Assembly: GCA_023129115.1 (NCBI GenBank)
Contig: JAGMCR010000003.1
Span: 1-64,000, forward strand
Source of the DNA: Candidatus Iainarchaeum sp.
GTDB taxonomy: Archaea; B1Sed10-29; WALL01
DNA: 64,000 nucleotides
Direction: 5' to 3'
Positions within the stretch are counted from its first letter, which is position 1; every line of letters starts with the position of its first letter. A program made the translations under genes and the position numbers. The notes beneath the pieces are model-generated. The model made no database searches, had not been told where the DNA came from, and saw nothing but the letters and a program-made list of their open reading frames with translations. Positions 1-64,000 of this stretch are shown in pieces.

Positions 1-606
1 GGCGAGGACAATTACTTGATTGCGACGAGCGAGCACCCGCTCGTGGCGATGTTCATGGGCGACGTTATTCCGGAAGAGGTATTGCCGCTGAAGCTCGCGG
101 GGATAAGCGTGAACTTCCGCCGCGAGATTGGCTCGCATGGCGTGGACACGCGTGGCCTGTTCCGGGTGCACCAGTTCAACAAGGTCGAGCAAGTCGTCTT
201 CTCGAAGCCGGGCGAGTCGTGGAACTGGCACGAGCGCTTGATTGGTAACGCGGAGGACTTGTTCCAGCAGCTCGAGCTGCCCTATAGAATAGTGAACGTC
301 TGCACTGGAGACATCGGGACCATGGCCGCGAAGAAGTACGACCTCGAGGTGTGGTCGCCGCGGCAGGGCAAGTACGCAGAGGCAGTGAGCTGCTCGAACT
401 GCACTGACTACCAGGCGAGGCGGCTCAACATCAAGTACGGCAAGCGCGGGGGGGAGACGCGGCTGGTGCACACCTTGAACAGCACGGCGATTGCGACGTC
501 GAGGGCGATGGTCGCGCTGATTGAGAACAATTACGCGGACGGCGTTGTCAAGCTGCCGAAGGCGATTAGGCCTTACATGAACGGAAGGGAAGCGATTGGC
601 GATTGA
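1..606 (+). CDS. serS: seryl-tRNA synthetase, C-terminal part (runs off left edge)
   Basis: Motifs LIATSEH, FRREIGSHG.DTRGLFRVHQFNKVEQ, KKYDLEVW, SCSNCTDYQARRLNI, HTLNSTA; frame open from base 1. Confidence 0.97.
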   Translation, partial: GEDNYLIATSEHPLVAMFMGDVIPEEVLPLKLAGISVNFRREIGSHGVDTRGLFRVHQFNKVEQVVFSKPGESWNWHERLIGNAEDLFQQLELPYRIVNVCTGDIGTMAAKKYDLEVWSPRQGKYAEAVSCSNCTDYQARRLNIKYGKRGGETRLVHTLNSTAIATSRAMVALIENNYADGVVKLPKAIRPYMNGREAIGD

Positions 607-1165
607 CTATAAGCCGCGCCTCAAGAAAAAGGGCCGCGTGAAACTGAAGCAGCGCCTCAAGCTTGTGGAAAAGGACTGGCCCAAGGACTACGACGTCACA
701 GGACACGATCTGTGGATTCCTGGGATTACGATTAAGCGGTACGACGTACGCTTCCAGTGGACAAACGGAAAAAAAGAAAACGTGACAGCGGTCCCGCCCA
801 TAACCGTGCTTGTTGGGACTGCCAAGGACTTCAACGAGGGTTTGGGGACGCGGGGGGAAAGGAAATTAATTGAGTCGGCTTCCCTGAAATGGAACCAGAA
901 AGTCGCTTTCATTGACGAGTTTTTTCATGAGCCAGTCCTCCCAAAGAAGATGATGGGGCTTGGCGTTGGAAGCGGGGCCATGGATTTGTTGCTAAAAAAA
1001 TTGCACAAAGAGAATGTTCGTCTTGTCGTTATTAACCCGACGCTCCGCAGCAACCAAATAATCAAGGACAGGGGCTTCAGCCAAACGCCTGGCGACTTCA
1101 GGTACCGCATACTCAATCACAAAGGGCTGCTTGAGCAGATAAAGCGGATTGAGGAAGAGGATTAG
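596..1165 (+). CDS. hypothetical protein, possible GNAT-fold acetyltransferase
   Basis: C-terminal GLGVGSGAMDLLLKKL...RGF resembles GNAT motif A and the terminal GF; overlaps the serS stop. Confidence 0.5.
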   Translation: MAIDYKPRLKKKGRVKLKQRLKLVEKDWPKDYDVTGHDLWIPGITIKRYDVRFQWTNGKKENVTAVPPITVLVGTAKDFNEGLGTRGERKLIESASLKWNQKVAFIDEFFHEPVLPKKMMGLGVGSGAMDLLLKKLHKENVRLVVINPTLRSNQIIKDRGFSQTPGDFRYRILNHKGLLEQIKRIEEED

Positions 1166-1416
1166 ACAGCCACAACGTCAAAGCCACTTGCCAACGGAAT
1201 GTCTGAACTGATGCGGGGCTGGGGCTCAGGCCAAGCATGTGGGCATATAACCCAAAAAACCCCAATTGGTCAATTTGCTATTCTGTAGCAATACGAGGTG
1301 AAGAACAAATACAAAGGTGAATGAAAACTATTGGGACATCAAACCCAAAAAACAAGAAAAAATACCTGAAATGGAGGAGCACTAATAAAAACAGAAGCCG
1401 TTAAAAATTTGTGTGT

Positions 1417-1525
1417 GGGCCCGTAGCTCAGTCTGGCTAGAGCACTAGATCTGGTGGGGATTCTGTCCCCGCCGGAGGTGAAGCTTTTAACCTAGGTGTC
1501 GGGGGTTCGAATCCCCTCGGGCCCG
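1417..1525 (+). tRNA. tRNA-Lys(TTT) with 34-nt intron (1449-1482) at position 30/31
   Basis: GGGCCCG/CGGGCCC acceptor stem, GTTCGAATC T-loop; removing 1449-1482 restores CTAGG-CTTTTAA-CCTAG; BHB motif present. Confidence 0.93.
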
Positions 1526-1538
1526 CTCCGGTGATAAA

Positions 1539-3089
1539 ATGCATTGGGCGGACCAATACGCGGAACAAATAGTGAAGAAAAGCCCTGGCAAGGGCGAGTA
1601 TGTCGTAGAGTCAGGCATAACCCCCAGCGGCATAGTCCACGCAGGGAACTTCCGGGAGGTCATGAGCCAGGAATTCGTGTACAAGGCCCTGCTGAAGAAA
1701 GGCGTGAAGGCGAGGTACCAGTACGTCTGGGACGACTTCGACCGCTTCCGCAAGGTCCCTAAGGGCATCAGCGCGGAGTGGGGGCAGTACATCGGCATGC
1801 CCGTGTCAAAGACGCCGGACCCGTGGGGGTGCCACGAAAGCTATTCAGAGCACTTCGCGTCAAAGCTCGTCGAGGAAAACGAGAAGTGCGGCGTGCACGC
1901 CAGCTACGTAAAGATGAGCGAGCAGTACGGCAAGTGCGAGTTCGCTGAAGAGATGAAGACCGCGCTCGAGAAAAAAGGCGTGATAAAAGGCATTTTGGAC
2001 GACTACCGCAAGGAGCCGTACCCAGAGGACTGGATGCCGGTGCGGGTGTACTGCAAGAAGTGCTGGAAGGACACTACAACGGTTGAATACCTGGGCGATT
2101 ACAGCCTGAAGTACACGTGCGAGTGCGGAGGCAGCGGGGAGTTCGACTTCCGCGAGAAGGGCCTGGCAAAAATGCCGTGGCGCGTGTGCTGGGCGCAGCG
2201 GTGGAAGCACTACGGCGTTGACTTCGAGAGCAGCGGCAAGGACCACCACGCGGCTGGCGGCAGCTGGGACACCGGCACGAGGATAAGCCTCGAGGTGTTC
2301 GGCCACGACCCGCCCATCGGGCCGATGTACGAGTTCATCTACGCCAAGGGGCAAAAGGAAAAAATGAGCTCGTCCGAGGGAAACGTGTTCACTGTCAGCG
2401 ACCTGCTCGAAGTGTATGAGCCGGAAATCGTTAGGTACATCTACACAGCCAAGATCAACCACGCGATTGAAGTCCCGTTTGACATGGGCGTCCTGAATTA
2501 CTACAGCTATTACGACAAGGTCGAGCGCGTCTACTTCGGCAAGGAAAAAGTGGACACCGAGCGCGAGAAGGAAAACGCGGAAGCAATTTACGGGCTCAGC
2601 CAAATTGGCAGCCCGGTGGAGCGGGTGCAGCCACCGTTCGGGTTCTGCGCGAGCATCACGCAAATCGCGGGTGACTTGGGGCAGGCAATCGGCATAATGC
2701 AGAGGACTGGCCACTTGCCGAAGGCGCTTACCCCGGAAGACCAGGCGAGGGTTGAGCTGCGGCTCAAGCTCGCGAAGAGCTGGGTCGAGAAGTACGCGCC
2801 CGAGGAAGTCAAGGTCAATGTGCTCGAGGAAATGCCGGCTGTTGAGCTGAGCGACAGGCAGAAGAAGGCGCTCGCGATGGTTGCTGCAGAAGTGGAGAAT
2901 GCAAAGTCAGCGGACGGGCTTGCGGAAAGAATAAAAGCAGTGACAGAGGAACTTGGCATGCAGCCAAAGGAATTATTCGAGGCGGGGTACTTGGTCTTGC
3001 TGGGGAAGAAGCGCGGCCCACGGCTCGCGCCGTTCCTGCTCTCGCTCGACAAAGAGTTCGTCGCAAAGCGGCTGAGGCTGGAGGGATGA
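1539..3089 (+). CDS. lysS: class I lysyl-tRNA synthetase
   Basis: SGITPSGIVHAGN (HIGH-like), KMSSS, GKDH, CxxC, C-terminal GPRLAPFL. Confidence 0.97.
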   Translation: MHWADQYAEQIVKKSPGKGEYVVESGITPSGIVHAGNFREVMSQEFVYKALLKKGVKARYQYVWDDFDRFRKVPKGISAEWGQYIGMPVSKTPDPWGCHESYSEHFASKLVEENEKCGVHASYVKMSEQYGKCEFAEEMKTALEKKGVIKGILDDYRKEPYPEDWMPVRVYCKKCWKDTTTVEYLGDYSLKYTCECGGSGEFDFREKGLAKMPWRVCWAQRWKHYGVDFESSGKDHHAAGGSWDTGTRISLEVFGHDPPIGPMYEFIYAKGQKEKMSSSEGNVFTVSDLLEVYEPEIVRYIYTAKINHAIEVPFDMGVLNYYSYYDKVERVYFGKEKVDTEREKENAEAIYGLSQIGSPVERVQPPFGFCASITQIAGDLGQAIGIMQRTGHLPKALTPEDQARVELRLKLAKSWVEKYAPEEVKVNVLEEMPAVELSDRQKKALAMVAAEVENAKSADGLAERIKAVTEELGMQPKELFEAGYLVLLGKKRGPRLAPFLLSLDKEFVAKRLRLEG

Positions 3090-4093
3090 AGATGGACGTC
3101 AAGGAAATACTGGAGAGGCGCAAGGCCCCTGTAATGGAAAAAGTGCTGGAGTTCATCGGCGACGGCGAGCCCGCTTTCCTGTACGAGATGATGCGCGACT
3201 ACCCGCAGCGGCCAGCCAAGGGATTGCGGCCGGCGCTCGTAATGATTGCCACCGAGGCCTATGGGCGGGACACGTCGCAGTCAATAATCACTGCCGCGGG
3301 ACTGGAGCTGTTCCAGAACTGGGTCTTGATTCATGACGACATCGAGGACGAGAGCGACGAGCGCAGGGGCAAGCCGTGCCTGCACCATTTGCACGGGATT
3401 CCGCTCGCGATTAACGCGGGGGACGCATTGCACATAAAGATGTGGGAGGCGCTTGACCGGAACAGCGAAATCATGGGCGACGAGAAGGACAAGGCCATCA
3501 AGGCAAAGATGGCCGAGATGGTGACCCGCGTCGTCGAGGGCCAGACCATGGAGCTCTCGTGGGTGCACAACAAGGAGTGGGACGTTTCGGAAGAGGACTA
3601 TTACACCATGATTTACAAGAAGACCGCGTGGTACACCACAATTGCGCCCATCCAGTTCGGCGCATTGATTGCGGGCGCGGGGAACCTGCAGGCAATCCAT
3701 GACTTCGGGGACGCGCTCGGCAGGGCCTTCCAGCTGCAGGACGACATACTGAACCTGACGGCGGGCAAGAAGTACGGCAAGGAAATCGCGGGCGACATCT
3801 ACGAGGGCAAGAGGACGCTTATTCTGATTCACTTGATGAAGAGCTGCACAAAAGCCGAAAAGAAAAAAGTCGTGGCGATAATGAACAAGGACCGCGCCGA
3901 CAAGACAAAAAAGGAAGTGGAGTACGTGCTCGGGCTGATGAAGGAGCGCGGCAGCATCGACTACGCGATTGGCGCGGCAAAGGGCTACGCCGACACGGCC
4001 ACGAAATTGTTCCCCACGCTCAAGCTGCAGGACGGGCCGGCAGCGCAGGAGCTGAAGGCGCTGGTTGATTATATTGTCGAGAGGGAATTCTAG
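3086..4093 (+). CDS. idsA: polyprenyl (geranylgeranyl) diphosphate synthase
   Basis: LIHDDIED..RRGKP (FARM), AINAGD, KKTA, FQLQDDILN (SARM), GDIYEGKRT. Confidence 0.92.
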   Translation: MKMDVKEILERRKAPVMEKVLEFIGDGEPAFLYEMMRDYPQRPAKGLRPALVMIATEAYGRDTSQSIITAAGLELFQNWVLIHDDIEDESDERRGKPCLHHLHGIPLAINAGDALHIKMWEALDRNSEIMGDEKDKAIKAKMAEMVTRVVEGQTMELSWVHNKEWDVSEEDYYTMIYKKTAWYTTIAPIQFGALIAGAGNLQAIHDFGDALGRAFQLQDDILNLTAGKKYGKEIAGDIYEGKRTLILIHLMKSCTKAEKKKVVAIMNKDRADKTKKEVEYVLGLMKERGSIDYAIGAAKGYADTATKLFPTLKLQDGPAAQELKALVDYIVEREF

Positions 4094-4112
4094 AGTCAAA
4101 GATGAATGTCTC

Positions 4113-4138
4113 TGGGTGGCACCAATTGGTGCCACCCA
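4113..4138. repeat. perfect 26-bp palindrome TGGGTGGCACCAATTGGTGCCACCCA
   Basis: Read directly; lies between convergent idsA and a KaiC-like gene; possible bidirectional terminator or binding site. Confidence 0.85.
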
Positions 4139-4197
4139 AGCCTAACGTGCTGTACCGTGAATCCCAACGGATTTGCGGTTGTTCTGAGTTTCAGGCG

Positions 4198-4947
4198 CTA
4201 GACACTGAACGCTTCTTCCGGGTTCACTAGCTTGATGCCGGTCGTGCTTATCTGGAGTGGGATTATGTCCTCGACGTGCTTGGTGCCGCGCATCTTGCGG
4301 ATGTAAAGGGTGCGGTTCGTGTCAGTGCCCATGCCAATGTAGTGCAGGAGGATGACCGAGTCGGCAACGTATTCCTCGACGCCGTACTTCGAGAATTTCA
4401 TTGGCCCCGCGCCCATGGTCTGCTCCGGTATTTCAGAGATGAGGACCGCTGTCAAGTCGCTCTTGCGAATCATGTACGTGAGCTTCAGAATCATGTTCCG
4501 GACTTCCATCTCGTCCTTCATCCTGATGCCCAGGGCCGGCACCGAGTCGATTACGAGCCGGCGCGCGCCGATTTCTCCCGCGGTCTGCATAATCTTTAGC
4601 ACGAGGCGGTCGATGTCCATGGCAGAGCTCATGGAATACTTTTCCTCGCTCTGGACGCCGGTCTTGGTGCCGGTCAGGTCGAGGATGACTAGCTTGCCCT
4701 CGTCCTCGAGCTTTTTGATGTCCCACCCGAACCGAAGCATGTCCTGCCTCGTCAATTCGGGCCGCTCGTCAACAGTGACGTAGAGCCCGGGCTCGCCGTG
4801 GAGGGCAGCGCCCTGGTAAAGGAACTGCATCCCGAAGATTGACTTGCCTGTGCCGCAGCCGCCGCTCAAAAGCACGGTCCTGCCGCGCGGGAAGCCCCCC
4901 TCAATCATGTTGTCGAGGCCTTCAATGCCTGTTGGTACACGCTCCAT
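4198..4947 (-). CDS. single-domain KaiC-like RecA-superfamily ATPase (KaiC-1)
   Basis: RVPTGIEGLD, Walker A GGCGTGKS, RLVIDS, GVEEYVAD, IRKMRGT. Confidence 0.93.
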   Translation of the reverse strand: MERVPTGIEGLDNMIEGGFPRGRTVLLSGGCGTGKSIFGMQFLYQGAALHGEPGLYVTVDERPELTRQDMLRFGWDIKKLEDEGKLVILDLTGTKTGVQSEEKYSMSSAMDIDRLVLKIMQTAGEIGARRLVIDSVPALGIRMKDEMEVRNMILKLTYMIRKSDLTAVLISEIPEQTMGAGPMKFSKYGVEEYVADSVILLHYIGMGTDTNRTLYIRKMRGTKHVEDIIPLQISTTGIKLVNPEEAFSV

Positions 4948-4993
4948 GTTCTCACCGATTCAACTACTTCGTTGCACATTAAAATACTTTACT

Positions 4994-5347
4994 TTAACTG
5001 AGGCTGGCGACCGCGCCGACAAGCTCTTCCGAAGAAAATGGCTTCTGTAGGAAGACAAGGCCGGGCGTTATCTTCTTCAGGTCTGCCTCGACGCCGACCT
5101 CGCGCGACACCGCCGTCACGACAACCACTGGCTTGTCGATGCCCCTCTTCTTCATTTCCTTGAGGACGGCGTCGCCGTGGAGCCGCGGCAGTATTATGTC
5201 CAGCACCACGAGGTCCGCGCGCCCAAGCCTGTCGAGGGCTTCCTTGCCGTCCTTCGCCACGTCAACGGTGTGGCCCGCTTTCTCGAGCACCATTTTCATG
5301 GACTTGGCCTCGTCCGGCTCGTCCTCAACCAGTAAAATCCTGCTCAT
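4994..5347 (-). CDS. stand-alone response regulator (REC only)
   Basis: ILLVEDE, DLVVLDIILP, VVTA, QKPF. Confidence 0.93.
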   Translation of the reverse strand: MSRILLVEDEPDEAKSMKMVLEKAGHTVDVAKDGKEALDRLGRADLVVLDIILPRLHGDAVLKEMKKRGIDKPVVVVTAVSREVGVEADLKKITPGLVFLQKPFSSEELVGAVASLS

Positions 5348-6297
5348 TTCTTTTTCCTCACAGCCGGCAGGGTGAAAAAGGCCGTGGTGCCCTTCCCCCT
5401 CTGGCTCTCAATCCAAATCTTGCCCCCGTGCTCCTCAATCACTTTCTTGCTGGCCCACAGGCCAACGCCGGAGCCGGGGACGTGTGTCTCCAGCTTGATG
5501 AACTTGTCGAATATTTTGGAGAGGTCTTTCTTCCTGATGCCCCTCCCAGTGTCCTTAATGCTTACGAGGATATAATCCTTTTGCTTTTTCGCGGAAATGC
5601 GGACATAGCCCTTGTCCGTGAACTTGACGGCGTTTCCCACGAGGTTCGTAATTGCGCGGGTGAGCCACCTCTTGTCCCCCCGCACGTAAAAGCCCTTTGG
5701 CACCTCGGCCTTGAGGGCAATCCCCTTGACCTTGGCCTTCGGCCTCTCGCCGTCGGCAATCTCGAGAATCAGGGCGCGCAGGTCCACCCGCTTGTTCTCT
5801 ACCACTGCCTTGCCCGCCTCAATGACCGAAAAGTCCAGGATTGCGTCGACCGTGGCCTGCAGCCGCCGGATGTTCCGGTACAGCATCTCAAGAATTTCCT
5901 TTTTCTTGGCCGGGTTTTTCTCCTTCTCCAGCAGGTCGAAGCCCAGCCCAAGTGTTGTGAGGGGTGTCCTCAGCTCGTGCGACACGTTCGTCACGAAGTC
6001 CGACTTCATCTCGTCCAGGTCCTTCAGCCGCTCATAAGAGTCGGTCAAGTCGTCCATCGCGTGCAGGAGCGCTTCCTTTGTCTTCTCGAGCTCTTTTGCG
6101 TGCGCGGAGTCCTCTGCCTCCTTTTTCCTGAGCCTCTGCAGCGCCTTCCTCAGTACGCGCTCGTGGGCCCGGGCCTCGTCCTCCACCCTCCTCTGCCAGA
6201 GGTTGACGACTATCAGGGCAAGGATTAGGGAAAACACTACCACGAAAGTCAGCACGAGCCCTGTTGCCTGTACCTCCAAGAGAACCACGAGCCCCAT
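5344..6297 (-). CDS. histidine kinase with one N-terminal TM helix and no sensor domain
   Basis: H-box SHELRTPL, N-box NLVGNAVKFT, G1 DTGRGI, F-box IFDKF, G2 GSGVGL. Confidence 0.93.
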   Translation of the reverse strand: MGLVVLLEVQATGLVLTFVVVFSLILALIVVNLWQRRVEDEARAHERVLRKALQRLRKKEAEDSAHAKELEKTKEALLHAMDDLTDSYERLKDLDEMKSDFVTNVSHELRTPLTTLGLGFDLLEKEKNPAKKKEILEMLYRNIRRLQATVDAILDFSVIEAGKAVVENKRVDLRALILEIADGERPKAKVKGIALKAEVPKGFYVRGDKRWLTRAITNLVGNAVKFTDKGYVRISAKKQKDYILVSIKDTGRGIRKKDLSKIFDKFIKLETHVPGSGVGLWASKKVIEEHGGKIWIESQRGKGTTAFFTLPAVRKKK

Positions 6298-6320
6298 AAG
6301 GCACTATGCGCTTATAAGGA

Positions 6321-7031
6321 TTACGCGAAGAAGTCCGACACTTTTATCTCGACGCCAGCCGCCCCAAGCGAGAACGGAATCCACTTGAGTGGGTGCACTG
6401 TGTTGAACATCCTCTTCACATAGATGCCGCGCTTGTTCCCCTCGAGCCTGAAGTGGATTGTCCCGTCGCAGATGTAGCTGATGGTCGCCACGTGCCTCGG
6501 CTCGTGCAGGCCCTCCTCGAGGACCACGACCGCCGCGGCCTGCGAGCCCTTCACCATCCCCACAAAAAGCTGGAGGAACTTGAACACGCTCGGCGACTCT
6601 GCGTAGAGCAGCATATCAGAAATAGAGTCAATCACGATTCGCGCCCCGCCGCCAAAGCCGCTAATCTCTTTCTTCAGCAGCCGCGTCAGCTCGTTCAGCT
6701 CGGTCAGCGACTGCATCACGTGCACGTTGGCCGGCTGCTCTGGAATCTCGCCGGAAACCCGCCATGAGTACCCGTCGATGAAGCAAATTTTGTCCAGGTC
6801 CTTCACGCCGAGCGCCTCGAGCCCGGCAATGGTTTGGGCCACAGGCTCCGACGTCACGACGTAGACACACCGCTGGTTTTCCAGCATGCCCTCTTTCGCG
6901 AACTGCCTGCAAAAAGTTGTCTTGCCAGTCCCGGGCGGAGCCTCAAGAAGAACCGTCGACTTTGCGGGGAACCCGCCGGCAAGGACGTCGTCGAGCCCGG
7001 GAATGCCTGTCCTTATCTTCATTTCAACCAC
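6321..7031 (-). CDS. KaiC-like ATPase (KaiC-2)
   Basis: TGIPGLD, Walker A APPGTGKT, FIDGYSW, RIVIDS, SYICDG. Confidence 0.9.
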   Translation of the reverse strand: MVEMKIRTGIPGLDDVLAGGFPAKSTVLLEAPPGTGKTTFCRQFAKEGMLENQRCVYVVTSEPVAQTIAGLEALGVKDLDKICFIDGYSWRVSGEIPEQPANVHVMQSLTELNELTRLLKKEISGFGGGARIVIDSISDMLLYAESPSVFKFLQLFVGMVKGSQAAAVVVLEEGLHEPRHVATISYICDGTIHFRLEGNKRGIYVKRMFNTVHPLKWIPFSLGAAGVEIKVSDFFA

Positions 7032-7087
7032 AAAGCATTCCTCCTAGGGCGGGGCATTGTTATTGACTAGGTGCAGGGCATTATTAA

Positions 7088-7873
7088 TTATTTTGGGTAA
7101 ACCACTGCCCTGAACTGGCAATAGTCGTCCCCCCGACCCCAGCAGTTCTCTTCCTTGACGTCGACGTTCTCTAGCTCGTAAAACGCGACGTACGCGCCCC
7201 GCAAAAGCCCGCGCACGAAGTGGCAGTAGGCCGCGTTGATGACTGGCATCCCCGCCGCGAACGCGCTCTCCTCGAGCCGCAGAATCTGCGCGGGGTAAGT
7301 GCTCTTCTCAACTTTTTCCTCCTTGAACGACGCGACGCCGACCCCGGAGTCGGCCATGAACAAGACGAGTGACTTGTTGAGGCTCTTGACGTCCTTCGGC
7401 TGCGTCTGCTTGACAATCCTCCGCCCGGCGTTCTCGCCGGCCTGGACCTCGTTGCGCTCCAGCTGGAACTGCTGCGCCACCTCGTAGGGCGCGTAGGCCA
7501 CCTCCCTGAGCAGGTCAACGCTCACTCCTTTGAAGCTCGGGCGCACGCCCTCCGGCGCGAGGTAGTCGAACGGCATTACCTGCCCGGCCGACATCACGGC
7601 CTGCTCGTCAATGCTGTAGCCCGCCTTCTTTATGCTGGCGATGATTTCCATTATCTTCACGCTCGACGCCACAAGCGCGGCCTGGAGCTTGTCCAGTTCC
7701 TGGCCCGGCGCGAACGCCCTCATCTCGCCATTCGCGAAGACCTGCACCACCACGTCGCCAAGCCTGGCCTCCATTAGCCCGAGCTTGCCGACCTGCTTGA
7801 GGGACTCTACCTTCGCCAGCTTCTTCATGTCCAGCTTTACGCCAAGGTTGTACTGGTAGCAGGCGGTCTTCAG
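7088..7873 (-). CDS. V4R-domain protein with N-terminal TBP-like repeat; probable CTG start at 7873 (ORF track starts at 7828)
   Basis: C-terminal YCHFVRGLLRGA..VKEENCWGRGDDYCQF (V4R); the in-frame 15-codon extension aligns with the paralog at 34950-35720. Confidence 0.8.
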   Translation of the reverse strand: MKTACYQYNLGVKLDMKKLAKVESLKQVGKLGLMEARLGDVVVQVFANGEMRAFAPGQELDKLQAALVASSVKIMEIIASIKKAGYSIDEQAVMSAGQVMPFDYLAPEGVRPSFKGVSVDLLREVAYAPYEVAQQFQLERNEVQAGENAGRRIVKQTQPKDVKSLNKSLVLFMADSGVGVASFKEEKVEKSTYPAQILRLEESAFAAGMPVINAAYCHFVRGLLRGAYVAFYELENVDVKEENCWGRGDDYCQFRAVVYPK

Positions 7874-8550
7874 ATTATCTCCTCCCGGTAGACAACAATT
7901 CCGGACTTGGTTATTTTGAAGGGGTACATTGCGTTCGAGTGCCGGACGCCACGCATCTTCACGACTTCCAATGCACGGCGGCGCTCGTTCTTGATTGGGA
8001 TGTTGTAGAGCGAAATGACGCCGTCAACCATGAACTCCTCAAGCGAGTATTCCGCGCCCTCGCGCGTTGCATAAGGCGCTTCCGCGGTGAAGAGGACCGT
8101 GCAGTCAAGGCCCTCCAGAAACCCAATCAGGCCAACTATGTTGCGCCTGAACTCAAACGGGTCCTCGGTGTTCATCTTCAGCAGTGTGAGGGTGTCGATT
8201 ACCACGCGATTCACGTTGTGGCGCGTGACGTAGGCCTGGAGCGTGTCGCTCAAGCGCTCCCAGTTGAAGCAGTCTACCGACACCAGGACTATGCTGCCGT
8301 TGTCAACCTGCTCCTGCAGCTTCCAGTCAAGGCCCTGGGACATGTTCTCGATTAGCTTCTCCGGCTTTTCCTCGAGCAGGACCATGAGGCCCTTGTCGCC
8401 AAGCAGCGCCCCGCGGTAAAGGAACTCCAGCCCGAAAGTCGTTTTTCCTGTCCCGGGCCCGCCGACGACCATCACGTGCCTCTTCTTGAGGAAGCCGCCG
8501 CCGAGCATCTCGTCAAGGCCCTCTATCCCAGTGGGGACTCTATCAACCAT
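7870..8550 (-). CDS. KaiC-like ATPase (KaiC-3)
   Basis: RVPTGIEGLD, GGPGTGKT, LLEE, RVVIDT, LEEFMVDG, VKMRG. Confidence 0.92.
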   Translation of the reverse strand: MVDRVPTGIEGLDEMLGGGFLKKRHVMVVGGPGTGKTTFGLEFLYRGALLGDKGLMVLLEEKPEKLIENMSQGLDWKLQEQVDNGSIVLVSVDCFNWERLSDTLQAYVTRHNVNRVVIDTLTLLKMNTEDPFEFRRNIVGLIGFLEGLDCTVLFTAEAPYATREGAEYSLEEFMVDGVISLYNIPIKNERRRALEVVKMRGVRHSNAMYPFKITKSGIVVYREEII

Positions 8551-8591
8551 TATACCACCAAGGGAGGTAACTCCCACTACCTATAAAAGGA

Positions 8592-9227
8592 TTACTTCGC
8601 CCTCAAGCGGAAGCCGCCGTCGCTGATTTCGTAGAAAAAGTCTTTTGCCGGAGTGGAGGTGCCCCGCATCTTGAGGATGCGCATGCCCTTCGCGGGGTCG
8701 AGGTGGATGACGCCGTCGCACAGCGAGCGGAAAGTGTTCTCTGCGTCGCTGTGGTAGGTCCCGAGGTCCAGCGTGAACAGGATGATTGACTGCTTGGCCT
8801 TTGTTATTGCGATTACTTGCTGCATGAAGCGCTCGATTTCCTCTTCGGCGCTGTAGAGCACGAGCGGCGTGAGCGAGTCGAACAGCACAATGGAGCCCTC
8901 CTCCAGGGCGTCCTCGATAAGGAAAGTGATTTTGCTCAGGTTGGCGAGCGAGTCGACCGCGGCCTTTCCGCCGCTGAGCCACGAGTAGCAGTCGATGAAC
9001 ACTGCCTCGAAATTGCTCTTGCCGCCGGACATTCCCGTCGTTATCTCGTCCGGCGTGTTGTTCGTCAGCACGACGACGCGCTTCACTTTTTCGGTGGTGC
9101 CCATCAGCGAAAGCGAGAAAGCTGTCTTGCCTGCGCCCGGCGCGCCCTGGACCAGCACGGCAGACGGCGAGGGCAAGCCTGGAACGATTTTGTTGAATTC
9201 CTTGAGTCCTGTCTTGAACGGGGGCAT
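8592..9227 (-). CDS. KaiC-like ATPase (KaiC-4), lacking the catalytic Glu
   Basis: GAPGAGKT, TNNTP in place of the EE motif, FIDCYSW, LFDSL, KMRGT. Confidence 0.85.
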   Translation of the reverse strand: MPPFKTGLKEFNKIVPGLPSPSAVLVQGAPGAGKTAFSLSLMGTTEKVKRVVVLTNNTPDEITTGMSGGKSNFEAVFIDCYSWLSGGKAAVDSLANLSKITFLIEDALEEGSIVLFDSLTPLVLYSAEEEIERFMQQVIAITKAKQSIILFTLDLGTYHSDAENTFRSLCDGVIHLDPAKGMRILKMRGTSTPAKDFFYEISDGGFRLRAK

Positions 9228-9295
9228 CCTGTATCACTCGCGGCGCTTTTCCGCCAACGCTTATACTTATATATTATATACCCTTTTATTGAGTC

Positions 9296-12037
9296 ATGCG
9301 CGGGCAGGCAGCCACAGAGTTCATTTTACTGCTGGCATTTATATTGCTTTTGATACTTCCCGCAGGGTATTACATATTCACCAACACAAGCGAGTCCACG
9401 CGCGTGCTCCAGGGAGACCTTGCGGTAAACACGCTCGCCAAGACAGCGGACTATGTCTATTACCAGTCGCCCGGCGCAAAACAGGTCGTGACCGTGTTCC
9501 TGCCGGGTGGGGTAGAATGGAGCGAGAGCTATATTGGCCACCCCACCGAGAGCGGCGGCGAAGAAATCAACCTCGCGCTCTACACCCAAACCGGGGAAAA
9601 GACGCACATCTTTGTTGGGACAGAGGGCGAGGTCCGCGGCACGTGGCCCGACAGCAACGGCAACTTCCGGTTCATGGTCAGGAAGACCGCGGCGGGATAC
9701 GTCATAATCGGGCCGTACGAGCAGACCTTCCTCCTCGAGCCGCAGTCCTACACCACCACAATGATTGCTGGGAGCGTTGACTCGTTCACACTCACCGCAA
9801 CCGAGCTGGACGGCTCGCCACGCACCCTGACGCTCACCCCCAACGGGGAAATCGCGGACTGGCTCTCCCTCGGGACAACCTCGCTCTACCTTGGCGCAGA
9901 CGCCCAGAACACCACCACCGTGACCATCACACTCCCAGTGAACACGAGCGCGGGCGTTTACACCGGCACCGTAGACGCGACCGATGGCGAGGTGGAGGAT
10001 GTCGTCTACATCACTGTTATTTCGCTGGGCCCGGTCACCCCGCCCGGCGGCATCCAGGGCGGGCTGCTTGTGGAAATAATAGAGCCGACCAACAGCACTT
10101 ACACAGAAATCCCTGTCGACCTCGAGTATACTGTGAACATGACCCCCAGCTGGTGCGGGTACTCGCTCGACGGCTCAGCCCTTACCACGGTATCCGGCAA
10201 CGTCAGCATGTTCCCCACCAACGGCCCCCACCACGTCAAAGTGCTGTGCGTCTCGTCGGACGGCAAGTCCGGGTGGGACGAGGAGTGGTTCACCACCGAC
10301 TTTGGGCTCGAGCCGTGGTGCTTCAACCTGACCATGCTCTGGGCATACAACAGCACTTACCATGACGTCATGGCTGAAATCAGCACGAGCAACAACGTAT
10401 ATGCCAACGAAATGCAGATAGTGGAGGACCAGCTCAGCTTCATTGACGTCACTTTCGAGTTCGCCATCAACCCTGATGCCGGGGGCTTTGTGATACACAA
10501 CATGTCGCAGGGGTGGGAGCACTACGAGTCAGACTCGCAGATAGACCCCATCCTGCAGTGGCAGATGAACAACGGGTGGGGCGCCACAGTATGCCAGCTG
10601 CCGGCGTACCAGAACCCTGGCCAGGAAGCGCTTGACATTTGCACGCTCTCGAAGGGCGAGGTGCCCGACACGCCGGGCGAAGTGCTGTTCCTAAGCACGA
10701 GGATATACTACCTGTCGCAAGCCTCGTCGGCACACGAGTCACACGTCGACTGGACTTACCTCACGGTCTGCTATGGCGAGGCAATCAAGAGGCTCACCAT
10801 AGAGTCGCCGCTGGATCCGGAGTACAACCAAAGCTGGGTCTGGTTCAACGTCAGCTCCAACGCGCTGATGGACTACGTGTGGTACTCGCTCGACGGCGCG
10901 GCCAACGTCACGATGCCTGGAGGACGGTATGCAACCTCTTCCAATGTGTCAGTGTCCCTCGGCCCGCACATGGTCACGTTCTACGCCAATGACTCGAACG
11001 GCAACATTCTCTCGAACTCGACCAGCTTCAACATCACTATTGCTGACACCACGCCGCCGGTCATAACAATAGTGTCGCCACTCAATGCGACATACACCAC
11101 GACCTGGGTGTGGATGAACATCACGCTCGACGAGAGCGGCAGCTGGGCGGGGTACTCGCTCGACGGCGCGGCCAACGTCACGATGTCAGGCAGCGGCACG
11201 GCATGGTACTACAACGCGAGCGGCTTGGCAGAAACGGGCCACAACGTCACGTTCTACGCCAATGACTCGTCAGGCAACATGGGCGCTTCAGCGACGCGCT
11301 GGTTCACTGTGGACACGACTGTATCTGCGTGCCCGTTCACCATTGACCTGTGGGAGCTGGGCGCGGACAAGCCGCAGCCAATTGAGTTCACCAGCGGGCT
11401 GAACACGACCGCGAATACGTTTGGAATCACCGGCGCGAGCGACGGCTGGGACTGGGCATGGAACGTGTACGACACCGGGAGCACATGCGTGTTCTTCAAC
11501 GGAGAGCAGTACGTGGACTCGACTGACCCGACTGCTGGCGAGGTAAACACCGGCGTGAACGCGGCGGATATGCAGCGTGTGAGTATCGGCGACAACACTG
11601 CGTACGGCGGCAACGTGTGCAACAACGATGGCCACGGCAGCGGGGCGTACGCCGTCGAGCTAAACGTGACGAGCGCCATGTACAGCGAAATAGCCAGCGG
11701 CGGGACCGCGACGCTGTACTTTGACTGGATTGTTGACGACAATGGCCTGGACAACAACGACGACGTTTGGGTCAAGGCACGGTTCGGGAACAGCACGACA
11801 ATGACGTACCTCGGCACGCAGGTCGGCGGCGGCAACGACGACGCGTACGCGGACATACTGTACGACCAGAACCCCAACGACCAGAGCGGCTCGGAAGCGA
11901 TTGACGTGTCGAGCCTGATTACCGCGGCCGGGGACTACTACGTAGAACTCGGCGGAAGGGTCAGGGACTGGGACAACAACGAGGGCGCGGACTTTGAGTT
12001 CGACAACGTGAACCTCAACATAACTTGCGCACCGTGA
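9296..12037 (+). CDS. large class III-signal pilin-like adhesin with repeated Ig-like domains
   Basis: N-terminus MRG|QAATEF plus hydrophobic helix; three YSLDG repeats; Thr/Asn-rich with many N-x-S/T sequons. Confidence 0.85.
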   Translation: MRGQAATEFILLLAFILLLILPAGYYIFTNTSESTRVLQGDLAVNTLAKTADYVYYQSPGAKQVVTVFLPGGVEWSESYIGHPTESGGEEINLALYTQTGEKTHIFVGTEGEVRGTWPDSNGNFRFMVRKTAAGYVIIGPYEQTFLLEPQSYTTTMIAGSVDSFTLTATELDGSPRTLTLTPNGEIADWLSLGTTSLYLGADAQNTTTVTITLPVNTSAGVYTGTVDATDGEVEDVVYITVISLGPVTPPGGIQGGLLVEIIEPTNSTYTEIPVDLEYTVNMTPSWCGYSLDGSALTTVSGNVSMFPTNGPHHVKVLCVSSDGKSGWDEEWFTTDFGLEPWCFNLTMLWAYNSTYHDVMAEISTSNNVYANEMQIVEDQLSFIDVTFEFAINPDAGGFVIHNMSQGWEHYESDSQIDPILQWQMNNGWGATVCQLPAYQNPGQEALDICTLSKGEVPDTPGEVLFLSTRIYYLSQASSAHESHVDWTYLTVCYGEAIKRLTIESPLDPEYNQSWVWFNVSSNALMDYVWYSLDGAANVTMPGGRYATSSNVSVSLGPHMVTFYANDSNGNILSNSTSFNITIADTTPPVITIVSPLNATYTTTWVWMNITLDESGSWAGYSLDGAANVTMSGSGTAWYYNASGLAETGHNVTFYANDSSGNMGASATRWFTVDTTVSACPFTIDLWELGADKPQPIEFTSGLNTTANTFGITGASDGWDWAWNVYDTGSTCVFFNGEQYVDSTDPTAGEVNTGVNAADMQRVSIGDNTAYGGNVCNNDGHGSGAYAVELNVTSAMYSEIASGGTATLYFDWIVDDNGLDNNDDVWVKARFGNSTTMTYLGTQVGGGNDDAYADILYDQNPNDQSGSEAIDVSSLITAAGDYYVELGGRVRDWDNNEGADFEFDNVNLNITCAP

Positions 12038-12600
12038 TGAAAATGGACGAGCTTGACAAGAGCATTGTGGCCCTTGAGGAGACGAGGAAGAAGATGACTG
12101 TGAAGCAGCCTGGCTTGTGGAAGCCGCTGATTGTCATAGCAGTGGTATTGCTTGCCGTGGCAGCGCTCGTCGCGCTCTCTGTTATAGTGGTGGAGAGGAC
12201 AGGGATAACCCCCCCATTTGAAGTGCCGGCCATTGGGATGCCGGAGGTTGAACTGCCCGGCTTGGAAGCACCGACCGCAAGCCCGACGCCTTCTGCCGGC
12301 GCCTTCCCGCTCACTGGGTCGTACGTGTGCACTGTCGGCGGCAGGGAGTACCAGGTGTACGAGGAGTCGTACTTCTATCTGGACGGGGACAACCTGAGAG
12401 TGGTGTCGGACGGCAGGGAGACCACGGTCACACCGGCGGGCGACGAGTCCACTGAAAATATCGCGACGGACTTCTTCGTGTCCGCGCCCGGGGCGTCGTG
12501 CGTGGAGGACAGCGGGCCCGGGGGGATAATGGAGGATGCGTCAGAGACCGGCGTACTCTCGCTCGGCGGAACGGACTACGTCATCGAGGCATGGAAGTAG
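12037..12600 (+). CDS. single-TM membrane protein of the pilus locus
   Basis: Hydrophobic helix followed by a Pro-rich linker and a small Cys-containing domain; start overlaps the upstream stop. Confidence 0.65.
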   Translation: MKMDELDKSIVALEETRKKMTVKQPGLWKPLIVIAVVLLAVAALVALSVIVVERTGITPPFEVPAIGMPEVELPGLEAPTASPTPSAGAFPLTGSYVCTVGGREYQVYEESYFYLDGDNLRVVSDGRETTVTPAGDESTENIATDFFVSAPGASCVEDSGPGGIMEDASETGVLSLGGTDYVIEAWK

Positions 12601-12604
12601 TGCG

Positions 12605-13015
12605 ATGAGGGGGCAAATCACTTTCGAGTTCATTGGGACGGTCGTGGTGGCGATGCTGATTTACGCCATATTCACCGCGTACATATTTGTCCAGTTTGGG
12701 GCCTTACTCCCGTGGCAGAACCAGAACTACGAGGCGAGGTTTTACGCAGAAAGGGTTGCGGGGGCAATTGACGCCGCTTACTTCGGGGGCGACGGCTATT
12801 ACTCGACTTTCGAGCTGCCGGAGAAGATACGGGGGAGAGAGTACAATGTTGAGTACGGGGGCGGCGTTGTAGAGGTGGACATTGTGGACCTGGGCGAGGT
12901 GGACAGCTACGGCATTGCGTATTCCATGGCGCCGGAAATTGGCGCGTTCGACGCGGGCAACGGGACAAACCACGTGACAAACTCCAACGGCACAGTGGGG
13001 GTGTGGGGGCAGTGA
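12605..13015 (+). CDS. minor type IV pilin (class III signal)
   Basis: MRG|QITFEF plus hydrophobic stretch; ATG at 12605. Confidence 0.82.
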   Translation: MRGQITFEFIGTVVVAMLIYAIFTAYIFVQFGALLPWQNQNYEARFYAERVAGAIDAAYFGGDGYYSTFELPEKIRGREYNVEYGGGVVEVDIVDLGEVDSYGIAYSMAPEIGAFDAGNGTNHVTNSNGTVGVWGQ

Positions 13016-13443
13016 GGGGCCAGGTCTTCACCATTGACTTGTTCACCGCGTACACGGTCTTCATGATTGTGATGCTGGTGATAACACTTATGGCGCTTTG
13101 GGTCGGGAGTGCAATCCAGGCAAAGGAAAAAGTGGACTCCATGAGCCTCAGGGCGATTGCTGGCCTGGACTACCTGTGCTATGGCGACAACTTCACTGAA
13201 GAGCCGTACAAGCTGGAGAAAGGCCCTGTCGACTGGTTCTTTAGCCAGAGCAACGCAGAAGTGCGGGATACACTGCGGCCGGGATGGAACTATTCGCTGA
13301 AACTGAACATGCTAAACGGCACAACAATGCTATCCGCTGGGGGGGAGTTGGCAAAGGCTGACACAGTAGTGTCGTTCGAGCGGCTCGTGTACTACAACAA
13401 CACCCGCAGCAAGCTGTTGATGAGCATATGGGAGGAACGGTAG
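13012..13443 (+). CDS. minor pilin-like protein
   Basis: GTGA overlap start, RG|QVFTIDL plus hydrophobic helix. Confidence 0.75.
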   Translation: MRGQVFTIDLFTAYTVFMIVMLVITLMALWVGSAIQAKEKVDSMSLRAIAGLDYLCYGDNFTEEPYKLEKGPVDWFFSQSNAEVRDTLRPGWNYSLKLNMLNGTTMLSAGGELAKADTVVSFERLVYYNNTRSKLLMSIWEER

Positions 13444-13910
13444 TGGGGCGGACTTCGAGCGCAGGTAGGCGCCAGGGGCCCCGGGGGTTTTACATGAGCA
13501 TAGACATCTCGATAGCCGTGGCCATCACGTTCCTAATCCTTATGGTGCTCATGATTACTTTGGGGAACATCCCGCGCTCCGTCGTTGTGGAGGTGGGGAA
13601 CTACAAGGTGGGCGAAAGCGCGCTCTACCTAATGAAGCACGACGGCACGTTCAACGAAATGACCATGCACCTGGAGAACGGGAAGCAGGGCCGCGCGAAG
13701 GGAAAGGCGGTTTCGGCTATGGCCAATTACAATTTGGTCATGAAGTCACAGGTCACGCTTACTGTGTACAACAGCTCGCTCTCGCCCACTTATGCCGCCA
13801 CTGGCAAGAGGGGGGCAATCAAGGAAAAGGCGTACTCGATGAGCCTTGCCTTCAAGACGAACAGCAGTGCTAACCCGTTCGGGATAGCGACGATGGTGGT
13901 GGGGAAATGA
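13428..13910 (+). CDS. minor pilin-like protein
   Basis: RG|FYMSIDIS plus hydrophobic helix; exact start uncertain. Confidence 0.7.
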   Translation: MGGTVVGRTSSAGRRQGPRGFYMSIDISIAVAITFLILMVLMITLGNIPRSVVVEVGNYKVGESALYLMKHDGTFNEMTMHLENGKQGRAKGKAVSAMANYNLVMKSQVTLTVYNSSLSPTYAATGKRGAIKEKAYSMSLAFKTNSSANPFGIATMVVGK

Positions 13911-14920
13911 GGAGGGGTTATGTTTTCTCGCTGCTGATTGCCCTCCTGCTTGGGTTCTTTATGCTGACCGCGCACTATTACTTGCTGGAGAGGCCGGAAC
14001 GGGACGTATACCCCCACTTCGTGGCAGCACGGGAAGTTGTTACCGGGAGCATCGCGGCTGACGTTGCAAGCGAGTTCCCGGCAGTAGAAAGAGGGGCGCA
14101 CACGATAATTACTGAAGAGTCGAGCGCGGGCGGGCTGGACACTGCGGTCGCGACGTGGGGCAGTTTTCTGGCGCTGTACGAGAGCGCGACGCTGCATAAC
14201 GCAAGCATTGACGCGACTAACTCGTCGTCGCTGGCGACGAAGCTGTGGCTGGCAGGCAGGGGAGTGGACTACGTGCGGGACGGCAGTTCGTTTACATTGG
14301 GCCACTCCGGGAGTTACTTGCTGGTGAACAACACCATGGGGGAAGTCAACTACTCGTCGTGCCCGCTTGACCTTGCTGGCAGCGTTGAGACAAGGATAAT
14401 AATTGACACGGCCGACACCGGGGCCAAGTACACGAGCCAGGGCACGAGTTACGTGTGCTTCGTTAACTTTACCGGCGGCGGCAGTGTGAACATAACGATT
14501 GACGCGCAGAACCAATTATCTATTGATTACTCCAGTGCGCCGAGCAACTACACACAGCGCATCGGGTTCGACGGGCCGGACAAGCTTTACGTTGTGTTCG
14601 ACAAGTACAATGTTTCGCTTGGCGCGAGCCCGGGGTGGAATGAGACGTTCGCCGGGACAAAAAAGTACGGCACGGCGGGCGGGATTAATTTCGTGGTGGC
14701 GGACACTGACAACGACACGAATTATGACTATGCGTTCGCGGACGTTGATGGCGATGGCGGGTTTGGCGGCGTGGACGACAGGTGGTATTTGAAGGAAGGC
14801 GTGGCCGGCCTGGGCGGGAAAGTGTTTTATATTCGCTTTGATTTAGCTGGTAATTGGCTGGTGCTGTACAACGCGCTTGGCGTGCGCTCCCTCAGCTCCT
14901 GGAGGGGGGTGGTGCTGTAA
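13907..14920 (+). CDS. pilin-like secreted protein
   Basis: MRRG|YVFSLLIALL; DTDND and DVDGDG possible Ca-binding loops. Confidence 0.7.
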   Translation: MRRGYVFSLLIALLLGFFMLTAHYYLLERPERDVYPHFVAAREVVTGSIAADVASEFPAVERGAHTIITEESSAGGLDTAVATWGSFLALYESATLHNASIDATNSSSLATKLWLAGRGVDYVRDGSSFTLGHSGSYLLVNNTMGEVNYSSCPLDLAGSVETRIIIDTADTGAKYTSQGTSYVCFVNFTGGGSVNITIDAQNQLSIDYSSAPSNYTQRIGFDGPDKLYVVFDKYNVSLGASPGWNETFAGTKKYGTAGGINFVVADTDNDTNYDYAFADVDGDGGFGGVDDRWYLKEGVAGLGGKVFYIRFDLAGNWLVLYNALGVRSLSSWRGVVL

Positions 14921-15132
14921 TGGAAAAAAGAATTGAAACGACGGCCGACGAGTTCCTCATGATGGTGAGGCGGGAAAAAAAGATGAGCCTTCCGGAGCTG
15001 CAGAAGGCCCTGGGCGTGAAGCGGCATCTGCTGGACGAGTGGATTGGGATGTTCGAGTCGCGCGGCATGATTGAGCTCATCTACCCCGCAAACCCGTTGA
15101 GCCCCCCGTACGTGGTGATAAAAAATGGCTAA
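14920..15132 (+). CDS. small winged-helix protein
   Basis: MSLPELQKALGV..LLDEWIGMFESRGMIEL pattern; start overlaps the upstream stop. Confidence 0.65.
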   Translation: MEKRIETTADEFLMMVRREKKMSLPELQKALGVKRHLLDEWIGMFESRGMIELIYPANPLSPPYVVIKNG

Positions 15133-16573
15133 TGAAGCGCCTTTAAGGCAGTTCGACGACGCAACCGAGGCAATGGAAAAGAAGATTGCGAAGATGAAGG
15201 AAAAGGGCTATCTCCCGAAGTACCTCGACAAGCTCAAGGACAAGCGCGGCGAATTGGTGTACGCGCTGGAGCACGAGAACGAGGAGAAGGCGGCTGAGAT
15301 AATCGACCTAGCCATCTCGTTCGGCAAGGAAGTCAACAGGATGCGGGTGACGAAGCCCAAGAGGTTTGGCTTCCTGAGCAGGATTGTGCCCAAGCCCACG
15401 AAAAAGATTGTGTCCTCGCCGAAAAAAGAGAAGGAGGCTGTGACGAGGCAGGTCGTGGAGACCGCAAGTGTGTACGACGACGAATTCAGGAGCCTGGCCG
15501 AGGAGCTGGCCAAGAGGGAGGTCGAGCTCGAGGGCCTGAAGGGCGCGTACGCTTCACTGTCGGCCGAGATGGGCGAGATGCGGAGGAAGATGGAGGCCAA
15601 GCAGGCGAAGGACGTCAAGGAGCTGGCGGCGCAAATCAAGGAAGTGAAGGGCGGCATGGACTCTGTACACTCCACGATGAGCAAGGAGTTCGCGTCGAAC
15701 AAGGCGGCGTACCGGGACTTCGGGCTCGAGCTGGTCAGCGTCGCGATAAAGGTGTCCGAGCTCGAGGAATTGATTGAGCGCGGGGACACGGTCACTGAGA
15801 TGGACGTGCTGGAGCTGCACAATTCCGTGGCGCTGCTCGCGAGGAGGCTGATGCTGACAGAGGCGAAGCAGAAGAAGAACCGGCTCGCGCTCATCGAGAA
15901 AATGAAGACGAACCAAAAAAAGATACTCAAGGCGCTGCAGGGCAAGGCGGACACCCAGAAAGTGGTGAAGGCCATTAAGCAGTACGTGAGCGAGCTGAGG
16001 CACGAGCTGGACGAGCAAGACTCAAAGATTGCGGCCGAGATGCACGTCGAGATTAAGAGCTCTTACTACACGCTGGGCCAGAAGCTCAAGAAGATAGAGG
16101 CGGACATCGGGAAGGCGAAGAGCAAGAAGGACCTTGAGGCTGTGCAGAAGAAAGTGGCGGGGCTGACGAGGCACATTGAGGACGTGCGGGAGGGGGAGCT
16201 GAGCCTCGAGCGCGAGATGGAGCAGCAGCACCTGAGCGACCGCGCGCTCATGCAGCGGATTGACTCGATTTCGGACCGCGTGAGGAAGGGCGGGGAGATG
16301 GGCCAGCTCGCGATAGCGGACCTCTACCGGAGCATCGAGGCGCTGGAGCTCCAGATAAGGATTAGCAGTGGCGACGCCAGGAAAGTCAAGACCATGGTGA
16401 AGTCGCTCGGGTCGATAAAGAAGGACTTGTCGAAGATTGAGGAAGAGGCGGGGGGGACTTATCCAGCGAAGAAGAGGGTTGTGAAAAAGGGAAAGAAAAA
16501 AGCTGTGAAGAAGACTAAGAAGAAGAAAAAGGCGGCGAAGAAGAAAAAATTGTTTGGGCTGCTTGGTGGGTGA
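15125..16573 (+). CDS. long coiled-coil protein with Lys-rich tail
   Basis: Heptad-like E/K/L-rich sequence; ends KKKKKAAKKKKLFGLLGG. Confidence 0.75.
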   Translation: MANEAPLRQFDDATEAMEKKIAKMKEKGYLPKYLDKLKDKRGELVYALEHENEEKAAEIIDLAISFGKEVNRMRVTKPKRFGFLSRIVPKPTKKIVSSPKKEKEAVTRQVVETASVYDDEFRSLAEELAKREVELEGLKGAYASLSAEMGEMRRKMEAKQAKDVKELAAQIKEVKGGMDSVHSTMSKEFASNKAAYRDFGLELVSVAIKVSELEELIERGDTVTEMDVLELHNSVALLARRLMLTEAKQKKNRLALIEKMKTNQKKILKALQGKADTQKVVKAIKQYVSELRHELDEQDSKIAAEMHVEIKSSYYTLGQKLKKIEADIGKAKSKKDLEAVQKKVAGLTRHIEDVREGELSLEREMEQQHLSDRALMQRIDSISDRVRKGGEMGQLAIADLYRSIEALELQIRISSGDARKVKTMVKSLGSIKKDLSKIEEEAGGTYPAKKRVVKKGKKKAVKKTKKKKKAAKKKKLFGLLGG

Positions 16574-16846
16574 ATGAAGGAGCTTGCGTACGGCGACACT
16601 GAAAGGGTCGCGGAGGTGAGGGCCTGGCTGAAGCAGGGCATGAAGGTGTCCGAGGTAAAGGCAAAGCTGGAGTCGCTGGGGTACAACGACTACCACGCCG
16701 CGTTCCTGCTGGAGGAGGCTACGGGCAAGAGCTATGTGCCCGCGAAGCCCATAGTCATAATCGACACCACGAGGATTAAGTTCATGCTTATGGCGGCTGC
16801 TGTTGCAGTCCTCGTGTTTATTGGCTGGTGGTACCTAGGGGTGTGA
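16574..16846 (+). CDS. small C-terminally anchored membrane protein
   Basis: C-terminal hydrophobic helix; operonic spacing. Confidence 0.65.
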   Translation: MKELAYGDTERVAEVRAWLKQGMKVSEVKAKLESLGYNDYHAAFLLEEATGKSYVPAKPIVIIDTTRIKFMLMAAAVAVLVFIGWWYLGV

Positions 16847-16850
16847 GTAA

Positions 16851-18539
16851 ATGGTGACTGTTGACGAGCTGAAAACTGCGCTTGACGAGCTCGAGAAGAG
16901 CAAGAAAAGCATAAAGGGGAGGAAGAAGCCGGCCGCGAAGGAAAAGCCGCTCAAGGACGTGAAGGTGCCGGCAAAGCTCAAGGCCGCGAAGGCACTGGAC
17001 ATGCCGGGCAGCGAGATTTACGTCGCGGCGCACTACGACGGGAAGCTCTTGAACGAGTACTCCATCACGCGCGAAAAGATTCCCGTGAACATCAAAATCG
17101 TTCGGCCAACAATTGGCTACAACCCGATTTACGACATTTACTTGCCCGACATCGGCGAGGGGACGTGGATTGTGCTCGACAAAATCCGCTCGCAGATAAC
17201 CACGGAAGTCGGCGTGCGGGGCCAGGAAGTGCTTGACGTAAAGCTCCAGAAGAAGGTCGAGAAGAGGTTCAGGGACAGCGCGATAGAGAAGCTGAAGCAC
17301 TACATGCCCGGGATTGACGAGGAGACCATCACGGTGCTGAGCGAGTACTTAATCAACGACATGCTTGGGCTGGGGAAGATAGAGCTGTTGCTCGCCGACG
17401 ACGGCCTGGAAGAAATCGTGATTAACTCGTCGAGGGAGCCGATTTGGGTCTACCACAAGATGCACGGCTGGCTCAAGACGAACCTCAAGATTAAGAGCGA
17501 CGAGCAGACGGCTGACTACGCCAACTCAATTGGACGAAGGGCGGAGCGGCAAATCAACACGCTGAACCCGCTCATGGACGCGCACCTCCCGACCGGGGAG
17601 CGTGTCAACGCAACGCTGCTCCCGATTTCGACGGACGGGAACACCATCACCATCCGGAAGTTCTCGCGCGAGCCGTGGACCATTGTCGACTTTATAAACA
17701 ACAAGACTTTGGACGCTACAATCGGGGCGCTGCTTTGGACCGCAATACATTACGAGCTCAACGTTATTGTCGCGGGCGGGACAGCGAGCGGAAAGACGTC
17801 GCTGCTCAACTCGCTGACGCCGTTCCTGCCGCCGAACCACCGCATCGTGTCGATTGAGGACACGCGCGAGCTTCGGCTGCCGAGCTATTTGCAGTGGGTG
17901 CCGATGCTGACGCGCCAGCCGAACCCGGAGGGGAAAGGGGGCGTGACCATGCTTAACCTGATGGTAAACTCCCTGCGCATGAGGCCCGACCGCGTGATTG
18001 TGGGCGAGATTAGGAGGCACGAGGAGGCAGAGGTATTGTTCGAGGCCATGCACACCGGGCACTCGGTGTACTCGACGCTCCACGCCAACACTGCTGACGA
18101 GGTCAGGCGCCGGCTTGTGACTCCGCCGCTGAGCATTCCAGAGACCTTGCTTGAGTCGCTGCACCTGGTGAGCGTGCAGTTCAGGCACCGGAAGAAGGGC
18201 ATCCGCAGGGTGCTCCAGATTGCGGAGGTCCTGCCGAGCGCCGAGGGCACTGTGTCGTTCAGGGACATTTACAAGTGGCGCGCGGGCGCGGACACCTTCG
18301 GCAGGGTCAAGGACTCGGTGCGCGTGATTCCTGAGATACAGCTGTTCACTGGCATGAGCCTTAGGGAGATTAACGACGAGCTGAAGCAGAAGGAGGAAAT
18401 ACTGAACTGGCTCGTCAAGCAGAAGGTCGCCACAACTGAAGAGATTGGCAGGGTAATAAGCGAGTACTACACCAGCGAGGAAGTTGTCGTGGAGGCCATG
18501 CGGAAGAACAAGTCCCCGAAAGAGCTGATAAGCAAATGA
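16851..18539 (+). CDS. type IV pilus assembly ATPase (TadA/ArlI family)
   Basis: TIRKF, Walker A GGTASGKT, SIEDTREL, LRMRPDRVIVGEIR, MHTGH. Confidence 0.95.
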   Translation: MVTVDELKTALDELEKSKKSIKGRKKPAAKEKPLKDVKVPAKLKAAKALDMPGSEIYVAAHYDGKLLNEYSITREKIPVNIKIVRPTIGYNPIYDIYLPDIGEGTWIVLDKIRSQITTEVGVRGQEVLDVKLQKKVEKRFRDSAIEKLKHYMPGIDEETITVLSEYLINDMLGLGKIELLLADDGLEEIVINSSREPIWVYHKMHGWLKTNLKIKSDEQTADYANSIGRRAERQINTLNPLMDAHLPTGERVNATLLPISTDGNTITIRKFSREPWTIVDFINNKTLDATIGALLWTAIHYELNVIVAGGTASGKTSLLNSLTPFLPPNHRIVSIEDTRELRLPSYLQWVPMLTRQPNPEGKGGVTMLNLMVNSLRMRPDRVIVGEIRRHEEAEVLFEAMHTGHSVYSTLHANTADEVRRRLVTPPLSIPETLLESLHLVSVQFRHRKKGIRRVLQIAEVLPSAEGTVSFRDIYKWRAGADTFGRVKDSVRVIPEIQLFTGMSLREINDELKQKEEILNWLVKQKVATTEEIGRVISEYYTSEEVVVEAMRKNKSPKELISK

Positions 18540-19420
18540 CTGACTACCTCCCACCAATGCCGATGAAGCGGGACCGGGCGCTGAAGCTAGCCAGGAATCT
18601 GGCGTTCATCGGCTACCAGATAACGAGGCTGCACCCCGCCATAATCGCGGACCTCGCGCAGGCAGAGATGAAGTGGGACCCGGAGGACTATTCCGCGCTG
18701 GCCCTGCTGTCTGCTGCGTTCCAGGGAGTGACCATCTTTGTGCTCCTGCTTGTCGTGATGTACGCCACCGGGAACTGGGCGTTTTTTTGGGGCGGCGTGG
18801 GGATAAGCGTCTTTTTCTTTTTCTTCATGTTCATGCGCTCGATGATGTACCCGACTTTTATGGTGAGGAAGAGGGTGTACGAGATAGAGCGGAACTTCCT
18901 TTACGCGCTTAGGCATTTGCTGATTCAGGTGATGGGCGGGACGCCCGTGTTCAACTCCATGGTCAGTGTCTCGGAGGCGGGGTACGGCGAGATATCGCAC
19001 GAGTTCATGCGCGTAGTCCAGGAAATCAACTCGGGCAAGTCAATGACCAAGGCACTGGAGCGGATGGCGCTGCGGAACCCGTCGATTTACCTGCGGCGCA
19101 CGATTTGGCAGGTGGTCAACGCCCTCAGGACCGGGAGCGACATGGGCCAGACCCTGCGCGTGATTGTGGAGCAGTTCACTGCCGAGCAGCGGGTGCTGCT
19201 CCAGAAGTTCGCGAAGGAGCTGGGGCCGTGGGCCATGATGTACATGATGGTGACCGTGATATTCCCGACGCTGGGGATGACGCTTTTCCTCATCATGTCG
19301 TCCCTCTCGAGCATCACGCTCAACGAGGGCGTCATGCTCTCGTTCGTGCTGATGTCGGTCGTGGTACAGTACTTTTTCATACAGTTCCTGAAGACAAAGA
19401 GGCCGGTGATGAGGTGGTAG
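18536..19420 (+). CDS. TadC-like pilus platform membrane protein
   Basis: TM helices around a T2SSF-like domain (YGEISHEF..VVQEINSG..AL); follows the ATPase. Confidence 0.88.
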   Translation: MTDYLPPMPMKRDRALKLARNLAFIGYQITRLHPAIIADLAQAEMKWDPEDYSALALLSAAFQGVTIFVLLLVVMYATGNWAFFWGGVGISVFFFFFMFMRSMMYPTFMVRKRVYEIERNFLYALRHLLIQVMGGTPVFNSMVSVSEAGYGEISHEFMRVVQEINSGKSMTKALERMALRNPSIYLRRTIWQVVNALRTGSDMGQTLRVIVEQFTAEQRVLLQKFAKELGPWAMMYMMVTVIFPTLGMTLFLIMSSLSSITLNEGVMLSFVLMSVVVQYFFIQFLKTKRPVMRW

Positions 19421-19442
19421 CATAGACGACTTCCAGACGCGG

Positions 19443-20447
19443 ATGGCCAACCTGGCGGAGCGGGCCATGCCGAAGTTCTTCGTAGACGCCTCGCGCAACG
19501 CGCTGGTCTACGCCGGCATCAAGATGGAGACGGGCAGGTGGATGATGTTCTCGCTGCTGAACTCCCTGCTCATGGGCGTAGTCATCGCCCTGATTATCCG
19601 GACGTTCCTCGGGGAGGGGGGGCTGATATTCATTGGCGGCACTGCGATGGTGTTCGGAATCGCGTTCGTCGGGATTTTCCACAACGTCCTGATTTATTAC
19701 GGCGGCAGGAGGGCTAGGCAGATTGAGGTCATGCTGCCGGACGCGCTGCAGCTGATTGCCGCGAACATCCGCGCCGACATCCCGATACACAAGGCACTGC
19801 TGCTGGCCGCGAGGCCCGAGTTTGGGCTGCTGGCGGGCGAGCTCGACGTCCTCGGGAACAGCATACTGACCGGGAAGCCCACGAGCATGGCTTTTAAGGA
19901 GTTCGGCGAGCGCGTGAACTCGCCGCTCGTGACGAGGATTGCAACGCTGATGGAGGAGGGGCTGCGCTCGGGCCACAACGTGGCGGGGATGATGGACCAG
20001 ATTGCCTACGACATCCGTGCGTTCAAGATTCTTGACGACGAGGCGAACGCGAACATCGGCTCGTACGTGCTGTTCATAGTCATGGCCGTGCTGATTGTGG
20101 CGCCCGTGCTTTACTCGATTTCGATTTCGTTCATTGACCTGACGAGCCAGGTAAAGGAGACGCTGGACGTCGGGAGCCTGGTCCAGGAGGCAGCAATCGG
20201 CGGAAACTCGCCGCTTATCGGGCTGGTGGCCGGCGAGAGCGGCATCAACGTGGACACCCTGATTTGGTTTTCTGCGCTTAACCTGGCGACGAGCTCGGGC
20301 ATAGCCGCGATACTGGTCTCTGTCCTACAAACAGGGGAGACCATGCAAAAAATGCCGTACATCCTGATGTTCATACTCGTGGCAGAGACGCTGTTCTTTG
20401 TCTCGATAACCGTCCTGCGCATTGTACTGGGCGGATTCTTCACCTAA
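19443..20447 (+). CDS. second TadC-like platform protein
   Basis: LPDALQLIAANIRA..ARPEFGLLAGE motif; multiple TM helices. Confidence 0.88.
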   Translation: MANLAERAMPKFFVDASRNALVYAGIKMETGRWMMFSLLNSLLMGVVIALIIRTFLGEGGLIFIGGTAMVFGIAFVGIFHNVLIYYGGRRARQIEVMLPDALQLIAANIRADIPIHKALLLAARPEFGLLAGELDVLGNSILTGKPTSMAFKEFGERVNSPLVTRIATLMEEGLRSGHNVAGMMDQIAYDIRAFKILDDEANANIGSYVLFIVMAVLIVAPVLYSISISFIDLTSQVKETLDVGSLVQEAAIGGNSPLIGLVAGESGINVDTLIWFSALNLATSSGIAAILVSVLQTGETMQKMPYILMFILVAETLFFVSITVLRIVLGGFFT

Positions 20448-20510
20448 AACCATAATGTTTATAAATCGCTGTTCATTAACAGGGGATATTATCCTTTTGG
20501 AGGATTCAAT

Positions 20511-20963
20511 ATGAAGAAACGAGGACAAGGAGCAATGGAATACTTGATGACGTACGGGTGGGCTATACTCGTGGTCATCATCGTGGGAATCGTGCTTTGG
20601 CAGTCAGGTGTGTTCGGCACTGGAGGCGGTGGAGTCAGCGGGTTCAACCGCGTCAGGATTGAGGACTACGTATACTCCTCAAGTGGGATGCAGGTAAGCT
20701 ACGAGAATGCTGCTGGTGGCACCATGAAGAAGGTGAACGTCACGTACGAAGCCGACATCGCCAGTGCCTTCGCCCCATACACTTATGTAAGTGGTGCGAA
20801 CTGGGCGCCGGGCAAGGAGTACAATGTAACCATCAACAGCACGGTCGCTGATAGTTGTCCAGCAGCTGGTGGCGGCTACGCCGTGGACATAACTATTACC
20901 TACAAGTCTGAAGCAAACATAGTCCACACCGAGAGTGGCACAATCCGCGGACAGTGCGAATAA
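20511..20963 (+). CDS. probable major type IV pilin
   Basis: MKKRG|QGAMEYLMTYGWAILVV; own TATA (TTTATAAA ~20458), GGAGG SD and downstream hairpin. Confidence 0.88.
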   Translation: MKKRGQGAMEYLMTYGWAILVVIIVGIVLWQSGVFGTGGGGVSGFNRVRIEDYVYSSSGMQVSYENAAGGTMKKVNVTYEADIASAFAPYTYVSGANWAPGKEYNVTINSTVADSCPAAGGGYAVDITITYKSEANIVHTESGTIRGQCE

Positions 20964-20992
20964 GCCCCTTAACGGGGCTTAACCCCCTTTTT
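20961..20992 (+). terminator. stem-loop TAAGCCCC-TTAAC-GGGGCTTA followed by a T tract
   Basis: 8-bp inverted repeat at the pilin stop codon. Confidence 0.65.
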
Positions 20993-21024
20993 CTTATAGT
21001 TTTAAATAGCGTCGAGTGTTAACT

Positions 21025-21699
21025 ATGGCTGTGGAGACTATAGAAACAGGCATCAGCGGGTTCGACAGCGTCGTCGGCGGAGTGCCTAAAGGGCACACCC
21101 TCTTGCTTGCCGGGCCAGTGGGGTCGTACACAGAGCTTTTCGGCCTCGAGTTCCTCTACCGCGGCGCGCTCAACAACGAAAAGGCGATTTACGTCACGTT
21201 CGAGAGGAAGGAAGAGGACCTCATCGCAATGGCGTCCGTGTTCGACTGGGGCCTCAAGGCGGCAATTGATGGCGGGGCGCTGGTTGTGATGAGCATCGAG
21301 CTCTTCAACTATGACAAGTTCCTCTCCAGTTTTGAGGACACGATTTTCTCGCAGAAGGCGACGAGAATAGTGATTGACTCCATAAGCTACCTCGGCGGGT
21401 TCTTTGACGCAAGCTTCAAGTACCGCGCGGCCCTCGGCGAGCTGCGGAGGATGCTGAACCGCCACGACTGCACAGCCATGCTGATTTCCGAGTCCAGGGG
21501 CGAAGAATTGAGCCCGTACGGCGTGGAAGAGTTCCTCGCCGACGGAATAATCCACCTCCACGCCATAAAGAAGGGCGGGCAGGTCGTCCATGCGATTTCT
21601 GTCCCCGAAATGGCGGGAATGAAAGTGAAGCCCCAGCTTTACCCGCTCGAGCTAACGAAAAAGGGCATAAAAGTTCGGAAGCTCCCGCTTGTTCTTTGA
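21025..21699 (+). CDS. KaiC-like protein, predicted inactive (KaiC-5)
   Basis: TGISGFD; Walker A degenerate (GPVGSYTE, no Lys); RIVIDS, YGVEEFLADG; KMRG replaced by EMAG. Confidence 0.85.
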   Translation: MAVETIETGISGFDSVVGGVPKGHTLLLAGPVGSYTELFGLEFLYRGALNNEKAIYVTFERKEEDLIAMASVFDWGLKAAIDGGALVVMSIELFNYDKFLSSFEDTIFSQKATRIVIDSISYLGGFFDASFKYRAALGELRRMLNRHDCTAMLISESRGEELSPYGVEEFLADGIIHLHAIKKGGQVVHAISVPEMAGMKVKPQLYPLELTKKGIKVRKLPLVL

Positions 21700-21744
21700 G
21701 ATTGGTTCGGCAGATGGCTAATAGGGCTAGTGGCCACACACTTT

Positions 21745-21770
21745 TGGGGGGTGCCAATTGGCACCCCCCA
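21745..21770. repeat. perfect 26-bp palindrome TGGGGGGTGCCAATTGGCACCCCCCA
   Basis: Read directly; lies between convergent genes. Confidence 0.85.
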
Positions 21771-21834
21771 TAGTCACGTTAAGGGCACCCCCCGAGCTTG
21801 TTGTTTAGTTGATGGCACTCCCAGAGATTGCTGC

Positions 21835-23172
21835 TCACATCCAGAAGAAGGTTGCCAGCGTGGCGAGCACCAAAACACTGATTACCGCGAGGACTGTGCC
21901 GGCGAAGGCCATGTCCCGCACCTTGATGTAGCCCGTCGAGTAAGCGATTGCCGACGGCGGCGTGCCCACCGGCACGATGAAGTCCAGGCTCACGCCCAAC
22001 GCCGCGACGATTGTTAAGAGGCGGAGGTCCAGCCCGAGGCCGAGCGCGAGGGGGATTGAGACCGGCACAATGATTGCCGCTGCCGCGGTATTGGAGGCGA
22101 AGATTGTTAGTGCGATTGACGCGGCGGCGACTCCGGCGAACACTATGAACATGGGGTTTCCGTTCAGCACAGCGACGACGAGCGACGCCAGCGCCTGGTC
22201 CAGGCCCACCGTGGTGATTGCCGTGCCCAGCGCCAGGCCGCCGCCGAACAAAATAAGGGTGGGCCAGTGCGCCTTCGAAAAGTCTTTCGTCGCGAGCAGG
22301 CCGAGGAGATAAAGCAGCAGGATTGGCACGATTGAGACCATTGACGACGAGACGCCGTGGATGCTTGTCGTGAGCCACAAGAGCGCTGTCAAGGCAAAGA
22401 CGCCGAGTGTCAGTGATTGCTTGTTGTTGAGCGTCGTGCTCTGCTTCTTTATTTTTAATTCTTTTTTTGGCATGGGGAAGAATTTCGTTAGCAAGAGCCA
22501 GCAGATTGGGAGGAGGATGATGACCATGGGCATGCCGAACGCCATCCAGTCCGTGAAGGAAAGGGCGATGCCCCGGTCGCCCAGGAACTTCGCGGCGATT
22601 GCGTTCGGGGTCGAGCCGATTAAAGTGCCCATGCCGCCGATGGTCGCCGCGTACGCGACGCCGAGCACCACTGCCTTGCCGTACTTGGACTTCAATGGCT
22701 CGATTTTGTTTGCCTTGAGGACGACGACTGCGATGGGGATGATTAGTGCCGTGGACGCGGTGTTCGTCATCCAGAACGAGAGGAACGCTGTGACGGCCAT
22801 GATGCCGAGCAAAAAGCGGCTGGGCGTGTGGCCGAACCGGTTGATGAAAAAGAAGGCGATTTTTTCATCTAGGCCGTGCTTCTGCATCGCGACCGCGAGC
22901 ACGAAGCCGCCCAAAAGCAATACAACAACGGGGTCGAAGAAGGGCTGCGTCGCTTCTGCGGGCGAGAAGCCCGCGAGCACCACGAGCATGAGCGGCACTG
23001 CGAGCGCGGTGACGTGGAGCGGGACTGCCTCGGTAAACCAAAGCGCCCCCGCAAAGGCCATGATGCCGAGCACTGCCTGCATGCTCGGGTCGATTCCGAG
23101 CGGGTAGAGCCAGAAGATTAGGCCGAACACGAGTGAAAAGGCGATGCCGCGCCAGCCCGTCTGCTCCGTCAT
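21835..23172 (-). CDS. DASS/SLC13 family anion:sodium symporter
   Basis: WFTEAVPL, SFWMTNTAST, GGMGTLIGSTPN, ASNTA, PVGTPPSAIAY; likely start MTEQ at 23172. Confidence 0.92.
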   Translation of the reverse strand: MTEQTGWRGIAFSLVFGLIFWLYPLGIDPSMQAVLGIMAFAGALWFTEAVPLHVTALAVPLMLVVLAGFSPAEATQPFFDPVVVLLLGGFVLAVAMQKHGLDEKIAFFFINRFGHTPSRFLLGIMAVTAFLSFWMTNTASTALIIPIAVVVLKANKIEPLKSKYGKAVVLGVAYAATIGGMGTLIGSTPNAIAAKFLGDRGIALSFTDWMAFGMPMVIILLPICWLLLTKFFPMPKKELKIKKQSTTLNNKQSLTLGVFALTALLWLTTSIHGVSSSMVSIVPILLLYLLGLLATKDFSKAHWPTLILFGGGLALGTAITTVGLDQALASLVVAVLNGNPMFIVFAGVAAASIALTIFASNTAAAAIIVPVSIPLALGLGLDLRLLTIVAALGVSLDFIVPVGTPPSAIAYSTGYIKVRDMAFAGTVLAVISVLVLATLATFFWM

Positions 23173-23214
23173 AGTTGCGGTTAGCCGGTAAGGATTATTA
23201 AGCCTAACTGCATA

Positions 23215-24495
23215 GTGGCAATTATGCGCGCGAAAGTGTCGAGAGTCCCGGGGCCCAAGAGCAAAAAAGCGCTGGAGAAGATGCAGAGGCTGAACGGCGG
23301 GTGGGGCTTGCCCCTGCCCATGGTGTTCGAGTCGGGCCAGGGCAGTTACTTCCGGGACGTCGACGGCAATGTGTTCCTGGACTTTGCTTCGCAGGTCGCG
23401 TCGAGCCCGCTGGGGTACAATCACCCCGCGCTGAGCGCGGTCTTGAAGAACTACAGCCGCGCGCCGGTGAAGATTGCGGGCCAGGACTTCATTGTGCCCG
23501 AGCACATGGAAATGATTGAGGAATTGGTCAATGTTTCTCCGCCGGAAATGAACGCCGCGTTTTTGGTGAACAGCGGCGCCGAGGCCGTGGAGAACGCAAT
23601 CAAGAGCGCGCTCCGGCGGTGCCATGGGTATTATGGCGCGTCGTTCGAGTACGCGTTCCACGGCAGGACGCTGGGCGCGTTGTCGTGCACGAACTCAAAA
23701 ATTGTGCACAAGGCCGGGTACTGGACTTTCCCGATCCAGCGCCTGCCGTTCGACGAGCGGGCGCCGGAGCTCCTCGAGGAAATGATTAAGCGCGAGGGCG
23801 GCGCGGAAAACCTGTCGTTCGTCATTGTGGAGGCTGTGCAGGGGGAGGGGGGGTACAACATTGCCCCGGATTCTTTGATGAAGGGCATCCGCAAGGTGAC
23901 GCGGGGCCACGGGATTCCGCTCATCTGCGACGAGATACAGTGCGGCATGGGCCGCACGGGCAAGTGGTGGGCTTTCGAGCACTATGGAATCAAGCCGGAC
24001 GTGTTTTGCGCGGCGAAGGCGCTGCAGGTCGGCGCGACCATTGCGAACCGGAGCTTCTTCCCCCCTGAGCCGTCGTCGATAAGCAGCACGTGGGGCGGCG
24101 GGAGCGTGATTGACCTCGCGATGGGCGCCGCGACAATCAAGGCGATAAAGAAGGAGAGGCTGCTCTCGAACTGCACGAGAATGGGCGGCTACTTGCTGAA
24201 GCGCTTGCACGAATTGGCTGCGAAGCACCCTGAAGTCACTGGCCCGAGGGGGCTTGGGCTCATGTGCGCGTTTGACCTAGCCGACAAGAAGGCGAGGGAC
24301 CATGTTGCCGAGCACTTGATTGCAAATGGCCTGGTCGCGCTGGGCGCGGGCAGGAAGTCCATTCGCTTGATTCCTCCTTACACTGTCTCGGAAAAAGAGA
24401 TTGACGAAGCGGTTGAGATTATTGACAAGTCGCTTGTGGAAGTGCGCAAGGAGCGGAAGCCGCGCGGATTGTCTCCGGTCGAGCACGCGATTTAG
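23215..24495 (+). CDS. class III PLP aminotransferase (lysine 6-aminotransferase/GABA-AT-like)
   Basis: NSGAEAVENA, AFHGRT, EAVQGEGG, DEIQCGMGRTG, AAKALQ, ISSTWGG. Confidence 0.9.
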   Translation: MAIMRAKVSRVPGPKSKKALEKMQRLNGGWGLPLPMVFESGQGSYFRDVDGNVFLDFASQVASSPLGYNHPALSAVLKNYSRAPVKIAGQDFIVPEHMEMIEELVNVSPPEMNAAFLVNSGAEAVENAIKSALRRCHGYYGASFEYAFHGRTLGALSCTNSKIVHKAGYWTFPIQRLPFDERAPELLEEMIKREGGAENLSFVIVEAVQGEGGYNIAPDSLMKGIRKVTRGHGIPLICDEIQCGMGRTGKWWAFEHYGIKPDVFCAAKALQVGATIANRSFFPPEPSSISSTWGGGSVIDLAMGAATIKAIKKERLLSNCTRMGGYLLKRLHELAAKHPEVTGPRGLGLMCAFDLADKKARDHVAEHLIANGLVALGAGRKSIRLIPPYTVSEKEIDEAVEIIDKSLVEVRKERKPRGLSPVEHAI

Positions 24496-24551
24496 TCGAT
24501 TTGTGCCTTCTGTAATCGGCTGGAGTAGTCGACGTAAATTGTTTTTACTTC
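24492..24551 (-). pseudogene. stranded duplicate of the ALDH 3' end (EVKTIYVDYSSRLQKAQID*)
   Basis: 46/56 nt identical to 25272-25327 by manual alignment. Confidence 0.85.
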
Positions 24552-24597
24552 CTGGCTACGGGAAGTTGTGGCGGCATGTGCTTGTCTATGAAGGCGT

Positions 24598-24861
24598 TTA
24601 TCTCGTTTTGTGCCTAGGGTTTAACGAATACCGGTCACAGCCTTTGGCGCCTTTCTTGAACAATAGGTGGCCATCTTTGCGAAGCAATTTCAGGAATTGC
24701 TTCAGGCCAGACGTTCCGAAGCTGAACTTGGCGTATTTGACAAGGCCGTCCTCGTTGATGGGCCTCCTGCCCCAATACCCCCCTCTTGCCATCTTGTTAA
24801 GGATATAGGCAATCACCACCTTTTCTTCTGCACTGAGGCCGGAATACATCAAGGCATTCAA
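24598..24861 (-). CDS. small basic hypothetical protein (possible wHTH or toxin)
   Basis: AT-richer ORF divergent from an HTH gene; helix-rich with a terminal YSLN. Confidence 0.55.
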   Translation of the reverse strand: MNALMYSGLSAEEKVVIAYILNKMARGGYWGRRPINEDGLVKYAKFSFGTSGLKQFLKLLRKDGHLLFKKGAKGCDRYSLNPRHKTR

Positions 24862-24884
24862 AAGCCAGGGAAGTACTTAAAACT

Positions 24885-24927
24885 ATTGTATAAAAACAAT
24901 ACATTTAAATATAAGTAATTGTACAAT
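24885..24927. promoter_or_regulatory. divergent promoter with ATTGT/ACAAT inverted repeats
   Basis: ATTGT-N6-ACAAT (24885-24900), TTTAAATA (24904-24911), ATTGTACAAT palindrome (24918-24927). Confidence 0.55.
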
Positions 24928-24937
24928 GCAACAGTAG

Positions 24938-25264
24938 GTGGGAAACGTGCCCGAATCATTGTTCCTCGAAGTTGTCGGAAAAACCCCCCAGCTCAGGGTG
25001 ATTGATTTTTTTATAGAGAACCGCATATTTGACTATTCCAAGTCCGAGATTTCTGAAGCTACTGGTGTTTCACGCATGACCCTGGATAAGGTATGGGGCG
25101 AACTAGTCTCTAATGGCATAATCACGGAAACAAGAAAAATTGGGAGAGCGACCATGTACAAGCTTAATGTGGATTCGCCGCTTGTTTTGGGCTTGATTGA
25201 ACTGGACCGGATAGCCAGTAAGGAGTATGCCGACAAAATAACTGAAGTGGCGATTGCCCGTTAA
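24938..25264 (+). CDS. winged-helix transcriptional regulator
   Basis: SKSEISEATGVSRMTL HTH; TRKIGRATMYKLN wing. Confidence 0.85.
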   Translation: MGNVPESLFLEVVGKTPQLRVIDFFIENRIFDYSKSEISEATGVSRMTLDKVWGELVSNGIITETRKIGRATMYKLNVDSPLVLGLIELDRIASKEYADKITEVAIAR

Positions 25265-26707
25265 TTACTCATCGATTTGTGCCTTCTGCAGCTTGCCCGA
25301 GTAGTCGACGTAGGCTGTTTTTACTTCAGAAAATTCTTCCAAGCCGAGGATTCCCGCTTCTCTTGTCCCGTTGCCAGTCGCCTTTACCCCGCCGAACGGG
25401 AGGTGGACTTCAGCGCCAATTGTGGGGGCGTTTATGTACGTAATGCCTGCCTCCAAATCACGGATTGCGGTGAACGCGCTGTTCACGTCGCGCGTGTAAA
25501 TCGCGGCGGACAAGCCGTAGCTGGTGCTGTTCGCGACAGTAATGGCCTCGCCCAGGGACTTCACGGTGATTATCGCGAGCACGGGCCCGAAGATTTCTTC
25601 CTGCGCGATGCGTGCGGACGGCTTTACTTTCGTGAAGATTGTGGGCTCGAAGAAATTGCCTTCCAGCGCGTTGCCGCCGCAAAAGAGTTTGCCTTCCTTC
25701 TTGCCGATTTCGACGTAGGCCTTTGTCTTTTCCACGGCTGCCTGGTTCACGAGCGGGCCCACGTCCGCCTTCATGCCGTAGCCGATTGTGAGCTTGCCTG
25801 TCGCCCTCAAGAGCCTTGCCAGGAGAGGCTTTTCGACTGCCTTGTGCACGATTACGCGGGAGGCGGCGGTGCAGCGCTGGCCAGTGGTGCCGAACGCGCC
25901 CCAGATGATTCCGTCCACGGCGAGGTCCAGGTCGGCGTCGCCCATCACGATGATTGGGTTCTTGCCGCCCAGTTCCAGCCCGACTTTTTTCAATCCGGCG
26001 TTTGCGGCGACGAACTCGCCGACTTCGCGCGAGCCGGTGAAGGAAATCGCGTCGATTCCCTTGTGCCTCACGATTGGGGCGCCGACGTTTCTTCCGGAGC
26101 CGGTGACTAGGTTGACTACGCCATCGGGGACTCCGGCCTCGGAAAGGATTTTGACTAATTCGAGTGCGCAGCCCGGCGTGTCGCTCGCCGGCTTGAATAC
26201 TGCTGCGTTGCCTGCGATTAAGCAGGGCGCGAGCTTCCACGCTGGAATTGCGATTGGGAAGTTCCACGGCGTGATTAGGCCGCACACGCCGAGCGGGACG
26301 CGGACTGTCATGGCGAACTTGTCCGGCGATTCGCTGGTGGTGGTGTGGCCGAAGAAGCGGCGGCCCTCGGCGGCCATGTACTCGAAGACGTCGATTGCTT
26401 CCTGGACGTCGCCGAGGCCTTCCGAGATTTGCTTGCCCATTTCGTCGGTGACGCACTTGCCGAGCCGCTTCTTGTTTTTCTTCAAGAGGCGCGCGGCCTC
26501 GAACAGGATTTCGCCGCGGCCCGGCGCGGGGGTGAGGCGCCATTTCTTGTACGCTTTTCTCGCGGCGCGGACGGCGAGGCCTACGTCCTTGGAGTTGCCG
26601 CTTTGGAACGTTCCGATTGTCCCGCCCGTCGCGGGGTTGATGGAGGTGAAGGTCTTGCCGCTTTTGCTTTTGACCCATTTTCCGCCGATGAAGAGCTTTT
26701 CAGCCAT
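25265..26707 (-). CDS. NAD-dependent aldehyde dehydrogenase
   Basis: ITPWNFP, FTGS, LELGGKNP, GQRCTA, EEIFGP, PFGG. Confidence 0.96.
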   Translation of the reverse strand: MAEKLFIGGKWVKSKSGKTFTSINPATGGTIGTFQSGNSKDVGLAVRAARKAYKKWRLTPAPGRGEILFEAARLLKKNKKRLGKCVTDEMGKQISEGLGDVQEAIDVFEYMAAEGRRFFGHTTTSESPDKFAMTVRVPLGVCGLITPWNFPIAIPAWKLAPCLIAGNAAVFKPASDTPGCALELVKILSEAGVPDGVVNLVTGSGRNVGAPIVRHKGIDAISFTGSREVGEFVAANAGLKKVGLELGGKNPIIVMGDADLDLAVDGIIWGAFGTTGQRCTAASRVIVHKAVEKPLLARLLRATGKLTIGYGMKADVGPLVNQAAVEKTKAYVEIGKKEGKLFCGGNALEGNFFEPTIFTKVKPSARIAQEEIFGPVLAIITVKSLGEAITVANSTSYGLSAAIYTRDVNSAFTAIRDLEAGITYINAPTIGAEVHLPFGGVKATGNGTREAGILGLEEFSEVKTAYVDYSGKLQKAQIDE

Positions 26708-26952
26708 TTTAAGCCACCAATAGGCAAAACGGGACTGGGTTATTTAAGGTTAATGCAGATGGCTTGCTTGTGATGCACTTTAGCCCGTGGGCCAAGGGGG
26801 GGATATCAACAGACAAGGCCGGGGGAAGCAATGGGGGGGCTCGAGCTGGTGGCCACACCCAAATAGGCGGTTTGGCGGCGCGGCACGCGAAGTGGCCAAA
26901 CCAGGATATGCCTCAAAGCTCATTTATATACATGAAGCTCTTTTTGTGTAGC

Positions 26953-29643
26953 ATGGCAAGGCGGGCCCCCGGGGCAGGGGTGGAAAAAAAGGGCGGCAAA
27001 AAGGCGGGGAAGGCCGTTGGGGTGCATAAAGCTGTTTTTGACAGTGTCACGGACGGCATTGTCGTGCTGGACAAGACCGGCAGGATAACCAAGATAAACA
27101 GGGCAATCACGCAGACTGGCGGGTACACTGAAAAAGACGTGGTGGGAACGCGCTTGGCTGCCCTGAAGATGTTCACCCCCGAGAGCCTTGCGAAGATGCT
27201 CGCGGCGTTCGCCAGGAGAGTGCTCGGGCAGGCCACGCCGCCTTACGCTGTCGAGCTGCGCACAAAAAAGGGAAAAACGATATTTGTTGAAATCCATGGC
27301 TCGCCCCTGCGGGAGGGCGGCAGAATAACCGGGAGCGTTGCCATACTCCGTGACATCACCAAGCGGAAGAAGGCAGAGGAAGCGCTGCGCGAGAGCGAAG
27401 AGAAGTTCAAGGACGTCACCGTGGCATCGGCTGACTGGGTGTGGGAGGTTGACAGGACCGGCAAGTACACTTACGCGTCAGGCAAGGTAAAGCAGATTTT
27501 GGGTTATACGCCTAAAGAGTTGTTGAGGCTGCACTTCTACGACCTAATGCCTAAAGACGAGGCCAAAAAGGCGATGGCGGAATTCAACGCCGCTCTTAAG
27601 ACGGGGGCGCCAATCGTTGACTTAGAGAACCTCAACCTCACGAAAGACGGTGGGGAAATATTCTTCCTCACGAACGGTGTCCCGATTTATGATGACAAAA
27701 GAAAGGTGGTTGGGTATCGCGGGGTTGACAAAGACATCACCGAGCGCAAGAAGGCAGAGGAGGCACTGAAAAAGAGCGAGGAGAGGTACAGGGGGTTGGT
27801 GGAGGGAACCGAGGCCGGGTTTTATACTGCTGCGCTGAACGGCGACGCGCTTTACGCCAGCAAATTCGTCGAGAGGATTGTGGAGGGGTTCAAGGCCGCG
27901 GAGTGGCGCAAGAAAGGGTTCTGGGCAGCCCGCATCCACCAGAACGACAGAAAGGCCGTGCTCAGGGAGTGGTCCAGGGGCGTCAAGTCAAAAAAGCCGT
28001 TCGTCCTGCAGTACCGGTTCGTGTGCAGGGACGGCACCCCAGTGTGGGTGGAGGACCACGCGTTCCCAAGCCCATCGAAGGACATGATTGAGGGGTTTAT
28101 CCTTGACATCACCGAACGCAAGAAGGCAGAGGAGCACCTGGCGCACATTGACTTGGTCCTGCGGGCGGTGCGCAACGTGAACCAGCTCATTGTAAGGGAG
28201 AAAAGCTCTGAGAAGCTGCTCAAAAGCGTTTGCGAGACACTTACCCGGGAACAGGGCTACAACAGCGCGTGGGCATGCCTTTTTGACGGGGGAAGCAAGC
28301 CTGTGATGGCTGCTGAGTCGGGGATTGGGACAAAGTTTAGCGCAATGGAAAAGCTGATGAAGAAGGGAAAGCTTACCAGGTGCGGGGAGAAAGCGCTGGG
28401 CCAAAACCGCGTTGTGGTCACTGAGGACCCGGCCAAGTCGTGCAGGGGCTGCCCGCTCCACTGTTTTTATGCGGGCAAAAACGCGTTGACCGTGCGCCTC
28501 GCGCACGGCGGCAGGACCTATGGCCTCCTTTCTGTGTCAGTGCCCGCGGCCATAGGCGTGGACAGGGAAGAGCAGTCGCTGTTCATGGAAGTCGCTGGAG
28601 ACATTTCCCTGGCGCTCCACTCTATTGAATTGGGGTCCAAGCGCGTGAAGGCAGCGGAAATGCTGCGCGAGAGCGAGGAAAAATACAAAGTGTTTTGGGA
28701 GAACACTGGCACAGCGATGTGCACCGTTGAGGCGGATAAAACTATTTCCTTCGCTAATGAGACCTTCAGTAAGCTATGCGGGTACACACTAAAAGAAATT
28801 GAGTGGAAAAAGAAGTGGACAGAGTTCGTGACCAAAGAGTACCTGAAAAGGATGGAGGAGTACCACACAGAAAGACGGAAGAAAGATGGCGAGGCGCCGA
28901 GCGAATACGAATTTGACTTTGTGGGCAAGAAGGGTGCCGTGAGAAAGGTTTTCCTTAGTGTCCAACTTATCCCGGGCACAAAAAAGTCCATCTGTTCGCT
29001 TATAGACATCACCGAGCGAAAAAAGGCAGAGGAAATGCTGCGAAAGGAAGACAAGCGCCTCGAAGGGCTTACGGCAGACCTATCCTTCCTCTACGAAGTA
29101 ACCAGCATTGCTTTTGCTGCAGAAACAGAGCAGGAACTGCTGGGCAAAGCACTGGAAGAGAGCTGCAGGGCGCTTGGCGCAGAACTTGGTATTGTGTGGA
29201 TGCATGACAAGGAACACGGGGAACTGGTCGCGCGCAAGTGCTTCGGCCTGACAGAGCAGGAATGCGCAGGCATGTCCATGAAGCCCGGTGAGGGGTGCGC
29301 TGGCAAGTCATTCCAGCGACGAGCCCCGCTTATCTCAACCAAGCGGCGGTTGAGGGGGTACAAGCCCACAACTTCTATTTGCGTCCCCCTGACAACTAAG
29401 GGGGGCACCATCGGCGTGGTGGAGGTGCTCTCGCTCTCAACCGAACTGGGGATGGGCGAACAACGGTTGCTCAAAATCGTGGCCGACCAGGTGAGCACAG
29501 CTATTAATGCCCTAAGGGCGCGGGGGGAACTGCAAAAATCCGTCAAGGAACTCAAGAAAATTAACAAGTTCCTTGTGGGAAGGGAAATGCGGATTATCGA
29601 ACTCAAAAACGAGGTGAAAGAGTTGAGGGATAAGTTAAAATAG
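26953..29643 (+). CDS. cytoplasmic multi-sensor protein (PAS-PAS-PAS-GAF-PAS-GAF) with no kinase domain
   Basis: Four DIT.RKKAEE PAC ends, two GAF-like segments, ends KFLVGREMRIIELKNEVKEL; TTTATATA at 26923 favours ATG 26953. Confidence 0.85.
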   Translation: MARRAPGAGVEKKGGKKAGKAVGVHKAVFDSVTDGIVVLDKTGRITKINRAITQTGGYTEKDVVGTRLAALKMFTPESLAKMLAAFARRVLGQATPPYAVELRTKKGKTIFVEIHGSPLREGGRITGSVAILRDITKRKKAEEALRESEEKFKDVTVASADWVWEVDRTGKYTYASGKVKQILGYTPKELLRLHFYDLMPKDEAKKAMAEFNAALKTGAPIVDLENLNLTKDGGEIFFLTNGVPIYDDKRKVVGYRGVDKDITERKKAEEALKKSEERYRGLVEGTEAGFYTAALNGDALYASKFVERIVEGFKAAEWRKKGFWAARIHQNDRKAVLREWSRGVKSKKPFVLQYRFVCRDGTPVWVEDHAFPSPSKDMIEGFILDITERKKAEEHLAHIDLVLRAVRNVNQLIVREKSSEKLLKSVCETLTREQGYNSAWACLFDGGSKPVMAAESGIGTKFSAMEKLMKKGKLTRCGEKALGQNRVVVTEDPAKSCRGCPLHCFYAGKNALTVRLAHGGRTYGLLSVSVPAAIGVDREEQSLFMEVAGDISLALHSIELGSKRVKAAEMLRESEEKYKVFWENTGTAMCTVEADKTISFANETFSKLCGYTLKEIEWKKKWTEFVTKEYLKRMEEYHTERRKKDGEAPSEYEFDFVGKKGAVRKVFLSVQLIPGTKKSICSLIDITERKKAEEMLRKEDKRLEGLTADLSFLYEVTSIAFAAETEQELLGKALEESCRALGAELGIVWMHDKEHGELVARKCFGLTEQECAGMSMKPGEGCAGKSFQRRAPLISTKRRLRGYKPTTSICVPLTTKGGTIGVVEVLSLSTELGMGEQRLLKIVADQVSTAINALRARGELQKSVKELKKINKFLVGREMRIIELKNEVKELRDKLK

Positions 29644-29673
29644 GCAAAAGAGTTAGTAGGAGGATAGGTTGAA

Positions 29674-30786
29674 ATGAAAGCAGGCGTGGGCATAAGCAAG
29701 AACAAAAACTCATTCAAAGCAGGTGAGGAAGCAGCAAAGCAGGCTGTGAAGGGCTCGGGCAAGCCCAACTTTGTGGTGGTGTTCAGCACAGAGCGCTTCC
29801 AGCAAAAACAATTGCTTTCAGGCATAAGGTCTGTCACAAGCAGTGCCAAGCTCGCCGGATGCTGCGGCGCAGGCGTTATAGCAGGAGAAGAGCTCAGCAA
29901 AGACGCTGTTGTGGTCATGGCAATGCGCGGCAGCCCGGCGAGCGTTGGCATCGGCAAGGGCATAAGCAAGGGCCCGCACGAGGCGGGAAGGGATTCTGTG
30001 GCAGGCCTCAAAAAGCCCGGCACAATAATCTTTTTGCCGGACGGCTTGACAGGCAACGTGACAAAAGTTGTGGCAGGCGCACATGAAACACTTGGGGCAG
30101 CCTACCGCCTCGTTGGCGGCGGGGCAGGCGACAACCTGAAGTTCATCAAGACGTACCAGTTCATCAATGATGAAGTGCACTCGGACGCCGTCGTGACTGC
30201 GCTGCTGGGCCAGAAAGTGGGGGTGGGCATAGCGCATGGCTGGACACCCATCGGCGAACCAATGATAGTGACAAAGGCAAAAGGCAACGTGGTGCACGAA
30301 ATCGATGGAAGGCCTGCGCTCGATGCCTACAAGAAGCAGTTCCCGGGCGACAGGATAAGCGCCAAGGGCTTTGCGAAATTCGCCGCGGAGCACCCGCTTG
30401 GCATGCCCCAGAGGACTGGCGAGTACTTAATCCGCGACCCGCTTATGGCAGAGAAAGATGGCAGCATCAAGTGCGTGGCCGAGGTGCCCGAGAACAGTGC
30501 TGTGCGCATCATGCAGGGCGACAAGCAATCCCTCATTGCAGCGGCCGAGCAAGCGGCCCGGCAGGCAATGGCGGGGGTGAAAAAGCCTGGCGCGCTGCTC
30601 GTGTTTGACTGCGTGTCGCGGCTGCTGTTCCTGGGCGATGACGCAAAAACAGAGGTAAAGGCAGTGAGGGATATTGTCGGCAACGTGCCAACAGCCGGGT
30701 TCTTCACGTTCGGCGAAGTTGGGTCCACTGCCGGCCCGCCAATGTTCCACAACAAGACAATCGTGGTGTGCGTGCTGCCGGAGTGA
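29674..30786 (+). CDS. stand-alone FIST sensory protein
   Basis: GGGAGD, HGWTPIG..IVTKAKGNVVHEIDGRPA, FDCVSR, GFFTFGE, FHNKT. Confidence 0.92.
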   Translation: MKAGVGISKNKNSFKAGEEAAKQAVKGSGKPNFVVVFSTERFQQKQLLSGIRSVTSSAKLAGCCGAGVIAGEELSKDAVVVMAMRGSPASVGIGKGISKGPHEAGRDSVAGLKKPGTIIFLPDGLTGNVTKVVAGAHETLGAAYRLVGGGAGDNLKFIKTYQFINDEVHSDAVVTALLGQKVGVGIAHGWTPIGEPMIVTKAKGNVVHEIDGRPALDAYKKQFPGDRISAKGFAKFAAEHPLGMPQRTGEYLIRDPLMAEKDGSIKCVAEVPENSAVRIMQGDKQSLIAAAEQAARQAMAGVKKPGALLVFDCVSRLLFLGDDAKTEVKAVRDIVGNVPTAGFFTFGEVGSTAGPPMFHNKTIVVCVLPE

Positions 30787-30834
30787 GTGGGATGAAGAAG
30801 CGGTCGGTTGCCACAGGGCTGGAGGAGATGCTTA

Positions 30835-31929
30835 GTGCTAAAGGTTAAACTCAGCGCCAAGCTGTTCGTGCTGTTCCTCCTGGTGTCAATCGTGCCCTTG
30901 TCCGTCGTCATGTTATTTGTGTTTGACTACGGGGAACGCGTAGAAAAAACCGCGCTGGAGCGCAGGCAGAAAATGATGGACACCGCCCTCAACGCCACGC
31001 AGAAGGCCCTGGCACAAGTAGGGGAAAAAGAGATAATGAGGATAGCGGCCTACGCCGCGTCTGGCATCACTACTTACCTGAGATACACCCCGGACGCGAC
31101 AATGGAAGAGCTGCAGGCGAGCGAGGAATTCCAGGGAATTGCGGTGCATCCTGTGGGTGAGACAGGGTACACTGCAGTCCACGACAGGAACGCTATAAAC
31201 TATTTTCATGTCAACCCCGGAATAATCGGGACAGACCTGCACGCACTCGAGGAAAAGCTGCCCGGGTTCTGGGCAGTGCTGTCAGCCAACCTGAATGGCA
31301 CAGAGTCAGCAGGCTACTATGAGTGGGAGGACGCTGACGGCGTCATCAGGGACAAGTACATGTGCTGCGTCGCGGTGGATGAGAGAGACTTGAGGGTGTG
31401 TGCCACGACTTACATGGACGAGTTCACGAAACCGCAGGAAGAGCTCGGGTTGGTGTTCGCAGAAGAGACTAGGAAGAGGACGGCTGAATATGCTGAAGAA
31501 AAAAGGCTGTTGGAGGGGACTATACTGCTCTTCTTTTTTGTTAGCGCCGCGTTCATCGTTCTGGCCTCGTTCCTGATAGCACGGGTCGTCACATCACCAC
31601 TCAAGAAACTGATGGCTGGCATGAAAAAATTCAGCCGCGGGGAGAGGAATAAGCGCGTCAAGCTGGATACCCGCGACGAGATTGGCGAGATGGCGGGAGT
31701 GTTCAACGAGATGGCTGGGGAAATCCAGTCCTACACAAAAAGGCTGGAGAGCACGGTCAAAGAGAGGACAAAGGAACTCGCCAAGAAGACGGTGGAGCAG
31801 GAAAAAGCGTTGGAGTCCCTGAAGAAGACGGCTAAGTTCTTGATTGGCAGGGAAGAAAGAATCATCGGGCTAAAGAAAAAGGTAAAAGAGCTCGAGAAAC
31901 AAGTGGAAGAGCTCAAGCAGGAGCGCTGA
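30835..31929 (+). CDS. membrane Cache-HAMP sensor with no kinase domain
   Basis: Two TM helices; VGETGYTAV..HVNP and GYYEW Cache-like motifs; HAMP (P..L..DEIGEMA..FNEM); GRE tail. Confidence 0.85.
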   Translation: MLKVKLSAKLFVLFLLVSIVPLSVVMLFVFDYGERVEKTALERRQKMMDTALNATQKALAQVGEKEIMRIAAYAASGITTYLRYTPDATMEELQASEEFQGIAVHPVGETGYTAVHDRNAINYFHVNPGIIGTDLHALEEKLPGFWAVLSANLNGTESAGYYEWEDADGVIRDKYMCCVAVDERDLRVCATTYMDEFTKPQEELGLVFAEETRKRTAEYAEEKRLLEGTILLFFFVSAAFIVLASFLIARVVTSPLKKLMAGMKKFSRGERNKRVKLDTRDEIGEMAGVFNEMAGEIQSYTKRLESTVKERTKELAKKTVEQEKALESLKKTAKFLIGREERIIGLKKKVKELEKQVEELKQER

Positions 31930-31961
31930 CGCACAGAAAAGGGCTTAAATGCGCGGCGCTT

Positions 31962-32954
31962 ATGGCTCAATCAGGAAACGGTGATGAAATGAAGAAGCTA
32001 AAGGACACGCAACTTACTGGCCTCATGGCCGTGGTGCTGATAATCTCGATTGCGGCGCTGTTCCTCGGCGCAAGCGCGTACCTCAGGGAGCCGGCGCCCG
32101 CCACTGGCGTGCATCTCGCCGAGGCGCCTGCCGGGACAGTTGTCGAGGCATACGAGGGCCCGAAGTACACCGGGACCGGCACGGGCTACGTGATAGAGTT
32201 CGAGAACGGGAAGCGCCTGCACTTCGCCGGCGACACCGCGCTCATCAGCGACTTCAAGTTCGTCATCCGCGACCACTACCACCCGGACATTGGATTGTTC
32301 CCCGCCGACGGGTTCTACTGCATGGACTCGAAGCTGGCGGCTGTCGCGGCCTCGTGGGTGAACCCAGAGTACGCAATCCCTTACCACTACGGCACTTTCC
32401 CGGAGATGCCGCCGAACCCGGAAGAGTTTGTGGCGGCGCTGGACGAGCTGAGGCTCAACAACGAGACCCGGGCAAAGCCGTTCATAGCAGAGCCGGGGAT
32501 TGAGTGGGAGATTGAGGGAATCAGGGGGACCTGGCTCGGCCACGGCTCCTACTTCTTTGTGTCGCCCGGCGGAGTCAGGATTCTTGTTGACCCGTGGCTG
32601 GAGGCGAACCCAATGTGCCCAGCCAAGTTCAAGGACATTGAGCACTTCAGGGAGGCCTACGGCGACATCGACTTAGTGCTCCTGACGCACGGGCACGTCG
32701 ACCACTTCACCATTGGCGAGCTGATAAAAATTTGGGACGCCTACGAGCCAGTGGTAATCGCGCAGTGGGAGCTTGGCGGCTACATCGCCACAGAAAGTGA
32801 TATGCCTGTCTGCCTGATAAACAAGGGCGGAATCGTCACAAAGGAAAAGATATTGCTGCAGGGGATTGTCCCGCCAGAGATAGTCAACGCCAAGAAGCTT
32901 GACGGCATAAAAATAATGATGGTGCAGGCAGAGCACAGCTCTTCCCCGCCATAA
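31962..32954 (+). CDS. exported, circularly permuted UPF0173-like metallo-beta-lactamase-fold hydrolase
   Basis: Signal/TM helix; HFAGDT and IPYHYGTFP precede WLGHG, ILVDPWL, THGHVDH, and the protein ends AEHSSS. Confidence 0.85.
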   Translation: MAQSGNGDEMKKLKDTQLTGLMAVVLIISIAALFLGASAYLREPAPATGVHLAEAPAGTVVEAYEGPKYTGTGTGYVIEFENGKRLHFAGDTALISDFKFVIRDHYHPDIGLFPADGFYCMDSKLAAVAASWVNPEYAIPYHYGTFPEMPPNPEEFVAALDELRLNNETRAKPFIAEPGIEWEIEGIRGTWLGHGSYFFVSPGGVRILVDPWLEANPMCPAKFKDIEHFREAYGDIDLVLLTHGHVDHFTIGELIKIWDAYEPVVIAQWELGGYIATESDMPVCLINKGGIVTKEKILLQGIVPPEIVNAKKLDGIKIMMVQAEHSSSPP

Positions 32955-32967
32955 GCGGTGACTTGGA

Positions 32968-34569
32968 TTGGTAAGGCTTCTCTTCAGGCACAAGGTCACC
33001 ACAACATTTTGCGTCCTGCTGGTGTTCGCCGTCGCGTCTGTCACATACATGACAATTAGCACGCAGCAGGCGCAGCTTATGGCCAACCTAATCGATGCGA
33101 GGCTGTCAGAGGCAAAGATTATAGCGATGAGCGTTTCGTCGGCAGAAGTGAACTTTTCCCCTGCACACAAGCGCACCATAATCAAGGAGATGGGGATTGG
33201 GAAAGGCATTGTTTATTGCAGGCTGGTGAAGCCAAGCGGCGAAATATTCAGCTCAAGCATTCCTGCCGAGCATGGGCTGTTCATCGATGACCCTGCAACC
33301 TTCGCGGCCGAGCCAGTCGTCATCGACGACGTGTGGGAGGGGCAGCGGATTAAGGCCGCGGTCGCGCCAAGCTACCGCGGCTACACGGTTTGGGTTGGCT
33401 TCTCCACCGAGGAAGTCGGGAAAGCCGTGTCAGGAATGGTTTTGTACAACGTGCTCCTTGCTTTGGCCATTGTTGGCGTGGGGGCGGTTGTCTCGTTCTT
33501 CCTCGCCCAGAAGCTAACCCACCCAATCGACGAGCTTGGCGAAGGGGTCATAGCGATTGGCGAGGGCAATATGGGCCACAGGGTGCGCGTCATGTCGCAC
33601 GACGAACTTGGCGACCTGGCACGGGCGTTCAACTGGATGAGCGAACACTTGGAGCAGAGCAAGGCAGGGCTGGAAAAAACTGTGGAGGGGCGGACGGAGG
33701 AACTCACCACGAAGTCGGGAAAGCTCGAGAAGACCGTGGAAGAGCTTGAACAGATGCGCGCCGCCATGGAGAGCGTGATGGAAGACCTTTCCGAGGCGAA
33801 CGAGGGCCTGGAGCACGCGGATGAGATGCGCGAGGCCTTCCTCAGAAACATTGCACACGAGCTCAAGACCCCAATAACCATCATGAAATTGGACATAGAG
33901 CGCCTAATAAAAAGGGAGCGCAAAAAAGTCAAGCCGTACAAGGGGACCAAGGCCATCGGCCAAATGGACAACATAGAAATAATGGAAGACATTTTGGGTG
34001 GGACTGACAGGTTCAGTGTGACAGTCAAGAAAATACTCCACCTCTCGCGCCTCGAGGCTGGCGCAGTCGTGTACACCAAGCACATGCACAGCCCAGAAAA
34101 AATAGTTGATGGCGTGCTGGAGGAGTACCATCCACTTGCAAAGGGGCAGGGCCTATACCTCAAGGAAAAGCTGGGGAAATTGCCAAAAGTCTTTGTGGAC
34201 AGGGAGCAAATAGAGGAAGTCTTCCACAACTTAATCGGCAACGCAATAAAGTTCACCGAGGAGGGGGGCGTGACAGTCAGTGCCATGAAAGCCGGGGAGT
34301 ACGTGCGCTTCGAGGTGGAGGACACAGGCATTGGCATACCCCCAGACGCAATCCCGCACCTATTCACCAAGTTCTTCCAGGTCAGCAGCGGCCTGGCGCG
34401 CACCGCGCCTGGCACGGGCCTGGGCCTCGCGATATCCAAGGCCACTGTCGAGGCGCACGGGGGGAAGATTTGGGTTGAAAGCGAGTATGGCAAGGGCAGT
34501 AAGTTTATATTCATCTTGCCCATAGGTAAAGGGGCGGGCAAGCGCCCAGCAAAAAAGAGGGGGGGCTAA
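32968..34569 (+). CDS. membrane HAMP sensor histidine kinase
   Basis: Two TM helices, HAMP, AHELKTPI, NLIGNAIKFT, DTGIGI, LFTKFFQ, GTGLGL. Confidence 0.95.
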   Translation: MVRLLFRHKVTTTFCVLLVFAVASVTYMTISTQQAQLMANLIDARLSEAKIIAMSVSSAEVNFSPAHKRTIIKEMGIGKGIVYCRLVKPSGEIFSSSIPAEHGLFIDDPATFAAEPVVIDDVWEGQRIKAAVAPSYRGYTVWVGFSTEEVGKAVSGMVLYNVLLALAIVGVGAVVSFFLAQKLTHPIDELGEGVIAIGEGNMGHRVRVMSHDELGDLARAFNWMSEHLEQSKAGLEKTVEGRTEELTTKSGKLEKTVEELEQMRAAMESVMEDLSEANEGLEHADEMREAFLRNIAHELKTPITIMKLDIERLIKRERKKVKPYKGTKAIGQMDNIEIMEDILGGTDRFSVTVKKILHLSRLEAGAVVYTKHMHSPEKIVDGVLEEYHPLAKGQGLYLKEKLGKLPKVFVDREQIEEVFHNLIGNAIKFTEEGGVTVSAMKAGEYVRFEVEDTGIGIPPDAIPHLFTKFFQVSSGLARTAPGTGLGLAISKATVEAHGGKIWVESEYGKGSKFIFILPIGKGAGKRPAKKRGG

Positions 34570-34573
34570 GCAA

Positions 34574-34939
34574 ATGAAGGTAATGATTGTCGAGGACGAG
34601 CCGGATGTCGCGAAAGCAATCAAGGGCGTGCTCGTGGACGAAGGATTTGGGGTGGAGATAGCCCTCGGCGGCAAGGATTGCCTGGAGAAGCTGAAGAAAA
34701 GCGAGCCGGACGTCATCCTTCTCGACATACTCATGCCCATAATGGACGGCACAGAAGTCCTGCGGCGGCTGAAGAAGGACAAGAAGACCGCGAAAATCCC
34801 GGTGATTGTGCTCACAGCTGTTTCTGCCGAGTCAGAGGTCAAGAAAACGCTTGAGGAAATCGACCCCAAGATTGGGTTCATCGAAAAGCCGTACAGCATC
34901 GACCAGATACTCGCGGAGATAAAGAAGCTCGTGAAATAA
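34574..34939 (+). CDS. stand-alone response regulator (REC only)
   Basis: VMIVEDE, PDVILLDILMP.MDG, VLTA, EKPY. Confidence 0.95.
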   Translation: MKVMIVEDEPDVAKAIKGVLVDEGFGVEIALGGKDCLEKLKKSEPDVILLDILMPIMDGTEVLRRLKKDKKTAKIPVIVLTAVSAESEVKKTLEEIDPKIGFIEKPYSIDQILAEIKKLVK

Positions 34940-34949
34940 GGCGGCAGCT

Positions 34950-35720
34950 TCACTTTGCGAGCATGCTGGCCTCGAACTCGCAGTAAGTGTCGCCAAGGCC
35001 CCAGCACTTTGTTTCTTGGACAGTGATGTTGAACGCCCCCATGAAGTGTATGACGGCAGACCTCAGCAGCTCTTTTTCCAGGTGGCAGTACGGCTCGCCA
35101 ATCTGTGGGCATGCCGTGTACGCACAGCCGTACACGCGGGCAACAAAAAGGCCTTTCTTTGTTTTTTCGCACTCGAGTTCGCCGAGCTTCATCTCCGAAA
35201 AAAACTTTTTGAGCGCGGTCAGGAGCTCGTCCAGGCTTTGCGGCCGGGCCTGTTCCACTGCGCACCTCCCAAGTTCGCTGCCCACGAGCTCCATGAGCCT
35301 CTTCGTGGCAAAAGCGCCCTTTAGCTCAAGCGAGGCCAGGTGAATGTGGGGGAACAGCCGGTAGCTGACCCCGCCCTTCTTCACCGCGGGCAGGCTCGAG
35401 TAGTGCTTGGCGTTTGCTTCTTCCTTGGTGTGCGTTGCCAGGACAGCAGAGGCATCGAGGCCTAGGCCAAGTGCCTTGCCCATGTCCACGAGCGCCTGGG
35501 CTATCTTGGCCACTACCTTGGGCAGGCAGGCGGATGGGTCTTCGTGGTCGAGGTACACGACGCGCAGCAAGCCATTCGGAAAGACCTGGAAGCCGAAGCC
35601 ATCAAACGTGGCTTGCGCGAGTTCCGCGCCCCTGACGTTCTTGAAGTAATCAATAGAAGAAACGAGTTTGCTTATGTCAATTGGCTTCCCGAGGTCGTAG
35701 AGTTCCGAGACCGCTTGCAT
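34950..35720 (-). CDS. V4R-domain protein with N-terminal TBP-like repeat (paralog of 7088-7873)
   Basis: YCHLE..VQETKCWGLGDTYCEF; TATA at 35743-35750 favours ATG 35720. Confidence 0.82.
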   Translation of the reverse strand: MQAVSELYDLGKPIDISKLVSSIDYFKNVRGAELAQATFDGFGFQVFPNGLLRVVYLDHEDPSACLPKVVAKIAQALVDMGKALGLGLDASAVLATHTKEEANAKHYSSLPAVKKGGVSYRLFPHIHLASLELKGAFATKRLMELVGSELGRCAVEQARPQSLDELLTALKKFFSEMKLGELECEKTKKGLFVARVYGCAYTACPQIGEPYCHLEKELLRSAVIHFMGAFNITVQETKCWGLGDTYCEFEASMLAK

Positions 35721-35865
35721 TAAAAAGATTTCACGCGGACCGTATATAAATGTTTCATGGGGGTGCGAACGAATCGTAAAGCACGAAGAACACCAGGGCA
35801 AGGATTATTTACTGCTGTTGGCCGGCACGGCAAAAGCCTTAAACCCCAAAACCCGATTTTTTAGC

Positions 35866-36012
35866 ATGAGCGAGGGCTCCATCCTGGACCGCATTGACGG
35901 GCTGTGCGAGGACAAGAAGGTAGTGGCAGAGCTGAAGAAGGGGCTCGGCGAGGGGCCGCCAAGGGAAAGAAAGAGCTGGGATTGGAGGGCGGGGAGGACT
36001 AGCGCCGTTTAG
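35866..36012 (+). CDS. 48-aa ORF, possibly a truncated gene
   Basis: CTTAAA TATA-like element upstream; host-like codon usage. Confidence 0.35.
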   Translation: MSEGSILDRIDGLCEDKKVVAELKKGLGEGPPRERKSWDWRAGRTSAV

Positions 36013-36132
36013 GCAATAGCACTCGTGCAAGAGGATTACACCAGATACAAACCCCGATTTTGATATAGAAGTGAGAGCTTGTTTTCAGGCAATAAACCAA
36101 TACAGACTCACCAATGTAAATACGGAGGAGGC

Positions 36133-36705
36133 TTACTCTTTTTCTCTCAGCAAGCAGTCTTGAAAGTGACTTTCATCAAGTAATATAGTCTCATCACAGG
36201 CAGTCAGTATGTGGTTCGACATAGAAAATCGCGAACCCCGGATATAATCGCTAAAGTAGTAAAGAATAACTTTGATCCCTCTGGCAGTTCTTAGTCTATT
36301 CAAAATAGGAACGAAATCAGTATCACAAGCAAGGAGAATAATTGTTTTTGTGTGTTGGGGAATGTCCATAAGATCCATGACGAGCATTGTATCGACCCCT
36401 TTTTGGATGTAGTCATCACCCCCTTTTTGACATCGTCCTTCTCTCACACGAAAGTTGGGTATGCGTGTTACCTTATTAACGAATTTATCGTAGTTTGCCC
36501 TTCTAGTTATCTCATCTTCTGTTGGTGAAGGACTTTGGTAAGGTGGAGCAGTATAGTAGTATACGCCTGCACACCACAAATTCTGCTTTTTTGCTAAACT
36601 AATGGCAAGTTGGTTATAATCGATTTTTAGATATTTTCCTTTACCAAAATGTTTAGATATGTGGGATAGATACCCCGCGTCTATAAAAACTAAAGCATTC
36701 TCCAT
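36133..36705 (-). CDS. NYN (LabA/DUF88-type PIN) domain protein, predicted RNase
   Basis: VFIDAGYL, YYY, QKGVDT..VMD, LLACDTDFVP, L..ACD; AT-rich. Confidence 0.9.
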   Translation of the reverse strand: MENALVFIDAGYLSHISKHFGKGKYLKIDYNQLAISLAKKQNLWCAGVYYYTAPPYQSPSPTEDEITRRANYDKFVNKVTRIPNFRVREGRCQKGGDDYIQKGVDTMLVMDLMDIPQHTKTIILLACDTDFVPILNRLRTARGIKVILYYFSDYIRGSRFSMSNHILTACDETILLDESHFQDCLLREKE

Positions 36706-36881
36706 GGAGTAACTCCGGAGAGACATCCAGCATCCCCGTAGGAATGCTGGGGATCATGTTAATATTTGTTGGGGTATCGAAGGTTTATAAAGATTCCTAC
36801 TGACCCCCTTTAAACTACTATTCACTTGAACATCTTCCTTATCGCCTGTATAGCCTCAGTCTTCGAGTATGTATCCCCATG

Positions 36882-37442
36882 TTAAAGCACTACCGGCGGC
36901 CCATGGCCAGGCAAAAGAATGGAGTAGCCGAGGCCGCGGAGCAATGCGAGGGATTTTTCCATTGCGTTTTCGTCGCCGCCGGGAAGGTCGGTTCTTCCGA
37001 AGCCGTCGGCGAACAGGGTGTCGCCGCTGATTAGTATGTTGCCTTTATGGAGGCAGATGGAGCCGGCGGTGTGGCCCGGCGTGTGGATGACAGCCCAGCC
37101 GTGGAATTCTTTGCCGAGCGGCTGGGGGGTTGAGCCAGAGAGTTTTTCTCCGAACATTCCTGAAGCAGTATACTCGGGATCGGCCTTGGCCAGGTAGGGC
37201 AGGTCTGCTCCGTGGATGTATACAGGACAAGAAAAATACTTGTTGCCGCCGACGTGGTCGAAGTGGCAGTGCGTGTTCACGATTGCGTCGATGGGGTGGC
37301 CCGCGAGCTCTTTCTTCAAGTAGTCGATGTTTTCCCCGGTGCCGGTGTCCACGAGGAAAGTGACGTCAGAGACAACGAGGATTGAGTTCGAGTCGTAGCC
37401 GCGGCCGGGGACGAAGTAGACCGAGTCAGTGATTTTGTCCAT
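36882..37442 (-). CDS. glyoxalase II-like MBL-fold hydrolase
   Basis: LVDTG, THCHFDHVGG, HTPGHT, SGDTLF, PGHG. Confidence 0.93.
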   Translation of the reverse strand: MDKITDSVYFVPGRGYDSNSILVVSDVTFLVDTGTGENIDYLKKELAGHPIDAIVNTHCHFDHVGGNKYFSCPVYIHGADLPYLAKADPEYTASGMFGEKLSGSTPQPLGKEFHGWAVIHTPGHTAGSICLHKGNILISGDTLFADGFGRTDLPGGDENAMEKSLALLRGLGYSILLPGHGPPVVL

Positions 37443-37483
37443 TGGAGGGATTTGGGGGCGTGATGGTTAATAAATGGCGTCTC

Positions 37484-37514
37484 GGGGGGCAGCGCTAATT
37501 GGGCGCTGCCCCCC
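37484..37514. repeat. inverted repeat GGGGGGCAGCGC-TAATTGG-GCGCTGCCCCCC
   Basis: 12-bp arms around an AATT core, between divergent genes. Confidence 0.75.
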
Positions 37515-37606
37515 AATTTTTGGGGGTTCATGATGATTTTTGTGGTTTCATCCTCGGCAAGCCGTATGCCTCTCTTTATAAATGCTGTGGCGGCGTTGCC
37601 ATACGC

Positions 37607-38851
37607 ATGGTCAACGAAGTGCTCGAGAACAGGGACCTGATTGTCGAGAAGCTGGTCGAGGCAGGAATGTCCAGCGATGATGTAGAGGCGGCAATCAAGG
37701 AAAAGCAGGACGAATACGGCGGCCTGCTCACCGAGGCAGGGGCGGCATACTCAATCGCCAAGGAAAAGGGCGTGGACGTTGGTTTGGACCCCGAGCCGGT
37801 CATGGCCAAAATCAACGAGGTCAGGCCTGGTGTCGAGGGCGTGGACGTCGAGGGCGACGTAACGCAGGTCTTCCCGGTCAAGGAATGGGAAAAGGACGGC
37901 AAGTCCGGCCGCGTCGGGAGCTTCATAGTCAAGGACGGCACCGGCGAAATCCGGGTCACGCTGTGGAACAATGCCTGTGACTTGATAGAGAACGGCGAAG
38001 TCCAGCGCGGCGCAAAAGTCAAGGTAATCAACGCGTCCGCCCGCGAGCGCAACGGCATGGCCGAATTAAGCATGGGGTACAGCAGCGAAGTCAAAGTCGT
38101 CGAGAAGGGCGTGCCGCAGCTGACAAAGCTAAGTGATGTTGCGGAGGGGATGAACGACGTAAACTTCGCCGCGAGAATCGAAAGGATTTTCCCGCTCACC
38201 GAGTTCGAGCGGCAGGGAAAACAGGGGAAAGTTCTTTCGATGATTGTGTCTGACGGCACGGAGAGGCGGCTCGCGCTCTGGGACGACAACGCGCGCTGGG
38301 ACGGAAAGGTGAGGGAAGGCGACACAATCCTGGTCGAGGGCGCTTACGTAAGGGTCAACCGCGGGAAGCCGGAACTGAACCTGGGGTGGAGGGGGAGATT
38401 AATCCAGAACCCCGAGGGAATAGCTCTTGCAGGCATTGGAAGGGCAGAGGTGTCACGGCTTGGCGCCGGAGAAAAAAAAGAGATTCGTGCGACAGTCGTG
38501 AAGGTCTACCCGCCCACGGTCTACCAAGTGTGCGAGAAGTGCGGCAAGAAGCACGACGGCGAGTGCTGTGGCCCGGCGAAGCCTGCGATTGTTGTTAATG
38601 CAGAATTGGACGACGGCACGGGCGTGGTGCGGGGCGTGTTCTTCCGCGACCAGGCCGAGAAATTGCTGGGCACCACTGCAGAGGAGTGCGCGAAGGGCGG
38701 CGAGCCCGGTGAGGCGAAAGCGCTGGGCACGGAAATGGTCTTCAGCGGCACGCCGCGGCACAACGAGGCGTTCGGCCGCGACGAGTTCATAGTGCGCGAG
38801 TTCCACGAAGTGAATGTTGAACAGGAAATAGAAATGCTCAAAGGTGAATGA
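37607..38851 (+). CDS. rpa: replication protein A (multi-OB ssDNA-binding protein with Zn finger)
   Basis: Repeated OB motifs (KDGTGEIRVTLW, SDGT..LALW, DDGTG), CEKC...C. Confidence 0.88.
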   Translation: MVNEVLENRDLIVEKLVEAGMSSDDVEAAIKEKQDEYGGLLTEAGAAYSIAKEKGVDVGLDPEPVMAKINEVRPGVEGVDVEGDVTQVFPVKEWEKDGKSGRVGSFIVKDGTGEIRVTLWNNACDLIENGEVQRGAKVKVINASARERNGMAELSMGYSSEVKVVEKGVPQLTKLSDVAEGMNDVNFAARIERIFPLTEFERQGKQGKVLSMIVSDGTERRLALWDDNARWDGKVREGDTILVEGAYVRVNRGKPELNLGWRGRLIQNPEGIALAGIGRAEVSRLGAGEKKEIRATVVKVYPPTVYQVCEKCGKKHDGECCGPAKPAIVVNAELDDGTGVVRGVFFRDQAEKLLGTTAEECAKGGEPGEAKALGTEMVFSGTPRHNEAFGRDEFIVREFHEVNVEQEIEMLKGE

Positions 38852-38854
38852 AAA

Positions 38855-39802
38855 ATGACTGAAAAAGCGAATGACATTGAAGCGCTGCCCGGCGTTGGCT
38901 CGGCCACGGCAGAGAAGCTCCGCGAAGCGGGCTACAGGGGCGTCGAAAGCATTGCGGTCGCCGCGGTCGGGGAATTGATGGACGCGACTGGAATGGGCGA
39001 AAGCATCTGCAAAAAGCTGATCAAGTACGCCGGCGACTCGTGCGAAATGGGTTTCGAGACCGCGAACCAGTTGATGGAGAAGCGCGCGAGCGTCGGAAGA
39101 ATCACGACAGGGTCCAAGGCGCTGGACGAGCTGCTGGGCGGCGGGATTGAGACTAGGTCAATCAGCGAATTTTATGGGAGGTTCGGGAGCGCAAAGACCC
39201 AGGTTGCGCTGCAGGTGTGCATCAACGCGCAATTGCCCGTGGAGCAGGGCGGGCTCGGCGGCGGCGCGCTCTACATCGACACTGAGGGCGCGTTCAGGCC
39301 AGAGCGCGTCAGGCAAATGGCCGAGGCCGCGGGACTGGACCAGACTGAAGCGCTGGAAAAGATTTTCATCGCGCGCGCGTTCAACTCGGACCACCAGATG
39401 CTGCTCGCGGAAAAGGCATCGGACATGATAGAGGAAAACGACATCAAGCTCGTTGTGGTCGACTCACTGACGAGCGCGTTCCGCGCGGAGTACGTCGGCA
39501 GGGGCACGCTGGCCGGCCGGCAGCAGAAATTGAACCGGCACCTGCACGCCCTGCAGAGGCTGGCGGACCTCAATAATCTGGCGATTATCGTTACGAACCA
39601 GGTCATGGCGAACCCCGGGCTCTTGTTCGGCGACCCGACCACGCCAATCGGCGGGCACATCGTTGGGCACCAGAGCACTTACCGCGTCTACCTGCGGAAC
39701 AGCCAGGGCGAGAAGAGGATTGCGCGGCTCGTTGATTCTCCTTGTCTGGCTGACGGCGAAGTTGTCTTTAAAGTTACTGGGAAAGGCATTGAAGACGCAT
39801 GA
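38855..39802 (+). CDS. radA: DNA recombinase RadA
   Basis: N-terminal Hh[47 protein letters not shown]. Confidence 0.97.
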
Positions 39803-40473
39803 CGGCTTCCATAAAGGAGTTGGCCCCCAATGACCGCCCCAGGGAGCGGCTGGAAGCAGAGGGGGCCGCCGCCCTAAGCAATTCCGAGTTAGTGGCGATT
39901 ATACTGAATTCTGGCACCCGAAACGAAAACGCGATTGCTGTCGCCCAGGAACTGCTCGGCAAAGAAAAACTCGCGAGACTCCCGGGATTAGGTGTGAGGA
40001 AGCTGTGCGAATCCAAAGGAATTGGCAAAGCAAAGGCGTGCAGGCTAATCGCTGCAGTCGAGCTTGGGAAAAGGGCTCTTTCAGCGCCGGCCGAGGGAGC
40101 AGTCATAAAAAGCGCGGCTGACGCTGTGGGAGTGGCACTGCCTTCACTCGCGAACCGGAAAAAAGAAGTGTTCGTCGGCCTCTACATCGGCACAAAAAAC
40201 CGGCTCCTGAAAAAAGAGGTTATATCGATTGGGAGCGTTGACAAAACTGTTGTCCACGCCCGCGAAGTCTTCAAGCCCGCCATAGAAGAGTCTGCGTCAG
40301 GCGTTGTCTTGCTGCACAACCACCCGTCCGGTGACCCTTCCCCCAGTGAAGAAGACATAGAACTGACAAAAGAGTTAGGGGCGGCAGGAGAACTGATTGG
40401 GATAGAACTTCTTGACCACATAATAGTCGGCAAAAACAGTTACGCAAGCACGCGCGAGTCGGGAATTATTTAG
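39799..40473 (+). CDS. radC: RadC-family protein (HhH plus JAB/MPN)
   Basis: [55 protein letters not shown]. Confidence 0.95.
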
Positions 40474-40744
40474 AAAGGCGGCCCTCCCACTCGAGGACCT
40501 CTCTCACGAACTTGTTTCCCTTGGGAGTGAGGGAATAAACCGCGAAAACATCGCCATCTTTTTTCCTTGGCTCTTTAACAACAAGACGATAATCCACTGC
40601 TTTTTTCAGGTTTTCAGACACTGTTTTGTCACTTTTTTCAGTAGTCCTCTTTAATTCGGAATAGCGCTTGCTTCCCTTCTTCAGTGTCACCAGTATCTCA
40701 AAAAATGCTCCAGCAGATGCTTCAGAAACAGCAGTTTTTGTCAT
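40466..40744 (-). CDS. HxlR-like winged-helix regulator
   Basis: KRYSELK..SDKTVSENLK..LV..YSLTPKG. Confidence 0.8.
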   Translation of the reverse strand: MTKTAVSEASAGAFFEILVTLKKGSKRYSELKRTTEKSDKTVSENLKKAVDYRLVVKEPRKKDGDVFAVYSLTPKGNKFVREVLEWEGRLSK

Positions 40745-40801
40745 TGCTAAGCATAGACTGGTTTCGTTAAAATACCATTATCTTTATATATTATAGAGTG
40801 G

Positions 40802-40820
40802 ACTTTACCACTAGTAAAGT
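40802..40820. promoter_or_regulatory. palindromic operator ACTTTAC-N5-GTAAAGT next to a TATA
   Basis: Perfect 7-bp arms between divergent genes; TTTATATA at ~40783. Confidence 0.6.
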
Positions 40821-40835
40821 AAGAGTGGTGGGCGC

Positions 40836-40988
40836 ATGACCCAAAAGAGCATACGGGACTACGAGAAGAAGCTGATGAAGGAATGCATAGAAGACGCCGA
40901 AAAAGTAATTGGGCCCAAATCCCCGGCAGCAGTTGCGTATATTGCAACTTCTTTTTTCAGGCTGCGCAGAAAATCCAATAACTTTTAA
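40836..40988 (+). CDS. 50-aa protein below the ORF-track cutoff
   Basis: MTQKSIRDYEKKLMKECIEDAEKVIGPKSPAAVAYIATSFFRLRRKSNNF; GGTGG SD-like element; divergent from the HxlR-like gene. Confidence 0.5.
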   Translation: MTQKSIRDYEKKLMKECIEDAEKVIGPKSPAAVAYIATSFFRLRRKSNNF

Positions 40989-41024
40989 TACTGGGTCTTC
41001 GTCTTGAGTGCGGGGTGTAAACCA

Positions 41025-41579
41025 ATGTGGATTATATTAGGGGCAATACTGCTTGTGCTGGTCGTGGCGGCGATAGCGCTCGTCATGATGTACAACTCGT
41101 TCATCTCGCTCAAGACCCAGATGGAGAACTCGCTGGCGCAGATTGACGTGCAGACCAAGAGGCGGTTCGACCTCGTGCCGAACCTGGTCGAGACCGTTAA
41201 GGGCTACGCCAAGCACGAGAAAAGCACGCTCACTGAAGTGACCAAGGCTCGCGCGGCAATCAGCAAGGCCGGCTCTCCCGGCGAAAAGATGGCTGCGGAG
41301 AACCTGCTGTCCGGCGCGCTCAAGACACTGTTCGCGGTCAGCGAGAACTACCCCAAGCTCCTGGCCAACCAAAACTTTTTGATGCTCCAGGAAGAGCTTG
41401 CCGGGATTGAGGGCAAGATTGCGTACGCGAGGCAGTTCTACAACGACGCGATAATGCGGTGGAACAAGAAAGTGCAGTCGTTCCCAAGCAACGTAATCGC
41501 CGGCGTGTTCGGCTTCAAGGCGCAAGAGCATCTTGAGGCAACTGCCGCGGAGCGCAAGGCAGTCAAAGTGAAGTTCTGA
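41025..41579 (+). CDS. lemA: LemA family protein
   Basis: N-terminal TM, IDVQTKRRFDLVPNLVETVKGYAKHE, ENYPKL.A, ARQFYND, FPSN. Confidence 0.95.
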   Translation: MWIILGAILLVLVVAAIALVMMYNSFISLKTQMENSLAQIDVQTKRRFDLVPNLVETVKGYAKHEKSTLTEVTKARAAISKAGSPGEKMAAENLLSGALKTLFAVSENYPKLLANQNFLMLQEELAGIEGKIAYARQFYNDAIMRWNKKVQSFPSNVIAGVFGFKAQEHLEATAAERKAVKVKF

Positions 41580-42493
41580 TGCCGCAGGAATACTACGACG
41601 CGATTGCTGCGAACCGGCGCAGCACGTTCTTCCTGTTCGGGGCCTTCCTAGTCCTGATAATTGTTGTTGGCTTCTTTTTCGGGATGTGGATTGGCTCCGA
41701 GCTGGCCGGCATGGTAATTACTTTCTTCCTCGCAGTGGTCTGGGGGCTGGTCAGCTGGTTCGCGGGGGACAAGATTGTGCTTGGGGTGAGCGGCGCGAGG
41801 AAAGTCGAGAAGCGTGAGTACCCGCACTTGTTCCACACGATTGAGGGCCTGGCAATCGCGGCCGGCGTGCCGACGCCCGAGGCGTACGTGATTGACGACG
41901 CCTCGCCGAACGCGTTCGCGACGGGGCGCGACCCGCAGCACGCCAAGATTGCCGTTACGACCGGGCTGCTGAAGATGATGAACCGGCAGGAGCTCGAGGG
42001 CGTTGTCGCGCACGAGATGAGCCACGTCAAGAACTATGACATCAGGACCATGATGGTTGCTGCGGTCTTGGTGGGGATTGTTGCGCTGATTGGGAACGTG
42101 TTTATCCGCATGATGTTCTACAGCGGGAAAAGCCGGGACCGGGAGGGCGGGAACGCGGCGCTGATGGCGATTGGGTTTTTGTTTATTCTCGCCTCGCCTG
42201 TGGTCGCGCAATTGATAAAGATGGCTATTTCGCGGAAAAGGGAGTTCATGGCGGACGCGAGCGCGGTGGAATTGACGCGGAACCCGGACGGCTTGAGGAT
42301 GGCGCTGAAGAAACTGGCTGCGGACCACACCCCGCTGAAGAGGGCGAACGGCGCCACTGCCCATTTGTACATCGAGGATCCGATGGACAAGGAGAAAAAG
42401 GGCTTCTTCAAGTCGCTTGGGGGAATGTTTTCGACGCACCCGCCGATAGGGGAGAGGATTAGCCGGCTGGCTGAGTACGGGATGATTGGGTAG
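41579..42493 (+). CDS. htpX: HtpX-family M48 zinc protease
   Basis: PNAFATGR, HEMSH, SRKREFMAD, FSTHPP. Confidence 0.95.
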   Translation: MPQEYYDAIAANRRSTFFLFGAFLVLIIVVGFFFGMWIGSELAGMVITFFLAVVWGLVSWFAGDKIVLGVSGARKVEKREYPHLFHTIEGLAIAAGVPTPEAYVIDDASPNAFATGRDPQHAKIAVTTGLLKMMNRQELEGVVAHEMSHVKNYDIRTMMVAAVLVGIVALIGNVFIRMMFYSGKSRDREGGNAALMAIGFLFILASPVVAQLIKMAISRKREFMADASAVELTRNPDGLRMALKKLAADHTPLKRANGATAHLYIEDPMDKEKKGFFKSLGGMFSTHPPIGERISRLAEYGMIG

Positions 42494-42997
42494 TTACTCA
42501 AGCCCCTTGTGCATCCCGGAGTACGCCTCGTCAACAGAGTTGTTCAGGCGGATGAACATTATTTGTGCGACGCGCGCGTTTTGCTTGAAGCGGAGGCCGT
42601 GCGGGTTCTGGACCACGAGGGAGAACTCGCTCTTGCCGTGGAAGCCCGCGTCCCAGAACCCGTGCACAGTGAACGCGCCCATTCGCAAAAGCGAGGAGCG
42701 CGTCTGGGCGAACGCAATTACGTCGTCCGGCAGGTTGACGTACTCGTTCGTCTTTACTTTGTAGATTCCCGGCTCGAGAAGCGCCCACATGTCCTCAAAG
42801 ACAACTGGCTCTGTCTCTGGAAAAACGCGCTCCTTGTTCGAGAAGTCCAAGCTGCCCGCGCCCTTGAACTTGAATAGCTCGTGGCCGGTGAGGTCAAAGC
42901 CGTTGGGCTGGAGCTGGTGCTTCAGGGAGATGTAGTCCTTCACAAGAGGGGGGTCGTTCTTTATCAATTTCTTCAGTTCGGAGTCATGTAGAATCAT
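42494..42997 (-). CDS. dut: trimeric dUTPase (dCTP deaminase family)
   Basis: QPNGFDL, RSSLLRMG, WDAGFHG, ARVAQ. Confidence 0.85.
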   Translation of the reverse strand: MILHDSELKKLIKNDPPLVKDYISLKHQLQPNGFDLTGHELFKFKGAGSLDFSNKERVFPETEPVVFEDMWALLEPGIYKVKTNEYVNLPDDVIAFAQTRSSLLRMGAFTVHGFWDAGFHGKSEFSLVVQNPHGLRFKQNARVAQIMFIRLNNSVDEAYSGMHKGLE

Positions 42998-43010
42998 GCT
43001 CTAACACCTC

Positions 43011-43100
43011 GAGCGAAGCGAGTATTTTTTCCCCAGGGTTTTTGCCTCCTGGCAAATCCCAAAGGATTGCCGGGGAAGAGCGAAGCGAAGGGAAAAAGGC
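43011..43100. repeat. ~90-bp structured intergenic element with two GAGCGAAGCGA motifs and nested inverted repeats
   Basis: GAGCGAAGCGA at 43011 and 43078; TTTGCC/GGCAAA, TTCCCC/GGGGAA and TTTTTCCC/GGGAAAAA pairings. Confidence 0.55.
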
Positions 43101-43101
43101 T

Positions 43102-43164
43102 GTTCTTCACCAGAGGTGGGTCACCCTCGATTAGTTTCTTTAGCTCTGCGTCGTGTAAGATCAT
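43102..43164 (-). pseudogene. stranded duplicate of the dut 5' end (MILHDAELKKLIEGDPPLVKN)
   Basis: 17/21 aa identical to the dut N-terminus, with many synonymous differences. Confidence 0.85.
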
Positions 43165-43407
43165 TCAATCACCTCGAGCACAGTCTTGTACTACGCGAAC
43201 ACCATCAAACTGCTTTGTTATCTTTGGCACCATGTGGAAAGGCCCGTTCAAGTCGATGCCCGCCCCACGCAATTTGTTAAGCCCTTCGCGGGTTAAGAGC
43301 TGTGGCAAACTCTTTAGCACGTCCTGCTTATTGTTTTTGTGGAAGAGCCTTAACCCCTCGCCAGTAAAGTGGCTTCTTTGCAGGTCAACTGTAATTTCTT
43401 CTGTCAT
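43165..43407 (-). CDS. 80-aa hypothetical protein
   Basis: ORF abutting both duplicated junctions; lower GC. Confidence 0.55.
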   Translation of the reverse strand: MTEEITVDLQRSHFTGEGLRLFHKNNKQDVLKSLPQLLTREGLNKLRGAGIDLNGPFHMVPKITKQFDGVRVVQDCARGD

Positions 43408-43484
43408 CTATGTTTTCAACTCCTTGATTGTCTTTCAACTGTAATTTCTTCTGTCATCTATGCCTTCAGCTCCTTGATTGTCTT
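43385..43484. repeat. 50-bp tandem duplication (3 mismatches) of the epimerase stop / next-gene start junction
   Basis: 43385-43434 versus 43435-43484, read directly. Confidence 0.9.
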
Positions 43485-44360
43485 GGCGAGGCCTTTCTCC
43501 AGCTTGTACTTGGGCTTGTAGCCGATGGACTGGGCTTTGGTTATGTCTACGACGCGGTTTCGGAGGAGGCGGTCGATGCTCGAGGGCAGCATGGTGACAT
43601 TGGACTCGCCGGGCGTCACCTTTGAGCGCGCGAGATAGGCGAGGGAAGCGGCTTTCGCAGCGATGGGGTTGACTTGGTCGGACGGGAAGCGCTTGTGCAT
43701 CAGCTTGCAGATGAGCTTGTAAGTGTCGCGGTACGACAGAACGTCCGGGCCCGCAAGGTTATAGATTTGGTTGCGGGCGTCGGGCTTGAGGCAGAGCAAA
43801 AGGAAGTCGATTACGTCGTCGATGTAGACCAAATGGAAAGAATTCTCGCCGCGGCCAATCATTGGGTAGTTGTTCTCCGCGGCCTTCAGGATTTGCCCCC
43901 AGAAGCGGTTCGGGCCGTAAATGATGGTAGAGCGGACGATTGTGTAGGGGATTTGGTGCTTGAGCCGGTAGTCCATTACAATGCGCTCGGCCTCTTCCTT
44001 GGACTTCTCGTACTTTGTTTTTGGGGCGTACGGGTCGTCCTCTCGCGCTGGGGAGCGGGTCTCGCCGAGCACGCCAATCGGGCCGAGGAGTATAAAGCGC
44101 TCCAAGTCCCTGCGCTTGCAGAGGTCGAGCAGGTTGCGCGTGCCCTCCACGTTCAGCTTCCAGAGTTGCCTGGACTCGTCCAGTTCGGCCGCCAGGTGGT
44201 ATACTACTTCGAAGCGCTTCGAGCGGATGCGGGAGAGGCCGTCCTCTGTCAACAGGTTTGCCTCGCTGCCGAAGCCTATTACGGTGTGGCCCTTCTTTTT
44301 GAGCGCTTGCACGAGGCGCTTCCCCACGAAGCCAGTCGCGCCCGTGACGAGGATTCGCAT
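43458..44360 (-). CDS. NAD-dependent epimerase/dehydratase (extended SDR)
   Basis: ILVTGATGFVG, HLAA, NVEGT, YEKSK, IYGP. Confidence 0.92.
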   Translation of the reverse strand: MRILVTGATGFVGKRLVQALKKKGHTVIGFGSEANLLTEDGLSRIRSKRFEVVYHLAAELDESRQLWKLNVEGTRNLLDLCKRRDLERFILLGPIGVLGETRSPAREDDPYAPKTKYEKSKEEAERIVMDYRLKHQIPYTIVRSTIIYGPNRFWGQILKAAENNYPMIGRGENSFHLVYIDDVIDFLLLCLKPDARNQIYNLAGPDVLSYRDTYKLICKLMHKRFPSDQVNPIAAKAASLAYLARSKVTPGESNVTMLPSSIDRLLRNRVVDITKAQSIGYKPKYKLEKGLAKTIKELKA

Positions 44361-44426
44361 GCGGGATAAATAACCCCCTCTATATATAAAAAAGTCCCCA
44401 CTTAAATGTCCACGGAGTTGAGGCAA

Positions 44427-45191
44427 ATGAAAATGGGGAAGGTAGAGAAGTACATCTACGACCACAAGAAGCGCGGTGAGCCGATGCTTTTTATACTCAT
44501 CGACCCCTGCGACCACCCCTCGCCAGAAGACGCTGCAAAGGCGGCAAAGGCAGCCGAGGACGGGGGCTCGCAGCTCATACTGGTCGGCGGCTCAATCGGC
44601 GCGCAGGGCTCGCTCATGGACGAGACCACCCGGCTGATTAAGGAGGCGGTCAGCGTGCCCGTCAACATATTCCCGGGAAACAACGCCTCGATAACCAGGC
44701 ACGCCGACTCAATCTACTTTTATTCGCTCCTGAACTCGAGGAATGCGTACTGGACCACCATGGCCCAGACCACAGGCGCCCCGGTGATAAAGCGGATGGG
44801 GATTGAGCCCCTCCCAACGGGCTATATAGTGGTCGCGCCGGGCGGCACAGTGGGCTGGGTCGCGGACGTCAACTTGGTGCCGCGCAACAGGCCGGGGATT
44901 GCGGCTGCGCTTGCCATGGCCGGGGAGTACATGGGCAACCGCTTGCTGCTCACGGACGCCGGGTCTGCCCCGGAAGAGGGGCACATGCCGCTTGAGATGA
45001 TAAAGGCTGTGAGGCAGGCCATCAGCATTCCGTACATTGTTGGCGGCGGGGTGAGCACGCCAGAGCAGGCCAAGAAAGTAGTCAAGGCGGGCGCCGACGC
45101 CATCCAGGTCGGCACCGCCATCGAAAACAACCAGAAGGTAAGGGACACGGCAAAGAAAATGCTCAGGGCGATGAAGGAAGGAAAGAAATGA
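44427..45191 (+). CDS. geranylgeranylglyceryl phosphate synthase
   Basis: LIDP, LVGGS, FPG, SLLNS, PTGYIVV, DAGSAP, IVGGGV, GADAIQVGT. Confidence 0.92.
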   Translation: MKMGKVEKYIYDHKKRGEPMLFILIDPCDHPSPEDAAKAAKAAEDGGSQLILVGGSIGAQGSLMDETTRLIKEAVSVPVNIFPGNNASITRHADSIYFYSLLNSRNAYWTTMAQTTGAPVIKRMGIEPLPTGYIVVAPGGTVGWVADVNLVPRNRPGIAAALAMAGEYMGNRLLLTDAGSAPEEGHMPLEMIKAVRQAISIPYIVGGGVSTPEQAKKVVKAGADAIQVGTAIENNQKVRDTAKKMLRAMKEGKK

Positions 45192-46447
45192 ACGGGGTTT
45201 TCCTGACCTGGGAATTCATCGAGAAGATAGCTGTCGCCCTCGCCATAGGCGCGCTGCTTGGGATGGAGAGGGAGTACACCAAGAAGCAAGTAGTTGTGGG
45301 CCTGCGGACTTTCGCGCTCATCTCGCTGCTTGGGGCGCTGTTCGTGGAGTTCGCGGAATTGACCGGGGACGGGCTGCAGATTGTGCTCGGCTTCGTCGCC
45401 GTGATGCTGTTGGTCGCGGTGCTCTATGCCTCTAACCTGTTCAAGTTCAAGGCGGTTGGCATGACCACGAGCATAGCGCTGCTGATGAGCTATGTGCTCG
45501 GGGTGTTCGTCGCCTACGGGAGGGTCACGGAAGCAGTATTCGTGGCAATCGCGACCGCGATAGTGATGTTCGCCAAGGACTGGATGCACAAGTTCGTGCG
45601 GGAGCTCTCGAGCAGGGAGGTGCTGGACTTTCTTGAGTTCCTCATCCTGGTGGGCATAATCTATCCGCTGGTGCCCCAGGAGCCAATCGTGCTCTACAGC
45701 GTCGTTATTAACATCATGGACATCTGGCTCCTTGTGTTCATGCTGGCGCTGATTAACTTTGCCGGCTTCGTGGGCTCGAGGTACATAAGTGGGAAGGAGC
45801 AGATGGAGCTCATGAGCCTGCTCGGCGGCCTCGTGAGCAGCACTGCAGTGCTTTACTCAATGACGCAGGCCTATGCCAAGAACAAGGAGAAGGAAGTCAT
45901 CCTGTCGTCCTCTTATATGTTTATAAACGCCTCGATGTTCTTCAGAAACCTCGTCATCCTCGCCGTGCTTCTCCCGGCGAGCGTAGATTACCTGGCGCCC
46001 CCAATCATCGCGAGCTCGCTTTTCCTGATAGCTGCCGGCTACTGGACGGGCAGGGGCAAGGCGAAAGCCATGAAAATCTCGCTTAGTAGCCCCTTCCAGG
46101 TAAAAAAAGCCGCGTCGCTCGTGGTCAAGCTGGCGGTTGTTTTGGTGGCACTTGAAGTTGTGATAGTATATCTTCCGGATATATTTTATATAGCCACGTT
46201 TTTCGGCGGGATTACTAGCTCGGCTTCTACCATGGCTTCTTTCCCTGTGCTGGTTGAAACAGGGCGTATAACGGTTCGCATGGCGGTTATCGGGGCCAGT
46301 ATAGCCGTGCTTGGCGACTTATTGGTGGGAAATATTATTGTTTATTACCTTGGGGGCGCTTGGGAGTCCGCAAAGCGCGCATTGCCCTGGGGGCTCGCCG
46401 CGACGGCGATTTACGGCGTGATACTTGCTTTATTGGTGGGGATTTAG
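45188..46447 (+). CDS. MgtC/SapB-DUF4010 membrane protein
   Basis: ALAIGALLGMERE, GLRTFALISLLG, GMTT, GGLVSSTA. Confidence 0.88.
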   Translation: MNGVFLTWEFIEKIAVALAIGALLGMEREYTKKQVVVGLRTFALISLLGALFVEFAELTGDGLQIVLGFVAVMLLVAVLYASNLFKFKAVGMTTSIALLMSYVLGVFVAYGRVTEAVFVAIATAIVMFAKDWMHKFVRELSSREVLDFLEFLILVGIIYPLVPQEPIVLYSVVINIMDIWLLVFMLALINFAGFVGSRYISGKEQMELMSLLGGLVSSTAVLYSMTQAYAKNKEKEVILSSSYMFINASMFFRNLVILAVLLPASVDYLAPPIIASSLFLIAAGYWTGRGKAKAMKISLSSPFQVKKAASLVVKLAVVLVALEVVIVYLPDIFYIATFFGGITSSASTMASFPVLVETGRITVRMAVIGASIAVLGDLLVGNIIVYYLGGAWESAKRALPWGLAATAIYGVILALLVGI

Positions 46448-47584
46448 ATGAAGGCAACAGTTATAGTGGGATGCCAATTCGGGGATGAAGCGAAGGGCAA
46501 GATGGTTGATTACTTCGCGGGTGGAGTAGACGCGGTCGCCCGGTTCCAGGGCGGCAACAACGCGGGGCACACAGTTATTGTCGAGGGGAAGAAGTACGTG
46601 CTGCACTTTATCCCGTCCGGGGTTGTGCGCGGGCTGAAGTGTGTGCTCGGCAATGGAATGGTGATAGAGCCGAGGAAGCTCTTGGAAGAAATAGAGATGC
46701 TCCGCGGGCTTGGCATCGAGCCCGACTTATTGATTGACCAGAAGGCGCACGTCATCACCCAGGAAGAGCTCGACAAGGACGCGAAGGACAGCAAAATCGG
46801 GACCACGAAGAAGGGCATCGGCCCGTGCTACGAGGACAAGGCGGCGAGGACGGGCATCCGCGTGATGGACCTGCTCGACAAGGGCATGGTCAGTGATGAT
46901 TATTACGGGGCGGGGCAGAAGCTCAAGCAGTACATTGGCGACGCGTCGCTCGCGCTGTTTGGGATGAAGAAAGTCCTAATCGAGGGCGCGCAGGGCACGA
47001 TGCTTGACATTGACCACGGGACTTACCCGTTCGTGACGAGCAGCCACACAGTCGCCGGGAGCGCTTGCTCCGGGCTGGGGATTGGCCCCGGGACAATAGA
47101 AAAAGTTGTTGGGATTACCAAGGCGTATACCACGAGGGTCGGCAACGGGCCGTTCCCCACCGAGCTCGAGGGCGCGGACGGTGAAAAGCTGCGGGAAAAG
47201 GGCAAGGAGTTCGGCGCCACGACCGGGCGGCCAAGGCGCTGCGGGTGGTTTGACGCGCTGATAGTCAAGTACGCGATGAGAATCAACGGCATCAATGAAT
47301 TAGTGCTGACCAAGCTCGACGTGCTTGACGGCTTCGACAAAGTGAAGGTTTGCGTTGCGTACGAAAAGGACGGCGAGAGGGTTGAGGACCTGCCGCCGAA
47401 CCTTGACGGGTGGAAGCCTGTTTACGATGAGCTGCCCGGCTGGGAGAACAGCAAGGTCGCGTCGTACGAAGAGCTGCCGAAAGAGGCGAGGGGCTACATA
47501 GAAAAAATCGAGTCGCTTGTTGGGGTAAAAATAACAATGCTTAGCACCGGGCCGGCGAGGGACGAAGTGCTCAAGAGGCCTTGA
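46448..47584 (+). CDS. purA: adenylosuccinate synthetase
   Basis: QFGDEAKGK, GGNNAGHT, IGTTKKGIGP, EGAQG, GTYPFVTSS, TTGRPRRCGW. Confidence 0.97.
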   Translation: MKATVIVGCQFGDEAKGKMVDYFAGGVDAVARFQGGNNAGHTVIVEGKKYVLHFIPSGVVRGLKCVLGNGMVIEPRKLLEEIEMLRGLGIEPDLLIDQKAHVITQEELDKDAKDSKIGTTKKGIGPCYEDKAARTGIRVMDLLDKGMVSDDYYGAGQKLKQYIGDASLALFGMKKVLIEGAQGTMLDIDHGTYPFVTSSHTVAGSACSGLGIGPGTIEKVVGITKAYTTRVGNGPFPTELEGADGEKLREKGKEFGATTGRPRRCGWFDALIVKYAMRINGINELVLTKLDVLDGFDKVKVCVAYEKDGERVEDLPPNLDGWKPVYDELPGWENSKVASYEELPKEARGYIEKIESLVGVKITMLSTGPARDEVLKRP

Positions 47585-48158
47585 GCTTTCCGTCGCGCGC
47601 TTTTTTCAGTATTTCGACGAAGCCCTTTACCTCGAGTGCCTGGACTTTTTGCTTGAGCGAGTCCGCGGTGTCATCAGGGGCGATGGGGATGGACTCCTGC
47701 CACGCGATTTCGCCCGTGTCCGCGCCCTCGTCAACGAAGTGGATGGTCGCGCCGGTCTCTTTTTCGCCGGCGTCGAGGACTGCCTGGTGGACGTTCAGGT
47801 CCATCCCACCCGCGAACTTCGGGAGCAAAGATGGGTGGACGTTCAGGCACTTGCCCCACCACTTGTGTACAAACCACGGGGACAAAAAGCGCATGTAGCC
47901 GATGAGGAGGACAAGTTCTGCGCCCGCTTCCACGAGCGCGTTGTGGACGCGCCTGTCATAGTCCTCTCGCGAGAGCGTGCCCGGGCCGATGAAGTACGCG
48001 GGGATGCTTCTTTCGCGGGCGAGGTCAAGTATAGCGGCATTTTTCTTGTTCGAGATTACGACGGATATTTCGATTCCGCTCAACTCGCCGCTGTCGATTG
48101 CGGCAAAGATTCCGGCGAGGTCAGTGCCGCGCGTCGAGCCGAGGACGCCGACTTTCAT
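47571..48158 (-). CDS. purN: GAR formyltransferase
   Basis: GYMR, LNVHPSLLP, GATIHFVDEGADTG. Confidence 0.95.
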   Translation of the reverse strand: MKVGVLGSTRGTDLAGIFAAIDSGELSGIEISVVISNKKNAAILDLARERSIPAYFIGPGTLSREDYDRRVHNALVEAGAELVLLIGYMRFLSPWFVHKWWGKCLNVHPSLLPKFAGGMDLNVHQAVLDAGEKETGATIHFVDEGADTGEIAWQESIPIAPDDTADSLKQKVQALEVKGFVEILKKARDGKLKAS

Positions 48159-48622
48159 TTGTTTGCCCCCAACCAATTTTTTAACCTTTGAATGAAACCA
48201 ACATCCTCCAACCACCGGCTCTCCACTTTCCCACTCTTTGAGGTTTGCCCGTTCTTCAAAGTGATTACCCCAACAGCCTCATAAACTCGCCACTGCGTTC
48301 CATTCTGGCCGGCGTCTCTTTTATCAGTTCGTGTTATTTGAAGTTTAGCCACCTTGACTTCTGCTATGTCCCTATTCACTTTCTTTAGTTGCTCAGCTAG
48401 GAACTCATTGTAGAATGCTATGCTTTTTTTGACCCCCATACCCCCCACCCTACTCGGGCTTATGGTTTTCTTCATGAGGTCTATTTCGGCGTTGTCCACC
48501 CCGCACCACGCCATTTCTGATGCCAACTCTTCCATGACATAATTGTGGTTCTTCACATCGTAATTCATGAGGCTCGTGAAGCTATCCGCCACGTTATGAG
48601 CTACACCTTTGAGTTTGCTCAT
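48155..48622 (-). CDS. hypothetical protein between folD and purN
   Basis: 155-aa ORF with ATGA overlaps on both sides; lower GC. Confidence 0.7.
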   Translation of the reverse strand: MSKLKGVAHNVADSFTSLMNYDVKNHNYVMEELASEMAWCGVDNAEIDLMKKTISPSRVGGMGVKKSIAFYNEFLAEQLKKVNRDIAEVKVAKLQITRTDKRDAGQNGTQWRVYEAVGVITLKNGQTSKSGKVESRWLEDVGFIQRLKNWLGANK

Positions 48623-49458
48623 TTCCTTCTCTCCTTCGCCGCCTCGAGCGTGTTGCGCATCAGGGAGGCAACGGTCATCGGGCCCACGCCGCCGGGGACT
48701 GGCGAGATTGCGGACGCTTTTTCTTTTACCGCGTCGAAGTCAACGTCGCCGCACAATCCGGAGTCTGTGCGGTTGATGCCTACGTCGATGACGACGGCGT
48801 CTTCTTTCACCATGTCGGCGGTTATTAGTTTTGGCTTGCCGGCGGCGGCGATGAGCAAGTCGGCCTGCCTTGTTTCTTCGGGCAAGTTTTTTGTTTTCGA
48901 ATGGCACACAGTTACTGTACAATTTCTTTGCAAGAGCATAATTGCGAGCGGCTTGCCGACTATGTTCGAGCGGCCGACGACAACTGCTTTGGCGCCATTG
49001 TAATTGAAGTTGATTGAGTCGAGCATGGCGATGACTCCTGTCGGCGTGGAGGGGGTGAGGCCCGGCTGCCCGGAAAGGAGGAGGCCCATGTTGACGGGGT
49101 GGAAGCCGTCGACGTCTTTCGCCGGGTCGATGGCTTTGATTACTGCGCTTTCGGCGATTTGTTTTGGGAGTGGGAGCTGGACGAGCACGCCGTCGACTGC
49201 GGGGTCGGCGTTTAGTTTGGAGACGAGGGAGAGCAGTTCTTCTTGCGTTGTTGTGTCCGGCAAAGAGTGCTTGACAGACTCTATGCCAACTTTTTCGCAC
49301 GCAATGTTCTTCATCTTGACGTAGACTTTTGACGCCGGGTTTTCCCCGACAAGGACTACGTCGAGCCGCGGCTTGAACCCCAGTGAAGAGATTTCTCCGG
49401 CGACTTTGTCCTTCAGCCCTGCGGCCAAGGCTTTTCCATCTATAATTGAAGCAGGCAA
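48619..49458 (-). CDS. folD: methylene-THF dehydrogenase/cyclohydrolase
   Basis: IIDGK, S..YV..K, LVQLPLP, KDVDG, GRSNIVGKP, PVPGGVGPMT; TTG start. Confidence 0.96.
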   Translation of the reverse strand: MPASIIDGKALAAGLKDKVAGEISSLGFKPRLDVVLVGENPASKVYVKMKNIACEKVGIESVKHSLPDTTTQEELLSLVSKLNADPAVDGVLVQLPLPKQIAESAVIKAIDPAKDVDGFHPVNMGLLLSGQPGLTPSTPTGVIAMLDSINFNYNGAKAVVVGRSNIVGKPLAIMLLQRNCTVTVCHSKTKNLPEETRQADLLIAAAGKPKLITADMVKEDAVVIDVGINRTDSGLCGDVDFDAVKEKASAISPVPGGVGPMTVASLMRNTLEAAKERRK

Positions 49459-49552
49459 GCAATCACCCCGATGTATTATAAAGAAAGAAAGAGTTATAAA
49501 AAGCGTTGGGTGTAGGTCGATTGGGCTACTCCCTGATTTTGAGGCAACCGTT

Positions 49553-50920
49553 ATGTGTGGGATAGTCGCCTTAAGCAACGGAGATGTTGCGCACAAGCTG
49601 TATTATGGACTGTACTCAATACAGCACCGGGGCCAGGACTCTTGTGGCATAGCCACTTATGACCCGTCGAACCACCGGTTCCGGATGAAGAAGAAGCCTG
49701 GGCTTGTCCCCAATGTCTTCAGCAAGCAGGCGCTCGAAAACCTTTACGGGGAGATGGGGATAGGGCACGTGCGGTACCCGACAATCGGCAGTGACTTCGA
49801 GCGGGACGCACAGCCGTTCCTCTACGAGAACGAGATGGCGCTGGCGCACAACGGCAACATCGCGAATTACATGGAGATAGTCAAGGGGCTTGACATAAGG
49901 CCTGGCTCGATGTGCGACAGCGAGGCGCTAATGAACCTGCTGTTGCAGGAGATGAAGGCGAACGGGGGATTGCTTCCCGGCGTCGAGTCAGTAATGAACA
50001 AGCTCAACGGCTCTTATTCGGTCGTGGCGCTCGTTCCGGGCGAGGGCCTCGTGATTTTCCGTGACCCGCACGCCATCCGGCCGCTCGTCCTGAGCAAGTA
50101 CGGCGCCGCGTCCGAGAGCGTGGCGCTCGACATAATGGGCGAGGAAGTCGTAGACGACGTGGGCCCGGGCGAGTGCATTACGATAAAGGACGGCAAGATG
50201 GAGAGGAAGACGCTTGTTGAAAAGGAGCCAAGGCACTGCATGTTCGAGTGGGTGTACTTCAGCAGGCCGGACTCGACCATACAGAAGAAGCCTGTCTACG
50301 ACGTCAGGCTGCGGCTTGGGGAAGAGCTGGCGAAGCAGTGGGACAAGGACGTCGACGTCGTGATTCCTGTGCCTGACACCTCACGCGCGACCGCGCTGAA
50401 GTTCGCGAGGGAGATTGGCGCCCCGTACCGCGAGGGGCTGATAAAGAACAGGTATGTTTGGCGGACGTTCATAATGCCCCAGCAGGAGCTGCGCGAAGCG
50501 TCGGTCCGCGTGAAGCTCAACCCAATCATCCACGAAATCAAGGGCAAAAGGGTCGCTGTCGTCGACGACAGCATAGTGCGCGGGACCACGAGCCGCAAGA
50601 TAGTGAAGCTCCTGAGGGACGCTGGCGCGAAGGAAGTGCATTTTGTGGTTGCTTGCCCGCCCATCAAGTGGCCGTGCTTCTACGGCATTGACATGACCAA
50701 AAAGGCTGAGCTCGCCGCCGCGGGGTACGATGACGTGGAGAAGCAGATGGCGAAGCACATAGGCGCGGACTCGGTCACTTACCTTGGGATAGAGGGGCTG
50801 CGCAAGGCAATCGGCCTCAAGGGGCTGTGCACCGCGTGCCTCGACGGCGACTACCCGACTGATGTTTCAAAGCTTTTGGCCATGCAGGGCGAGGAAAGGC
50901 CCTACGAGGTGGATGAATGA
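49553..50920 (+). CDS. purF: amidophosphoribosyltransferase
   Basis: MCGIV, QHRGQ, GHVRY, HNGN, VDDSIVRGTT, YGID. Confidence 0.97.
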   Translation: MCGIVALSNGDVAHKLYYGLYSIQHRGQDSCGIATYDPSNHRFRMKKKPGLVPNVFSKQALENLYGEMGIGHVRYPTIGSDFERDAQPFLYENEMALAHNGNIANYMEIVKGLDIRPGSMCDSEALMNLLLQEMKANGGLLPGVESVMNKLNGSYSVVALVPGEGLVIFRDPHAIRPLVLSKYGAASESVALDIMGEEVVDDVGPGECITIKDGKMERKTLVEKEPRHCMFEWVYFSRPDSTIQKKPVYDVRLRLGEELAKQWDKDVDVVIPVPDTSRATALKFAREIGAPYREGLIKNRYVWRTFIMPQQELREASVRVKLNPIIHEIKGKRVAVVDDSIVRGTTSRKIVKLLRDAGAKEVHFVVACPPIKWPCFYGIDMTKKAELAAAGYDDVEKQMAKHIGADSVTYLGIEGLRKAIGLKGLCTACLDGDYPTDVSKLLAMQGEERPYEVDE

Positions 50921-52266
50921 AGGTGCTCCTCGTCGGGAACGGCGCGAGGGAGCACGTGATGGGAGAGGCATTGGCCAAGACTGCTGAGGTCTACTGCGTG
51001 ATGGGCGCCAACAACCCGGGCCTGGTGGCGCTGGCGGCGGGGCATGCGACGGGCAAGACAACCAACCCCGAGTTTGTGCTCAAGAAGGCCAAGGAATGGG
51101 GGGTGGACTACTGCGTTGTGGGGCCTGAGGCGCCGCTGGGGGAGGGCGTTACCGACGTACTTGAGGAAAACGGGATTCTGTGCGCGAGCCCGAGCAAGGC
51201 GGCCGCGCAAATCGAGCTCGACAAGAGCTTCTGCAGGGAGCTGATGGAAAAGCACGCGTGCCGCGGCAGGGCGGTCTACAAGGTGTTCGACAACGGGGAC
51301 GACGCCGCGGAGTTTATTGAGGTATACGACAAGCCTGTCGCGGTCAAGCCGCTTGGGCTGACCGGGGGCAAGGGCGTCAAGGTCGTTGCGGACGTGCCGG
51401 GCCAGCTCAAGACACTCGAGGCTGCCAAGAAGTACGCGAAGAAAGTAATCGAGGACGGGATTGGCGGCGGGGCCAGGGTCATAATCGAGGAAAAGCTCGA
51501 GGGGGAGGAGTTCACGATACAGGCGTTTGTTGATGGGGAATACGTTGTGCCGACGCCGGCTGTGCAGGACCACAAGTTCGCGTACGACGGCGACAAGGGA
51601 CCGTTCACCGGCGGCATGGGAAGCTACAGCAACGCGGGGATGCTCCTGCCGTTCATGAAGCAGGAGGACTACGACCAGGCAGTCGATGTTTTGCGGGACG
51701 TCGTGGCTGCGCTGAAGGCGGAAAACACGCCGTACAAGGGAGTGATGTACGGCCAGTTCATGCTTACTGGGGAGGGGCCAAAGGTCGTGGAGATAAACGC
51801 GCGCTTCGGAGACCCGGAGGCCATGAACGTCCTGCCAGTGCTGAAGACCCCTTACTGCGAGGTGTGCGAGGCCATAAACGAGGGCGAGCTCGTGAGCATC
51901 CCCCTGGAGTTCGAGCCGAAGGCGACCGTGTGCAAGTACATAGTGCCCAAGGGCTACCCCCAGAAGCCGGAGTCAGGGAAGAAGGTCAGGATAACGGGAA
52001 AGCCCAAGTCCCGGATGTACTATGCGTCGGTGGACAAGAAAAAGGATGGCATCCACATGTCGTCGAGCCGGGCGCTCGCGTTCGTCGGAATCGGCGACAC
52101 AATTGAGGAGGCCGAGGCCGTCGCCGCCAAGGACCTCTCGCTCGTCAAGGGCAGGGTGCAGTACAGGAAGGACATCGGCACGCCGGAGCTCATCCAAAAG
52201 CGGATAAGGCACATGAATGAGCTCAGGGAAGCCGTTAGGGTTATAAACCGCCCCATCACCAAATAA
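50917..52266 (+). CDS. purD: phosphoribosylamine-glycine ligase
   Basis: GNGAREH, VGPEAPL, GKGV, QDHK, TGGMG, NARFGDPE. Confidence 0.97.
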   Translation: MKVLLVGNGAREHVMGEALAKTAEVYCVMGANNPGLVALAAGHATGKTTNPEFVLKKAKEWGVDYCVVGPEAPLGEGVTDVLEENGILCASPSKAAAQIELDKSFCRELMEKHACRGRAVYKVFDNGDDAAEFIEVYDKPVAVKPLGLTGGKGVKVVADVPGQLKTLEAAKKYAKKVIEDGIGGGARVIIEEKLEGEEFTIQAFVDGEYVVPTPAVQDHKFAYDGDKGPFTGGMGSYSNAGMLLPFMKQEDYDQAVDVLRDVVAALKAENTPYKGVMYGQFMLTGEGPKVVEINARFGDPEAMNVLPVLKTPYCEVCEAINEGELVSIPLEFEPKATVCKYIVPKGYPQKPESGKKVRITGKPKSRMYYASVDKKKDGIHMSSSRALAFVGIGDTIEEAEAVAAKDLSLVKGRVQYRKDIGTPELIQKRIRHMNELREAVRVINRPITK

Positions 52267-52282
52267 ATAGGGTGAGCCCCAA

Positions 52283-52750
52283 ATGCAAATTACGGTTATT
52301 TTAGGGTCTTCTTCTGACGCCCCAATCGCTGAAAAATGCACGAAAGTGCTTGAGCGGTTTGGGGTGGAGCACGAGGTCAGGGTTGCTTCTGCACACCGCG
52401 CGCCGGAAATTGTCAAGGAGCTTGTGGAGTCCTCGGACTCCGAAGTTTTCATCGCGATTGCTGGTTTGGCTGCGGCATTGCCGGGCGTGGTCGCGTCGCA
52501 CACCACGAGGCCGGTCATCGGAGTGCCGGTCGGCGTGAAGCTGGACGGGCTTGACGCGTTCCTCTCGATTGCGCAGATGCCCCCGGGCATACCGGTGGCG
52601 ACCGTCGGCATCGACAGGGGGGACAACGCCGCGGTGCTTGCGGTGGAGATTCTTGCGGCAAAGGACGACGCATTGAGGCAAAAGCTCGGCGAGTACAGGG
52701 AAGAAATGAAAGAAAAGGTGAAGAAGCAGGACGAGGAGATGAGGAAGTGA
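52283..52750 (+). CDS. purE: AIR carboxylase / N5-CAIR mutase
   Basis: [37 protein letters not shown]. Confidence 0.97.
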
Positions 52751-54057
52751 TCCATCCAATCGAGTACAGGTACAGGTTCCCCGAGATGTACGCGCTGTTC
52801 GACGAGGAGTCGAAGCTGCAGAAGATGCTGCAGGTCGAAGTGGCGCTCGCGAGGGCGCACGCGCGGATTGGGGCGATACCGAAGAAGGACGCGAGGGCGA
52901 TTGCCGCCGCGGCCAAGAGGGTGAAGCTCGAGCGCGTCAAGAAAATCGAGAAGCGGACGCACCACGACGTGATGGCGGTCGCTGACGCGCTGGCCGAGAA
53001 GGCGGGCGCGGCCGGCAAGTGGGTGCACATGGGCGCCACGTCGTACGATATTGTGGACACCATGTGGGCATTGATACTAAAAGACGCCGCTGTTCTGCTG
53101 GCGAAGGACCTGAAGGCGCTCAAGAAAGAGCTGCGCAGGCTCGCGAAAAAGCACAGGAAGACCGTGATGGTCGGAAGGACGCACGGGCAGCACGCGCTGC
53201 CGATTACATTCGGGCTCAAGTGCGCGGTCTGGCTGAGCGAGGTGCAGGCGCACGAGGAGCGGCTTCAGCAGCTCCAGAAGCGCGTGCTTGTCGGAAAGAT
53301 GAGCGGCGCAGTAGGGACGTTCGCGGGGTTTGGCACCACGCGCGTACAAAAGCTTGTGATGAAGGAGCTGGGGCTCGGCGAGCCTGGGGCCACGAACCAG
53401 GTCGTGCAGCGCGAGGGCATGGCGGAGATGGTCGCGTTCACAGGAATAGTCGCGGGGACCGTCGAAAAGATTGCGAAGGAAGTCAGGAACCTCTCGCGCA
53501 GCGAGATAAAGGAAGTCGAGGAGGCCTTCGCCAAGGGGCAGGTCGGCAGCTCGACCATGCCGCAGAAGCGGAACCCGCACAAGAGCGAGAACCTGTGCGG
53601 CGTCGCGCGGGTGATACGGAGCAACGTGATGGTCGCGATGGAGAACATTGCGCTCGAGCACGAGCGCGACCTGACGAACTCAAGTGCGGAGAGGATTATT
53701 CTCCCGGAGAGCTTTGTGCTAACGGACTATTCGCTGAGGCAGATGGCATCGATACTCCATGGGCTGAATGTCTACCCCAAGAGGATGAGGGAAAACCTTG
53801 AGGCGGACGAGTACGTCATGAGTGAGTCCATCATGCTGGCGCTCGTGAAGAAGGGCGTGCCGCGGCAGAAGGCGCACGCCATGGTGAAGAAGGCGGCGAT
53901 GGCTTCGTTCACCAGGGGCAGGGATTACCGGGCCACTGTGGCGAAGGCGGCTTCGGCGTGGCTGTCGGGAAAAGAATTGGACAAGGCAATGGACCCGCAC
54001 TCCTACCTAGGCGAAAGCACGAGGGTTGTCGACAAAGTGCTGAGGGAATGCAGATGA
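52747..54057 (+). CDS. purB: adenylosuccinate lyase
   Basis: [34 protein letters not shown]. Confidence 0.97.
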
Positions 54058-55076
54058 GCTTGACTTACGCGGAAAGCGGCGTGGACAGGGAAAAGCGTGG
54101 CGCTGCGAAGAGCGTGTTCTCTGCGTTCGAGTCAACTTATTCGCTTTCGAAGTATGGCGCGCCGGTGGCGCTGCCGTACAACACTGTTTATCCGGTTGGC
54201 GATAAGTACAATGTGAAGACTTGTGACGGCGTTGGGACCAAGGTGATGCTGGCCGAGCTTGCTGAAAAGCATGACACGATTGGGATTGACGCAGTGGCCA
54301 TGGTCACGAACGACGCGATAAGGTGTGGCGCCGAGCCGATTGCGCTGACGAATGTCATTGACGTGAAGGAGTCGGCGGCGGAGCTGCTGGCTGCGCTGCA
54401 GAAGGGGCTGCAGAAGGGTTCAGAGCAATCGGGCTGCCCCATGGTCGGCGGCGAGACCGCGGACGTGCCCGAGCTGATGACTGCGCTCTACCACATTAAT
54501 TGTGACTGCGTTGCAGAGGTTGAAAAGAGCAACGTGGTTGACGGGAAGGGCATTGCGGACGGCGATGCTGTTGTTGGGATTCCGAGCAGTGGGCTGCACA
54601 GCAATGGAATCAGCCTCGTGCGGAGGGCATTGTTCAAGAAGTGGGGGGGGAAGTACGGCGCGCACGACAAGCCCGACGGGCTTGAGAGGGAACTGGTGTT
54701 CGAGGCGCTCGAGCCCACGCGGGTTTACGTCAAGCCGGTGCTGAAGGCGATAACAGAGTACAGCGTGAAGGCCGCGGTGCACATAACGGGTGATGCGTAC
54801 CTAAAGTTCGGGGCGCTGTTCAAGTCTTCGCCGGGGATTGGCTTTGCGTTCGACAAGTTTGAGCCACAGCCGATTTTTGGATTGATTCAGGAGCAGGGCG
54901 TTGACTGGAAGGAGATGTTCAGGACGTTCAACATGGGGTGGGGTTTCGCACTTGTCGTGCCCAGTGGAGAGGCAGACGCCGTGGCGCAGCTTGTGGGCGG
55001 CACGGAAATAGGCAAAGCGACTGGCCAAAAGGGGGAGATAAGCGTCAGTCACAACGGGAAGGAAATGAATCTTTAA
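54054..55076 (+). CDS. purM: AIR synthetase
   Basis: LTYAESGV, DGVGTK, GGETA, SSGLHSNG, HITG, TFNMG. Confidence 0.96.
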   Translation: MSLTYAESGVDREKRGAAKSVFSAFESTYSLSKYGAPVALPYNTVYPVGDKYNVKTCDGVGTKVMLAELAEKHDTIGIDAVAMVTNDAIRCGAEPIALTNVIDVKESAAELLAALQKGLQKGSEQSGCPMVGGETADVPELMTALYHINCDCVAEVEKSNVVDGKGIADGDAVVGIPSSGLHSNGISLVRRALFKKWGGKYGAHDKPDGLERELVFEALEPTRVYVKPVLKAITEYSVKAAVHITGDAYLKFGALFKSSPGIGFAFDKFEPQPIFGLIQEQGVDWKEMFRTFNMGWGFALVVPSGEADAVAQLVGGTEIGKATGQKGEISVSHNGKEMNL

Positions 55077-57988
55077 TGGCCACTAGGATACTCGTGAGGT
55101 TCAGGGGGCAATACCCTGACGCGAGGGCAGGTTACGTCGAGAAGAGGATAAATTCCTATCTTGGGATAAGCGCGTCGGTGGATAGGGTTGACGTCTACAC
55201 GATTGAAGAAGGCCTTGGGGGGGAAGAGCTCGAGAAGGCAGAGAGCCTGTTCGTGGACCCCGTGACGCAGGAGACACTGGCTGACGGCGACTACGAGAGC
55301 CTGGTGGAGGTTGGGTTCCTGCCAGGCGTGAAGGACACTGTTGGCGAGACGTCGAGGAAGGCGCTGTCCGAATTGGCGGGGAGGGATGTGGGCCCGATTT
55401 ACACTTCTGTCCAGTACCGGCTGAGGGGCGCCGGCAAGGAAGAGACGGAGCGCATTGCGGCAGAGCTTCTCGCAAACAGCATGATACAGCACTGGAGGGT
55501 GTTCGGCCGGGGCGAAAACGTGGAGATGCCTATCCCAAAGGTGGAGCTGGGGCACGTCGGCGAGGCAAAAGCCGTCAGCCTCGAGCTGGACGACGCCGGG
55601 CTGGAGAAGCTTAGCGCGGACTGCTCGCTTGCACTGGGCCTGGCCGACATGAAGACGATAAAGGAGTATTACTCGCGCGAGGCGGTGGGGGCAGAGCGCG
55701 CGGAGAACGGTTTGCCGGAGTCGCCCACTGACGTGGAGCTCGAGATAATCGCGCAGACGCAGAGCGAGCACTGCAAGCACAGGATATTCAACGGCAGGAT
55801 AAAGTACTCGGGGCCGGAGGGAAAAGAAGAGATTGACAGCCTCTTCAAGAGCTACATCAAGAAGTCGAGCGAAGAAATCGCGAAGCAGCGTAGGTGGATT
55901 GTCTCGATGTTCTGGGACAACGCGGGCGTGGCGTCGCTGAACGATGAATGGAATTACGTCGTGAAGTGCGAGACTCACAACAGCCCGAGCGCGCTCGACC
56001 CGTACGGCGGGGCGATTACGGGCATAGTTGGGGTGTACAGGGACCCGATGGGCACGGGCCTCGGCAGCAAGATAGTTGGGAGCACTTACGGCTTCTGCAC
56101 CGGGAGCCCATTTTATGATGGCGAGCTTAGGCCGAGGATGCCTCCGAAGCGGCTGCTGGACGGCGTTGTCGAGGGCGTCAAGGACGGCGGGAACAAGAGC
56201 GGCATCCCGACTGCGTGCGGGACAGTGTTCTTCGACGACGGCTGGCTCGGGAAGCCGCTGGTCTACGTGTCTGCGGTTGGCCTGATGCCGAAGGAAGTTG
56301 CCGGCAGGAAATCGCACGAGAAGCACATTGACTCCGGCGACCGTGTGGTGATGGCCGGCGGCAGGGTAGGCAAGGACGGAATCCACGGCGCGACCGAGAG
56401 CAGCCTCGAGGGCGGCGCGTGGATTACTGCTGGCCACGTGCAAATTGGCGACCCGTTCACGCAGAAGAAGGTGCAGGACTTCATACTGGAGGCCCGGGAC
56501 GAGGGGCTGTACAACGCAATAACTGACCTTGGGGCTGGGGGGATTTCTTCTGCGGCTGGCGAGAGCGCGTGCATGAGCAACGGGTGCACCCTGGACCTGG
56601 ACCAGGTCCCGCTGAAGTACTTGGGGCTGGAGCCGTGGGAGATACTGGTGTCCGAGTCGCAGGAAAGGATGCTGCTTGCCGTGCCGCCAAAGAACATGGA
56701 GCGGCTGCGCGAGCTTGCGGAGAGGCATGACGTCGAGATGAGCGACATCGGCGTGTTCGAGGGCACTGGAAAGTTCACTGCGCTGTACGGCGGGAAAAAA
56801 GTGTGCTTCCTGGACATGGGCTTCCTGCACGCTGGGTTCCCGCAGCTGCAGCTAGAGGCCGAGTGGGCGCCGAAGGAGTGGGACGAGCCGACGCTGCCCG
56901 AGGAGGAGCATGGCAGGCTGATTCACGAGATGGTCGCGAGGGAGAACATTGCGAGCAAGGAGTGGGTGCAGAGGCAGTACGACCACGAGGTGCAGGGCGG
57001 CAGCGTGATAAAGCCGTTCATCGGCGCGGGGAACGACGGCCCGGGCGACGCTGCTGTGCTCAGGCCTGTGCTCGACAGGAAGGAGGGGCTGGCGATTGCG
57101 GCCGGGTTCAACCCGAAGTACAGCAAGATTGACGCCTACCACATGGCCGCGCTTTCCCTGGACGAGGCGCTGCGCAAGGTGATTTCTGTGGGCGCGGCCT
57201 TGGGGCACGTGGCGCTGAACGACAACTTCTGCTGGCCCAACTCGGTTTACGACAGCGAGAAGAACCCGGACGGCAGGCACAAGCTCGCGCAGCTGGTGCG
57301 GGCGAACAAGGCGCTTTACGACTACACGACTTACTTTGGGACGCCGTGCATCTCGGGCAAGGACAGCATGTTCATTGATGGGGCGGTCAAGGACTCAAGC
57401 GGAAAGGAGCACAAGGTAAGTGGGCTAGGGGCCGTGATGTTCACTGCGGTCGCCAAGGTGAACGACGTTGAGAAGTGCGTGTCGATGGACTTCAAGGGTG
57501 GGGGGGATTACGTTTACATCGTGGGGGAGACGAACGCGGAGCTCGGGGCAAGCGAGTACTACGAGGCCCGGGGCGCCGTTGGAAATGGGGTGCCGGAGCT
57601 CGACAAGGAAAAGGCGAAGAAGAATTACGAGTCGGTGGAGGCGGCGATTGCAAAGGGGATTGTCAGGTCGTGCCACGGCTGCTACCGCGGCGGGCTCGGC
57701 GTCGCGCTCGTGATGTGCTGTGCCGCGGGGGACGTCGGCGCGGAGATAGGCCTGGACGGGCTTCCCGGTAATGCGAAAACCGTGGTGGAGAGGCTTTATT
57801 CGGAGAGCGGGGCGAGGTTTGTTGTTACTGTTGCGCCGGAGTGCGCGAGTGAGTTTGAGTCGCTTGTCGCGGATGCAAAGCGGATTGGCACGGTTGGCGG
57901 CGACTCGCTGAAGATAACTGGCGTTCTTGACGAGAAAGTGAAGGCGCTGCGCGAGAGCTGGCAAAAGACGTTCAGGGGGTTCTGGTGA
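55076..57988 (+). CDS. purL: FGAM synthase PurL with N-terminal PurS-like extension
   Basis: QTQSEHCKH, ETHNSPS, DGIHGAT, DLGAGG, SESQERM, QYDHEV, ISGKDS. Confidence 0.95.
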   Translation: MATRILVRFRGQYPDARAGYVEKRINSYLGISASVDRVDVYTIEEGLGGEELEKAESLFVDPVTQETLADGDYESLVEVGFLPGVKDTVGETSRKALSELAGRDVGPIYTSVQYRLRGAGKEETERIAAELLANSMIQHWRVFGRGENVEMPIPKVELGHVGEAKAVSLELDDAGLEKLSADCSLALGLADMKTIKEYYSREAVGAERAENGLPESPTDVELEIIAQTQSEHCKHRIFNGRIKYSGPEGKEEIDSLFKSYIKKSSEEIAKQRRWIVSMFWDNAGVASLNDEWNYVVKCETHNSPSALDPYGGAITGIVGVYRDPMGTGLGSKIVGSTYGFCTGSPFYDGELRPRMPPKRLLDGVVEGVKDGGNKSGIPTACGTVFFDDGWLGKPLVYVSAVGLMPKEVAGRKSHEKHIDSGDRVVMAGGRVGKDGIHGATESSLEGGAWITAGHVQIGDPFTQKKVQDFILEARDEGLYNAITDLGAGGISSAAGESACMSNGCTLDLDQVPLKYLGLEPWEILVSESQERMLLAVPPKNMERLRELAERHDVEMSDIGVFEGTGKFTALYGGKKVCFLDMGFLHAGFPQLQLEAEWAPKEWDEPTLPEEEHGRLIHEMVARENIASKEWVQRQYDHEVQGGSVIKPFIGAGNDGPGDAAVLRPVLDRKEGLAIAAGFNPKYSKIDAYHMAALSLDEALRKVISVGAALGHVALNDNFCWPNSVYDSEKNPDGRHKLAQLVRANKALYDYTTYFGTPCISGKDSMFIDGAVKDSSGKEHKVSGLGAVMFTAVAKVNDVEKCVSMDFKGGGDYVYIVGETNAELGASEYYEARGAVGNGVPELDKEKAKKNYESVEAAIAKGIVRSCHGCYRGGLGVALVMCCAAGDVGAEIGLDGLPGNAKTVVERLYSESGARFVVTVAPECASEFESLVADAKRIGTVGGDSLKITGVLDEKVKALRESWQKTFRGFW

Positions 57989-58725
57989 TGGTCAAGGCAG
58001 TGGTCCTCACGGGCTACGGGATTAACTGCGACTACGAGACGACCCGCGCGCTTGAGCTGGCGGGCGCGGAGCCGGAGAGGGTTCACATTAGTTCCCTTGT
58101 GTCGAAGAGCCTTGACAGCTACCAGATACTCGTCGTGCCGGGGGGGTTCTCGTTCGGCGACGACATTGCCGCGGGGAAGATGCTCGCGAACAAAATGAAG
58201 CATGTGGCTGGCAGGCAAATCGAAAAGTTCATTACGGACGGAAAGCTCGTGATTGGGATTTGCAACGGGTTCCAGGCGCTGGTGAAGTACGCACTGCTGC
58301 CCGAGGTGGGCGAGCAAAAGGTGACGCTCACGTTCAACGGGTCCGGGAGGTTTGAGGACAGGTGGGTGCCGCTCAAGCCGGTGGGCGACAAGTGCGTTTG
58401 GACACGAGGCATCGAGGAGCTTTACCTGCCTGTGCGGCACGGCGAGGGCAAGCTCGTGGCGCCGCCCGAAGTGCTGAAGGACATAGAGGGCAGGGGCCTG
58501 GTCGCTCTGAGGTACGGCGGCTCGGGCTACCCTGACAACCCGAACGGGTCGCTGAACGACATCGCGGGGCTCTGTGACCCTAGCGGCAGGGTGTTTGGGC
58601 TGATGCCACACCCGGAGGCCTACCTGCACAGGACGAACCACCCTCGGTGGACGCGCGGGGAAAGCGGGACGCTGGGGCTTGAGGTCTTCAGGAACGCGGT
58701 GGACTATGCGGAGGCGGAATTATGA
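57985..58725 (+). CDS. purQ: FGAM synthase glutaminase subunit
   Basis: GINCD.E, PGGFSFGD, GICNGFQ, HGEG, NPNGS, MPHPE. Confidence 0.97.
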   Translation: MMVKAVVLTGYGINCDYETTRALELAGAEPERVHISSLVSKSLDSYQILVVPGGFSFGDDIAAGKMLANKMKHVAGRQIEKFITDGKLVIGICNGFQALVKYALLPEVGEQKVTLTFNGSGRFEDRWVPLKPVGDKCVWTRGIEELYLPVRHGEGKLVAPPEVLKDIEGRGLVALRYGGSGYPDNPNGSLNDIAGLCDPSGRVFGLMPHPEAYLHRTNHPRWTRGESGTLGLEVFRNAVDYAEAEL

Positions 58726-59573
58726 TAGTCACCGAGACTGGCCTTGGCTTCCCAAAGAGGCGGGGCAAGGTCAGGGATGTTTATGACCTTGGGGACAAAA
58801 TTCTGCTTGTTGCGACAGACCGTGTGTCTGCGTTCGACGTCGTGTTCAAGGAAGGCATCCCGAACAAGGGGAAAGCGCTGACCGGGATTTCTAATTACTG
58901 GTTCAGACGGATGGGGGGCATCGCGAAGAACGCGAACATTGCGGAGTGGCCGGAAGAGCTCAAGACGCCGGAATTGGAGGGCCGCGCGGTGCTGCAGAAG
59001 AAGGCAGAGGTTCTTCCGCTCGAGTTCATTGTGCGTGGGTACCTGGTCGGGTCGGCGTGGAGGAGCTACAAGAAGGACGGCAAGGTGCATGGTGTTGAGT
59101 TGCCTGCCGGGCTAAAGGAAAACCAGAGGCTTGACGAGCCGATGTTCACGCCCTCCACCAAGGCAGAAGTGGGCCATGACGAGAACATTAGCATTGCACA
59201 GGCGAGGGAAATCAGTGGGTACACGGACGAGGCCATGGAGAAGTCGCTTAGGATTTACGACGAGGCGTACCGGCACGCTGAAGGCAAGGGGATAATAATC
59301 TGTGACACGAAGTTTGAGTTTGGGCTTGTTGACGGGGAGCTTGTGCTGATTGACGAGCTGTTGACGCCTGACTCGTCGCGGTTTTGGTACAAGGAGAGCT
59401 ACGAGGCGGGCGAGCCGAAGTCTATGGACAAGGAGTACTTGCGGGAGTATTTGATGGGCCTGGACTGGGACCGCAGCCCACCTCCGCCGGCACTGCCTGA
59501 TGAAGTGGTCAACGAGCTGAGCAAGAGATATACGGAGATTCACGAGGCAATAACGGGTGAGAAAATTGTTTGA
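58722..59573 (+). CDS. purC: SAICAR synthetase
   Basis: [38 protein letters not shown]. Confidence 0.97.
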
Positions 59574-60519
59574 CGTGAAGAAGTGGATTGCAGAAGAGGA
59601 GGACTGGATTAGGGGGGCTGTCACCGGCGAGGCCGTGATAGCGACTTCGGGGGGGGTGGACTCAACGGTCGCGGCTGTGCTTGCGCACAAGGCACTTGGC
59701 AGGAAGCTGCACTGCATTTACGTCAACACTGGCTACATGCGGAAGGGCGAGGACGAGCACGTCAGGGAATTGTTCAAGGGGCTGGAGATGGAGGTCGAGG
59801 TGGTTGACGCGGGCAAGCGCTTCTACGACGCGCTGAAGGGCGTTACTGACCCGGAGGAGAAGAGGAAGATAATCGGCGAGCTTTTCATAAGGGTGTTCGA
59901 GGAGCGCGCCAAGCAGACCGGCGCCAAGTTCCTGGTGCAGGGCACGATTGCGCCCGACTGGATTGAGAGCGGTGCGGGCATAAGGGACAATATCAAGAGC
60001 CACCACAATGTCGGGGGCCTGCCCGAAAAGCACGGGTTCAAGCTGATTGAGCCGCTTCGCGAGCTGTACAAGGACGAGGTGCGGAAGGTCGGGAAGGAGC
60101 TTGGCATCGCCGAAGAGGTGTACAACCGGCAGCCGTTCCCCGGGCCTGGGTTGGCTGTGCGGATTATGGGGGAGGCGACCCCTGATAAGGTGAAGATCCT
60201 CCAGGAAGCGGTGCACATTGCGGAAGAAGAAATTGAGCGGGCTGCGAGGCGGGGGGAGTGCGAGATTCCGTGGCAGTATTTTGCCGTGCTTTTGCCGACG
60301 AAGACTGTGGGGGTATTGGGGGACAAGCGGGCCTATGGGTATACCATTGGGGTGCGCGCGGTGCAGAGCATCGACGGCATGACCGCAAAGTATTCGGAGA
60401 TCCCACATTCCGTGCTCGCAAGGATTTCTAACAGGATTACGCGCGAGCTCAAGGACCACGTCAACAGGGTGGTTTATGACATTACGTCGAAGCCGCCGGG
60501 GACAATAGAGTGGGAATAA
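59557..60519 (+). CDS. guaAB: GMP synthase, ATP pyrophosphatase subunit B
   Basis: [35 protein letters not shown]. Confidence 0.95.
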
Positions 60520-61091
60520 TGAGGATACTTGTTGTGAATTTTGGGTCGCAGTGGACGCACAGGATTTGGCGGCGGCTGCGCGACATGGGCTGCGAGACAG
60601 AAATAGTTGATGTTAGCACGCCGGTCGAAGAACTTGCGTGTGACGGCATTATTCTTTCGGGCGGTGCGATGAGCATTGGCAGTGGGGGCGAGGGGGAAGT
60701 GGGGCATGCGCACGAGTATCTTGACAAGTTGGATGTCCCGATACTCGGGATTTGCGCGGGGCAGCAATTCATCGCCCTGCACTTCGGCGGGAAGGCGCAG
60801 CCAGCAGAAAACCCGGAGTTCGGCGAGGTCGAGATAATAGTCGAGAAAGAGAATGACTTGTTCAGGGGGGTGCCCAAGCGATTCAAGGCCTGGGCGTCGC
60901 ACAACGACGAAATCACCGAGTGCCCGGGTTTTGAGATACTGGCCAGGTCCACAAAGGGCGTGAACCACGCGATGAGGCACACGGAGAACCCGATTTACGG
61001 GACACTCTTCCATCCCGAGGTTGAGCACACAGAGCACGGCGAGAGGATAATGCAGAATTTCGTCGATGTATGCCGAAAATGGAAGAAATAA
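60519..61091 (+). CDS. guaAA: GMP synthase, glutaminase subunit A
   Basis: FGSQW, ILSGG, LGICAG, SHND, FHPEV. Confidence 0.95.
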   Translation: MRILVVNFGSQWTHRIWRRLRDMGCETEIVDVSTPVEELACDGIILSGGAMSIGSGGEGEVGHAHEYLDKLDVPILGICAGQQFIALHFGGKAQPAENPEFGEVEIIVEKENDLFRGVPKRFKAWASHNDEITECPGFEILARSTKGVNHAMRHTENPIYGTLFHPEVEHTEHGERIMQNFVDVCRKWKK

Positions 61092-61116
61092 ATATAGGCT
61101 CGTTCATAGCTTTTAC

Positions 61117-62526
61117 ATGGGGTTCAAGGAAAAACTTGAGGCGGCGAAGGAGTCCTTCGCTTTTGACGACTTTTTGCTGATTCCTAATTTTACCACTGTC
61201 AATCCGGCAGAGGCCAATACTTCCACCAAGGTCGCCGGCATACGCCTCGCCATCCCAATACTCAGCGCTGCGATGGACACGGTGACAGAGTCGTCCATGG
61301 CCATCGAGCTGGCTCGCAGGGGAGGGCTCGGCGTGGTCCACCGTAACTTCACGATTGAGGAGCAGGTCTCCGAAGTGACGCGGGTCAAGCGCGCGGAGTC
61401 AGTCATTATCCAGGACGTCAAGACCATTCCGCCGGGAATCACGCTCCGCGAAATCCGTGACCTGTCGCGCGAGCTTTCGTTCTCCACTTTTCCCGTGGTG
61501 GACAATGGGAAGCTCGTTGGGATTATAAGCAACCGGGACGTGCAGTTCGAGCGCGACGAGACGAAGAAGGCGTCCGAGCTGATGACCAAGGAATTGATAA
61601 CCGCCGCAGAGGGCACGCCCCTCGAGAAGGTCACCGAGCTCATGCACAAGAACAGGATTGAGAAAGTGCCGGTCATGAAGGGGGAGAGGCTCGTCGGCAT
61701 CATAACCGTGCGCGACATCCTCTCGCGCAAGGAGTACCCCCAGGCAACGCGCGACAAGGAGGGCAGGCTCATGGTCGCGGCCGCCACAGGCCTTGACATG
61801 AAGCGCGTGGAAGCGCTTGTCAAGGCAGAGGCCGACCTGATAGTCATCGACACTGCGCACGGCCACAACACTGCCGTGGTCGAGTTCACGAGGAAAGTGA
61901 AGAAAGAGTTCGGGTGCAAGGTGTGCGCGGGCAACATATCCACGCCCGAGGCAGCCAAGGACTTGATTGCCGCGGGGGCGGACTCCCTCAAGGTGGGCGT
62001 CGGGCCCGGCTCGATTTGCACTACGAGGGTTGTCGCCGGCGTCGGCGTCGCGCAGCTGACTGCTGTGGCAAACGTTGCGGACGTGGCTGGCGACATAAGC
62101 GTGATTGCGGACGGCGGCATAAGGAATTCTGCTGACGTGGCAAAGGCCATCGCAATCGGGGCCAATGCCGTGATGGTGGGCAACCTGCTGGCCGGCACGG
62201 ACGAGGCGCCGGGCGAAATCGTTGTGAGGGACAACAAAAAGTACAAGCGATACCGGGGAATGGGCTCCAGGAAGGCTGTTGCGGACAGGTATTTCCAGGA
62301 GCAGTCGAAGTTCGTGCCCGAGGGCGTCGAGGGGCTGGTGCCGTACAAGGGCCGGGTGAAGGACATACTGAACTCGCTTGTCGGCGGGCTCCGCTCGTCC
62401 ATGGGCTACACCGGCGCGAAGAACCTGAAGGAGATGCAGCAGAAGGCGCGGCTAATCAAAATTACTTCTGCGGGCGTCATCGAGAGCGCGCCGCACGACC
62501 TTGACTATGTGGAGGAAAGCGAATGA
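61117..62526 (+). CDS. guaB: IMP dehydrogenase with CBS pair
   Basis: SAAMDTVTE, DTAHGH, GPGSICTTR, ADGGI, YRGMGS, PEGVEG. Confidence 0.97.
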   Translation: MGFKEKLEAAKESFAFDDFLLIPNFTTVNPAEANTSTKVAGIRLAIPILSAAMDTVTESSMAIELARRGGLGVVHRNFTIEEQVSEVTRVKRAESVIIQDVKTIPPGITLREIRDLSRELSFSTFPVVDNGKLVGIISNRDVQFERDETKKASELMTKELITAAEGTPLEKVTELMHKNRIEKVPVMKGERLVGIITVRDILSRKEYPQATRDKEGRLMVAAATGLDMKRVEALVKAEADLIVIDTAHGHNTAVVEFTRKVKKEFGCKVCAGNISTPEAAKDLIAAGADSLKVGVGPGSICTTRVVAGVGVAQLTAVANVADVAGDISVIADGGIRNSADVAKAIAIGANAVMVGNLLAGTDEAPGEIVVRDNKKYKRYRGMGSRKAVADRYFQEQSKFVPEGVEGLVPYKGRVKDILNSLVGGLRSSMGYTGAKNLKEMQQKARLIKITSAGVIESAPHDLDYVEESE

Positions 62527-64000
62527 AGGCGCTGCTCAGCGTTTCGGACAAGACAGGGATAACTGAATTCGCGAAAGGGCTTGTTGCAGCGGGGTACGAA
62601 ATTCTTTCGACTGGCGGCACTGCGAAGGCGCTGCGGGGCGCCGGGATAAAAGTAACTGACGTTTCTGACTACACTGGGTTTCCCGAGATAATGGGCGGCA
62701 GGGTGAAGACATTGCACCCCAAGGTGCACGGCGGCCTGCTTGCGGTGCGCGGGAACAAAGAGCACGAGAGGCAGATGAAGGAAAACGGCATAGACGCGAT
62801 TGGCTTGGTCGCGGTCAATCTCTACCCGTTCGAGGAAACGGTTAAGAAGGGTGGGAAGCTGGGGCAAGTTATAGAGAACATAGATATAGGCGGGCCTTCC
62901 ATGCTCCGGAGCGCCGCGAAGAACTACGAAAGCGTCGTTGTTGTTTGTGGCCCGGAAAGATATGGGCAAGTGCTTGAAGAGATAAAGGCGGGCGGGGTTA
63001 AGCCGGAGACCAGGAAAAAGCTTGCGGTCGAGGCGTTTGCCCACACCGCGAGGTACGACACGATTATCTCGAATTATCTGGGGGAAGAGGAGCTGCCGGA
63101 GACGCTCAACCTTACTTTTGACAAGATACAAAAGCTGCGGTACGGCGAAAACCCGCACCAGAAGGCGGCTTTCTACAGGGAGGCATTTGCTGCGGGGGCG
63201 ACTGTCTCGACGGCGAAGCAGCTGCACGGGAAAGAGCTGTCGTTCAACAATATTTATGACCTGAACTCTGCGCTTGAGTTGGTGAAGGAGTTCGGGGGGA
63301 CGGCGGTCGTGATACTGAAGCACAACAACCCGTGCGGGGTTGGCATTGACAGGAAGCAGGCCGAGGCGTACAGGAAGGCGATGGAGTGCGACCCGGTTTC
63401 TGCGTTCGGCGGCATTGTTGCTGTTAATGCGAAGCTTGAGCTGGCGACCGCGGAAGAGATTACAAAGACATTTATTGAGTGTGTGATTGCGCCGGGGTAT
63501 GACAAGGATGCGCTTGAGCACTTGAAGTCAAAGAAGAAGAACTTGCGTGTTTTGGAAGTGCCGAAGTTCGGGAAAGAGCCGAAGGCGATGACGCTGAAGA
63601 AAGTCGCCGGCGGAGTGCTTTTGCAGGGCCGGGACCAGGAATTGTTTGCCGGGCTGAAGGTTGCCACGAAGCGCAAGCCGGGCAAGGAAGAGATGAAGGC
63701 GCTCGAGTTTGCGATGAAGGTGTGCAAGCACGTCAAGAGCAACGCAATTATTTACGCTATGGGGGACAGGACGATTGGCATCGGCGCGGGGCAGATGAGC
63801 CGGGTTGACTCTGCAGTGGTCGGGGCGATGAAGGCAAAGAACGCGGGGCTGGACACGAGGGGGAGCGTGCTGGCGAGCGACGCTTTTTTCCCGTTCAGGG
63901 ATGCTGTGGACGCGGCGGCGAAGGCGGGCGTGACAGCGATTATCCAGCCGGGCGGCTCGATAAGGGACGAGGAAGTGATTGGCGCGTGCGACGAGCACGG
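62523..64000 (+). CDS. purH: bifunctional AICAR transformylase/IMP cyclohydrolase (runs off right edge; missing from ORF track)
   Basis: Translated by hand from ATG 62523: ALLSVSDK, STGGT, GRVKTLHP, IDIGGP, LRYGENPHQ, KHNNPCG, GAGQMSRVD, SDAFFPF, QPGGS. Confidence 0.96.
   Translation, partial: MKALLSVSDKTGITEFAKGLVAAGYEILSTGGTAKALRGAGIKVTDVSDYTGFPEIMGGRVKTLHPKVHGGLLAVRGNKEHERQMKENGIDAIGLVAVNLYPFEETVKKGGKLGQVIENIDIGGPSMLRSAAKNYESVVVVCGPERYGQVLEEIKAGGVKPETRKKLAVEAFAHTARYDTIISNYLGEEELPETLNLTFDKIQKLRYGENPHQKAAFYREAFAAGATVSTAKQLHGKELSFNNIYDLNSALELVKEFGGTAVVILKHNNPCGVGIDRKQAEAYRKAMECDPVSAFGGIVAVNAKLELATAEEITKTFIECVIAPGYDKDALEHLKSKKKNLRVLEVPKFGKEPKAMTLKKVAGGVLLQGRDQELFAGLKVATKRKPGKEEMKALEFAMKVCKHVKSNAIIYAMGDRTIGIGAGQMSRVDSAVVGAMKAKNAGLDTRGSVLASDAFFPFRDAVDAAAKAGVTAIIQPGGSIRDEEVIGACDEH

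Follow-up and report, generated by a model that had tools for sequence, protein, structure and literature searches.

We lean towards reading the 64,000-nt stretch of DNA from a Candidatus Iainarchaeum sp. analysed here (the window) as encoding a split sensor-kinase system, of a type that is widespread and has neither a name nor a curated family, in which sensors would be coupled in trans to histidine kinases through a C-terminal helix of the sensor, the GRE tail, and a coiled-coil module of the kinase, LED. In bacteria and archaea alike, genes encoding the tail nearly always adjoin genes for kinases with a matching conserved helix motif, a sign of a widespread and apparently undescribed means by which separate sensors attach to a kinase. 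Functional coupling of GRE sensors and LED kinases is strongly supported, and docking of the tail on the LED coil is, judging from the sequences, a plausible mechanism for it. Physical contact between the two is something we infer, as are the stoichiometry, the sign of the signal and the direction it takes. Overall, the interpretation given in an earlier note on this DNA, which had proposed such docking, is partly supported; none of the three outcomes that it had named as refuting was encountered.

Genome annotations abound in output-less PAS, GAF, HAMP and Cache proteins, which usually go unexplained. According to the accessible text of a census of archaeal two-component systems, signalling in archaea must run largely via protein-protein contacts (PMC5847659).

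Sensors and kinases of the window

The first GRE sensor (26953..29643, + strand) is a cytoplasmic multi-sensor whose ORF has four PAS and two GAF matches in Pfam and no output domain. Its database gene model (P0018) has 896 aa; a TTG at 26764 would open a longer ORF. Its tail (29515..29640, +; G-R-E codons 29578-29586) matches the tail profile with an E value of 3.7e-19 and no Pfam family, and the protein ends in ...ELKKINKFLVGREMRIIELKNEVKELRDKLK. The second is a Cache-HAMP membrane sensor (30835..31929, +; 364 aa in the database model P0001), in which an sCache-like extracellular domain (Pfam) is followed by TM2, HAMP, an S-helix with ERT and the tail (31783..31926, +; G-R-E codons 31846-31854; E 4.1e-17), ending in ...SLKKTAKFLIGREERIIGLKKKVKELEKQVEELKQER. 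A TTG at 30808 is an alternative start.

The same tail is thus present on two unrelated sensors, as the earlier note had noticed. Both chains stop 21-27 residues past GRE, and Pfam finds neither HisKA, HATPase_c nor any other output domain in them: both are output-less sensors whose very C-terminus matches the tail profile. Only these two of the 6,693 ORFs (80 aa or longer) in the genome of 1.25 Mb carry the strict GRE pattern. An annotation as histidine kinases was rejected, since the Pfam matches are confined to PAS and GAF in the one and to Cache and HAMP in the other. Likewise, the Cache-HAMP sensor is not a methyl-accepting chemotaxis protein, having no MCPsignal match after HAMP. Some HAMP-GRE relatives are named methyl-accepting chemotaxis protein by their source, and the listed ones carry only PF00672.

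The window also encodes two kinases. HK1 (32968..34569, +; Pfam) comprises a transmembrane sensor region, HAMP, an S-helix, a LED segment, HisKA and HATPase_c, with the phospho-His codon at 33856-33858. HK2 (5344..6297, -) has one transmembrane helix, a coiled coil with LED, HisKA and HATPase_c, and no sensor domain. PF00512 scores 31.1 bits in HK1 (cut-off 26.9) and 59 bits in HK2, with the H-boxes AHELKTP and SHELRTP, and PF02518 scores 106.6 and 94.1 bits on the same chains. Accordingly, both are HisKA-type sensor histidine kinases; a split kinase of the CheA3/CheA4 type, as defined in the accessible text of PMC3591291, was rejected because both domains sit on one chain. A receiver-only response regulator (34574..34939, +; Pfam) lies 4 nt 3' of HK1 and another (4994..5347, -) downstream of HK2.

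LED, A-x-L-N-(I/M)-(L/M)-E-D, lies in the kinase coiled coil upstream of DHp helix 1. The ELE-x4-A-x4-M(E/D)DL pattern that the earlier note had described as common to the two kinases is confirmed (HK1, ELEQMRAAMESVMEDL; HK2, ELEKTKEALLHAMDDL), and its 'MEDL' proves to be a degenerate copy of the LED module. The LED profile matches HK1 (...AAMESVMEDL..., 33730..33831, +) with an E value of 7.9e-11 and HK2 (LLHAMDDL, 6004-6105, -) with 1.3e-9. Both window kinases fit ungapped into a 35-row LED alignment, where A12 and D19 are invariant and the near-invariant Asn is replaced only in these two, by Ser in HK1 and His in HK2. In each the replaced position lies 28 residues ahead of the phospho-His, so that HK1 and HK2 both carry LED in heptad phase with the phospho-His.

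The earlier note had aligned the Cache-HAMP sensor and HK1 without a gap. This holds almost exactly: BLASTP pairs sensor residues 230-340 with HK1 149-262 (30% identity, E 2e-13), with a single 3-residue gap within TM2 and none beyond. In both proteins HAMP is followed by ...V(K/E)(E/G)RT(K/E)EL, the distances from ERT to GRE and from ERT to LED are both 27, and the constant offset of 78 sets sensor G347 of GRE opposite S269 in MESVMEDL of HK1. The shared register extends to other loci, with an ERT-to-G distance of 20 in 9/9 HAMP-type sensors and an ERT-to-N distance of 20 in 16 of 21 kinases. The opposite charges of the first HAMP helices are real in the window (net +5, PLKKLMAGMKKFSRG, versus -4, PIDELGEGVIAIGEG) but were not seen in four other HAMP-sensor/HAMP-kinase loci, so this charge complementarity looks window-specific.

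The GRE tail and the LED module across genomes

The GRE tail is a helix of roughly 40 residues (consensus ELERFNRLAVGRELKMIELK) for which no model was found in Pfam, NCBIfam or PDB. A profile built from 7 sequences matched 10,219 cluster representatives among 1.84 billion proteins (E<=1e-3). The tail is borne by PAS, GAF, Cache-HAMP, CHASE and PocR sensors and as a rule ends the chain: the motif lies within 45 aa of the C-terminus in 136 of the best 149 matches, and a stop codon follows 18-57 residues past it in 79/81 motif instances. The earlier note had recognised that its proposal would fail if orthologous sensors normally continued into a kinase. Instead, the tail domain is C-terminal in 98/100 cases (80 loci), and HisKA or HATPase_c occurs in 0 of 120 GRE carriers among the matches listed. 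Internal GRE copies are followed by an acidic linker of 40-60 residues, with no continuous helix. GRE also precedes PocR or CHASE modules in cis with no LED behind, so it is not exclusively a LED partner.

GRE genes sit immediately 5' of kinase genes, and ATGA overlaps between the two are common. Where 900 nt or more of downstream sequence is available (93 GRE genes), the next gene encodes a kinase in 40 cases, another GRE sensor in 9 and CheR in 5. Eighteen of the 40 GRE-kinase junctions overlap (12 of ATGA type) and 17 are within 30 nt. The downstream genes have their own starts and transmembrane segments. A LED-motif kinase is present in 52 of 67 informative loci; 15 have no reachable one (4 with a LED-less kinase, 11 with 2.5 kb or more free of kinases). 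REC matches occur in 59/80 loci, and in most a receiver-only gene stands behind the kinase.

The strict LED motif is found in 36/57 GRE-linked kinases versus 5/34 other kinases of the same loci (Fisher p 8e-6). The distance from the LED Asn to the phospho-His is a multiple of 7 in 35/38 cases. LNILED also occurs as tandem repeats of 21 residues in 2-5 copies. At least six linked kinases have no more than 110 aa and no transmembrane segment before the first LED copy; for example, those of loci L076 and L078 consist only of LED repeats, HisKA and HATPase_c. Two natural fusions join both modules, with GRE just ahead of LED: P0258 (locus L029) reads PAS-PAS-GRE-linker-LED-HisKA-HATPase-REC-REC-Hpt, and P0264 is similar. 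Homology between GRE and LED is not detectable (hhalign probability 0.5%).

Covariation of the tail with LED, which the earlier note had put forward as a check, was found in 31 pairs: the partial correlation of tail and LED given DHp is 0.47 (permutation p 5e-4) and that of tail and DHp given LED is 0.13, for pairs that are related and non-independent and segments that are short.

The two motifs also occur in the same genomes. The 301 Patescibacteria genomes divide into 25 with GRE and LED, 6 with GRE only, 2 with LED only and 268 with neither (p 1e-28), and the 201 genomes of a second, archaeal phylum into 17, 7, 0 and 177 (p 2e-19); genomes within a phylum are non-independent, so that these Fisher p-values overstate the case. 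The 31 genomes of the window's own phylum gave 4, 1, 1 and 25. Where a genome of the first two phyla has both motifs, LED mostly comes after GRE on the same strand, at a distance under 3.5 kb (22/25 and 16/17 genomes). GRE-positive genomes with no LED match (6/31 and 7/24) are MAGs, and LED variants escape the profile. These counts, with gene adjacency, speak against an independent distribution of the motifs, another outcome that the earlier note had regarded as fatal. The pairing rule holds from DPANN archaea to Planctomycetota. In 25 genomes, 47 GRE matches stand against 25 LED-kinase ORFs, that is, many sensors per kinase.

A proposed coupling mechanism and its alternatives

The GRE tail would be the output of the sensor and couple it in trans to a LED-bearing HisKA kinase. 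Most likely, dimeric GRE helices would pack on conserved, outward-facing LED residues to form a heteromeric helical bundle; ligand-induced movement of the sensor would then be passed to DHp and shift the autokinase/phosphatase balance toward the receiver-only regulator. One kinase could be shared by several sensors. Counting against this reading are the informative loci and GRE-positive genomes that have no LED match, GRE ahead of PocR or CHASE in cis, the replaced Asn in the LED of both window kinases, the FIST and MBL genes between the sensor genes and HK1, and the absence of a GRE gene next to HK2.

A rather unlikely alternative is that GRE sensors are true partners of LED kinases while the tail only homodimerises or stabilises them, as C-terminal helices do in short LOV proteins. 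The kinase would be contacted elsewhere, via PAS or HAMP on DHp or CA, and LED would have another job. This would fit GRE preceding PocR or CHASE in cis with no LED after it, the degenerate LED of the window kinases and the 15 informative loci that have no LED kinase. However, covariation of the tail is stronger with LED than with DHp, GRE and LED are equidistant from the S-helix, GRE stands just before LED in both fusions, and heptad position would turn the conserved N, E and D of LED outward. That the tail binds another operon product, the receiver-only regulator or CheR, with the sensors acting downstream of or beside the kinase, we regard as improbable. Receiver-only genes do follow the kinase in most loci, with REC in 59/80, and CheR comes next in 5/93, but receiver-only regulators accompany very many kinases that have no GRE partner. 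HisKA occurs in 256 of the 301 Patescibacteria genomes and GRE in only 31; the specific coupling is to LED, not REC.

It is distinctly improbable, too, that sensor signalling bypasses the kinases, the genes of both being linked because they are inherited together as a signalling cassette. Some GRE genes have no nearby kinase, as such a cassette would allow, but stop/start codon overlaps, sensor-less kinases right behind PAS-GRE genes, the natural fusions and the recurrence of the pairing in phyla of bacteria and archaea far apart all argue against it. We find it barely credible that truncation or decay of kinase genes left the tails behind, or that they reflect assembly errors or a chance resemblance: a weak hhalign match does align the tail's first half with the pre-H-box stretch (27%, 18 columns), but against this stand the conserved sequence and C-terminal position across 10,219 clusters, the regular placement of the stop codon and downstream genes with starts and transmembrane segments of their own.

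From coupling through tail and LED follows a rule open to testing: a sensor that ends in a GRE helix can be taken to work with a LED-motif kinase. If docking is confirmed, two-component systems would gain a new coupling mechanism, the partners of thousands of orphan sensors and sensor-less kinases could be assigned from sequence alone, and synthetic receptors would have a modular connector. A broader version, in which GRE and LED form a universal, portable plug and socket and any GRE-ended sensor can join a kinase's LED coil without a covalent bond, is possible, and we advance it tentatively. If true, it would mean multi-input receptors that combine 1-6 sensors on each kinase, LNILED tandem repeats serving as socket arrays, small-genome CPR bacteria and DPANN archaea broadening their sensing with very few kinases, a role for thousands of 'orphan' PAS, HAMP and GAF proteins, and a natural orthogonal connector for engineered signalling.

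Related systems and probable further inputs to the kinases

In the three-component systems NosP-NahK and H-NOX-HahK, the gene of an output-less sensor adjoins that of a histidine kinase, which the sensor presumably binds and thereby modulates. This arrangement recurs in the window, and one of its proteins resembles NosP (below). To our knowledge, NosP and H-NOX sensors are single globular domains with no common docking tail; here, in contrast, unrelated sensor domains share one C-terminal helix and the kinases one coiled-coil motif. The signalling helix (S-helix) reportedly described by Anantharaman, Balaji and Aravind in 2006 follows HAMP and bears the ERT signature. GRE and LED continue this coiled coil, but as separate conserved modules 20-27 residues past ERT, and GRE ends the chain whereas the S-helix joins two domains of one chain.

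In the split kinases CheA3/CheA4 of Rhodobacter and Hik36/Hik43 of Synechocystis, as the accessible parts of their descriptions have it, function rests on two associating polypeptides, one with the phospho-acceptor (P1/HPt or HisKA) and one with the catalytic domain (PMC3591291, PMC7656254). Here, too, two polypeptides would share one kinase function, but the split falls between sensor and kinase, within the coiled-coil linker. RetS and GacS form a kinase-kinase heteromer via helical-domain contacts, according to the accessible text of PMC5992135. GRE sensors would likewise act on a kinase by helical contacts but, unlike the kinase-like RetS with its DHp, have neither DHp nor CA. Comparable, too, is a kinase-less photosensor whose C-terminal helices form its output and engage a partner protein, HOS being, in the accessible text, a two-helix unit that targets a repressor (PMC6899989); the GRE tail differs in being a single helix of other sequence that is linked to kinases. 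In line with the earlier note, no characterised system of this kind was found in the searchable literature.

Two further genes separate the GRE sensor genes of the window from HK1. One encodes a stand-alone, NosP-like FIST protein with FIST_N and FIST_C (29674..30786, +; Pfam PF08495, 157 bits; PF10442, 116.8 bits) that shares an operon with HK1 and scores 82.8 bits against NCBIfam NosP, under the equivalog cut-off of 450. A FIST gene also sits between a GRE gene and a LED kinase in locus L067 and adjoins a GRE gene in L093. Gene context and NosP-family similarity make the window protein a likely, putative accessory sensor. Both GRE sensors, the FIST protein and the extracellular domain of HK1 probably converge on HK1. 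HK2, having only a membrane anchor, may also be served by GRE sensors. In the window no GRE gene is next to it; its orthologues in two relatives (L094 and L095, genomes of the same genus and same family) come right behind a PAS-GRE gene, which they overlap by ATGA.

The other gene, between those of the Cache-HAMP sensor and HK1, encodes a membrane-anchored MBL-fold protein (31962..32954, +; Pfam; NCBIfam PRK00685, 148 bits) and takes the slot that solute-binding proteins occupy in related operons (L016, L019, L028).

Two sensors without output domains and their common terminal helix

Six genes on the forward strand between 26953 and 34939, separated by gaps of 4-48 nt, form an apparent operon. 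It encodes a protein with four PAS and two GAF domains (26953-29643), a FIST protein (29674-30786), an sCache-HAMP membrane protein (30835-31929), a membrane-anchored MBL-fold protein (31962-32954), the HAMP-HisKA-HATPase_c kinase HK1 (32968-34569) and a receiver-only regulator (34574-34939). Elsewhere the minus strand encodes a second kinase, HK2 (5344-6297), in which one transmembrane helix and a coiled coil are joined to HisKA and HATPase_c; a second receiver-only regulator lies downstream. The genome (1.25 Mb, 88.6% complete), whose relatives are DPANN-like archaea, contains no other HisKA kinases and no other receivers.

The first and third proteins of the operon end in what we call the GRE tail, a conserved helix of about 40 residues (29515-29640 and 31783-31926, forward strand). 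The tails quoted in an earlier note on this DNA can be read directly at the ends of both sensors. Of the genome's 6,693 ORFs with 80 aa or more, only these 2 match the strict tail pattern.

A tail profile of 7 sequences, from the window and relatives found by genome search, yields 10,219 matching cluster representatives with E<=1e-3, 70 of them with E<=1e-10. The motif lies within 45 residues of the C-terminus in 136 of the 149 best of these 10,219 matches (excluding the window's own Cache-HAMP protein); it is solely internal in 10, and the regular expression missed 3. Pfam finds HisKA or HATPase_c in 0 of the 120 carriers listed, which have PAS, GAF, HAMP, Cache or CHASE domains or are without any Pfam domain. 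Named sources among the matches listed are Patescibacteria, Aenigmarchaeota, Diapherotrites and others. When 185,579 species genomes were scanned, at least 600 stretches matched, with 524 confirmed among the matches listed; the 80 loci retained come from many bacterial and archaeal phyla, and 98 of their 100 tail domains are C-terminal. With the tails overwhelmingly C-terminal and no kinase domain in the carriers listed, the GRE tail is a natural protein end, and the simple loss of a following kinase, raised earlier as a possible refutation, is not the family pattern.

The consensus is ELERFNRLAVGRELKMIELK, in which G, R, E and one K are invariant (90 rows). Internal copies are found upstream of PocR (6 of 10 proteins scanned), CHASE or the kinase module described below, and are followed by acidic linkers of 40-60 residues. 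Neither Pfam nor NCBIfam has a model of the tail, a PDB profile search returned chance coiled-coil matches only, and searching by words for homologues of the HAMP-plus-tail region turned up 3 proteins only. The idea that the tail is a degenerate DHp helix 1 was addressed by comparing it with LED-DHp in hhalign, which gave a probability of 27% over 18 columns just before the H-box.

Two loci show the tail in other settings. In genome G005 (locus L093, 8161-8532, minus strand), a 124-aa protein consisting of a short helical N-terminal region and a GRE tail is encoded directly after a FIST gene; the genome, 85% complete, gave no match to HisKA or LED. A metagenome-assembled genome labelled Francisella tularensis (L074, one of the 80 loci) has two GRE-tail genes, then other genes.

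The LED module and its linkage to GRE genes

Kinases adjoining GRE genes carry the motif A-x-L-N-(I/M)-(L/M)-E-D, here named LED, before HisKA. The pattern ELE-x4-A-x4-M(E/D)DL, previously reported for both window kinases, is indeed present in each, and the "MEDL" segment singled out at the time is this second conserved module (HK1, 33730-33831, forward strand; HK2, 6004-6105, minus strand). In a gap-free alignment of 35 rows A12 and D19 are invariant, and the Asn is found in every row except HK1 and HK2, which have S and H.

The Asn stands 28, 35, 42, 49, 56 or 63 residues from the phosphorylated His, and 35 of 38 such distances are multiples of 7; the equivalent spacing is 28 in both window kinases. 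Since the spacing follows multiples of 7, LED lies on the coiled coil running into DHp helix 1. Some CPR kinases have LED upstream of a PAS domain instead, and some kinases carry tandem 21-residue LNILED repeats in 2-5 copies. LED has no Pfam or NCBIfam model and no match in a PDB profile search. Homology between GRE and LED was rejected by profile comparison (hhalign probability 0.5%). At six loci (L069, L076, L078, L079, L089 and L092) the 2-5 LNILED repeats form the N-terminus of otherwise sensor-less kinases, always paired with the tail subtype QRxxELxRLAELERFQKLTVGRELKMIELKKEIEEL.

Gene order was compared for the 93 GRE genes that are followed by 900 nt or more of sequence. The next gene encodes a kinase in 40 cases, another GRE sensor in 9 and something else in 38, with none in 6. 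The 38 include PAS proteins (6), CheR (5), REC (3) and V4R (2), as well as solute-binding proteins, SpoIIAA-like proteins, HisKA_2 kinases and FIST. At the 40 GRE-kinase junctions the two genes overlap in 18 (12 by 4 nt), lie within 30 nt in 17 and at 31-100 nt in 5. Strict LED is found in 36 of 57 first kinases within 4 kb downstream compared to 5 of 34 other kinases at the same loci (p = 8e-6), and a looser motif in 43 of 57 and 6 of 34. Across 79 loci, a LED kinase lies within 8 kb downstream in 51 and is convergent in 1; the kinase is without LED in 4, at least 2.5 kb hold no kinase in 11, and the sequence ends too early in 12.

The earlier note proposed a search for co-occurrence of the two motifs, and they do coincide across genomes, a pattern that recurs in three distant lineages. 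Among 301 Patescibacteria genomes 25 have both, 6 GRE only, 2 LED only and 268 neither (Fisher p = 1e-28). In the archaeal phylum to which locus L078 belongs (201 genomes) the corresponding counts are 17, 7, 0 and 177 (p = 2e-19), and in the window's own phylum (31 genomes) they are 4, 1, 1 and 25 (p = 8e-4); because members of one phylum share ancestry, these p values overstate independence. Of the Patescibacteria genomes, 31 have GRE, 27 have LED and 256 have HisKA (a count that takes in the unpublished genome G218), therefore kinase presence as such cannot account for the link. GRE is absent from all five genomes of the window's own phylum that have HisKA but no strong LED match. In 22 of the 25 Patescibacteria genomes with both motifs, and in 16 of the 17 such genomes of the L078 phylum, LED follows GRE on the same strand at less than 3.5 kb. 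The 25 Patescibacteria genomes contain 47 GRE matches compared to one LED-kinase ORF each.

The window departs from the family pattern in several respects. FIST and MBL genes intervene between the sensor genes and HK1, and no GRE gene stands next to HK2 in the window. Both window tails have Leu two residues before the G, where the consensus is Ala or Ser; together with the loss of the kinase Asn, this may be a compensating change; it is seen in one lineage only.

Other gene arrangements were also seen. At three loci of Aenigmatarchaeota and other archaea (L016, L019 and L028), genes for solute-binding proteins (SBP_bac_3, Peripla_BP_6 and ABC_sub_bind) lie between the GRE gene and the LED kinase gene, in the position of the window's MBL-fold gene. 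At five others (L020, L050, L060, L063 and L068) CheR is the next gene after the GRE gene, and then comes a 4HB_MCP-HAMP hybrid kinase whose H-box is preceded by a Gln/Glu-rich coiled coil; in L020, L050 and L060 a second, LED-bearing kinase comes next. These loci may represent a branch adapted to methylation.

A candidate split sensor kinase

Some partner kinases lack any sensor of their own. Those of L076 and L078, encoded directly after a PAS-GRE gene, consist of LED repeats, HisKA and HATPase_c only, and in at least 6 of the 57 linked kinases the first LED copy is preceded by no more than 110 residues and by no transmembrane segment. Orthologues of HK2 in genomes G001 (same genus; LMNMVEDL) and G004 (same family; LLNMMEDL) come after a PAS-GRE gene, with which they share ATGA overlaps. 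The two modules also occur in one chain: the natural fusion P0258 of locus L029 reads PAS-PAS-GRE-linker-LED-HisKA-HATPase-REC-REC-Hpt, and P0264 is similar.

The two modules also keep the same register. BLASTP aligns the Cache-HAMP sensor with HK1 from TM2 on, which puts G347 of GRE opposite Ser269 of MESVMEDL and bears out the earlier placement of GRE opposite MEDL; the alignment, described earlier as gap-free, has one 3-residue gap within TM2 and none beyond it. Among 22 sensors examined, the S-helix ERT and the G of GRE are 20 residues apart in 9 of HAMP type and 13 apart in 10 of PAS type, and in 16 of 21 kinases ERT is 20 residues from the N of LED; in the window both distances are 27. 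Since the distances match, the "exact register" noticed in the window is a property of the family. The opposite charge of the first HAMP helices holds in the window (+5 and -4) and is absent from 4 other HAMP/HAMP loci examined.

The tail also covaries with the kinase: over 31 pairs, tail and LED divergence correlate (r = 0.56; partial r given DHp 0.47, permutation p = 5e-4), and the partial r for tail and DHp given LED is 0.13. Taken together, the sensor-less kinases, HK2 orthologues, fusions, register and covariation argue for a split sensor kinase. A complex prediction with two LED-DHp and two tail chains of the same-genus locus L095, both with alignments, scored 0.21 against a mark of 0.32 in a run without controls, a result that is neutral on binding. 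A low-confidence single-sequence fold of residues 340-575 of the L029 fusion (mean pLDDT 63.8, too low to judge packing) has a GRE helix at 26-67 and a LED helix at 93-120, with a non-helical stretch between.

In such a split kinase, the heptad pattern would place N, E and D of LED facing outward on a parallel dimeric coil, with hydrophobic residues predicted beyond the a/d core in both motifs. These features would suit an assembly of four helices, two from GRE and two from LED, that would relay movements of the sensor to the DHp. Alternatively, the tail could be a mere dimeriser, or it could target the receiver-only regulator.

Related systems and neighbouring genes

Accessory sensors of kinases are known, of the NosP and H-NOX types. 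RetS-GacS exemplifies kinase heteromerisation (PMC5992135), the C-terminal helical HOS domain of RpBphP1 binds a repressor (PMC6899989), and CheA3/CheA4 (PMC3591291) and Hik36/Hik43 (PMC7656254) are split kinases, but theirs is a division within the catalytic core and not between sensor and kinase. The available text of an archaeal census (PMC5847659) makes no mention of GRE or LED motifs. Neither motif is described in the full-text literature searched by motif strings and by concept, a coverage that most subscription journals and supplements fall outside. The system belongs to a known kind, the trans-acting sensors of histidine kinases, and a dedicated, very widespread pair of helix modules defines it here.

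Four KaiC/RadA-like ATPase genes (4198-4947, 6321-7031, 7870-8577 and 8592-9227) surround HK2 and its receiver on the minus strand, and a V4R-like gene (7088-7828) belongs to the same run (4198-9227). The arrangement points to a KaiC-type module connected with the HK2/receiver two-component pair. Another V4R-domain protein (34950-35801, minus strand) is convergent to the receiver gene of the operon, and V4R-domain proteins adjoin the orthologous kinase/receiver pairs of related loci L094 (9842-10639) and L095 (4813-5640). Finally, a secreted protein of 913 aa is encoded on the forward strand at 9296-12037; its signal peptide is of archaeal class III (pilin-type), it carries Ig-like repeats, and its only Pfam matches are weak.
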